NCBI GenBank assembly: GCA_002269645.1
Contig: NIVC01002908.1
Coordinates: 1-51,424, forward strand
Length of the DNA stretch: 51,424 nt
Source: Macrostomum lignano
Lineage: Eukaryota
Direction: 5' to 3'
In this document: piece by piece, positions 1-51,424 of the stretch
Layout: every line of letters begins with the position of its first letter
Position numbering within the stretch: the stretch's first letter is position 1
Program-made: the position numbers and the translations under genes
The notes under the pieces: model-generated
What the model was told of the DNA's origin: nothing
The model's database searches: none
Seen by the model: the letters and a program-made list of their open reading frames with translations, nothing else

Positions 1-1564
1 TAATTTTGTTTCCAGAAGTAATCACTCCTAAACGAAATTCTTAAGCTTTAAAGAAGCATAAAGTACTTAACTGTGCATTTTGCTTCAATTTAGATTTTGT
101 CATATCCAACTGCCCAGATCCTAGTCATGCCTGCTTCCAGAATTAACTTCTGCACGCCAAGCCGAGCGTTTTCATTGTTTAATCCCAACATTTCTAGAAG
201 CTCTATTTTTGTTAATTGTTTTAATCAGATGTACAGCACCGCATGCAAACAGCATGTAGGCTGGAGCTTTAAAACAGACAGTTCCTTTGGTTAAACAGTG
301 CAGATCAGCGACTGGGACCACCAGGGATGGATGGATTGATGAGCGAGGGAGCGTGAAGGGCGGGATGGGTGGATTAGGAAAGCGGAGCACTGATCCAGCG
401 CTGCACTGCCCCCTTTATTTTGCCATTCGCTTTCTCCCTCTCCTCTCCCCCTCCCCCCAGCCCCCGATTTTCATTCCCCATGGGATGGCCTCAGAGTGAG
501 TTAGAGTGGTTGCGATTCTTCAGAGATTCTCTGGCTGCCGTCCAGGTTTTCTTTCAGAGAACTCGTTCGGCCGGGGCCCCCTGAAACAGAACTGGCTACT
601 CATTAGCCCCGTGTCTCGAATGGGAATTAGATTGTCCAATTCAATTATGACTTTCGCGAGGCCCTGGCCTTCCTTTTGCTCTCCTCCCTACCCCCCTCTT
701 GCTGTTTCTATAGAAGAGACTAGAGTACTACAGCAGGAGGTGAGAGGGCTCCCCGAGGGTGGCTGATCGGCGCTTGAGTTCAGCCGGGGCCAATTATGAA
801 GCAAGCGGCGGGCTGCCCGAGACTCAACAGTTCCTACTTTCGAAGGAAGAACTCTTAATAAAATGAAAGATCTAAATATAGTGAGCAGCGCGTCGGGAAT
901 TTGAGCAATAAGAAAAAACACGCGCGAAAATCGCCAACTAGAACCCGTTTTTACGCGGCTGCGTCTCTTGCCTTTGCTGGTGCTGTAAGCCTGTCTCTGT
1001 CTTATATGCATTTTCCCTTCTATTTATATCGAATATCGCCCCTCAACCCAGCTCCGAGTCCGTGGAGAGAGAGAGACAGAGGGAGAGATAATCTCGTATT
1101 TTCGCTAAGCCAGAAATCCCACGCACCAAAACAGAGAATGACTCGAGTAGAGACGACAGACAGGCGAGGCAAATGAGAAGACGAGAACCTGAATACAAGG
1201 AGATGAGAGTTTTTAGCTTGCTGGGCCAGCGCCCAGCGGCCTGAGTATGCGTATCAATAATTAATGAGCCCCATCACTGAGCTGGCTGAGCAGCCGCCCT
1301 TGGTCCCAGTTCTCAGAGGCCCAAGAGCGGATAGCTACATTAATTGTGGCTCTTCTTCGACTGCTCGCCAATTGGTGCGAAATATACATGTATTGCGCCT
1401 TCGTATGCTGCAGTTGCTCAGCTCGATCTGGGGTGATCAGGGCGAGGGTTGCAATTCCATTCATTCTGCGCTTTCTCTTCTGGCTTTAATGCACTCATAC
1501 TGGCCCCCACCTTGTATCCTTCTTACTTGCCTAATCTCACCTGTTTCTGCTCCCGGCTCTTCTC

Positions 1565-2505
1565 GCGTGTCTCTTCTCACCTGTCTCTTCTCACCTGTCT
1601 CTTCTCACCTGTCTCTTCTCACCTGTCTCTTCTCACTGTCTCTTCTCACCTGTCTCTTCTCACCTGTCTCTTCTCACCTGTCTCTTCTCACCTGTCTCTT
1701 CTCACCTGTCTCTTCTCACCTGTCTCTTCTCACCTGTCTCTTCTCACCTGTCTCTTCTCATCTCTCTTTTCTCACCTGTCTCTTCTCATCTCTCTTTTCT
1801 CACCTGTCTCTTCTCATCTCTCTTTTCAAACCTGTCTCTTCTCTCCTCTCTCTCTCACATGTCTCTTCTCACCTGTCTCTTCTCACCTGTCTCTTCTCAC
1901 TTGTCACTTGTCACTTGTTTCTTCTCACCTGTCTCTTCTCACTTGTCTCTTCTCAACTGTCTCTTCTCAAACGGTCTCTTCTCACCTGTTTCTTCTTACC
2001 TGTCTCTTCTCACCTGTCTCTTCTCACTTGTCACTTGTCACTTGTCACTTGTTTTTTCTCACTTGTCTCTTCTCAACTGTCTCTTCTCACTTGTCACTTG
2101 TCACCTGTCTCTTCTCACCTGTCTCTTCTCACCTGTCTCTTCTCACTTGTCACTTGTCACTTGTCACTTGTTTTTTCTCACTTGTCTCTTCTCAACTGTC
2201 TCTTCTCACTTGTCACTTGTCACCTGTATCTTCTCACCTGTCTCTTCTCACCTGTCTCTTCTCAACTGTCTCTTCTCACCTGTCTCTTCTCACCTGTCTC
2301 TTCTCACCTGTCTCTTCTCAACTGTCTCTTCTCACCTGTCTCTTCCCAATCTCTCTTCTCAACTGTCTCTTCTCACCTGTCTCTTCTCAACTGTCTCTTC
2401 TCACCTGTCTCTTCCCAATCTCTCTTCTCAACTGTCTCTTCTCACCTGTCTCTTCTCACCTGTCTCTTCTCAACTGTCTCTTCTCACATGTCTCTTCCCT
2501 ACTGT
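1565..2505. repeat. 14-bp minisatellite (CTGTCTCTTCTCAC)n with 7-bp TTGTCAC sub-variants
   Basis: Directly visible tandem array; explains the LLTCLFSPVSSHLS ORFs. Confidence 0.95.
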
Positions 2506-3860
2506 CTCTACCTCTGCCTCTACCTGGCTACTATAATCTTCCCATCCCGTCTCTCCCATCTCTCCTCAGAGCACGCATCTGAATCGCAGACCTAAGCTTC
2601 AATTGTTTATACTTCAATCCCACAAGCTATTCAAGTGACAGAATTAGCCCGGGCCCAGCCAGTCTATTTCAGCTTTTTTTAACTTCCTCTCCGGACTGAA
2701 AAGCCTCAGGAAGCAGCCCCTCCCCCCCCCGATCCCTGTCGGGGTCTGAGTAGTTCTCAAGGATTGGGAAGAAACACAGGAAATCCCCACCCTTTAGGCA
2801 CACGAGGAAGAGGCACTGCTGCTGCTGCTGCTGCTGGTGGACTAAAGTCTCCCCGTCCGCGCTCGCTCTTCGGTTTCCCGTTGGGAAATTCTCGGGCCAA
2901 AGAGTCGCAATATGAGGAAAATTTTAGAAACGGGGTGGACTCGCGCCTATTTAAAGACTGCACACCTCCTGTCATTCGTGTTCTTCTCTTTTTTGTCGCC
3001 GAATTTGTCGTTCTCCGCCGTTGCTACCCCGAGCCGGGCTGCTTCTCCCCTCAATCAAGCGTGTCTGTCGTCGGCCCAAAATCAATGCCCTACAGCCCGG
3101 TAGTGTCTGCCTGGGGGGGGGGTAGCGAAGCATCGATTTTGAAGGATTAAGCGTAGGGGGGGGGGGGGCTCATAGTGGGTAGGTGTCAAAGAAGAATTTT
3201 CACCCAGGGGCTCGCTCTTGCTACAGTGTTAAATATGGCCGCTAAGCCGCTACGAGACGATGTTTTGCTTAGTTCGATGATGAGCCAATTTTTCTACATC
3301 GATTCTCGAGTAGTTCGCCTGTTGTGTTTCCCGAAGACCCACCCGACTGAGAGGCAGACAGAGACAGGCAAAGACTGAGGCAGAGAGTGGGGGCTTCCCT
3401 CTGGTAGCCGGGAGCAACAGGCCGGTTCCTTGCCTCCTAATTAACAAATTGCTGTTTTTTCTACATCATCTTTTACGTTACCTTAAAGAGGAGCTGCTTT
3501 CGAAACGGGAGACCCAGCCTATTGGGATTAATCAACTTGCAACAGGGGGGCGGAGGAGGAGGAAGAAGGGGAGATTTGGGCGCATGGGATGCGGCCTGAG
3601 AGAATGGGAGTGGGGCGAGACTGAAGTGGAAGCGAGTGAGTCAGCGACGGATAACGGCTGAAGAGGGCGAGGGCGCCGGGGATAAGTATGCTAATGCATC
3701 TGAGAGCGACTTTGCTGTGAATTGCTGAGTCGGTGAGGGAGAGGGAAGGAAGGGAAGAAGCAGAAAGGAATGAATGCGGAACCTCATTTGTGCCCTGAGC
3801 CCGGTTCCTTAAAATCCACATTTTGCCCCGCGGTTAGAAAGGTCGGATCACACCACTCAC

Positions 3861-3980
<120 letters not shown>

Positions 3981-4704
3981 TCGCGTGGTCGTTCACAAAG
4001 CAGAAGCCCTTGGTCGCTGTGGGGAAGTTAAGAGAGAGAGGCGCCGTGCTGGGGAGAGCTGCGCTGGTCGGTCGCAGCTTCATGTGCGGGCTGGCGGAAT
4101 GAGGATGAGAACTCTCGTCCCCTCATCCCCGTACCCGTCTTGCGCACTCCCCACTGGCCGGATTGGGATGCGGAAGAGGCTGGGAAATCGGGCGCCAGGG
4201 TGAGACAGAGGCTGAAGGTTGCTGCTGAAAGCCTCAAGCTCTCACTGGCCTGACTCTCTGAGCCTGAGCTTCTTCTCCCTTTGCTCTCTCCATCTCCATG
4301 CCTCTCCTTCCCGTCTCAGCCACTGCTTCGGCCTGTACCTCTCACCCCCATCTCCTCTCTCCCGGCCAAGCCTCCATAAACGGGAGGTATCGGCCTCCCT
4401 TCCCCACTCTTCATCATTCCCACGCATCCAGCCTCTTTGCTCACCGCATCCGTCTCTCCGTCTCGCTCCGTCCTGCGACCTCCCCTCCGGCCTGCTCTCT
4501 ATCCTCTCGTCTCCGCTCGGTGCAGCCTTAGCAGTGCCTGCCCAGTTCTCTGCATCCCAAGTTAGCGAGCGGCTCCCCCAGCGCCTAGCATTAAGTTCGC
4601 CAGTGCACTAGCGGTGAAAGCGAGCACTGCGCTAGCAGGTAAATCAGACAGCGCCAACTACTCAGCTCTCAAAAGCCTTTCTTCCATAGTTAAGCCAAGA
4701 AGAC

Positions 4705-4818
4705 ATGGGCAACTCGATTGGACCCCGGAAGAAGTTGCCGAAGGAGGATATGCAGTTTCTGATGTCAAACACCAACTTTACTAAGAAGCAGATTAAGCAG
4801 TGGTATCGTGGTTTTATT
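4705..4818 (+). CDS. ncs-2: Neuronal calcium sensor (NCS-2/hippocalcin-like), coding exon 1 of 3
   Basis: [38 protein letters not shown] matches the NCS N-terminus (Gly2, WYxGF); GTGAGT donor at 4819, phase 0. Confidence 0.93.
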
Positions 4819-4989
4819 GTGAGTGGAATTTTTCTGCCTTTTTTCCGTAAATGTCAGCGGCATGATCGTTGTAGCATAAATCCATTGAGGGGTACCTTGC
4901 ACAAGTTATGCAGCACTCATTATCGAATACATGCTCTGACTTACAGAGGCCAGCTCCCTCAGAGTGAGCTCTGATGCACCCAAATTCTG

Positions 4990-5675
4990 CAGCTGGCACC
5001 CCACCGTACTCTCAGAATCCTTCAGCTGGCGCCCCATCCCACCGCAGATCCCAGATCCCTTCAGCTGGTGTCTCGCGCCCCACAACACTCCCAGATCCCT
5101 TCACCCCATCACACTCCAATATCCCTTCAGCTGGCCTCCCTCCACCACACTCCCAGATCCCTTCACCCCATCACACTCCCAGATCCCTTCAGCTGGTGCC
5201 CCACCACACTCCCAGATTCCTTCAGCTGGCGCTCCGCGCCCCAACACACTCCCAGATTCCTTCAGCTGGCGCTCCGCGCCCCACCACACTCCCAGATCCC
5301 TTCAGCTGGCGCTCCGCGCCCCACCACACTCCCAGATCCCTTCAGCTGGCGCTCCGCGCCCCACCACACTCCCAGATCCCTTCAGCTGGCGCTCCGCGCC
5401 CCACCACACTCCCAGATCCCTTCAGCTGGCGCTCCGCGCCCCACCACACTCCCAGATTCCTTCAGCTGGCGCTCCGCGCCCCACCACACTCCCAGATCCC
5501 TTCAGCTGGCGCTCCGCGCCCCACCACACTCCCAGATCCCTTCAGCTGGCGCTCCGCGCCCCACCACACTCCCAGATCCCTTCAGCTGGCGCTCCGCGCC
5601 CCACCACACTCCCAGATCCCTTCAGCTGGCGCTCCGCGCCCCACCACACTCCCAGATCCCTTCAGCTGGCGCCCG
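4990..5675. repeat. 40-bp minisatellite in ncs-2 intron 1 (CCACCACACTCCCAGATCCCTTCAGCTGGCGCTCCGCGCC)n
   Basis: Tandem array, degenerate at the left edge and homogeneous on the right. Confidence 0.95.
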
Positions 5676-6503
5676 CTACGCCTCTCGGATCTCTCGCAAA
5701 GCTTAAGTCGGTAAAAACAAACTGACGGCATCAGCATCCGAACCAGCATTTGGCTGCAATGCCTTCCCGTCCCAGAGAAACCATCCCGTCCTGACAACCC
5801 AGTCAATCTCTTCCGCAGAAACCTTTCTCCTTTTCCCTCCCTCACTCGCTTCCAATTTTGCTTTTTTCAGTCGGCACTCGCTTCGCTGGCACTGAGCCCC
5901 TCCCCCCATCTCCATGCCGCCTTGCGTGCCCCATTAATTAAGGGTTCGAGTCCTGAGGTCTGGAGCGAGTGAAAGAGAGAAAAGGCAGGCAGTTGGGCAG
6001 GCAAGGGAGGCGATGGATCTGGTAGAGGAGCGCATAGTAGGCAGGAGAGCTCGGACTGCTGCGGCTGTGCAGGAGGAAGGGAAGGCAGGAGGTACTTGAG
6101 AGCAGAGCTCCGAGGCTCCGAAGGGGCCACTTGCGGGTTCACGCAAGCGAGAGGCGGAGAGGCGCAGAGGAGTAAAGGGCAGTAAAGTGGAATGGGTTCA
6201 CAATTTAGACCAAAAGCTGAAGCTGGGAAGTGATTGACAGAGCAAGTGTAAGTGAGTGTATTATAGATGCGGCCGGTTGGAGACTGGCTCAGCTGAAGAA
6301 TACTGCCCGGTGAAGATGGCCCTGTGTTTTGACAGGGCCGGGGCAGTATGGCTACCAGGGTGCACTTTTTGGGTGTTTAGTCAGACCAGCTGGATTGACA
6401 AACACGGCTGCTCTTTAAGGTACTTCGTTCTCGTGATGGAAAAACTGTCCTCTTGCCTGGAAGTCTTGATCCCAAACTTCCTCGGTCAATTCTCCCCCTT
6501 CTA

Positions 6504-7459
6504 CCTGGTTGATTCTCCCCTCATTCCCGGTTGATTCTCCCCTCATTCCCGGTGGATTCTCCCCTCTTTCCCGGTTGATTCTCCCCTCATTCCCGGTTGA
6601 TTCTCCTCTCATTCCCGGTGGATTCTCCCCTCATTCCCGGTTGATTCTCCCCTCATTCCCGGTTGATTCTCCCCTCATTCCCGGTTGATTCTCCCCTCTT
6701 TCCCGGTTGATTCTCCCCTCATTCCCGGTTGATTCTCCCCTCATTCCCGGTTGATTCTCCCCTCATTCCCGGTTGATTCTCCCCTCATTCCCGGTTGATT
6801 CTCCCCTCATTCCCGGTTGATTCTCCCCTCATTCCCGGTGGATTCTCCCCTCTTTCCCGGTTGATTCTCCTCTCATTCCCGGTTGATTCTCCCCTCTTTC
6901 CCGGTTGATTCTCCTCTCATTCCCGGTTGATTCTCCCCTCTTTCCCGGTTGATTCTCCTCTCATTCCCGGTTGATTCTCCCCTCATTCCCGGTTGATTCT
7001 CCCCTCATTCCCGGTTGATTCTCCCCTCATTCCCGGTTGATTCTCCCCTCTTTCCCGGTTGATTCTCCTCTCATTCCCGGTTGATTCTCCCCTCTTTCCC
7101 GGTTGATTCTCCCCTCATTCCCGGTGGATTCTCCCCTCTTTCCCGGTTGATTCTCCTCTCATTCCCGGTTGATTCTCCCCTCTTTCCCGGTTGATTCTCC
7201 TCTCATTCCCGGTTGATTCTCCCCTCATTCCCGGTTGATTCTCCCCTCTTTCCCGGTGGATTCTCCCATCTTTCCCGGTTGATTCTCCCCTCATTCCCGG
7301 TTGATTCTCCCCTCATTCCCGGTTGATTCTCCCCTCTTTCCCGGTTGATTCTCCCCTCTTTCCCGGTTGATTCTCCCCTCTTTCCCGGTTGATTCTCCCC
7401 TCTTTCCCGGTTGATTCTCCCCTCTTTCCCGGTTGATTCTCCCCTCATTCCCGGTTGAC
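6504..7459. repeat. 22-bp minisatellite in ncs-2 intron 1 (GATTCTCCCCTCATTCCCGGTT)n
   Basis: Directly visible tandem array. Confidence 0.95.
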
Positions 7460-7552
7460 TTTCCCTTTATCACGGTTAAATCTTCCCATTCTCCTTTCTT
7501 CCCCGGCAGGCAAACAGGAGAAAAAGACATTCTCAACCCCATTTACCCTCAG

Positions 7553-7825
7553 CGTGACTGTCCATCAGGCCAGCTCAGCAAGAAGAAGTTCATCGAGGTG
7601 TACTCCGGCTTCTTCCCAGATGGCAATGCCGAGGAGTTCTGCACCCACGTGTTCCGCACATTCGACAAAGACAACTCTGGCAAGATTGACTTCAAAGAAT
7701 TCCTGTTGGCGATCAACATCACTTCTGGCGGCAAGCCCCAGGAGAAGCTGGAGTGGGCCTTCCAGATGTACGACATTGACGGCAACGGCAGCATTGAGCG
7801 GTCTGAGATGGTCGAGATCATCAAG
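7553..7825 (+). CDS. ncs-2: Neuronal calcium sensor, coding exon 2 of 3
   Basis: CCCTCAG acceptor; RDCPSG (inactive EF1), EF2 [24 protein letters not shown]3 [12 protein letters not shown]; GTGAGG donor at 7826; 273 nt, phase 0/0. Confidence 0.96.
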
Positions 7826-7844
7826 GTGAGGCTTTTTAGCACAC

Positions 7845-8427
7845 AGCGCCACAAGGAGAATAGCATGGCGCCACAAAGAGAATAGCATGGCGCCACAAGG
7901 AGAATAGCATGGCGCCACAAAAAAGAATAGCATGGCGCCACAAGGAGAACAGCATGGCACCACAAAAAGAATAGCATGGCGCCACAGAGAGAATAACATG
8001 GCGCCACAAGGAGAATAGCATGGTTCCACAAGAAAAATAGCATGGCGCCACAAGGAGAATAGCATGGCGCCACAAAGAAGAATAGCATGGCGCCACAAAG
8101 AGAATAGCATGGCGCCCCAAAGAACAATAGCATGGCGCCACAAAGAGAATAGCATGGCGCCACAAAGAGAATAGCATGGCGCCACAAGGAGAATAGCATG
8201 AAACCACAAAAAGAATAGCATGACGCCACAAGAAGAATAGCATGGCGCCACAAGGCGAATAGCATGGCGCCACAAAGAAAAATGGCAGGGCGCCACAAGG
8301 AGAATAACATGGCGCCACAAAGAGAATAGCATGGCGCCACAAGGAGAATAGCATGGCGCCACAAAGAGAATAGCATGGCGCCACAAGGAGAATAGCATGG
8401 CGCCACAAGGAGTGTAGCACATGGCGC
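7845..8427. repeat. 22-bp minisatellite in ncs-2 intron 2 (CACAAGGAGAATAGCATGGCGC)n
   Basis: Tandem array starting about 20 nt after the donor. Confidence 0.95.
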
Positions 8428-9339
8428 TGAAAAGACCCTACCACAAGCGCCTATCAAGACTCCCGCAAGACAAAATAAGCAATGAAGCTGTCACTCGGAT
8501 GCTGCTTTCACTGCCGCACAGTTCGCACAGATTCCATAGAAACGCTCACCAACAGACCACAAAGCAGTCAGCGCGTGTTTCTGCATCGCGGGCCAACACA
8601 AGCCATAAAAGACTCAGAGAAACAGACTGCTGCGATAATTCGGGAGCTAACGGGGCGCAATCAGTGAGGCATGCCAGCTGCCTGGCAGGCGGGCTTGAGC
8701 AGGTGTTGGGAGTTTAATCCCCGAAAATAATCCGGCCTCTTAGGTACGCGCCGGCTGTCAGAGCTGAGCGGGACTGGCTGACAGGCTGACTGCAGGCGGG
8801 CATCTTTCGAAGCCCAGAGCCAGAAGGTACAAGCGGGGATGAGCAAGGAACGCATGCAAGCAGAATCGATTCGTCAGGCAGCCCCAGAATCCTTCAGTTT
8901 CAATCAGCTTCATCGGCTTCCTTTTCTTTCCAATCCAAAATTCGTACCGAGCTCAAGCGGTCCTGGCAACGGGTCTGAGTACTCGCAGCGTGGGGGATTA
9001 GCCGCCTCTTCGCCTTCTCTTTCTCTCTCTCTCTCTCTCGACGGTGCAGCGAAATCGGCTCAGCTCTGCACAAGTTGGGATGCAATTAAATTTGAGCACG
9101 CCAGAGTCTTTGAGCACGCTAGCTAGTAGAGGCATGCAAGAATGAGGGATTGAGAGAGCAAAAGGTGTCCCCTATTTATAACCAGCTCTTGTATGCCATG
9201 CTGGCTATTCGTGTACTCTGCGATTGTTTTATTGAGCATCGAAAGGAGATTTCTCTTTAGTAGATTCAACAATTATTATGTTTCATATGTATGAAGCACT
9301 GACATACTGAAAAGCATGAACTGCAACCATGTGCTCCAG

Positions 9340-9850
9340 CCATCCCAGTGCCATCCCATTGCCATCCCATTGCCATCCCAGTGCCATCCCATTGCCATCC
9401 CATTGCCATCCCAGTGCCATCCCATTGCCATCCCATTGCCATCCCATTGCCATCCCATTGCCATCCCATTGCCATCCCATTGCCATCCCATTGCCATCCC
9501 ATTGCCATCCCATTGCCATCCCAGTGCCATCCCATTGCCATCCCATTGCCATCCCAGTGCCATCCCAGTGCCATCCCATTGCCATCCCATTGCCATCCCA
9601 TTGCCATCCCATTGCCATCCCATTGCCATCCCATTGCCATCCCATTGCCATCCCATTGCCATCCCATTGCCATCCCATTGCCATCCCAGTGCCATCCCAT
9701 TGCCATCCCAGTGCCATCCCATTGCCATCCCATTGCCATCCCATTGCCATCCCATTGCCATCCCATTGCCATCCCATTGCCATCCCAGTGCCATCCCATT
9801 GCCATCCCATTGCCATCCCATTGCCATCCCAGTGCCATCCCATTGCCATC
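9340..9850. repeat. 11-bp minisatellite (CCCATTGCCAT)n
   Basis: Tandem array with CCCAGTG variants. Confidence 0.95.
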
Positions 9851-10935
9851 TCATCCCAGCGCTCAGTATCTCAACATCCCAGTGCTCAACATCCCAGTGC
9901 TCAGCATTCCAGTGCTCAGCATCCTAGCATCGCAGTGCTCAGCATCCCAGTGCTCAGCATCCCAGTGCTCAGCATCCCAGTGCTCAGCATCCCAGTGCTC
10001 AGCATCCCAGTGCTCAGCATCCCAGTGCTCAGCATCCCAGTGCTCAGCATTCCAGTGCTCAGCATCCCAGTGCTCAGCATCCCAGTGCTCAGCATCCCAG
10101 TGCTCAGCATCCCAGTGCTCAGCATCCCAGTGCTCAGCATTCCAGTGCTCAGCATCCCAGTGCTCAGCATCCCAGTGCTCAGCATCCTAGCATCCCAGTG
10201 CTCAGCATCCTAGCATCCCAGTGCTCAGCATCCTAGTATCCTAGTGATCAGCATCCTAGCATCCCAGTGCTCAGCATTCTAGTATCCTAGTGCTCAGTAT
10301 CCTAGCATCCCAGTGCTCAGCATCCTAGTATCCTAGTGCTCAGCATCCTAGCATCCCAGTGCTCAGCATCCTAGCATCCCAGTGCTCAGCATTCTAGTAT
10401 CCAAGTGCTCAGCATCCCAGCATCCTAGCATCCCAGTGCTCAGCATCCTAGTATCCTAGTGCTCAGCATCCTAGCATCCCAGTGCTCAGCATCCTAGTAT
10501 CCCAGTGCTCAGCATCCCAGTGCCCAGCATCCTAGCATCCCAGTGCTCAGCATCCCAGTGCTCAGCATCCCAGTGCTCAGCATCCTAGTATCCCAGTGCT
10601 CAGCATCCCAGTGCTCAGCATCCCAGTGCTCAGCATCCTAGTATCCCAGTGCTCAGCATCCCAGTGCTCAGCATTCTAGCATCCCAGTGCCCAGCATCCT
10701 AGCATCCCAGTGCTCAGCATCCCAGTGCTCAGCATTCTAGCATCCCAGTGCCCAGCATCCTAGCATCCCAGTGCTCAGCATCCCAGTGCTCAGCATTCTA
10801 GCATCCCAGTGCCCAGCATCATAGCATCCCAGTGCTCAGCATCCCAGTGCTCAGCATCCTAGCATCCCAGTGCTCAGCATCCTAGCATCCCAGTGCTCAG
10901 CATCCCAGTGCCCAGCATCCATGCATCCCAGTTGC
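9851..10935. repeat. 15-bp minisatellite (CAGCATCCCAGTGCT)n with CATCCTAG variants
   Basis: Tandem array abutting the 11-mer array. Confidence 0.95.
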
Positions 10936-11017
10936 CCAGCATCTTACTGTCCCCATTGAGCACTGGGGGACTCGAATCCTGCCTACAACCCCGAACCCGA
11001 ACCGGCCATCTCTGCAG

Positions 11018-11206
11018 GCAATCTACAGCATGCTGGGTGCAGACGAGTCCAACGTAGACATGAGCCCGGAGGCTCGTACCGAGGAGATCTTCGACAAGAT
11101 GGACGACAACGGCGACGGCGTGTTGTGCCGCGAGGAGTTCATGAAGGGCTGCATGGCGGACAAGCAGCTCTACTCCATGCTGCTGGCGGACGAGCCCGCC
11201 GAGTGA
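11018..11206 (+). CDS. ncs-2: Neuronal calcium sensor, coding exon 3 of 3 (spliced product 191 aa)
   Basis: TCTGCAG acceptor; AIYSMLGADESNVDMSPEARTEEIFDKMDDNGDGVLCREEFMKGCMADKQLYSMLLADEPAE-stop, EF4 DDNGDGVLCREE; not in the ORF track because it is shorter than the cutoff from its first ATG. Confidence 0.95.
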   Translation, partial: AIYSMLGADESNVDMSPEARTEEIFDKMDDNGDGVLCREEFMKGCMADKQLYSMLLADEPAE

Positions 11207-11585
11207 TCAGCCAGCTGCCAGCCCCTTGTCTCCACGAACTTCGAGCCCCAGCATCCCCAGCTTCAGCCGGGCTCCAGCTCTGATAAGCTGCTTTTCCCTG
11301 CGACGTATCCTAACTGAAATATTTATTTTTTACTGTTCTGGATAGCTGACTGGATATCGACTGAAGCCTGTTTGAATTGCAATTGCCGTCTCCACCCAGT
11401 CTGTGTACTTTTTGTGTCCTCTTTGTCTCCATTTCTTCCTTTTATTTTAAATCTTTCTCTGAAGGTTTTTCAAAGTTCTTATCACTCTGGATTAGTAAAT
11501 TGGATTTGTCTTCGCAGTTATAGCTATATTCGATAGTACGCAAGAAAGGATGGGAACGGTTGCGGGTCGTCCCTGTATTCCGTTT

Positions 11586-11865
11586 TGAGGGGGTTGTAGC
11601 CCAGTGGTCAGAGCGTCGGACTCACGACTTGAAGGTCATGGGTTCGATTCCCGAATCCCACTGGAGCAATTTGTGTCCTTGAGCAAGACACTTAACTCTG
11701 CATTGCTTCAGTTTACCCAGCTGTAAAATGGGTGCCAGCATTAGCTGGGGTAATTGAGGGTGTGTGGCGACCCCCCAGTCCTTGGACTGAACAGCCGTAC
11801 GCAGCCTTCAGATGCGCCGCGCAATGGCTGCGGCTGAGCTGTCGGTTGCACTTATTAATTATATC
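11586..11865 (+). mobile_element. tRNA-headed CORE-type SINE
   Basis: A box TAGCCCAGTGG (11597), B box GGTTCGATTCC (11641), then GTGTCCTTGAGCAAGACACTTAACTCTGCATTGCTTCAGTTTACCCAGCTGTAAAATGGG resembling the MIR/CORE domain; AT-rich tail; ATTCCGTTT direct repeat at 11577-11585 and 11866-11874. Confidence 0.85.
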
Positions 11866-11964
11866 ATTCCGTTTAGAAAATTCCGTGCCCATTACACAAT
11901 TCTTGAAATATTCCATTCAGAATTAACCGCACCTATTGATAAGACACGCGCGGGCTTTTGGACG

Positions 11965-12105
11965 AAACAGTAGTCACGTGACTGCTCTCAACCAATGGCG
12001 ACAGGCACGCGTATATTATTGTGAGGACGACTGTGTGGTTTCCAAGGTCATGTGCGTCGCTATTGAACGAAGCAGTTGTCACGTGACTGGCTCTCAACCA
12101 ATAGC
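11965..12105. promoter_or_regulatory. Duplicated GTCACGTGAC (E-box/CLEAR-like) plus CCAAT module
   Basis: Two ~40-bp direct repeats, each GTCACGTGAC (11973, 12078) followed by CTCTCAACCAAT. Confidence 0.4.
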
Positions 12106-13712
12106 GACAGACGTGGGATTGGATCTGTTTGTGTTTACTTGTAAAGGACGACTGAGTGATTTTCAAGATCAATTCTCATGCTCAGGGTAAACGTCCTAGA
12201 GAGTTCACCCTCCTCACCTCCCGAGAATTTACATTGCAATCAGGGTGATTGATTGGAAATGGCTGAAACTTTCTGGAAGGAAATTCCGAATTGACTGAAG
12301 ACGGCTTTAGTAAACAGTTTCACTAAAAAAAGCGAGCACGAAGTCAAATCCGTTTGCTTTTCGCTCTATTTGATTTAAAGTGCATGGCCTACCTACAGTA
12401 AGCAGTTGCTTTTATTCGACCAGCAGGTTATGCGACTGCTGTTGTAAATCACAGCGTCCCATCATCCTCCATCTCACTGTTCTTATCGGCTTCTATAATC
12501 AATATTTTACTTATATCCAGCTCTTAACTGACAGTCATAGTTCTCTCAATATTTATACGGTAAGTGCGTATTACTAAAATACTAAAATGCGGCATCCACA
12601 AAGTGAATGAATGTAAATCAAAATTGCAGCTCTTTTGCACTTGATACTACAAAAAGGCAGAAATTATCTTTCTATTGCTTCTGAAGTGGTTCTGCTTTGC
12701 CCCTGCTATGCATGCGTGAGCAGCAGCAGGCTGCTTGTCGCACACGGTATGTCCTTTAGCGAGCGTCGCTGAAGGCGCTCTGAAGGATTGCTGACAATTT
12801 CTAAGAAAAAATCCAGTGCCTCATCTGGAAGAAGGAATAGAACGGATTGCTAATCTACACCAGATGGACGTTTGAATCATTTTAAGCTTGAAGAACAGTC
12901 ATTGCTTGATAGTCAAGAGGTAAATTTTTAAAAAGAAGTAATTTATTAAGAAATTATATAGTATCCATTCTATTCATCTTTGTTCATACACTCGTAAACA
13001 AAATAATTGTGCAAACTTTCGCGAGATTCTTGAATCTGAAGTTTCCTCCCATCGTGTTTATTTTCTATCCCCCCATTTCTGTCATCTGTGAGCCACTCGT
13101 ACTGTATCAAGGAACTGTCATATTGAACGCGAGGTCCAGTATAATAGAGCAGTATGGTGATCTGGCCCGTTGGCAGTAGCTCTAGCCTACTCTCAGAAAA
13201 TGAAGCAAAGAATTCAATACATTCGTAAGCATTGTTCTTTTTCTCTGTATTTTTCCCTTCTACGCAAATATTATGCTTTGTAATCAATATTGAAAAATAG
13301 GGATTAACTTGCGAATTAGCGGGCGGTAGCCCTTTCTATAAAGGCATTAACTATGGCCCTCTGTGTTCCGCTTTGTGCTTTTTGTCCTGCCGCACACGCT
13401 ATCTCAATAATATGCGTTCATTTTCCTAACATTCTTTCTTGTGTGTTCTAACGATAGAAATTCGGGAAGCCCCAAACAGCCGCTGCGAATCGCGCAGGTA
13501 TTTTTTAAGCTTCGGGTAGCCCACTGTTAATATTCACCCACCTAAACAAAGGGATTTAAATAATAATTAATCAACGATATTAAATAAATTGCTTCTGCAA
13601 TACAGTTCTCTTCTTTGCACTTTTATTTTACTTCAAAGTTTCTACCGTTTTAAAGTTTCTTTTATAATAGCAAAGCAGGTCCGAAAGAATTTAGAAATCC
13701 AGGGTTAGGATA

Positions 13713-14947
13713 ATGCCATCTCCATGCATGATGGGGACAGGATCAGAAGCCGCGGTGCCATCTCCATGCATGATGGGGACAGGATCAGAAGCCGCGGTGC
13801 CATCTCCATGCATGATGGGGACAGGATCAGAAGCTGTGGTGCCATCTCCATGCATGATGGGGACAGGATCAGAAGCCGCGGTGCCATCTCCATGCATGAT
13901 GGGGACAGGATCAGAAGCCGCGGTGCTATCTCCATGCATGATGGGGACAGGATCAGAAGCCGCGGTGCTATCTCCATGCATGATGGGGACAGGATCAGAA
14001 GCTGTGGTGCCATCTCCATGCATGATGGGGACAGGATCAGAAGCCGCGGTGCCATCTCCATGCATGATGGGGACAGGATCAGAAGCCGCGGTGCCATCTC
14101 CATGCATGATGGGGACAGGATCAGAAGCCGCGGTGCTATCTCCATGCATGATGGGGACAGGATCAGAAGCCGCGGTGCCATCTCCATGCATGATGGGGAC
14201 AGGATCAGAAGCTGTGGTGCCATCTCCATGCATGATGGGGACAGGATCAGAAGCTGTGGTGCCATCTCCATGCATGATGGGGACAGGATCAGAAGCTGTG
14301 GTGCCATCTCCATGCATGATGGGGACAGGATCAGAAGCCGCGGTGCCATCTCCATGCATGATGGGGACAGGATCAGAAGCCGCGGTGCTATCTCCATGCA
14401 TGATGGGGACAGGATCAGAAGCCGCGGTGCTATCTCCATGCATGATGGGGACAGGATCAGAAGCCGCGGTGCCATCTCCATGCATGATGGGGACAGGATC
14501 AGAAGCCGCGGTGCCATCTCCATGCATGATGGGGACAGGATCAGAAGCCGCGGTGCCATCTCCATGCATGATGGGGACAGGATCAGAAGCCGCGGTGCCA
14601 TCTCCATGCATGATGGGGACAGGATCAGAAGCCGCGGTGCCATCTCCATGCATGATGGGGACAGGATCAGAAGCCGCGGTGCTATCTCCATGCATGATGG
14701 GGACAGGATCAGAAGCCGCGGTGCCATCTCCATGCATGATGGGGACAGGATCAGAAGCCGCGGTGCCATCTCCATGCATGATGGGGACAGGATCAGAAGC
14801 CGCGGTGCCATCTCCATGCATGATGGGGACAGGATCAGAAGCCGCGGTGCCATCTCCATGCATGATGGGGACAGGATCAGAAGCCGCGGTGCCATCTCCA
14901 TGCATGATGGGGACAGGATCAGAAGCCGCGGTGCCATCTCCATGCAT
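13713..14947. repeat. 42-bp minisatellite, about 29 copies (GCCATCTCCATGCATGATGGGGACAGGATCAGAAGCCGCGGT)n
   Basis: Highly homogeneous tandem array with two recurring variants. Confidence 0.96.
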
Positions 14948-16889
14948 GCCGGGACTGCTGCGGGGGAGCCGTAGCCGTTAAATTTTTGCCCACAAGAGTC
15001 AATCCTTTAAGATTAGTGTGTATGTACATGTACATCCCATAGCGATGAAGAACTTCAGGGCCGATGTGCACCCTGCATGAGCGTTTGCCTGCGTACGTAT
15101 CAAAGTTGCTTACCTCTCCGCTGTCTGCGAAGGGATTGCTTGCAGTTGTTTCGGTGACAAGAAAAGACCCTTTTAGTGACAGCCGTTGTGTGTGCAGAAA
15201 ATTATCTTGCCAATCTTAAGTGATGAAAACTAAAATTTCAGAGTCTGCTAAAACGGTAAAGCATTGTTTCATTTAATTTTGTTTATGTATACTATTTTAG
15301 GGTTGCGATATTTGTATCTGTACGTTTTCTGCAACTCGCGAATATTTCTCCGTCCTTTTCTCGGTGGGAATTTCATGATGAGTATCATTTATGTTTATGT
15401 GTCTGAATATTCTGGGATGAATTAAAATGATCTGTAGAAAAATAAAACAAAATATCAGTTTGAATTTGTTGTCCTGTGTTTTGAATTTCCTCTGTCTTGA
15501 TTTGCCATCTCTCGACTTGGGTTGTTGACATCTTAGAATTGCAACAAAAAACAAAATGTAGTTCGGCAGGCTTACTTTGTTACTCAGCACACGCTTAAAC
15601 AAGGTTCGTTTTCCCCTAGAAATTACAGCGTCGATTCGACAAAAATCCCCAAGGGGATCACCTGCCGGCATTGATGCAGCTACTCGATCTCCGCTTGATT
15701 CTCTAAGCGAATAATCGCATGTACCAGCCAGTAGCTACAGACGGGAGCGGCAGCAACGGAGCAGCAAGAAAACGAGCGGAATTTGATAATCGCAGTCCCC
15801 CAGGGACGGCTGGCTTCGCGGCCAGAGAGGCTGTGGTGTGTGAGATACTCCACTACTCCACTATGGCGAGTGCCTAATGGGCTCAAAACAGCATGACCAA
15901 CGCGGCAATGCGTGGCCGTCAGCTCGCTTTTTATTTATTAGTTAGCGGAGTACCGCGAGATCCGGGACAGGCTGAGAGTCTGGAAGTCGATGGCGTAATA
16001 GTACATTTGTCTATTCAATCCCGTTGGTATTACATGTAGCGCATGGAACGGGTGAGTCGCTAGTTTCGATGCAAAGTAAATAATCGACGAATAGCAGCTG
16101 CCTAGGGCTGATTTCCTTGACATTAGATGGTCACAGAAGCTACGAGTAAAGCTAAGGTCACCACTCACGCGTAGTCCTAGCCAAAAAATATGTTTGTATT
16201 ATTCACTGTAAAAATTAAAGCCATCAATTTAGCCAAGGGTCCGCAAACTCCGGCCTGTGGGCCACACGCGACCCGCGAAGCCTCTCTATCCGGCCCTCGG
16301 GTCCTTTGAAACTTCACAATGGCAATCCGGCCCACTTACGAGTATATCCGCCCATTTACATGTACTGCACTATAGCTTTTACTGTCAAAGTGCGACATTT
16401 CATATGTAAGACGTCTACAAAAAACACACAGCTGTTCATAAATAGCCACTGTCTGACGGGCGCGGTGCGTACGAATTCATGAACAAAATCATGTGTTGTT
16501 GTTGTCCAATTGTTTTGCATGCCCACGTATACAACTAAGCAATTGGGGACATCAGTTCTGTGTGCTGCTTCATAAAGTCTTTTGATCTAAAAAAGTACAT
16601 TTAACTAGTCAGCCTACAGCAAAACCTCTATTAAATTCTGCGCTGAAATGCATTGACAATAAAATAAATATCTGTTTAAGAAGACAGTTTCGTTCCCAAT
16701 GCTGCCATAGACATATTGCAGCATTAACGCCAGGGTTGTTTACACAGACAAAACTGACTGTGCAGACCGGTTCGATGGGCTGAGTCTCGAGCGCAGCAGT
16801 TTAAGTGAGAGCTGCAGCAGCATTTGAGCTAATTTCCGAATCTGATAGATACGAGGGTACCACGGTATCACTGGCACCACCCGCAAGCA

Positions 16890-17207
16890 ATGGGCTCGTA
16901 TTTCGCACTTCTGGCAGTCGTCCTGATGAGCGCCGCTGCCCTGCTAACCAAAGCCGACGCCATCAGTACTGGCAAGATGCTCTTCGACCTAGCCAATAAC
17001 GGCCAAAGCCAGGACCATCGCCACCACGACGACCATCATCACGACCATGACGGCCATCACCATGACGACCATCACCTGCACCACCATGACGGCCATCACC
17101 GCCATGACGACCATCATCACCATCATGACGACCATCACCACCATCATGACGACCATCACCACCATCATGACGACGATCACCACCATCATGACGACCATCA
17201 CCACTAA
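16890..17207 (+). CDS. Small secreted His/Asp-rich protein (105 aa)
   Basis: Hydrophobic signal peptide MGSYFALLAVVLMSAAALLTKADA with A-x-A cleavage site, short unique linker, then HHDDHHH repeats mixing CAC and CAT codons up to the stop. Confidence 0.62.
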   Translation: MGSYFALLAVVLMSAAALLTKADAISTGKMLFDLANNGQSQDHRHHDDHHHDHDGHHHDDHHLHHHDGHHRHDDHHHHHDDHHHHHDDHHHHHDDDHHHHDDHHH

Positions 17208-17829
17208 CATCATGGTTACTGAATTCTGAAAGCCAGAAACTGAAACGTGAAAGACATATGCATGTTGAAAAGTTATTCCGCTTCCTCAAATCCACTAGTT
17301 ATTCCTATAATCTCAACACAACAGAAAACTCTATATTGATCGCACCTTCATCTAAGCATCTTCTCGCCTTTTACTTCAATCCTAGTGTCTGCTGTTGCAT
17401 GAATACATCTGTTGTAAACTGCTAATCAGTCCTGAATGTAAAAGCTAACCACTTACTTGCTTTGATTCTGCTATCGATGCACTTGAACTAAATAATAAAT
17501 TGAAGTAAATTGAGAAAATTGAACCAGAGATCAGTAACTTAAATCAGAAAAAATGCTGTGTCAGTTCTTGTGTTTAAATAATTATTAAATTGCCATAGTC
17601 GCGAGGCCCTGAATACTGTTGATGGAGCTGGGGATAGTGGCAAGGATTAGTTAGTTGACAGAAGTAAAGACCATTGACAGAAGCCTAAAACCAGTTGGAG
17701 TCGCCGATGTCACAACAGGTGACTTGGACGCTGATACAGTGCCATGTTGGAATTCGTTTGTCGCCGATCTTGAAGTCGACGAGTTGTAGACCAGCTTGAT
17801 TTGGCTATTCGAGCGAGTTTACTGTCAAG

Positions 17830-18298
17830 CAGAACGGTCTCGATGGGCCGTCCGGTGTTGACACGCAGTTTCATGTCACAGCAGTACATCGCCATGATGG
17901 CGGAAACCAGCTGATTTGGTACCACCATTGGGAGCGTGAGCCTACATTTTTATCCACCGACGAATACATAATCTACGAATCTGTAAATCTGTATGCCTGC
18001 GAATTCCCAAGATAACAATCAGGAGCTGCTAGAGCATCCGCGCCTCTTCAATGCCTCAGCGAAAAGCCAGAATTTGCGCCACTACTCCACGACCGAAGAC
18101 AGATGCCCTGATACTCCTCAAGGTTATGGTGCGCGGCTTCTGAGGAATTAGCTGCGATGTATTCCGTGGTGCATTCGTTGGGCGCCTCCTCGCCGATGAG
18201 CACGCAGCCGGTTCACTACTCTCTGGCGACCTCACTGGCCACACAGCGGATGCGCAATACCTCGATGGGCACCTCGTCCGGACCCAGAGCTTTCCCAC
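17830..18298 (-). mobile_element. Decayed RTE-clade non-LTR retrotransposon RT fragment
   Basis: Minus strand, with frameshifts and stops: GKALGPDEVPIEVL, LIPQK, EEYQGICL, QILAFR*GIEEAR, VPNQLVSAIMAMY, TPDGPSRPF; order matches the non-LTR RT motifs KAPGPD...NYRGISL...QILALRRIIEE...LVxAIMxMY...TPDG. Confidence 0.8.
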
Positions 18299-18321
18299 CC
18301 GGCGACAATTGTAATTAAGGT

Positions 18322-18800
18322 TTGTCTCTTCTCATCTCTCTTTCTTTCAGCTCTCTCTTATCACCTCCTCTCCACTCCTCTCCTCTCCTCTCCTCTCCTC
18401 TCCTCTTCCTCTCCTCTCCTCTCCTCTCTCATCTCCTCTCCTCTCCACTCCTCTCCTCTCCTCTCCTCTTCCTCTCCTCTCCTCTCCTCTCCTCTACTCG
18501 CCTCTCATCTTCTTTCCTCTCCTCTCCTCTCCTCTCCTCTCCTCTCCTCTCCTCTCCTCTCCTCTCCTCTCCTCTCCTCTCCTCTCCTCTCCTCTCCTCT
18601 CCTCTCCTCTCCTCTCCTCTATTCTCCTCTCCTCTCCTCTCCTCTATTCTCCTCTCCTCTCCTCTCCTCTCCTCTCCTCTCCTCTCTTCTCTTCTCCTCT
18701 CCTCTCCTCTCTTCTCCTCTCCTCTCCTCTCCTCTCTTCTCCTCTCCTCCCTTCTCCTTCTCCGCTCTCTCCTTTCTCTTATTTCTCTTCTCTATTCCTT
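18322..18800. repeat. (CTCCT)n pyrimidine microsatellite
   Basis: Near-pure C/T 5-bp repeat. Confidence 0.95.
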
Positions 18801-21557
18801 CTCCTCCTCACTTCCTCTGGCCCGCAGTCATGCGCTAGGTTCTCTATTTGGCCCTTGATGTAAAAAAACTTTGCCAACCCCTGAATTGAGCCTTTCTAGG
18901 GAACGTACAAGTTCCACTAAAATGATTTTCAATGTGTTCTAGTCATTTACCTTCAATATACTTTGTCGTCTACGGGCCCCAAACAGCTTTGAAAAATGCA
19001 TAATCCGCGCCGAGTCATACTGCTCAAGATCGAGCTGCTTGCTCAGGCAGCAGGCCTCCCTACCAGACAGCACTCGGGTGTGCACTCGAGGCATTTCGTT
19101 GACTGCCTGCTGGCTGACTACGCGGAGCTGTCCGGATTCTGCTCAAGGACAACTAAAAGCAGGACGTTGCATTCGCAAATCGTAAAAATTTCGCTGGAGG
19201 CCTTCCCCGATTTTTGCTGCAAAATGCCCTGGCATGCGTTTCGTGCAAGGTTGATTATCAAGTTTCTGGAGATCAAATTTTGCGAAAGTATACCATTTCA
19301 ATAAAAGTGACATCAATTGTGCCTCGCCCATACACAAAACATTAACCTTGTGGCCAATCGTGCAGCAGAATCAGTTCAACCGTGATGCAAGCAACTTTGG
19401 CAAAAGTAACTTTAGTTTTAGTGATAAAAGACCTCGACAAATAGTACTCGAACTCGTGCTGAGCTATGGACCCCGCTGACTCACCTACAGGAAGCTTTTT
19501 TATGTTTTTTTATTTTTCTTTCCTCGTTCGTTTGATACTAGCGTTTGCCGTTCAGATGCCGTGTTGACAAAAGTGCCTCACAGGTGACACAGGCATATTT
19601 GCCGGATGGTTAATATTTTATGTATGAGTTTGCCACGATTGAAGTCACTTTTGCCAAAATCGAGATTGCAATGGTATATTATTGAAGAACTCCAACTTTC
19701 AAATATACAGTTGTGTTTTCAAAACGAATTTTGTGTAAGGATTTGCTAAACAGGGTTTTGCCGTCCTTCTGCTTTTGTTGTGAGTGATTTTGCTTTTAGA
19801 GCAGACATGCCCTTGAAATTAAAGTCGGCCCGTACTCATTGACCTTTCCCGTTTGAAGCAAAAATTATAGACGAAACAAGGAATGCCTTTTAGCAGTGTC
19901 ATTTTTCGGTTGAAGTGTAGTATATGTTTTGCAATATAGACGCGATGCAAAAATGAAATGCAACACGAGTTTCGACAAACTCAATGCTGAAATTGCTATA
20001 AGCCATGCGAGCTGGATGTACGGTGTACGGCCTAATTGCATTGCATGGAAGCATCAGACTAATTGAGCAGGTCTCAGTTTCTAATCAATTAGAACTAAGG
20101 CATCAATTAGACATGAGTAGCTATGTAAGTGTAAGAATGCCTGCTTTTAGGTCGTGACATCTAATACCCGATTTGCCATTGCCATTTTATAGCAACTCAA
20201 CACTTCTCTCCAAACTAAACTAATAAGAAATGGCAATCGGATCCGGCCTTCACCGGCAAATTCCCTGCAAATTCAATCTGGATAAAAGCTATGGCTATCG
20301 ATGTCATCAGCAAACGGCGCACTTGAGTCACGAAACAGCGCTATAAGCTTCCACCCTCTGCTTATGCATGTGGTAGAAATTCATTTTCTCTTGTGTTTGG
20401 CTTGCCCAGACATAATCGGCATGCCCTAAGCCGCATTTGAAATATGGAATACATTATTTTCCTAATCTCTCGTGAGCAGCTTGATCTAGGAATAACAGGA
20501 AAAATTGCCCCGTTCCTTATTACTATTCTACCCTAATTCCCAAGTCAATAGCACCCAAAAAGGCCTGTCTGATTTCTACACAGTTAACCTTGCTCAAAAA
20601 GCTTGAAAATCTCGTTCACTTTAGATTTTCGAATTTCCCCTAGCCGAAGATTTAATCCTCAGCAGCTGAGATTGAATGAAATTTAGGACGGTCACAAACC
20701 ATTATTGTTAATTTTGCAGGTCTTCAGCTAACTTAGTTTCCTGCATGGTTCCATCCTTTTTGTAGAATAATACATGCACGGTTCAGCAAATAAACTAGCT
20801 AATCAAAGCAAGGAGTAACATTACGAGTAGGTCCTACGGTCAGTACGGGATTAAAACTGGTTAATAATGAAAAAAGCTTCACGATGGCCAAGTGTTCAAT
20901 ATGAGGCACTTTTTCTTGATGCCCGGCCTGGCCATGCGTGTTGACGCGTGAACAACTATTAAGTATAGCCGTATAGTCATGCTGACATGTACATGTGCGT
21001 GCTGAACAGAATGCATTCATATGGTTCAAGGACATTAGGTGGCTTAATTACATGCATATATGTACAATTTTTACCGAAAGAACCATAAGCCTCTCTATAT
21101 ACGACGTAAAATTACAGAACTGCAATTCTTTGTGGGCTAAAAGTTGTTGTGTTTGGTACGCACTTATCGTTCAATAAAACTTGGCCACAGTCGCGTTTAA
21201 TATCCATCGATCAACGGAGAAAACAGCTCAACAGAGAATTTAGCCCCTGATTCTGCCATTGAGCCACACTAGCTGACGATCAGTGCTTATATTTTCAAAT
21301 AGTTGGAGGCAATTTAGTTTAGAGAGATCCAATTAAACATTCCTCATTAATTCTACTGACATTGGTGCCATGAATCCAGTTGATCATATGCTGACGACGT
21401 TTTACCTACAGCCACTACTGACAGTCGAGCGCTACACCAGCAAATCCTATATACTCGTACATACTAAAGCTCTAACCCCTTTTTTCAGTACGAATGACAG
21501 TGCCGAAAGATTGTATACACACGTACATATAGCTCGCGTCGTGTTTTCACCAGGGTA

Positions 21558-21780
21558 AACGGGTATCGGTAATTCACGGCCCGGCCCTGTCAACAAAAAA
21601 ACAAAAAATACTGACCAGAATGCCGCATATTTTTAGAGTCAATTATGAGTTTACTATGTTGTAAAATATTGATTGTCAATTTAACGAACTTCTGATGCTC
21701 TTTTTTAAATTAAGTTAAAAACTAAAGTAACAACGCCGCGGCCGTGGGCCGGGCCGGGCCGTGAATTATCGATACCCGTT
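21558..21780. mobile_element. MITE-like element with 30-bp TIRs
   Basis: AACGGGTATCGGTAATTCACGGCCCGGCCC (21558-21587) matches the reverse complement of 21751-21780 at 29/30; AT-rich core. Confidence 0.75.
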
Positions 21781-23964
21781 TTCACCATTGGCGAGACTCG
21801 TAGCAAGGACGACCTTGATGCAAACCTTATCAGTTCAAAATGAGTTGTACGATCTCTCTACTAATTTCATGCAGATTTTCTCAAATATTATTTGAACTGT
21901 TTCCCAGGCTGTCCACCATTAAGATGATTTTTGTTCGTAACTAAAACTTTGCGCGAATTCGGAATCGCCTGGTTTTTCCTAGAAATTGTGATTTCTACTA
22001 TTGTATTGTGATGTATTGTAATTTATAAATATCCAGGGGGGGCTTTTCACATTACCAATTCCAGAACCAGAATCGGTTTGGATCTTCCAAGAAAAAAAAC
22101 AATATAACTATTTAACTTTGTTGAATGTTTGACTGCCTTAACAGCCTCACTTTGCACATTTTTTTTCAATTTCTTCTTGGCTATTGATTGCCATTTAATA
22201 ATCGCAACTTTATACAATTATAGTACTTATATCCCTCTAGTTTAGTTTAGGAGACAAAAAGTTACACTTTACAAATTGGATCTGGTTCTAGAACTAAAAT
22301 AAGTAATATGAAAAGGCCTTATGATTATCACTTAAAGAAAGTATAAAATTAGATTAGATTAAAATTATTGGAGCCAAAAATTATTGTATCATTTTATTTT
22401 TCATGTTTTAAATAAATCAATTAGGGCTTATACTAATAGATGATTACTTTTTGGTATTTTCTAGGCCTAGGCCTATATGATATGTCAAAAATATCATGAC
22501 AATAATGCCAATGGATGGTTCTATGTTTTAGACCTAACATCTTGACTAATGTTATTCATGTAACTCATGCGCCATGCCTTGTTCAGTTTTGTCATTGCAC
22601 TCCATTGCTTTATGCCCAACCATTGATCTATGCATTAGTTATATGAAAAAATAGTTAAAATTTTTGACTTTGTAGTTAAAGTTGCATTAAATGAAATGAA
22701 ATCTATCATTGCCCATTGGCCATTGGCCCTATTTATTGCCATATTGGCTATAGTATTGCAGCGAGGTCTAAACTGTGCCAGTGCCCACTTTCCTACACCA
22801 GATACTTACCTTACTATGCTACATCATACATTAACACTAATGGTAATAACTAGAGTTCTAGTTAGGTTAAAGCTCAAGCATAGACCAAGATAGGCCCCTT
22901 AAGATGTAGAATAACTTACCACATGTAAAATGCACAATTTTAGAATTGAAAATGATGTAGAATAAAAATGGCACATGCTAAAGACAAGCAGTTTGCAGCA
23001 AAAGATGTAAAACACTTAGACCTATTGACTCAAAAATATTTCATTGCCATGAAAACCAATTTTGGTTGCTATGGCAATAAAAAACAATTTTGGTTGCTAT
23101 GACAATAATAATATACTCAATATAATTAGGCAATAGGCATATTTTCATTGGCATTAGGCTTAGACTTAATAAGATTAGGCCATACTATAGGTGTATCCTT
23201 ATCTTACCCTTATCTACTACTGTATCTTTTTTTTTCTTTAGGTTTACTGTATTCGTATTCCCTTTTTCAATTATTTAATTTTGTATAGGCCCCTTTCAAT
23301 TTAAATTTATCTTCTTATATTTAGTATTTATCACTGCATGCCATTTAGGACAATTTGCACTAGTAAGTAACCATGTGTAAATCTTTTTGTTTTTTTTGAA
23401 TAGTGTAGTTGTATTACAGTTTGTCAAAAAAAAATTAGGACCTTAAAGCTATGAATAGTTTAATTTTTTTAGAAAAAGCAAAAAAAACAATGGCTAAAGT
23501 CTTTTGAATATTTATCATTAGCAATTAACATGAGTTTATAGAATTTATAGAATAAAATAAAGATAAGAAGTCAAGTTATTAAAAAGGCACAAATTATACT
23601 AGTCCAGACCATTCAGTTTAATCTTTTTATTTTCCATTTTCAAGCAACAGTTTTTAATCCTTCTTTTAGTTTTTTTTTACTTTAGGTTTTTCTTGAAGTA
23701 ATATTTATTAATAATTCTTTTTGTTTCATTTTTAGGGTACACAGCTGCATTATAAAAAAGCTATAGATGGCTTGTAACTTCTAAATAAAGAAACAGTGGC
23801 TTGAGATACTTGGGATGAGCAAATTATTGAGATTTTAATAAATTATCGAAATTATTAGATTTTCTAGGTTATTCATATCAAAAAGCTTGCATGCATGGCA
23901 GCCATATCTTAATACACAGTAAGTCATATATTAGTTTAAGGTGAGGGTGCAGGGTGAGGGTAAA

Positions 23965-24210
23965 GTGGGGGTGTGGGGCGGCCAGCCCCCCACTAGTAGC
24001 CTTATTAATCCCAGGGGTTTGGTGTGGCAAGCCCCCTACTAGCCTTACTAATGCCTGGGATGTAAGGGTGGCAAGCCCCCAGTAGTCTTACTAATGCCAG
24101 GGGTGTGGGGTGGCAAGCCCCCCCCATTAGCCTTACTAATGCTAGGGGTATGGGGGTGGCAAGCCCCCACTAGCCTTACTAATGCCAAAAGTGTGGGGGC
24201 GGCAAACCTT
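23965..24210. repeat. About 45-bp GC-rich tandem repeat (GGGGTGTGGGGTGGCAAGCCCCC...CCTTACTAATGCC), 5-6 degenerate copies
   Basis: Recurring GGCAAGCCCCC and CTTACTAATGC motifs. Confidence 0.8.
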
Positions 24211-24349
24211 GAAGATGACAGCGCGCATTTTCATTCACTAGTAAATTTTTTATGAATTGGTATTATTTTTACCCTAGGGTGAGCTTCTACTACTCTATGC
24301 TTCACTATGTTAGCACTCTGATTTTTTGTAAGGCTTCAGCCTTGATTAC

Positions 24350-24610
24350 TAGTACTGGAACCTATTTTCTAATAGCTATGGATCTGGCAGTCTTCTGCAG
24401 GCAGTTATTTACTAATGAAGTCTTTAAACATTTGAAGTATCTTGTTTTGAATCTCATTATTTCATTTTGATCTTATTTTGAACAAAAGCTCAATATCAAC
24501 CACCTATTAAAAAGTAAAACATTTTTTCTATATTATACCCATAAATTGCACTATTGGAATACCATTGCCAGATCCATAGCCATTAAAAATGGGCTCTGGT
24601 GCCAGAACTC
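24350..24610. repeat. Imperfect inverted repeat (MITE-like remnant)
   Basis: GCTATGGATCTGGCA (24375-24389) is the exact reverse complement of 24566-24580; match extends imperfectly to about 40 bp. Confidence 0.6.
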
Positions 24611-25130
24611 TAGCCATTGCCAACACTAACCCCCGCTACTTATATGCACACCTATACCCAGTGTTGGGCACTGTTAATGAAAATCTTAACTTTTATTAAT
24701 GGCAAAAGCATTAGTGTCAAAACAAAAAATCTTAACTTATTAACTCTTAATTTTGTTAAGTTAACTGAAAGTTAACTGATAATTATTAATAAGCATTACT
24801 CCATTAAAGTTAACATAGAAAATACAGAAATCTGCACTTTCCCAAATAGACTTCATAATGCACTGTCTTTGCTTGTCCATCTTTTTAGTAAAACACAGAG
24901 GTTACCTAAGCAATTTACAAGCTAAAAAGTAATACATCATAATTTCAAAAATTTATATGTATAATACTACTAAAAGTAAGCATATGGTAAAAGAAGTAAC
25001 TTTTTTATTTGGAATTTGAAAGCTAATTAGTTAATAAATAAAATATGAAGGAAATGCAAAAGTGCAAAAGTTTGTAAGAAAAATATTACACGGCTTTTAT
25101 ACCAAATTGTTGGTTTTTGCATGAATAAGA

Positions 25131-25245
25131 ATGCCCAAACGAAGCTGCCCATTTGCTGACAATGCTAATCAGCTCAAAGTGCGCGTTTCCCAGAAGCTTG
25201 TGGACACGGGCGTGAATGCCGAGCAAAACATGAGTGCCGTTTATG
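25131..25245 (+). CDS. SIVA1: SIVA1-like apoptosis regulator, exon 1 of 2
   Basis: MPKRSCPFADNANQLKVRVSQKLVDTGVNAEQNMSAVY closely matches the SIVA N-terminus (MPKRSCPF..QLKVRVSQ); GTGAGT donor at 25246, phase 1; missed by the ORF track. Confidence 0.88.
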
Positions 25246-25345
25246 GTGAGTGCATTTTAGAGTTACGAATTTTGATTTCACGCTACTGACTGCCTACTAA
25301 CAGTAGCCAACACGACATTCTTCCGTTCCGTCCTTCTCTTTCAAG

Positions 25346-25560
25346 ATCGCACTTTGAAACTGTTGAATAATGGCGCTCGCAAATTCTACAACCCGTCAGC
25401 TGAGGACAGCAGCAGACTGGAGCTGCAGGCTCGCGACAGCGTCGAGTCGTTGGAGGTCAGCGAGACTGCAGAATCCAATGCTGACGTTGGCGCTGCAGCA
25501 AACCAATCTAAACTTGAACAGTTTGGCTTTGTGCGTTCACCAACTAAATCTGCGCACTAA
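25346..25560 (+). CDS. SIVA1: SIVA1-like, exon 2 of 2 (spliced product 109 aa)
   Basis: CCTTCTCTTTCAAG acceptor; phase-compatible DRTLKLLNNGARKF parallels SIVA EKTKRLLFxGA; ends QSKLEQFGFVRSPTKSAH-stop. Confidence 0.82.
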
Positions 25561-25749
25561 TTATCTGCTGCACATTATATTGCACTGTACATTTGTCTAT
25601 TTTGTGGCACAGTTCCCTTTTTTAATACTGTGCTATATGTTTTCATTGCTATCTATGTATGCGCAAGGCAGTTTTTGCACCATTTTTTTCTGCGACTGAG
25701 CCACGGAGTTTCAAAGAAAGAAAACTGCTGGGTGATGATAAATCAGCAG

Positions 25750-26405
25750 GCTAGTCATTAGTGTGTGATGACCAATCAGCAGGCTGGTCATTAGTGTGTG
25801 GTGACCAATCAGCAGGCTGGTCATTAGTGTGTGATGACCAATCAGCAGGCTGGTCATTAGTGTGTGGTGACCAATCAGCAGGCTGGTCATTAGTGTGTGA
25901 TGACCAATCAGCAGGCTGGTCATTAGTGTGTGATGACCAATCAGCAGGCTGGTCATTAGTGTGTGGTGACCAATCAGCAGGCTGGTCATTAGTGTGTGAT
26001 GACCAATCAGCAGGCTGGTCATTAGTGTGTGGTGACCAATCAGCAGGCTGGTCATTAGTGTGTGATGACCAATCAGCAGGCTGGTCATTAGTGTGTGGTG
26101 ACCAATCAGCAGGCTGGTCATTAGTGTGTGATGACCAATCAGCAGGCTGGTCATTAGTGTGTGGTGACCAATCAGCAGGCTGGTCATTAGTGTGTGATGA
26201 CCAATCAGCAGGCTGGTCATTAGTGTGTGGTGACCAATCAGCAGGCTGGTCATTAGTGTGTGATGACCAATCGGCGAGCTGGTCTTTAGTGTGTGATGAC
26301 CAATCAGTAAGCTTGGTCATTAGTGTCTTATGACCAATCAGTAAGCTTGGTCATTAGTGTCTTATGACCAATCAGTAAGCTTGGTCATTAGTCGGTAATG
26401 ACCAA
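25750..26405. repeat. 33-bp minisatellite A (GGTCATTAGTGTGTGATGACCAATCAGCAGGCT)n, about 20 copies
   Basis: Tandem array with largely alternating GAT/GGT variants. Confidence 0.95.
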
Positions 26406-27029
26406 TTAGTGGCACATTGATAAATAAGTGAATAAGTACTTAGACTGATGTTAAGCTACTAATTTTAGCTACTTTGAGTAGTCTATAAATGATCGTATTC
26501 TGTTTCATTTATACTTTCCAGTTGTCGCTGACTTAAATTGATGTTATTTTTCTGTCCATTTTAGCCCATTTGTCTTTTCTCAGTATTGTTATTATTATTA
26601 TTTCTTGTATTCATAGCATCTGGCATAAAAATTGGCGTTAAAAATTATATCTCTGTCGAATGCTGCATATTTTCTATTATACCTGAAATACTACTTTCGT
26701 CTTCGGTAAAAGTAGTGTCTAATGTTTGGTGTTTCTTTGCTCTTTTTCTAATATATGAATAAGAATAACAGACACAATAAAGAACTTATGATCATTTGTA
26801 TTCAGATTAAAATGACCTTTATAGATAGGACAGTAAGTACTTTGATACAAGACTACTGTTTTTTAACCATGGTAGAAACTTATAGTTTAGTTACTCATAG
26901 AAAAACTTTAAATAGGTCATGATTTCTCTATGACTATACCATATCTATCCCGTTTCCACTTTACGAGTATTCCATTGCTATATTGCTTGAGTAGACCATG
27001 AGTTCTCTATGACTACATCTTGCCTAGGT

Positions 27030-27500
27030 CTACGTCACAGCTAACCTATGACAAAATTGGACCTAGGTCACAGCTAACCTATGACCAAATTGGACCTAGG
27101 TCATAGCTAACCTATGACCAAATTGGACCTAGGTCATAGCTAACCTATGACAAAATTTTGTCTAGGTCACAGCTAACCTATGACAAAATTGTGTCTAGGT
27201 CACAGCTAACCTATGACCGAATTGGGCCTAGGTCACAGCTAACCTATGACCAAATTGGGCCTAGGTCACAGCTAACCTAGTTATGACCAAATTGGGCCTA
27301 GGTCACAGCTAACCTATGACCAAATTGTGTCTAGGTCACAGCTAACCTATGACCAAATTGGGCCTAGGTCATGGCTAACCTATGACCAAATTGGACCTAG
27401 GTCACAGCTAACCGATGACCAAATTGTGTCTAGGTCACAGCTAACCTATGACCAAATTGGGCCTAGGTCATGGCTATCATATGACTAGATGATGACTAGG
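27030..27500. repeat. 33-bp minisatellite B (GGTCACAGCTAACCTATGACCAAATTGGACCTA)n, about 14 copies
   Basis: Directly visible tandem array. Confidence 0.93.
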
Positions 27501-27592
27501 TCATCGGCTCATGTCATACCTATAACTACCTGCTTAATTCCTGACCATTTAGCCACTGCCCACAAGCAAACAGAACTGCCTGTCTGTTGCAG

Positions 27593-28186
27593 ACCGCCAG
27601 TCAGTGGCGCCGTATAGCGGTCAGTGCTCGCAGTTGCGGGCACCTCCTATTCAACCGCTACCTGTTGCTAACCAACTGCGCAATCTGCGGCCTCAGCTCC
27701 TCGTGCGGCGATCTGATCAGCCAGAAACTGGAGTGCCGCAACAGGAAGCAATCGCTATTGTCAACAGTGAATTGGAAGCGCAATTTAACAATAGGATCGT
27801 GCGGCGTGCTGCTGGGCCCGCTCACTCACTATTGGTACCTGTTCTTAGAGAGACGCTTCCTGGGCCGGACTGCGCGCGCCCTGGTGTACAAAGTTGCCGC
27901 CGATGCGCTGCTGTTCTCGCCCGTGTACATCACTCTGTACGTTGTTAGCCTCGGCTTAATGCGCGGAGTTGGCAGGGAGGCGATTAAAGCCGATCTGTGG
28001 GAGGCCGGCCTAGAGATCTACAAGTACGAGGCCACCATATGGAGCGCTGCTCAAGCCGTTAATTTCTATTTTTTGCCAATCAGATACCGGGTTGCATTTG
28101 ACAGCGGCGTGTCGCTTGCATTCGACACTTTTTACGCCAATCAGTACAACAGTGCGCCTAGCAACTCACCTGGCGACAAAGCTTAA
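27593..28186 (+). CDS. MPV17L2: Mpv17/PMP22 family protein, MPV17L2-like (initiator ATG not present locally)
   Basis: WRR N-terminus, LLLTN...GDLISQ, GPLTHYWY, KVAAD..LFSP, IWSAAQAVNFYFLP.RYRV motifs; starts at CTGTCTGTTGCAG acceptor, phase 0. Confidence 0.9.
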   Translation, partial: TASQWRRIAVSARSCGHLLFNRYLLLTNCAICGLSSSCGDLISQKLECRNRKQSLLSTVNWKRNLTIGSCGVLLGPLTHYWYLFLERRFLGRTARALVYKVAADALLFSPVYITLYVVSLGLMRGVGREAIKADLWEAGLEIYKYEATIWSAAQAVNFYFLPIRYRVAFDSGVSLAFDTFYANQYNSAPSNSPGDKA

Positions 28187-28735
28187 TTAAAGCTTACCGA
28201 GCCTTTACCATTTGCCTTTAAAATTGAACTCAGATTTGTAGAATATTGTGAAGTTTGAATTTCTGACAAAATACGGTCCAAAATATGCTACTTCCCACCA
28301 CTTGTAGTGAGTAGTAATAATAGCGTTTCGTGCTATTAATGTTTCTGACTGTTTTCAAATGTTAAAAATTGAACATGTTAGCAACAATTTTAGGTCTCAA
28401 ATTTATTTCGATTCTACTAAATTCTGTTGTTTTAATTTCGATATCAAGATTGGCAAAGAATGATGAGTAATAGTTTTGATTTGATTGAAATTAGTTTGAC
28501 ATGCTGCTGTGTTATTGTTGGTTCATTTTGTATCTGATTATGCAGTGATTGAAGCCACGGCACATGTGAATTTCTGACTGGCTTGCTTGAACCAACCCAT
28601 CGCAAATACATGAATGAAGTTACAGTGCAATATCAAGCTATGCACACCTGTTTTCTAGCTGAATCTGTAAAACTGATTTAATTTTCAATTTGACTTCTTA
28701 CTTTTGCCTCCAACCACCACAGATACTACAATAAT

Positions 28736-29271
28736 TAGATGGGCCACTCATCACATTTGCGTGTAAGCTACTTTCATTTCAGTAGTAAGTTAAACGAAGA
28801 ATTTTAGAATTTTTTTTCATTTATTGGCTCCACAGGTACTCCGAGTAGAATAACTAGATGGGCCACTCAGGCATATATACTTAGCAAAACAGCTTTCTAC
28901 TTTCAGTTCAGTAGCAAAGAAGAATACATAAGCTATATTATAAAAATAAAGACAGCTAAAATAACTTTGATAAGTTTAGAAGCCCAAGCTTGCAGGCGTA
29001 AACAGCTTGCTAATTGGTTCAGCAGTAATGTACATTAGCCAGTCCACTGAAATGTACATGGCAGCTTTAGGCTGGAATTCCGAGAAAGGCAATAAAATTA
29101 AGGCGGGGTGGGGCGTAGTGTGCAAAGGCGCGGTTGGAGGGTTCAGGCTGGTGGGTAGAGCCAATAAATAAGCCTTGGCTTTAAAAACAAAAAATACATT
29201 AAAATGCTTCTCTTTAACTTACTACTGAACTGAAGGTAGCTTACACGCAAATATGCTAAGTGGCCCATTTA
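28736..29271. mobile_element. MITE-like element with about 65-bp imperfect TIRs and an internal arm duplication
   Basis: ATGGGCCACT...TTTGCGTGTAAGCTAC...TTCAGTAGTAAGTTAAA at 28739 is inverted at about 29205-29270; partial copy at 28858; no TSD seen. Confidence 0.6.
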
Positions 29272-30049
29272 CCTCGGCCTTGGCCTCGAACCCCGAACTT
29301 CTGCGGTTGGAACTCTGCTTTGGATTTGGAAGGCTGGGAAACTAGAGAAACTCTATCAACTAGGACTGTTTATGTCTATATGATAGCGAATATTTGTCGA
29401 TCAAAACTTTTATGCAAGTTGACAAACTTGAAAATTTTAAAAAGCAGCTATATAAGTACGCACTTTTTTAATTCGACCAGTTCTTTATCAGATTTAGCCC
29501 TATGCTTTCCACCGATAAGAATAAGTTCTCAACTGGTTGTGCATGAAAGGCGATAGCCTGTAGATAGTTCGTAGAGAGCCATTTTTTAGAAATTCGTTCG
29601 AACCTGTGTCTTTTACCCCCTTCTCATTGGGCGAAGCCAGTCTTATCCAATCGGTTGTCCCTTGCGTGTATTAGCTGTGTGCAGCTAGAACTTCAGTGTA
29701 TTACATATAGGCTCGTTCTTACAGCGTGTTGATATTTTTCACTTTATTGACAGTTTTCAATCAACTAACTCAAATTATAAAGTCAAAGTCCCTGATTATA
29801 ATCTCGGAACATCTGAATGGTGAGGCAGTGTTATATCTTACTGTTATGAATACAGTACGTGCATAAGTCATACCGGTATTTCTTAAAACCGTCGTGATAT
29901 TCGAGGGTCGAGCGTCGCCACCGGGGGGGGGGCAGGGGGGACATGCCCCCAGTAAAAGCTATTGGGGAACATGCCAATGCTTTTTTCCCTCCGCTCCACC
30001 GTGACCCGTTATGGAAATAAATATTTTTTCGAAAATATAACGCCTTCGG

Positions 30050-31340
30050 CGCCAAAATGACTGCATGCCTGCGGTGCCAAAATGAGTGCCTGCCTGCGGT
30101 GCCAAAATGAGTGCCTGCCTGCGGTGCCAAAATGAGTGCCTGCCTGCGGTGCCAAAATGAGTGCCTGCCTGCGGTGCCAAAATGAGTGCCTGCCTTCGGC
30201 GCCAAAATGACTGCATGCCTGCGGTGCCAAAATGAGTGCCTGCCTGCGGTGCCAAAATGAGTGCCTGCCTGCATCGCCACAATGAGTGCCTGCCTGCATC
30301 GCCAAAATGAGTGCCTGTCTGCGGCGCCAAAATGAGTGCCTGCCTGCGGTGCCAAAATGAGTGCCTGCCTGCATCGCCAAAATGAGTGCCTGCCTGCTGT
30401 GCCAAAATGAGTGCCTGCCTGCGGTGCCAAAATGACTGCATGCCTGCGGTGCCAAAATGAGTGCCTGCCTGCATCGCCACAATGAGTGCCTGCCTGCATC
30501 GCCAAAATGAGTGCCTGCCTGCATCGCCAAAATGAGTGCCTGCCTGCTGTGCCAAAATGAGTGCCTGCCTGCGGTGCCAAAATGAGTGCCTGCCTGCATC
30601 GCCAAAATGAGTGCCTGCCTGCTGTGCCAAAATGAGTGCATGCCTGCATCGCCAAAATGAGTGTCTGCCTGCTGTGCCAAAATGAGTGCATGCCTGCATC
30701 GCCAAAATGAGTGTCTGCCTGCTGTGCCAAAATGAGTGCCTGCCTGCATCGCCAAAATGAGTGCCTGCCTGCTGTGCCAAAATGAGTGCATGCCTGCATC
30801 GCCAAAATGAGTGTCTGCCTGCATCGCCAAAATGAGTGCCTGCCTGCATCGCCAAAATGAGTGCCTGCCTGCATCGCCAAAATGAGTGCCTGTCTGCGGT
30901 GCCAAAATGAGTGCCTGTCTGCGGTGCCAAAATGAGTGCCTGCCTGCTGTGCCAAAATGAGTGTCTGCCTGCATCGCCAAAATGAGTGCCTGCCTGCATC
31001 GCCAAAATGAGTGCCTGCCTGCATCGCCAAAATGAGTGCCTGTCTGCGGTGCCAAAATGAGTGCCTGCCTGCGGCACCAAAATGAGTGCATGCCTGCGGT
31101 GCCAAAATGAGTGCCTGCCTGCTGTGCCAAAATGAGTGCCTGCCTGCGGTGCCAAAATGAGTGCCTGCCTGCGGTGCCAAAATGAGTGCCTGCCTGCGGT
31201 GCCAAAATGAGTGCCTGCCTGCGGTGCCAAAATGAGTGCCTGCCTGCGGTGCCAAAATGAGTGCCTGCCTGCGGTGCCAAAATGAGTGCCTGCTTGCGGT
31301 GCCAAAATGAGTGCCTGCCTGCGGTGCCAAAATGAGTCCC
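30050..31340. repeat. 25-bp minisatellite (GCCAAAATGAGTGCCTGCCTGCGGT)n, about 51 copies
   Basis: Tandem array with CGGT/CATC/CTGT variants; explains the three minus-strand QAGTHFG ORFs. Confidence 0.96.
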
Positions 31341-31515
31341 GATCATTTTGAGTCCTCATCATGAGTCCCGATGTACATGTAGTAGTGGTAGTATTCCGTA
31401 ATTCATGGATGTTCCGATGGTGATTATGGCCAAATTCTATCCCGAGTTGCGCTGAGATCTCGTCCTATCAGCCTTCGCGAAATTCAACTGTTTTTTCATT
31501 CAATCACGAGCGCAG

Positions 31516-32032
31516 GACCCCGACGATGAGCCGATAGTAAAGCTGGAACAGCAGACCTACATCGTGTACAAGTCTCGCTGGTTCATTCTGACCATCTACG
31601 GCCTGTTGATCACATTTCAAGGCTCACTGTGGAACACCTGGGGCCCGCTGCACGACAACATGGAGCTTGCCTACAATTGGGACTCCGTCACGTTCGGCCT
31701 GTTGCCGTTCTGGGGCCCGTTCTGCTACGTCCTCTCCTTCCTGCCCTGGACTTGGCTCATGAACTCCAAGGGCCTCCGGCTGCCAGTGCTGCTCAGCGCC
31801 GGGCTCGTGCTGGCCGGCTGTCTGGCTAAACTGCCCGCTCCGTTCGTCTCTGGCGATCTGTTTCGCATTCTGTGCCACGTGTGCGGCTTTCTCAACGGCC
31901 TGGCCGCGCCAGCCCTGTTCACCACTCCGCCAATGCTGGCCGCCATCTGGTTTCCTAGAAATGAGAGAGTGACAGCCACCGCTATTGGCGGATCTTGCCA
32001 GGGCCTGGCTATTGCCGCTTCTTTTATCATTG
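31516..32032 (+). CDS. SLC49A4: SLC49A4/DIRC2-like MFS transporter, exon 1 of 3 (initiator ATG not present locally)
   Basis: VYKSRWFIL..FQGSLWNTWGP signature, WFP.NER.TATAIG; begins at GCGCAG acceptor; GTTTGT donor at 32033, phase 1. Confidence 0.9.
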
Positions 32033-32077
32033 GTTTGTTCTTGCTTTTTTAGTTTTTGTGCTTTATGAATTGAGACT

Positions 32078-34290
32078 TCGTCACTCCAGTTGTAGGAAGT
32101 GAGGCTCTTCAGAGGTAATTTGTCACCCCAGTTGTAGGAAGTGAGGCTTTGAGGTTGTCACTCCAGTTGTAGGAAGTGAGGCTTTGAGGTTGTCACTCCA
32201 GTTGTAGGAAGTGAGGCTTTGAGGTTGTCACTCCAGTTGTAGGAAGTGAAGCTTTGAGGTTGTCACTCCAGTTGTAGGAAGTGAGGCTTTGAGTTTGTCA
32301 CTCCAGTTGTAGGAAGTGAGGCTTTGAGGTTGTCACTCCAGTTGTAGGAAGTGAGGCTTTGAGGTTGTCACTCCAGTTGTAGGAAGTGAGGCTCTTCAGA
32401 GGTAATTTGTCACCCCAGTTGTAGGAAGTGAAGCTTTGAGTTTGTCACCCCAGTTGTAGGAAGTGAGGCTTTGAGATTGTCACTCCAGTTGTAGGAAGTG
32501 AGGCTCTTCAGGGGTAATTTGTCACTCCAGCTGTAGTAAGTGAGGCTCCGAGGTTGTCACTCCAGTTGTAGTAAGTGAGGCTCCGAGGTTGTCACTCCAG
32601 TTGTAGGAAGTGAGGCTTTGAGGTTGTCACTCCAGTTGTAGGAAGTGAGGCTTTGAGATTGTCACTCCAGTTGTAGGAAGTGAGGCTTTGAGATTGTCAC
32701 TCCAGTTGTAGGAAGTGAGGCTTTGAGATTGTCACTCCAGTTGTAGGAAGTGAGGCTCTTCAGAGGTAATTTGTCACCCCAGTTGTAGGAAGTGAGGCTT
32801 TGAGATTGTCACTCCAGTTGTAGGAAGTGAGGCTCTTCAGGGGTAATTTGTCACTCCAGCTGTAGTAAGTGAGGCTCCGAGGTTGTCACTCCAGTTGTAG
32901 TAAGTGAGGCTCCGAGGTTGTCACTCCAGTTGTAGGAAGTGAGGCTCCGAGGTTGTCACTCCAGTTGTAGGAAGTGAGGCTCTTCAGAGGTAATTTGTCA
33001 CTCCAGTTGTAGGAAGTGAGGCTCCGAGGTTGTCACTCCAGTTGTAGTAAGTGAGGCTCCGAGGTTGTCACTCCAGTTGTAGGAAGTGAGGCTCTTCAGG
33101 GGTAATTTGTCACTCCAGCTGTAGGAAGTGAGGCTCTTTAGAGGTAATTTGTCACTCCAGTTGTAGGAAGTGAGGCTTTGAGATTGTCACTCCAGTTGTA
33201 GGAAGTGAGGCTCTTCAGGGGTAATTTGTCACTCCAGCTGTAGTAAGTGAGGCTCCGAGGTTGTCACTCCAGTTGTAGTAAGTGAGGCTCCGAGGTTGTC
33301 ACTCCAGTTGTAGTAAGTGAGGCTCCGAGGTTGTCACTCCAGTTGAAGGAAGTGAGGCTCCGAGGTTGTCACTCCAGTTGTAGGAAGTGAGGCTTTGAGG
33401 TTGTCACTCCAGTTGTAGGAAGTGAGGCTTTGAGATTGTCACTCCAGTTGTAGGAAGTGAGGCTTTGAGATTGTCACTCCAGTTGTAGGAAGTGAGGCTC
33501 TTCAGAGGTAATTTGTCACCCCAGTTGTAGGAAGTGAGGCTTTGAGATTGTCACTCCAGTTGTAGGAAGTGAGGCTCTTCAGGGGTAATTTGTCACTCCA
33601 GCTGTAGTAAGTGAGGCTCCGAGGTTGTCACTCCAGTTGTAGTAAGTGAGGCTCCGAGGTTGTCACTCCAGTTGTAGGAAGTGAGGCTCCGAGGTTGTCA
33701 CTCCAGTTGTAGGAAGTGAGGCTCTTCAGAGGTAATTTGTCACCCCAGTTGTAGGAAGTGAGGCTTTGAGATTGTCACTCCAGTTGTAGGAAGTGAGGCT
33801 TTGAGTTTGTCACTCCAGTTGTAGGAAGTGAGGCTCCGAGGTTGTCACTCCAGTTGTAGGAAGTGAGGCTTTGAGATTGTCACTCCAGTTGTAGGAAGTG
33901 AGGCTCTTCAGAGGTAATTTGTCACTCCAGTTGTAGGAAGTGAGGCTCTTCAGAGGTAATTTGTCACTCCAGTTGTAGGAAGTGAGGCTCTTCAGAGGTA
34001 ATTTGTCACCCCAGTTGTAGGAAGTGAGGCTTTGAGTTTGTCACTCCAGTTGTAGGAAGTGAGGCTTTGAGGTTGTCACTCCAGTTGTAGGAAGTGAGGC
34101 TCTTCAGAGGTAATTTGTCACTCCAGTTGTAGGAAGTGAGGCTCTTCAGAGGTAATTTGTCACTCCAGTTGTAGGAAGTGAGGCTCTTCAGGGGTAATTT
34201 GTCACTCCAGCTGTAGGAAGTGAGGCTCTTCAGGGGTAATTTGTCACTCCAGCTGTAGTAAGTGAGGCTCCGAGGTTTTCACTCCAGCTT
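32078..34290. repeat. 35/42-bp variant minisatellite in SLC49A4 intron 1 (TGTCACTCCAGTTGTAGGAAGTGAGGCT + TTGAGGT, CCGAGGT or CTTCAGAGGTAATT)
   Basis: Tandem array with several interspersed unit types. Confidence 0.95.
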
Positions 34291-34367
34291 TAAGTTTTCG
34301 ACTCAAGTTTGAGATCGTCACTTCTGTCCTTCAGTGTCCATCGTATCTATAACCAACATTCTTCCAG

Positions 34368-34437
34368 GACCGCTCTTTGTGCCAAAAGTGAGCAACAGCA
34401 CTCTGCGAGAAGCAAATTCAACGGAAATTATCATAGA
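34368..34437 (+). CDS. SLC49A4: SLC49A4-like, exon 2 of 3
   Basis: CTTCCAG acceptor and GTGAGC donor; 70 nt, phase 1/2; reads GPLFVPKVSNSTLREANSTEIII, continuing the conserved IIGP motif. Confidence 0.8.
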
Positions 34438-34521
34438 GTGAGCGAATGTACAATTATGAACACCTTCAAATTTACAGAGCAGCAATTGTGACAAACTCTT
34501 TTACTTGTGCACAATATCCAG

Positions 34522-35307
34522 AAACATTAAGAGCGAAGTTTACGTGCTGAACTACTCGCAGCTGGGCATCGCTCTTGCAATATTCGCTGTCATTCTCGCC
34601 TACTTTCCTAACCGACCACCAACGCCGCCTGCCGTGTCGTGCGAAGTCGAACGCGTTAACCTTGCCGCCGGTCTGAAATCGCTGTCAATTAACACCTGGC
34701 TGGTGGTGATGGCCTACGGCCTGCCGCTGGGCGTCTCCGCCGGCTTCAGTGCCGCCTTCGACGTCAACGTCAGCCAATACGGCATTGGCCAGACTCAGGC
34801 CGGTTGATGGGCTTCGTCGCCGTCCTGACTGGCACCGTCGTGAGCCTGTTGGCCGCCAGACTCATCGACTGGTTTCCAAACGCATCTATGAAATGGTTCA
34901 ACATCGTGTTCTTGGGCGTTGCGACCCTGTGCTACGTGTGGTTCACGCTCATATTCGACAAGGTACTGCCCGGAGACACCGCTTCGATCTACGTGGCAAA
35001 CGTGCTGGCCAACACCGCACTCTATTCTTCTCTGCCGCTTTTCTACGAGATGGCCTGCGAGTCCGCATTCCCCATAGCCGAGGAGGTGCCCGCGATGCTC
35101 ATCACCAGCGTCAACTGCTTCTTTGCCAGCGTGTTTCTCGCCCTGTTTTTCTTTCCCCAAATTGGAACGCTCTGGATGAACTACGTCATGACTGGGGCCT
35201 GCGCCACCGCCGTGCCGCTTCTAGTCCTGTTCCGGGAGGTTCACAACAGGCGGAATCTGGACCTAACGGCGCAGGTCGGGGCTCAATCCGACGGTCGTCT
35301 GCAGTAA
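34522..35307 (+). CDS. SLC49A4: SLC49A4-like, exon 3 of 3, with an apparent 1-nt deletion at 34805-34807
   Basis: ATCCAG acceptor, phase 2; YFPNRPPTPP, QAG[W]MGF, PLFYEMACESAFPIAE motifs; AATAAA about 80 nt after the stop; restored protein about 458 aa. Confidence 0.87.
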
Positions 35308-36040
35308 CGCCTAGCCTCCTGCAAATTGTTCTCGAATATCAGACATCGAAAATGACCCTAATTTGCTTAACGAAATCTTTGGTTTCAATAAAGCATTGTA
35401 TGGTTTTTCAGTGTACCAGAGCGGCAAACAAGGTGTCACCCATGGGAAGAAATTTACTCAAGGGATGGGATGAAATACAGACTAATATTGGCTGATGTCA
35501 TTTTCTCATTCCGGAGCTTCATGTTTTACCAGATTGTTGCCAGAATTTACGAGTAAGCCTCCGTTCTGACACTACTGTACATTATACGAGCTACATTTAG
35601 ACACTTCCACATTGATACGAGCTGGTCTGAAAATATTCAGAAAACAAACAATTTAATGCTTAGTCTAGAATATAGCCAAAGCACAAACTCTAGCTGTTGT
35701 CACCTGAGGTAGATTGATACCCTCAATCTCAAGTATAAATTATCCTACCTGGTTAAGACCCCTTCCGTACGCGTGAATTCATGGTTTGATTACACCGCAG
35801 ACCTGCAATTTATACTGCCACAATAATGGCTATAATTTCTCATACGTGTTGTGTTACGAGCTAAGCTAATTAACTAGTTTTGTTTCTGTTGAAATTGCCA
35901 AGTCATGTACGAGCTACAGCAAAATACATAAAAATCTCCACAAATCACGAGAATTGCAACTTTTTTGCTTGGCATTCAACTTTTGTTTTAGGGGTGCTTG
36001 GCTTTCAAACGTGTTGTCCTGGCGTGCTAGAATATAGTGA

Positions 36041-39000
36041 GTGTCCTTCAGTTCCTCTCAGTGTGCTTCTGTGTCCTTCAGTTCCTCTCAGTGTGCTTCT
36101 GTGTCCTTCAGTTCCTCTCAGTGTGCTTCTGTGTCCTTCAGTTCCTCTCAGTGTGCTTCTGTGTCCTTCAGTTCCTCTCAGTGTGCTTCTGTGTCCTTCA
36201 GTTCCTCTCAGTGTGCTTCTGTGTCCTTCAGTTCCTCTCAGTGTGCTTCTGTGTCCTTCAGTTCCTCAGTGTGCTTCTGTGTCCTTCAGTTCCTTAGTGT
36301 GCTTCTGTGTCCTTCAGTTCCTCTCAGTGTGCTTCTGTGTCCTTCAGTTCCTTAGTGTGCTTCTGTGTCCTTCAGTTCCTCAGTGTGCTTCTGTGTCCTT
36401 CAGTTCCTTAGTGTGCTTCTGTGTCCTTCAGTTCCTCTCAGTGTGCTTCTGTGTCCTTCAGTTCCTCTCAGTGTGCTTCTGTGTCCTTCAGTTCCTCTCA
36501 GTGTGCTTCTGTGTCCTTCAGTTCCTTAGTGTGCTTCTGTGTCCTTCAGTTCCTCTCAGTGTGCTTCTGTGTCCTTCAGTTCCTCTCAGTGTGCTTCTGT
36601 GTCCTTCAGTTCCTCTCAGTGTGCTTCTGTGTCCTTCAGTTCCTCTCAGTGTGCTTCTGTGTCCTTCAGTTCCTCTCAGTGTGCTTCTGTGTCCTTCAGT
36701 TCCTCTCAGTGTGCTTCTGTGTCCTTCAGTTCCTCTCAGTGTGCTTCTGTGTCCTTCAGTTCCTCTCAGTGTGCTTCTGTGTCCTTCAGTTCCTCTCAGT
36801 GTGCTTCTGTGTCCTTCAGTTCCTCTCAGTGTGCTTCTGTGTCCTTCAGTTCCTCTCAGTGTGCTTCTGTGTCCTTCAGTTCCTCTCAGTGTGCTTCTGT
36901 GTCCTTCAGTTCCTCTCAGTGTGCTTCTGTGTCCTTCAGTTCCTCTCAGTGTGCTTCTGTGTCCTTCAGTTCCTTAGTGTGCTTCTGTGTCCTTCAGTTC
37001 CTCTCAGTGTGCTTCTGTGTCCTTCAGTTCCTTAGTGTGCTTCTGTGTCCTTCAGTTCCTCAGTGTGCTTCTGTGTCCTTCAGTTCCTCTCAGTGTGCTT
37101 CTGTGTCCTTCAGTTCCTCTCAGTGTGCTTCTGTGTCCTTCAGTTCCTCTCAGTGTGCTTCTGTGTCCTTCAGTTCCTCTCAGTGTGCTTCTGTGTCCTT
37201 CAGTTCCTCTCAGTGTGCTTCTGTGTCCTTCAGTTCCTCTCAGTGTGCTTCTGTGTCCTTCAGTTCCTCTCAGTGTGCTTCTGTGTCCTTCAGTTCCTCT
37301 CAGTGTGCTTCTGTGTCCTTCAGTTCCTCTCAGTGTGCTTCTGTGTCCTTCAGTTCCTCTCAGTGTGCTTCTGTGTCCTTCAGTTCCTCAGTGTGCTTCT
37401 GTGTCCTTCAGTTCCTCTCAGTGTGCTTCTGTGTCCTTCAGTTCCTCTCAGTGTGCTTCTGTGTCCTTCAGTTCCTCTCAGTGTGCTTCTGTGTCCTTCA
37501 GTTCCTCTCAGTGTGCTTCTGTGTCCTTCAGTTCCTTCAGTGTGCTTCTGTGTCCTTCAGTTCCTCTCAGTGTGCTTCTGTGTCCTTCAGTTCCTCTCAG
37601 TGTGCTTCTGTGTCCTTCAGTTCCTCAGTGTGCTTCTGTGTCCTTCAGTTCCTCTCAGTGTGCTTCTGTGTCCTTCAGTTCCTCAGTGTGCTTCTGTGTC
37701 CTTCAGTTCCTTAGTGTGCTTCTGTGTCCTTCAGTTCCTCTCAGTGTGCTTCTGTGTCCTTCAGTTCCTCTCAGTGTGCTTCTGTGTCCTTCAGTTCCTC
37801 TCAGTGTGCTTCTGTGTCCTTCAGTTCCTCTCAGTGTGCTTCTGTGTCCTTCAGTTCCTCTCAGTGTGCTTCTGTGTCCTTCAGTTCCTCTCAGTGTGCT
37901 TCTGTGTCCTTCAGTTCCTCTCAGTGTGCTTCTGTGTCCTTCAGTTCCTCAGTGTGCTTCTGTGTCCTTCAGTTCCTTAGTGTGCTTCTGTGTCCTTCAG
38001 TTCCTCTCAGTGTGCTTCTGTGTCCTTCAGTTCCTTCAGTGTGCTTCTGTGTCCTTCAGTTCCTCAGTGTGCTTCTGTGTCCTTCAGTTCCTTAGTGTGC
38101 TTCTGTGTCCTTCAGTTCCTCTCAGTGTGCTTCTGTGTCCTTCAGTTCCTCTCAGTGTGCTTCTGTGTCCTTCAGTTCCTCTCAGTGTGCTTCTGTGTCC
38201 TTCAGTTCCTCTCAGTGTGCTTCTGTGTCCTTCAGTTCCTCTCAGTGTGCTTCTGTGTCCTTCAGTTCCTCTCAGTGTGCTTCTGTGTCCTTCAGTTCCT
38301 CAGTGTGCTTCTGTGTCCTTCAGTTCCTCTCAGTGTGCTTCTGTGTCCTTCAGTTCCTCAGTGTGCTTCTGTGTCCTTCAGTTCCTCTCAGTGTGCTTCT
38401 GTGTCCTTCAGTTCCTCTCAGTGTGCTTCTGTGTCCTTCAGTTCCTCTCAGTGTGCTTCTGTGTCCTTCAGTTCCTCTCAGTGTGCTTCTGTGTCCTTCA
38501 GTTCCTCTCAGTGTGCTTCTGTGTCCTTCAGTTCCTCTCAGTGTGCTTCTGTGTCCTTCAGTTCCTCTCAGTGTGCTTCTGTGTCCTTCAGTTCCTCTCA
38601 GTGTGCTTCTGTGTCCTTCAGTTCCTCAGTGTGCTTCTGTGTCCTTCAGTTCCTCTCAGTGTGCTTCTGTGTCCTTCAGTTCCTCTCAGTGTGCTTCTGT
38701 GTCCTTCAGTTCCTCTCAGTGTGCTTCTGTGTCCTTCAGTTCCTCAGTGTGCTTCTGTGTCCTTCAGTTCCTTAGTGTGCTTCTGTGTCCTTCAGTTCCT
38801 CTCAGTGTGCTTCTGTGTCCTTCAGTTCCTCTCAGTGTGCTTCTGTGTCCTTCAGTTCCTCTCAGTGTGCTTCTGTGTCCTTCAGTTCCTCTCAGTGTGC
38901 TTCTGTGTCCTTCAGTTCCTCTCAGTGTGCTTCTGTGTCCTTCAGTTCCTCTCAGTGTGCTTCTGTGTCCTTCAGTTCCTCTCAGTGTGCTTCTGTGTCC

Positions 39001-42000
39001 TTCAGTTCCTCTCAGTGTGCTTCTGTGTCCTTCAGTTCCTCTCAGTGTGCTTCTGTGTCCTTCAGTTCCTCTCAGTGTGCTTCTGTGTCCTTCAGTTCCT
39101 CTCAGTGTGCTTCTGTGTCCTTCAGTTCCTCTCAGTGTGCTTCTGTGTCCTTCAGTTCCTCTCAGTGTGCTTCTGTGTCCTTCAGTTCCTCTCAGTGTGC
39201 TTCTGTGTCCTTCAGTTCCTCTCAGTGTGCTTCTGTGTCCTTCAGTTCCTCTCAGTGTGCTTCTGTGTCCTTCAGTTCCTCTCAGTGTGCTTCTGTGTCC
39301 TTCAGTTCCTCTCAGTGTGCTTCTGTGTCCTTCAGTTCCTCTCAGTGTGCTTCTGTGTCCTTCAGTTCCTCTCAGTGTGCTTCTGTGTCCTTCAGTTCCT
39401 CTCAGTGTGCTTCTGTGTCCTTCAGTTCCTCAGTGTGCTTCTGTGTCCTTCAGTTCCTCTCAGTGTGCTTCTGTGTCCTTCAGTTCCTCTCAGTGTGCTT
39501 CTGTGTCCTTCAGTTCCTCTCAGTGTGCTTCTGTGTCCTTCAGTTCCTCTCAGTGTGCTTCTGTGTCCTTCAGTTCCTCTCAGTGTGCTTCTGTGTCCTT
39601 CAGTTCCTCTCAGTGTGCTTCTGTGTCCTTCAGTTCCTCTCAGTGTGCTTCTGTGTCCTTCAGTTCCTCAGTGTGCTTCTGTGTCCTTCAGTTCCTCTCA
39701 GTGTGCTTCTGTGTCCTTCAGTTCCTCTCAGTGTGCTTCTGTGTCCTTCAGTTCCTCTCAGTGTGCTTCTGTGTCCTTCAGTTCCTCTCAGTGTGCTTCT
39801 GTGTCCTTCAGTTCCTCTCAGTGTGCTTCTGTGTCCTTCAGTTCCTCTCAGTGTGCTTCTGTGTCCTTCAGTTCCTCTCAGTGTGCTTCTGTGTCCTTCA
39901 GTTCCTCTCAGTGTGCTTCTGTGTCCTTCAGTTCCTCTCAGTGTGCTTCTGTGTCCTTCAGTTCCTCTCAGTGTGCTTCTGTGTCCTTCAGTTCCTCTCA
40001 GTGTGCTTCTGTGTCCTTCAGTTCCTCTCAGTGTGCTTCTGTGTCCTTCAGTTCCTCTCAGTGTGCTTCTGTGTCCTTCAGTTCCTCTCAGTGTGCTTCT
40101 GTGTCCTTCAGTTCCTCTCAGTGTGCTTCTGTGTCCTTCAGTTCCTCTCAGTGTGCTTCTGTGTCCTTCAGTTCCTCTCAGTGTGCTTCTGTGTCCTTCA
40201 GTTCCTCTCAGTGTGCTTCTGTGTCCTTCAGTTCCTCTCAGTGTGCTTCTGTGTCCTTCAGTTCCTCTCAGTGTGCTTCTGTGTCCTTCAGTTCCTCTCA
40301 GTGTGCTTCTGTGTCCTTCAGTTCCTCTCAGTGTGCTTCTGTGTCCTTCAGTTCCTCTCAGTGTGCTTCTGTGTCCTTCAGTTCCTCTCAGTGTGCTTCT
40401 GTGTCCTTCAGTTCCTCTCAGTGTGCTTCTGTGTCCTTCAGTTCCTCTCAGTGTGCTTCTGTGTCCTTCAGTTCCTCTCAGTGTGCTTCTGTGTCCTTCA
40501 GTTCCTCTCAGTGTGCTTCTGTGTCCTTCAGTTCCTCTCAGTGTGCTTCTGTGTCCTTCAGTTCCTCTCAGTGTGCTTCTGTGTCCTTCAGTTCCTCTCA
40601 GTGTGCTTCTGTGTCCTTCAGTTCCTCTCAGTGTGCTTCTGTGTCCTTCAGTTCCTCTCAGTGTGCTTCTGTGTCCTTCAGTTCCTCTCAGTGTGCTTCT
40701 GTGTCCTTCAGTTCCTCTCAGTGTGCTTCTGTGTCCTTCAGTTCCTCTCAGTGTGCTTCTGTGTCCTTCAGTTCCTCTCAGTGTGCTTCTGTGTCCTTCA
40801 GTTCCTCTCAGTGTGCTTCTGTGTCCTTCAGTTCCTCTCAGTGTGCTTCTGTGTCCTTCAGTTCCTCTCAGTGTGCTTCTGTGTCCTTCAGTTCCTCTCA
40901 GTGTGCTTCTGTGTCCTTCAGTTCCTCTCAGTGTGCTTCTGTGTCCTTCAGTTCCTCTCAGTGTGCTTCTGTGTCCTTCAGTTCCTCTCAGTGTGCTTCT
41001 GTGTCCTTCAGTTCCTCTCAGTGTGCTTCTGTGTCCTTCAGTTCCTCAGTGTGCTTCTGTGTCCTTCAGTTCCTCTCAGTGTGCTTCTGTGTCCTTCAGT
41101 TCCTCTCAGTGTGCTTCTGTGTCCTTCAGTTCCTCAGTGTGCTTCTGTGTCCTTCAGTTCCTTAGTGTGCTTCTGTGTCCTTCAGTTCCTCTCAGTGTGC
41201 TTCTGTGTCCTTCAGTTCCTCTCAGTGTGCTTCTGTGTCCTTCAGTTCCTCTCAGTGTGCTTCTGTGTCCTTCAGTTCCTCTCAGTGTGCTTCTGTGTCC
41301 TTCAGTTCCTCTCAGTGTGCTTCTGTGTCCTTCAGTTCCTCTCAGTGTGCTTCTGTGTCCTTCAGTTCCTCTCAGTGTGCTTCTGTGTCCTTCAGTTCCT
41401 CTCAGTGTGCTTCTGTGTCCTTCAGTTCCTCTCAGTGTGCTTCTGTGTCCTTCAGTTCCTCTCAGTGTGCTTCTGTGTCCTTCAGTTCCTCTCAGTGTGC
41501 TTCTGTGTCCTTCAGTTCCTCTCAGTGTGCTTCTGTGTCCTTCAGTTCCTCTCAGTGTGCTTCTGTGTCCTTCAGTTCCTCTCAGTGTGCTTCTGTGTCC
41601 TTCAGTTCCTCTCAGTGTGCTTCTGTGTCCTTCAGTTCCTCTCAGTGTGCTTCTGTGTCCTTCAGTTCCTCTCAGTGTGCTTCTGTGTCCTTCAGTTCCT
41701 CTCAGTGTGCTTCTGTGTCCTTCAGTTCCTCTCAGTGTGCTTCTGTGTCCTTCAGTTCCTCTCAGTGTGCTTCTGTGTCCTTCAGTTCCTCTCAGTGTGC
41801 TTCTGTGTCCTTCAGTTCCTCTCAGTGTGCTTCTGTGTCCTTCAGTTCCTCTCAGTGTGCTTCTGTGTCCTTCAGTTCCTCTCAGTGTGCTTCTGTGTCC
41901 TTCAGTTCCTCTCAGTGTGCTTCTGTGTCCTTCAGTTCCTCTCAGTGTGCTTCTGTGTCCTTCAGTTCCTCTCAGTGTGCTTCTGTGTCCTTCAGTTCCT

Positions 42001-45000
42001 CTCAGTGTGCTTCTGTGTCCTTCAGTTCCTCTCAGTGTGCTTCTGTGTCCTTCAGTTCCTCTCAGTGTGCTTCTGTGTCCTTCAGTTCCTCTCAGTGTGC
42101 TTCTGTGTCCTTCAGTTCCTCTCAGTGTGCTTCTGTGTCCTTCAGTTCCTCTCAGTGTGCTTCTGTGTCCTTCAGTTCCTCTCAGTGTGCTTCTGTGTCC
42201 TTCAGTTCCTCTCAGTGTGCTTCTGTGTCCTTCAGTTCCTCTCAGTGTGCTTCTGTGTCCTTCAGTTCCTCTCAGTGTGCTTCTGTGTCCTTCAGTTCCT
42301 CTCAGTGTGCTTCTGTGTCCTTCAGTTCCTCTCAGTGTGCTTCTGTGTCCTTCAGTTCCTCTCAGTGTGCTTCTGTGTCCTTCAGTTCCTCTCAGTGTGC
42401 TTCTGTGTCCTTCAGTTCCTCTCAGTGTGCTTCTGTGTCCTTCAGTTCCTCTCAGTGTGCTTCTGTGTCCTTCAGTTCCTCTCAGTGTGCTTCTGTGTCC
42501 TTCAGTTCCTCTCAGTGTGCTTCTGTGTCCTTCAGTTCCTCTAGTGTGCTTCTGTGTCCTTCAGTTCCTCTCAGTGTGCTTCTGTGTCCTTCAGTTCCTC
42601 TCAGTGTGCTTCTGTGTCCTTCAGTTCCTCTCAGTGTGCTTCTGTGTCCTTCAGTTCCTCTCAGTGTGCTTCTGTGTCCTTCAGTTCCTCTCAGTGTGCT
42701 TCTGTGTCCTTCAGTTCCTCTCAGTGTGCTTCTGTGTCCTTCAGTTCCTCTCAGTGTGCTTCTGTGTCCTTCAGTTCCTCTCAGTGTGCTTCTGTGTCCT
42801 TCAGTTCCTTCAGTGTGCTTCTGTGTCCTTCAGTTCCTCTCAGTGTGCTTCTGTGTCCTTCAGTTCCTCTCAGTGTGCTTCTGTGTCCTTCAGTTCCTCT
42901 CAGTGTGCTTCTGTGTCCTTCAGTTCCTCTCAGTGTGCTTCTGTGTCCTTCAGTTCCTCTCAGTGTGCTTCTGTGTCCTTCAGTTCCTCTCAGTGTGCTT
43001 CTGTGTCCTTCAGTTCCTCTCAGTGTGCTTCTGTGTCCTTCAGTTCCTCTCAGTGTGCTTCTGTGTCCTTCAGTTCCTCTCAGTGTGCTTCTGTGTCCTT
43101 CAGTTCCTCTCAGTGTGCTTCTGTGTCCTTCAGTTCCTCTCAGTGTGCTTCTGTGTCCTTCAGTTCCTCTCAGTGTGCTTCTGTGTCCTTCAGTTCCTCT
43201 CAGTGTGCTTCTGTGTCCTTCAGTTCCTCTCAGTGTGCTTCTGTGTCCTTCAGTTCCTCTCAGTGTGCTTCTGTGTCCTTCAGTTCCTCTCAGTGTGCTT
43301 CTGTGTCCTTCAGTTCCTCTCAGTGTGCTTCTGTGTCCTTCAGTTCCTCTCAGTGTGCTTCTGTGTCCTTCAGTTCCTCTCAGTGTGCTTCTGTGTCCTT
43401 CAGTTCCTCTCAGTGTGCTTCTGTGTCCTTCAGTTCCTCTCAGTGTGCTTCTGTGTCCTTCAGTTCCTCTCAGTGTGCTTCTGTGTCCTTCAGTTCCTCT
43501 CAGTGTGCTTCTGTGTCCTTCAGTTCCTCTCAGTGTGCTTCTGTGTCCTTCAGTTCCTCTCAGTGTGCTTCTGTGTCCTTCAGTTCCTCTCAGTGTGCTT
43601 CTGTGTCCTTCAGTTCCTCTAGTGTGCTTCTGTGTCCTTCAGTTCCTCTCAGTGTGCTTCTGTGTCCTTCAGTTCCTCTCAGTGTGCTTCTGTGTCCTTC
43701 AGTTCCTCAGTGTGCTTCTGTGTCCTTCAGTTCCTCTCAGTGTGCTTCTGTGTCCTTCAGTTCCTCAGTGTGCTTCTGTGTCCTTCAGTTCCTTAGTGTG
43801 CTTCTGTGTCCTTCAGTTCCTCTCAGTGTGCTTCTGTGTCCTTCAGTTCCTCTCAGTGTGCTTCTGTGTCCTTCAGTTCCTCTCAGTGTGCTTCTGTGTC
43901 CTTCAGTTCCTCTCAGTGTGCTTCTGTGTCCTTCAGTTCCTCTCAGTGTGCTTCTGTGTCCTTCAGTTCCTCTCAGTGTGCTTCTGTGTCCTTCAGTTCC
44001 TCTCAGTGTGCTTCTGTGTCCTTCAGTTCCTCTCAGTGTGCTTCTGTGTCCTTCAGTTCCTTAGTGTGCTTCTGTGTCCTTCAGTTCCTCTCAGTGTGCT
44101 TCTGTGTCCTTCAGTTCCTTAGTGTGCTTCTGTGTCCTTCAGTTCCTCAGTGTGCTTCTGTGTCCTTCAGTTCCTTAGTGTGCTTCTGTGTCCTTCAGTT
44201 CCTCTCAGTGTGCTTCTGTGTCCTTCAGTTCCTCTCAGTGTGCTTCTGTGTCCTTCAGTTCCTCTCAGTGTGCTTCTGTGTCCTTCAGTTCCTCTCAGTG
44301 TGCTTCTGTGTCCTTCAGTTCCTCTCAGTGTGCTTCTGTGTCCTTCAGTTCCTCTCAGTGTGCTTCTGTGTCCTTCAGTTCCTCTCAGTGTGCTTCTGTG
44401 TCCTTCAGTTCCTCTCAGTGTGCTTCTGTGTCCTTCAGTTCCTCTCAGTGTGCTTCTGTGTCCTTCAGTTCCTCTCAGTGTGCTTCTGTGTCCTTCAGTT
44501 CCTCTCAGTGTGCTTCTGTGTCCTTCAGTTCCTCTCAGTGTGCTTCTGTGTCCTTCAGTTCCTCTCAGTGTGCTTCTGTGTCCTTCAGTTCCTCTCAGTG
44601 TGCTTCTGTGTCCTTCAGTTCCTCTCAGTGTGCTTCTGTGTCCTTCAGTTCCTCTCAGTGTGCTTCTGTGTCCTTCAGTTCCTCTCAGTGTGCTTCTGTG
44701 TCCTTCAGTTCCTCTCAGTGTGCTTCTGTGTCCTTCAGTTCCTCTCAGTGTGCTTCTGTGTCCTTCAGTTCCTCTCAGTGTGCTTCTGTGTCCTTCAGTT
44801 CCTCTCAGTGTGCTTCTGTGTCCTTCAGTTCCTCTCAGTGTGCTTCTGTGTCCTTCAGTTCCTCTCAGTGTGCTTCTGTGTCCTTCAGTTCCTCTCAGTG
44901 TGCTTCTGTGTCCTTCAGTTCCTCTCAGTGTGCTTCTGTGTCCTTCAGTTCCTCTCAGTGTGCTTCTGTGTCCTTCAGTTCCTCTCAGTGTGCTTCTGTG

Positions 45001-46109
45001 TCCTTCAGTTCCTCTCAGTGTGCTTCTGTGTCCTTCAGTTCCTCTCAGTGTGCTTCTGTGTCCTTCAGTTCCTCTCAGTGTGCTTCTGTGTCCTTCAGTT
45101 CCTCTCAGTGTGCTTCTGTGTCCTTCAGTTCCTTCAGTGTGCTTCTGTGTCCTTCAGTTCCTCTCAGTGTGCTTCTGTGTCCTTCAGTTCCTCTCAGTGT
45201 GCTTCTGTGTCCTTCAGTTCCTCAGTGTGCTTCTGTGTCCTTCAGTTCCTTAGTGTGCTTCTGTGTCCTTCAGTTCCTCTCAGTGTGCTTCTGTGTCCTT
45301 CAGTTCCTCAGTGTGCTTCTGTGTCCTTCAGTTCCTTAGTGTGCTTCTGTGTCCTTCAGTTCCTCTCAGTGTGCTTCTGTGTCCTTCAGTTCCTCTCAGT
45401 GTGCTTCTGTGTCCTTCAGTTCCTCTCAGTGTGCTTCTGTGTCCTTCAGTTCCTCTCAGTGTGCTTCTGTGTCCTTCAGTTCCTCTCAGTGTGCTTCTGT
45501 GTCCTTCAGTTCCTCTCAGTGTGCTTCTGTGTCCTTCAGTTCCTCTCAGTGTGCTTCTGTGTCCTTCAGTTCCTTAGTGTGCTTCTGTGACCTTCAGTTT
45601 CTCTCAGTGTGCTTCTGTGTCCTTCAGTTCCTCTCAGTGTGCTTCTGTGTCCTTCAGTTCCTCAGTGTGCTTCTGTGTCCTTCAGTTCCTTAGTGTGCTT
45701 CTGTGTCCTTCAGTTCCTCTCAGTGTGCTTCTGTGTCCTTCAGTTCCTCTCAGTGTGCTTCTGTGTCCTTCAGTTCCTCTCAGTGTGCTTCTGTGTCCTT
45801 CAGTTCCTCTCAGTGTGCTTCTGTGTCCTTCAGTTCCTCTCAGTGTGCTTCTGTGTCCTTCAGTTCCTCTCAGTGTGCTTCTGTGTCCTTCAGTTCCTCT
45901 CAGTGTGCTTCTGTGTCCTTCAGTTCCTCTCAGTGTGCTTCTGTGTCCTTCAGTTCCTTAGTGTGCTTCTGTGTCCTTCAGTTCCTCTCAGTGTGCTTCT
46001 GTGTCCTTCAGTTCCTCTCAGTGTGCTTCTGTGTCCTTCAGTTCCTTAGTGTGCTTCTGTGTCCTTCAGTTCCTCTCAGTGTGCTTCTGTGTCCTTCAGT
46101 TCCTCAGTG
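36041..46109. repeat. 10-kb satellite of a 30-bp unit (GTGTGCTTCTGTGTCCTTCAGTTCCTCTCA)n, about 335 copies
   Basis: Continuous tandem array; all long ORFs here are artefacts of a stop-free unit. Confidence 0.98.
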
Positions 46110-46657
46110 TTCCAATTCCAAAAAATCGTTCCAAAAGCCAAGAATTTTTAGCAGCAATTATTGTTGTTAACAACTTTTTGTACAACTAAAACTCTGAGCA
46201 AATTGGTCTCTGATAATAACATCTATTTTCACTCGAAAATCTGGTATAAACACATACGAGGCATTGAATACATTCACGAAAGAGTACATACAGTCAAGAA
46301 AAATTAGAGAAAAAACACTGATTAAAACCTAGGTCTGGGTGAGATACGAAACATAGGCGGCAGATCGAATGATATGCGCTTTAAAACAAGTACAAGCTCC
46401 ATCATCCAGCAAGATGTGTTACGTGTGGGTTAATGCACCAATAGAGACCTACCTGTGGTACACTTGTAACCACACTTTGCGGTCAATATTATCGACATAG
46501 CATTCTAGGAGAAACAAAATTTTATAGGACTTCTGAAGAAGTGTTTTTTTCTGAGTGATTTTGAATATTCTGAAAGATGTTTTAGCATGTGCGGACTTTG
46601 AAGACACTGTTTACCGAGTTGCGCACCAGCATACTGACTGACTAAGCTGATCAATCT

Positions 46658-47083
46658 TCAGTCCAGCCGACGCTTCAAAATAGTAGAAATCTCCATCTCG
46701 ATGAAACTCCGAATTGCCGGATCCGTCACCTCCTTGGCTACGCGAGCCATCACGCCAGCTTTCAACTGGGCGGCCAGATCTGGCGGCAGTCTGCTGCTGC
46801 TACTGACACTGCTAGCCGAGGTTCCAGCGGTAACAGCGGCGGCCTGGTGCCCAAGCAAGGCGGCTGCGTACTGAACCCAGACGCAGTCGACGCAGCCGGA
46901 CTCGCAGCAGAGACCGACTGGCGGCGGCGGCGGCGGCGGCGGCGCAGGCGGTTGCTTGTTTGACTGCGGCTGGTCGCCAACGCCTGGGACAGTGGCGTCC
47001 GTTGAAAAAGCGGCCGCGGCTGCGGGAGGGGCGCAGCGCTGGGCTGCGTGGCGAATCACCAACTGGATGCTGGCCCTGAGCAT
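46658..47083 (-). CDS. OXLD1: Oxidoreductase-like domain-containing protein 1 (141 aa, mitochondrial-type presequence)
   Basis: PPPP..CCESGCVDCVWVQYA motif and C-terminal DPAIRSFIEMEI; first ATG at 47083 gives MLRASIQLVIRHAAQR. Confidence 0.9.
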   Translation of the reverse strand: MLRASIQLVIRHAAQRCAPPAAAAAFSTDATVPGVGDQPQSNKQPPAPPPPPPPPVGLCCESGCVDCVWVQYAAALLGHQAAAVTAGTSASSVSSSSRLPPDLAAQLKAGVMARVAKEVTDPAIRSFIEMEISTILKRRLD

Positions 47084-47369
47084 GCAGGAAAACAATTCAG
47101 ATTCTTTAGTTTTAGCATTGCTGATTTAATTGCTACTGTAGCCTTATAAAATAAATAAAATATAGCCTAGCAACTAACGTGTTAGAAGAATTGATGGGAT
47201 CTCAGAAGTCTCTGAACATTATGATTGTCATTTCCTTCGTTTATACGAGTATCAAGACGAAGAAGTTTCTCATTTTACCCTTGGAGACGGTTAAGCTTCT
47301 TGTTGGATGAGCCGCTACCCGAGTCTGCTGTTGCCATGGCTTGCTATGAATTGTCTTCACTTTAAGCAG

Positions 47370-47960
47370 TGTGTGCATCATGCCCGATGGCCCATCAGTG
47401 ATGACAGGAGGCTGACACACTATTGGAACGTTTAACGTTTTTGACACACACTGGTGAAGTATTTCTGAGAGACCAGAGCACATGAAGCAAATTTTGCCAC
47501 AATGAAGACTGATGCGCTAGACCAGAAGGTGCAGTTTTTCCTGCATTTTCTCTCTGAAGTCCTAGAGCCTTTGCAGAAATTTGAACTGCTGCTTGTTCAG
47601 CACCAGCTAAACGATTAGATGACTGACCTGATGTGCCTCTGGCTTCTGCGATTTGTCAAGCCTGACAAAAAGTGTGGAAGTTTGATGTCAAAGATGAAAC
47701 CATCTGGCTGCCTCCACTCCGAATCGCCATGGGCGAGACTGCCAGACAACTCTTTGTTGCCCTATTCGGTACGGCCCAACACATAGCCCCAACAACAATG
47801 TGTCAATGTCTCCATTTAGTCAAGGGATTTTTTAAGAAAGGAATTGAAAATTGGAGCATTTACCACTCCAAAGTTCAGTTCTCAGTGCTTGTAAGCTTCT
47901 GGACCCTAAGAACCAGTCCAATGATCGCTTTGTGCACTGGGTTGTGACTCTGGCCAAGGA
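47370..47960 (+). mobile_element. Decayed hAT-family transposase fragment
   Basis: With stops and frameshifts: HARW...LVKYF...FFLHFLSEVLEPLQKFE...LLRFVKP...IAMGETARQL, resembling the hAT RW...YF...FL...RFVKP...IG segment. Confidence 0.55.
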
Positions 47961-49974
47961 CCTCTTAGCAATTGTGTGTGTCTAAACTGGACAGCCTTCG
48001 AGTTAAGGCTCGTCTATACCAAGAAGATCTGCAAGACGCTGATAGAATAAAATAGAACAATATTATAATTGTTATATGTTAATTTTTTCTCTTGTGCATT
48101 TACTTTTTATTAAGTAAGCTACTTTACCTGAATTAATTTGATTATTTGTTTAGTAAAAGACCAAAATTTTATAGTAATATAATGGTTCAAAGTTAAACAA
48201 CTTAAAATGTTTACTTAAATAAATATATATTAGATTAATTTAAATTCTTGGTGAAACTAAATGACATATAGATTCTAGCTATATTTTAAGAGCAAAGAAC
48301 GTTGGCTAATATTATCTTCTATTATGTACAACAACCTTATTGAGTACATTGGCTATGCTAATATGAAATGATATGAGGTTTATTATTATTTAGGAATACA
48401 ATACCAGTTGCCACTTTAAAATTATGGATGCTCTTTTATTAACCCCTGTAAAAAAATTAAATAAGCAACTTGCCTATTGTGATACTAGTATACCTTTACT
48501 AGGGTAATTCAATATAAAATACTTATATATCTTCTAATATGTCTCTCTTTCCCTTTTATTTATCTACTTATAATATATTATATAAACAATTTACCAATCA
48601 ATATTTCTACAGTGTTTTGTGTCTGCAATGCAATATTAATAGATTGACAGCTAGAAGATTATGCTTTTGCACTCAGATAAATTTAACAATGCTTGAAGCT
48701 AGGAAAAACATAGATACTAGTGTAGTTTTGTTTACAAAATCTTTCATTTTAATTTATACTAGTGCTAAACAGTGATAATTCTAATGGGGCTCCAAAAGGT
48801 CTATAGATCTAAGTTTTCTATGGTCTAAATAGATAGATGATAATGCTAATGACTGAAATTAGACACAAATATCTAAGTTTTCTATGGCCCAAATGGGTAT
48901 ATGACATATCTGATAAATTATAAATAGAAAAAATAGCAAAAAGTATTTTAATAATCATAACTATACTTAAACATAAAATATTAAAAAGCATTTTTTACCT
49001 AACCAAAAATGGCTAGACTACTAATCCATGAGTAATTAACTACTAAACTCTTTTTCTAATTCATACGAATTTATAGGATTAAGAGTTTTGCTACAAGGTA
49101 TTTGTTTTGTCATCCAAATGATTATGTGACAATTGGCATTCCTTGTTAAGTTAAGTGTTTGGCAAGTTTCAGAAAAATTGGAAAATATTTGATCATTCAA
49201 GTATTTTATCAACATAAACTTGAAAAAGTGTAATATATATTAGATGCATACTTGCCAATTTTTTATGTATATTTAGCAAATCTAACCAGACTATATAATA
49301 TTACAATAGGGCCTAACTGAATAACTCATATATAGGACAAGACTTGTATTACTATAAAAATAACTACTATATTAATAAAAAATTACTATACTGTATATTG
49401 CACTATAAATTATAACTGGATATTATAATAATATGTAATTTATTATAAATATATTATATAAATATATAAATTAAGCACTGGTGGAATTTTGTTTATGAAA
49501 TTATTTTTCTTTTGAACTTCTGTCAGTTCTGGTGATTGATAATGCTGATGACATTTTAATGTCACAGTCATGTTGGTTGGTGTACTAGTGCTATGCCTTT
49601 ATAATAGTATACTCAAATGTTCTTTCAATGTAATAACTGTATATTCGAATCTTTCTTAGAAACTGAATCCACGCAAAACGCTAAATAATAGTTTGTTTTA
49701 ATGCGCGAAATAAATTGGGAAAATATTTTTTGTTATAAATGTATTGGGAATTCAGGGGTATATATAGGAGCGGTTTTGCAACAAATATACTCCAACTGTC
49801 TTTTACCTGTGAGCAAATATCGCGAACAAAATAAGCAGTTCAATCTAAACCTTTTAAAGTCTTTCGAGTTGAATAGCAACTTATTCATTTGCAAAGTCTG
49901 AGAAACGATTCCAAGAAATTTGCTAAGAGAAGGGAATTGGGACTAATTCTTGGAGATATACTAAGAGAGGCGCC

Positions 49975-51209
49975 GTGACCCTCTAGTCTTGGTGAACGCC
50001 CGATTAGGAATATTCACTAATACATATACCAGTACTAGACCGCTCAGGCCATAAGCTACCAGAATGCTACCAGAAAGCTAGCCATAAGCTACCAGAACAC
50101 TACCAGAGAGCTAGCCATAAGCTACCAGAAACGCTACTAAGAACGCTACCCAGAAATATTTAAATGAAATTTTAAGAAATAGTTAGGGAGTAAAAACAAG
50201 TATAGTCAGGATAACTGTAGTTGGCAAACAGGAATAACCCCTGTGACAACTTGGTGGCAGTTACTTAGAGGACAGAAGAGAAAGCCCTATTACAACTATG
50301 GTGGCATAACGTTGGAATTTTCATAGAGAGCCAAAAGGCCTGTTACAACTTGGTATCAGCAGTTGGGATTAAATTGATAAAGTAGGAGGTAAAACACCTG
50401 TTACAGTTGGCAATATTTCATGAATTTTTTTTTCATTTTTCATTTGAATTCATGCCAGTGCCAAGGATTTAAATCAATGATTTGAGTGATAATGCTAAGA
50501 AGTAATGCTACTTAGCATAACTTCTATAATATAAGGCAAAAAATTCTATCTTATAAGTTATCTATGGCCCAAAAGGGTTGGTGTCTGATAATTGTTGAGT
50601 GGGAAAGGGAATAGGAAAGCACTAGCAAACTACACCCCCATTGTAGAGCCAAAGAAATGCAATACACATTTTTTAATAAGCTACATGTAGCCTGGAAATC
50701 ATAAAAAAATCTCTTGTCAAACTTCTAACCTAACCTTAACCCTACCCATAACCCTAAATTTAATATTTTGTCCATGATTTTTCATATGACACTTCCATGA
50801 TTTCCACATGACACTTCTATTATTTTTGCATGATGCTTCTATGATAAACATTTTTAATAAGCTACATGAGCTGATATAAGTGTACCAGGGGTGCTTCCTG
50901 TACACTGAGAATCCACCGTTATGTCACCAAAGTTGTAACAGGCCTTTTGGCTCTCTATAAGAATCTCAATCGCTGACACCAAAGTTGTCGTAGGGGTGAC
51001 TTCTGTCCCTACAAATGATTTCACTGCTGTCACTAAAGTTGTTACAGGTGTGATTCCTTTTACTGTTCTTACTGTTTACTTACTGGTAGCGTCTGTACTT
51101 CTATTGTACTTTCGGGCCTGAGCGGTCTTTTAGGCACTGTCTATCCTATTCTTATATTCCTCTAAAGATGTTATTCTCTCAGTCCTGGGCTTCCGGATCA
51201 GAGGGTCAC
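49975..51209. repeat. Long imperfect inverted repeat (foldback or two inverted copies of one repeat family)
   Basis: 50323-50351 is the exact 29-bp reverse complement of 50930-50958; 50038-50050 pairs with 51115-51127; 49975-49984 pairs with 51200-51209. Confidence 0.75.
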
Positions 51210-51424
51210 AGCACACTTCGCTGGGTATTCTGCCCTGAGGCGGGTTTCTCAGGCTCTAAGCCTGGTTTCTCTACCCTGTGGTAGGATTTCTGCCTTTCTA
51301 AAGGCGGGTTACTAACTTCTAAGTCTAGGATTTCTCGTTCTCTGAGAACGGACTAAGTTTCTCCCAATTTGGGGATCCTAATGCTGCTAAATAACTAAGT
51401 CAATAAGTATTAATCAAGCTTCAA

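Follow-up and report, generated by a model that had tools for sequence, protein, structure and literature searches.

Short derivatives of hAT-superfamily transposons commonly arise by internal deletion. The TIRs of hAT elements measure 5-27 bp, and the target-site duplications (TSDs) of the Buster family follow the consensus nnnTAnnn; one described Buster-type hAT MITE, Mar of Drosophila willistoni, belongs to a type that is mobilised in trans (PMC3517528). A second class of described systems that bears on the present locus is the Pack-TIRs, whose published animal cases are young and retain at least 90% identity to the parent (PMC8277862).

Here we examine a hAT-like structure in the flatworm Macrostomum lignano, using as our window the whole of contig NIVC01002908.1 (51 kb). 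A first-pass annotation of this DNA had proposed a gene-carrying hAT transposon that either captured a host gene or gave rise to one. We instead read 16234-18883, with a probability of roughly six in ten, as a single, old insertion by a non-autonomous element of the hAT superfamily that holds an extra block of ~2.0 kb and, within that block, an ORF that is most likely fortuitous. The element is an ordinary decayed hAT copy, for which gene capture is unsupported. Its length, measured in the sequence, is the 2650 bp originally given, and the statement that its interior lacks a transposase is upheld by a six-frame Pfam scan, in which no transposase domain was found in the element. Neither an empty site nor a further full-length copy came to light: the sister contigs NIVC01001503.1 and NIVC01003354.1 cease to be colinear with the window upstream of 21036 and 21567, and at the NCS paralogue loci the exons alone are conserved.

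Two ends of one hAT family

The left terminus of the element (16234-16249) reads CAAGGGTCCGCAAACT and the right terminus (18868-18883) reads CAGGGGTTGGCAAAGT in reverse complement, the two matching at 12/16 positions; both show the short TIR and the CAG/CAA start expected of hAT elements. Immediately outside them lie the 8-mers AATTTAGC (16226-16233), a putative TSD, and AATTGAGC (18884-18891), which agree at 7/8 positions, and GGCCC/GGGCC motifs are present in the left and right subterminal regions. TIRs, flanks and subterminal repeats are thus all found as they were first described. The 7/8 TSD match speaks for a single insertion event, with a chance probability of 4e-4 for uniform bases and, by our own calculation, of ~0.02 given the strong target preference of the reference family introduced below. 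Pairs of such quality (TIR at least 12/16, TSD at least 7/8, spacing 100-5000 bp) occur eight times in the window outside tandem arrays, versus 0-4 times in mononucleotide shuffles. Taken alone, the TIR and TSD numbers are at chance level, and the termini are held to be genuine because an independent family profile matches exactly there, not because of these numbers.

The reference family comes from a metagenome scan in which at least 120 loci reduced to 64 non-redundant MITEs, mostly 350-540 bp long (range 211-798 bp); no transposase was found in the metagenome MITE loci. Flanks could be scored for 63 of the MITEs, with perfect 8-bp TSDs in 37 and a 7/8 match in a further 12, and the perfect TSDs carry T at position 4 in 100% and A at position 5 in 97%. 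The profile itself was built from 34 hAT MITEs from metagenome contigs of other animals, mostly with perfect 8-bp TSDs. Searched with nhmmer, the 51-kb window yields two matches only: model positions 1-99 at 16234-16333 (plus strand, E 2.7e-9), the A-type end with its TIR and subterminal GGCCC repeats, and model positions 443-509 at 18816-18883 (plus strand, E 0.007), the B-type end of the same element. Both lie on one strand and follow the correct order, with the model ending exactly on 16234 and 18883. The right-end match is to some extent circular, since that end served to design the pattern used in the metagenome search; the left-end match is not.

Comparison with the consensus ends bears this out. 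In the family, the A end reads CAGGGGTC.GCAAA.TCCGGCC.G.GGGCC and the B end CAGGGGT.GGCAAA.TTTTT...GGGCC-24 nt-GCGGGCC. The left end of the window element has an ungapped identity of 48/63 to the A consensus, the right end keeps the GGGCC-24 nt-GCGGGCC spacing of the B consensus, and in either case 0/2000 shuffles reach the score (for the left end, the subterminal score). The left end matches A only and the right end B only, each ~7 sd above shuffles, whereas the cross-comparisons (left end with B, right end with A) are at chance level. The two termini are therefore, by profile and by consensus, two distinct ends of one hAT-type family in correct orientation. The asymmetric A and B ends are ~75% conserved between the flatworm and unrelated metagenome animals.

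The asymmetry also affects how the TIRs should be read. Three of the four TIR mismatches fall where the window ends depart from the 16-mer common to both reference ends, and the fourth, at position 15, is a site at which the A and B ends already differ in the reference family. The earlier step from mismatched TIRs to age is unsafe, since even young copies of this family have ends that are unlike each other. As for the flanking 8-mers, position 4 is T in both, as is invariant in the reference family, while at position 5 the usual A is replaced by T in the left 8-mer and by G in the right one, leaving absent the central TA that hardly varies in the reference family; G at this position also occurs in 1/37 of the perfect reference TSDs. 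By analogy with the family, the element would have been moved by a hAT transposase acting in trans, which would have recognised and bound the GGCCC repeats near the ends, excised the element at its CAG termini and integrated it at AATT(T/G)AGC, with the duplication of those 8 bp.

The backbone, the extra block and its reading frame

Two further partial copies of the family were found in M. lignano, and these allow the interior of the window element to be divided. Copy 2 (L128/L129) runs from an A-end through 10 nt and a leader, TCATGTCTCT..TTCAGCTCTCTCTT, into a CT tract, and in copy 3 a B-end follows immediately on a CT tract; the window A end is homologous to the former and the window B end to the B-end of the latter. 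As read from these sequences, the M. lignano family backbone is A-end, CT-rich microsatellite, B-end. Its native internal part in the window is the leader (TCATCTCTCT..TTCAGCTCTCTCTT, beginning at ~18332) followed by a (CTCCT)n microsatellite, together at 18332-18815 on the plus strand; TRF places the array, which is the CT tract of the first-pass annotation, at 18365-18773. Across 280 kb of M. lignano sequence, the leader 14-mer occurs only in the window and beside the A-end of copy 2. The CT microsatellite is a native internal part of the flatworm family, and copies seem to break there.

What remains outside this backbone is the extra block of ~2.0 kb (16334-18331), at whose place copy 2 joins A-end to leader after 10 nt. 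Both the His-rich ORF and a relic resembling a reverse transcriptase lie in this block, which is absent from copy 2, the other family copy that spans the A-end/leader junction, and is a secondary or foreign addition to the backbone. A Pfam scan detected no domain in it, neither the 51-kb window nor ~280 kb of further M. lignano DNA yielded a second copy, and no direct repeat, TSD or TIR of its own was seen flanking it.

The relic (17688-18314, minus strand) is recognisable at the level of motifs. Its translation contains GPDEVP, YQGICL 56 residues on and QAYRF 40 further, interrupted by several stops and frameshifts. Pfam gave no RVT_1 match at E<=1 in six frames or in a stitched frame, and PDB sequences, presumably including LINE-1 ORF2p and R2, gave no reverse-transcriptase match at E<=10. 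The order and spacing of the motifs, judged by eye and without a profile-level match, suggest a non-LTR reverse transcriptase; the more specific label of a decayed RTE fragment was confirmed by neither search. The likeliest, though tentative, origin of the block is one non-LTR retrotransposon, truncated at its 5' end and inserted in minus orientation, with the N-terminus of its reverse transcriptase at the 18314 side; alternatively, it may be filler DNA copied in during gap repair.

The ORF (16890-17207, plus strand, 105 codons) had been described as an intact-looking signal-peptide gene. It opens with a signal-peptide-like N-terminus, with a hydrophobic core FALLAVVLMSAAALL and ADA before residue 25, and continues into a His/Asp-rich repeat; its ATG has G at -3 and +4, and an AATAAA lies ~290 nt downstream. 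However, nothing beyond its being open marks it as a gene. A 21-bp (also 39-bp) minisatellite with the unit GACCATCACCACCATCATGAC, located by TRF at 17013-17204, makes up 60% of the ORF, and ORFs cross the array in 4/6 frames; expansion of the 21-bp unit in frame, together with 41 upstream codons, would have produced the His/Asp-rich plus-strand frame. Searches returned no relatives at E<=0.01 among 5.8e9 proteins and none at E<=0.001 among 1.84e9 representative proteins, and the exact sequence is absent among deposited proteins. That it is unannotated weighs little, since repeat-overlapping transcripts were removed from the GenBank annotation (PMC5730564). Open frames of this length are common here: the first 21.7 kb hold ~17 stop-to-stop ORFs of at least 100 codons outside arrays, only two of them recognised by eye as real exons, which leaves ~15 apparently spurious ones per 21.7 kb. 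On this reading of the sequence, the His-rich ORF is most likely a fortuitous frame derived from a tandem repeat rather than a gene that is functional, captured or mobilised.

Competing accounts of the locus

We consider it unlikely that the structure is a Pack-TIR, in which a hAT element took up a host gene or exon for a His-rich secreted protein, by gap-filling or template switching, and either carried it here or acquired it in place. The hAT ends do flank sequence that does not look like a transposable element on both sides, hAT is the commonest animal carrier of Pack-TIRs (208/370; PMC8277862), the block comes without its own TSD or TIR, as expected of filler, and the ORF is open and starts like a signal peptide. 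A search in cis, over the 16 kb on the upstream side and the 32 kb on the downstream side, nevertheless gave no parental copy (in animals, 57% of Pack-TIRs have their parent at a distance of no more than 15 kb; PMC8277862), and neither did ~280 kb of further M. lignano DNA searched at the DNA and protein levels; the two protein collections contain no relative; the only other family copies found, a small sample, are without the block; and part of the block resembles a retrotransposon rather than a host gene. The earlier proposal of a captured or newborn gene is unsupported, and of the checks it named, the search for a parental gene outside the TIRs and for other copies that carry the ORF found neither in the DNA sampled.

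Perhaps the long form is instead ancestral, the 2.65-kb structure with its block being the original non-autonomous element from which short copies derive by internal deletion. We find this improbable. Internal deletion is the common origin of short hAT derivatives noted at the outset, and both copy 2 and copy 3 show clear truncation or deletion, so the block could be ancestral and lost from them; yet the block contains no transposase remnant, it holds an oppositely oriented reverse-transcriptase-like relic, and the related MITEs of other animals, at their usual 350-540 bp, have nothing comparable inside.

It is more doubtful that the ORF is a real lineage-specific gene, born in or carried by the hAT element, encoding a secreted and presumably metal-binding His/Asp-rich peptide that grew by in-frame minisatellite expansion. 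The narrower version, in which the ORF arose within the transposon when such an expansion took place beside a chance signal peptide and is now expressed, seems more doubtful still. The orphan status of the ORF agrees with it, as do the good Kozak-like context, the N-terminus and the downstream AATAAA, and the annotation filter could hide a real transcript. Every variant of the repeat unit also keeps the frame, but the repeat is open in four frames, and the in-frame variants are therefore uninformative; ORFs of similar length are, moreover, common in the M. lignano DNA analysed here.

Least credible of all are two unrelated solo ends 2.6 kb apart, one an A-end fragment and the other a separate fragment of CT tract and B-end, with a chance 7/8 flank match: such ends exist in M. 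lignano (copy 2 with A only and copy 3 with B only, 700 bp apart in L131) and the TIR and TSD numbers alone would allow it, but the ends here stand in proper order and orientation with no other family fragment in the 51-kb window, the flank match has a p between 4e-4 and 0.02, and the sampled M. lignano DNA has just one family fragment in about every 70-100 kb.

Meaning and comparison with described elements

More than half of the M. lignano genome consists of repeats. The present result, one more decayed non-autonomous hAT copy, matters little as it stands, although it carries two cautions for scanning: TIR/TSD pairs as good as this one arise by chance several times per 50 kb, and in M. lignano frames that stay open across minisatellites are no evidence of a gene. 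The conserved asymmetric ends and the native CT microsatellite may be of interest to transposon specialists. Were the ORF shown to be expressed, it would be a documented case of a flatworm gene born within a DNA transposon.

Set beside described systems, the window element resembles Pack-hAT-N8_XT of Xenopus tropicalis (Tan et al. 2021, PMC8277862) in that hAT ends enclose sequence foreign to the transposon and that the copy is single in the sampled DNA; unlike Pack-TIRs, it lacks the defining parental copy, and its interior is not recognisably genic. The block also differs from a nested non-LTR insertion in having no profile-level reverse-transcriptase match, 3' tail or flanking duplication, while it is like a 5'-truncated non-LTR retrotransposon nested in a DNA transposon in that the reverse-transcriptase-like relic begins at the block edge and its ~2 kb fits the distance from the reverse-transcriptase N-terminus to the 3' end of a LINE.

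Mar and the window copy both have 8-bp duplications, a short imperfect TIR from CAG(G/A)GG, subterminal repeats and no transposase coding capacity (PMC3517528). The window copy departs from Mar in its TSD, with T at position 4 but without A at position 5, and in its length of 2.65 kb, which is due to the CT microsatellite and the 2-kb foreign block; no autonomous partner for it turned up in the DNA covered. Finally, the metagenome hAT MITEs (JGI contigs, loci L008-L127) are, unlike the window copy, short and young (37/63 TSDs perfect), with a different host and unrelated interiors; they nevertheless have the same two asymmetric ends, with 76% ungapped identity to the window across the initial 63 bp of the A end and an identical GGGCC-24 nt-GCGGGCC arrangement at the B end.

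Termini and their family

The left terminus of the element, CAAGGGTCCGCAAACT at 16234, agrees with the right terminus, read as the reverse complement from 18883 (CAGGGGTTGGCAAAGT), at 12/16 positions; the flanking 8-mers, AATTTAGC on the left and AATTGAGC on the right, match at 7/8, and GGCCC motifs lie close to either terminus. All of these features had been reported in the first-pass annotation, together with a 105-codon ORF and a CT tract, and all were recovered where it had placed them. Its statement that the interior holds no transposase is also confirmed, a transposase domain being absent from all six frames in Pfam. Taken alone, the terminal and flanking matches do not exceed chance. 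When all pairs in the window with a TIR of at least 12/16 and flanking 8-mers of at least 7/8 were counted at a spacing of 100-5000 bp, 8 lay outside tandem arrays (this pair included), versus 0-4 in shuffles; such figures are no better than chance, so that the case for the element needs other evidence. Another pair from this count, at 24380-24575, is a 196-bp candidate MITE-like pair with a 12/16 TIR (GGATCTGGCAGTCTTC) and flanks ATAGCTAT/ATAGCCAT. An inverted-repeat finder did not report the TIR of the element, which offers no 7-nt exact seed. No further copies of either terminus occur in the window or in viral contigs, and the exact left-end 22-mer has no match in metagenomes.

When a degenerate pattern of this type of terminus was run against metagenome contigs, at least 120 loci were returned, most of them from a few related JGI projects that may be host-associated worm metagenomes. 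The loci yield 64 non-redundant MITEs, mostly 350-540 bp; among the 63 with scorable flanks, 8-bp duplications are perfect in 37 and match at 7/8 in 12. Position 4 is invariantly T and position 5 is A in 97% of the perfect duplications, and nnnTAnnn is the target-site signature of Buster-type hAT elements (PMC3517528). No long element with both termini, and no transposase, was found at the metagenome loci. The two ends of these MITEs differ, end A being CAGGGGTCGGCAAAGTCCGGCCCGCGGGCCAAATCCGGCCCGCGAG...ATCCGGCCCGCGG and end B CAGGGGTCGGCAAACTTTTTGGGGTCGAGGGCC-24 nt-GCGGGCCGGACAGG. The left end in the window matches end A at 48/63 ungapped positions (35/47 beyond the TIR), and the right end fits end B, 24-nt spacing included; left-A and right-B scores each stand ~7 standard deviations over shuffles, with cross-comparisons at chance.

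A profile of 34 metagenome MITEs, run on the entire window on both strands with filters off, gave only two significant matches: model positions 1-99 at 16234-16333 (E 2.7e-9) and 443-509 at 18816-18883 (E 0.007). They share a strand, follow each other in the correct order and place the first and last model positions on the termini originally proposed, which bears out the idea that the two ends belong to one family. Since the right end served as the template for the search pattern, its profile match is partly built in, which does not apply to the left-end profile match or to either subterminal match. Once the termini are settled in this independent way, the 7/8 flank match counts as one test only, with p of 4e-4 for uniform bases and of ~0.02 if the strong target preference of the reference family is assumed. 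From the profile and end matches and this flank probability we conclude that 16234-18883, as judged from its sequence, represents a single insertion of a single non-autonomous hAT element. Because the two ends of the family are natively different, TIR mismatches were rejected as a date for the insertion, and the earlier reading of them as a sign of age is unsafe.

Family backbone and the 2.0-kb block

In ~280 kb of sampled M. lignano DNA, window included, the profile search identified two further family fragments, both partial. Copy 2, on the minus strand (at 19561, 24161 and 20880 in the M. lignano loci L128, L129 and L131; flank ATCTAAAC), has an A end 75-84% identical to that in the window, followed after 10 nt by a leader, TCATGTCTCT..TTCAGCTCTCTCTT, and then a long CT-rich tract. 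Copy 3 (L131 21935-21578) runs from a CT-rich tract straight into a B end, TCTGGCCTGCGG...AAAAAGTTTGC..CCCCTG. In the window, a leader as in copy 2, TCATCTCTCT..TTCAGCTCTCTCTT, begins the CT tract at ~18332, with the (CTCCT)n tract proper at 18365-18773. Within the ~280 kb, the 14-mer TTCAGCTCTCTCTT occurs only in these two leaders, and ordinary (CTCCT)n arrays elsewhere are without the family leader; since the leader is family-specific, we rejected the (CTCCT)n tract as a later, unrelated microsatellite. Given the layout of copies 2 and 3 and the leader in the window, the reconstructed family backbone is A end, CT microsatellite, B end. At L131 20840-21935 (and L128 19460-20400), the family is represented by one B end and one A end, both solo, which are separated by ~700 bp, stand in the 'wrong' order (B before A) and are each joined to a CT-rich tract of their own, suggesting breakage or recombination of family copies at their internal microsatellite.

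The window copy carries an extra block of ~2.0 kb (16334-18331), wedged between A end and leader, inside which lie both the histidine-rich ORF (16890-17207) and a reverse transcriptase-like relic (17688-18314). The question of the ORF in other copies has a partial answer: the sole copy spanning the A-end/leader junction is without it. Pfam recognised no domain in any of the six frames of the block, DNA and protein comparisons gave no second copy of it within the window or at the other sampled loci, and no TIR or flanking duplication was seen around 16334-18331.

The relic is a heavily broken frame on the minus strand (18314-17688) with the motifs GPDEVP, YQGICL 56 residues on, QAYRF 40 further and then a VP..LV.AI..MY stretch, in an order and spacing that we take to be those expected for non-LTR reverse transcriptases. 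It has no match in Pfam (six frames and stitched frame) or among PDB sequences, so that 'reverse transcriptase-like' is a lead and not a result, and the more specific earlier label, a decayed RTE fragment, is unsupported; tblastn against all retrieved loci was likewise negative. Should the relic be a reverse transcriptase, the right edge of the block would adjoin its N-terminal end, and from that end a LINE extends roughly 2 kb further to its 3' terminus. In the simplest reading, the block would then be a single retrotransposon, truncated at its 5' end and inserted in minus orientation, and the histidine-rich ORF would lie antisense to its decayed 3' half. The alternative is that the block is filler DNA from gap repair.

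The histidine-rich ORF

The product of the ORF reads MGSYFALLAVVLMSAAALLTKADA, ISTGKMLFDLANNGQSQ and a D/H-rich stretch of 62 residues. In favour of a gene are a signal peptide of textbook appearance, a G at both -3 and +4 of the ATG and an AATAAA ~290 nt downstream. The ORF is nevertheless unlikely to be a functional gene: a search of 5.8 billion clustered proteins gave no relative at E<=0.01, and a HMMER search of all 1.84 billion representatives gave none at E<=0.001. Furthermore, a 21-bp minisatellite accounts for 192 of the 318 nt of the ORF; its last three units are near-identical, and ORFs cross this array in 4/6 frames. Stop-free stretches of at least 100 codons are in any case common here, with ~17 outside arrays in the first 21.7 kb, 2 of them recognised by eye as real exons. 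The exact protein is also absent from the collection that contains the deposited proteins of this contig; transcripts overlapping repeats were removed before the M. lignano submission (PMC5730564), which makes the missing annotation weak evidence. A literature search gave nothing relevant on histidine-rich proteins of M. lignano or on the metagenome identifiers. Most likely, the ORF is fortuitous.

Genomic setting and known systems

M. lignano is a free-living flatworm in which repeats account for over half the genome, simple and tandem repeats 15%, and large duplications are recent (PMC5730564); the window, the complete contig NIVC01002908.1 of assembly Mlig_3_7 (GCA_002269645.1), matches this description with its more than 20 minisatellite arrays. 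The largest, of 10 kb (36041-46105), consists of 338 copies, 98% alike, of a 30-bp unit (GTGTCCTTCAGTTCCTCTCAGTGTGCTTCT) and gives ORFs of up to 1759 codons. The element is intergenic, between a neuronal-calcium-sensor gene (NCS-2-like) and a Siva-like gene starting at 25125. The former was reconstructed on the plus strand within 4705-11224 (exons ~4705-4820, 7547-7827 and 11014-11203) and has minisatellite-filled introns; it is unannotated and absent among the proteins returned for the contig, and the UniRef M. lignano fragment A0A1I8IG45 is a near-exact match to it. Directly downstream of it is a tRNA-Val (CAC) at 11588-11663 (ARAGORN; Rfam 33 bits). An Mpv17-like ORF at 27587-28186 is 99% identical to a M. 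lignano protein.

Two sister contigs, compared through Mpv17, Siva and a 57-aa ORF, are 99% (NIVC01001503.1) and 94.5% (the homeologue NIVC01003354.1) identical to the window over Siva-Mpv17-MFS. They lose colinearity with it, and with each other, upstream of 21036 and 21567, which are sites of other transposon insertions; in the closest NCS paralogues, exons alone are conserved with the window. A MITE of ~235 bp (21555-21790; TIR ~31-33 bp, ..AAACGGGTATCG(G/A)TAATTCACGGCCCGGCCC) is interrupted at 21644 in NIVC01001503.1 by a 3.2-kb insertion carrying the annotated 57-aa ORF (BOX15_Mlig014228g3), and colinearity with the homeologue stops within its left TIR, at 21567. Upstream of 21036, the 99% sister continues for at least 6.9 kb in unrelated DNA, where a 766-aa DUF1258 gene lies (L004 1-6882, a M. 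lignano locus); the break reflects a large insertion or else a rearrangement or a difference between assemblies.

Taken together, the sequence comparisons indicate that the element is a genuine, old, non-autonomous hAT of the asymmetric-ended, Buster-like MITE type with a secondary 2-kb block. Its importance is low unless expression of the ORF is shown.

Pack-TIRs do exist in animals, with hAT elements their commonest carrier; their defining feature is that a parental copy can be identified, and in 57% of cases it is no more than 15 kb away (PMC8277862). The window element differs from them in this feature in the DNA sampled: the block has no parental copy in the 16 kb upstream, the 32 kb downstream or the other sampled M. 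lignano DNA. The view of the element as a gene carrier is thus left unsupported, with no parental copy in that DNA, no protein relatives and a junction-spanning copy without the block. The metagenome MITEs (loci L008-L127) form a young, abundant family in animal DNA, mostly 350-540 bp, with perfect nnnTAnnn-type 8-bp duplications in 37/63. The two asymmetric ends of the flatworm element are ~75% identical to theirs over 60-100 bp, which suggests either that transposase binding constrains the ends strongly or that the element was transferred horizontally.
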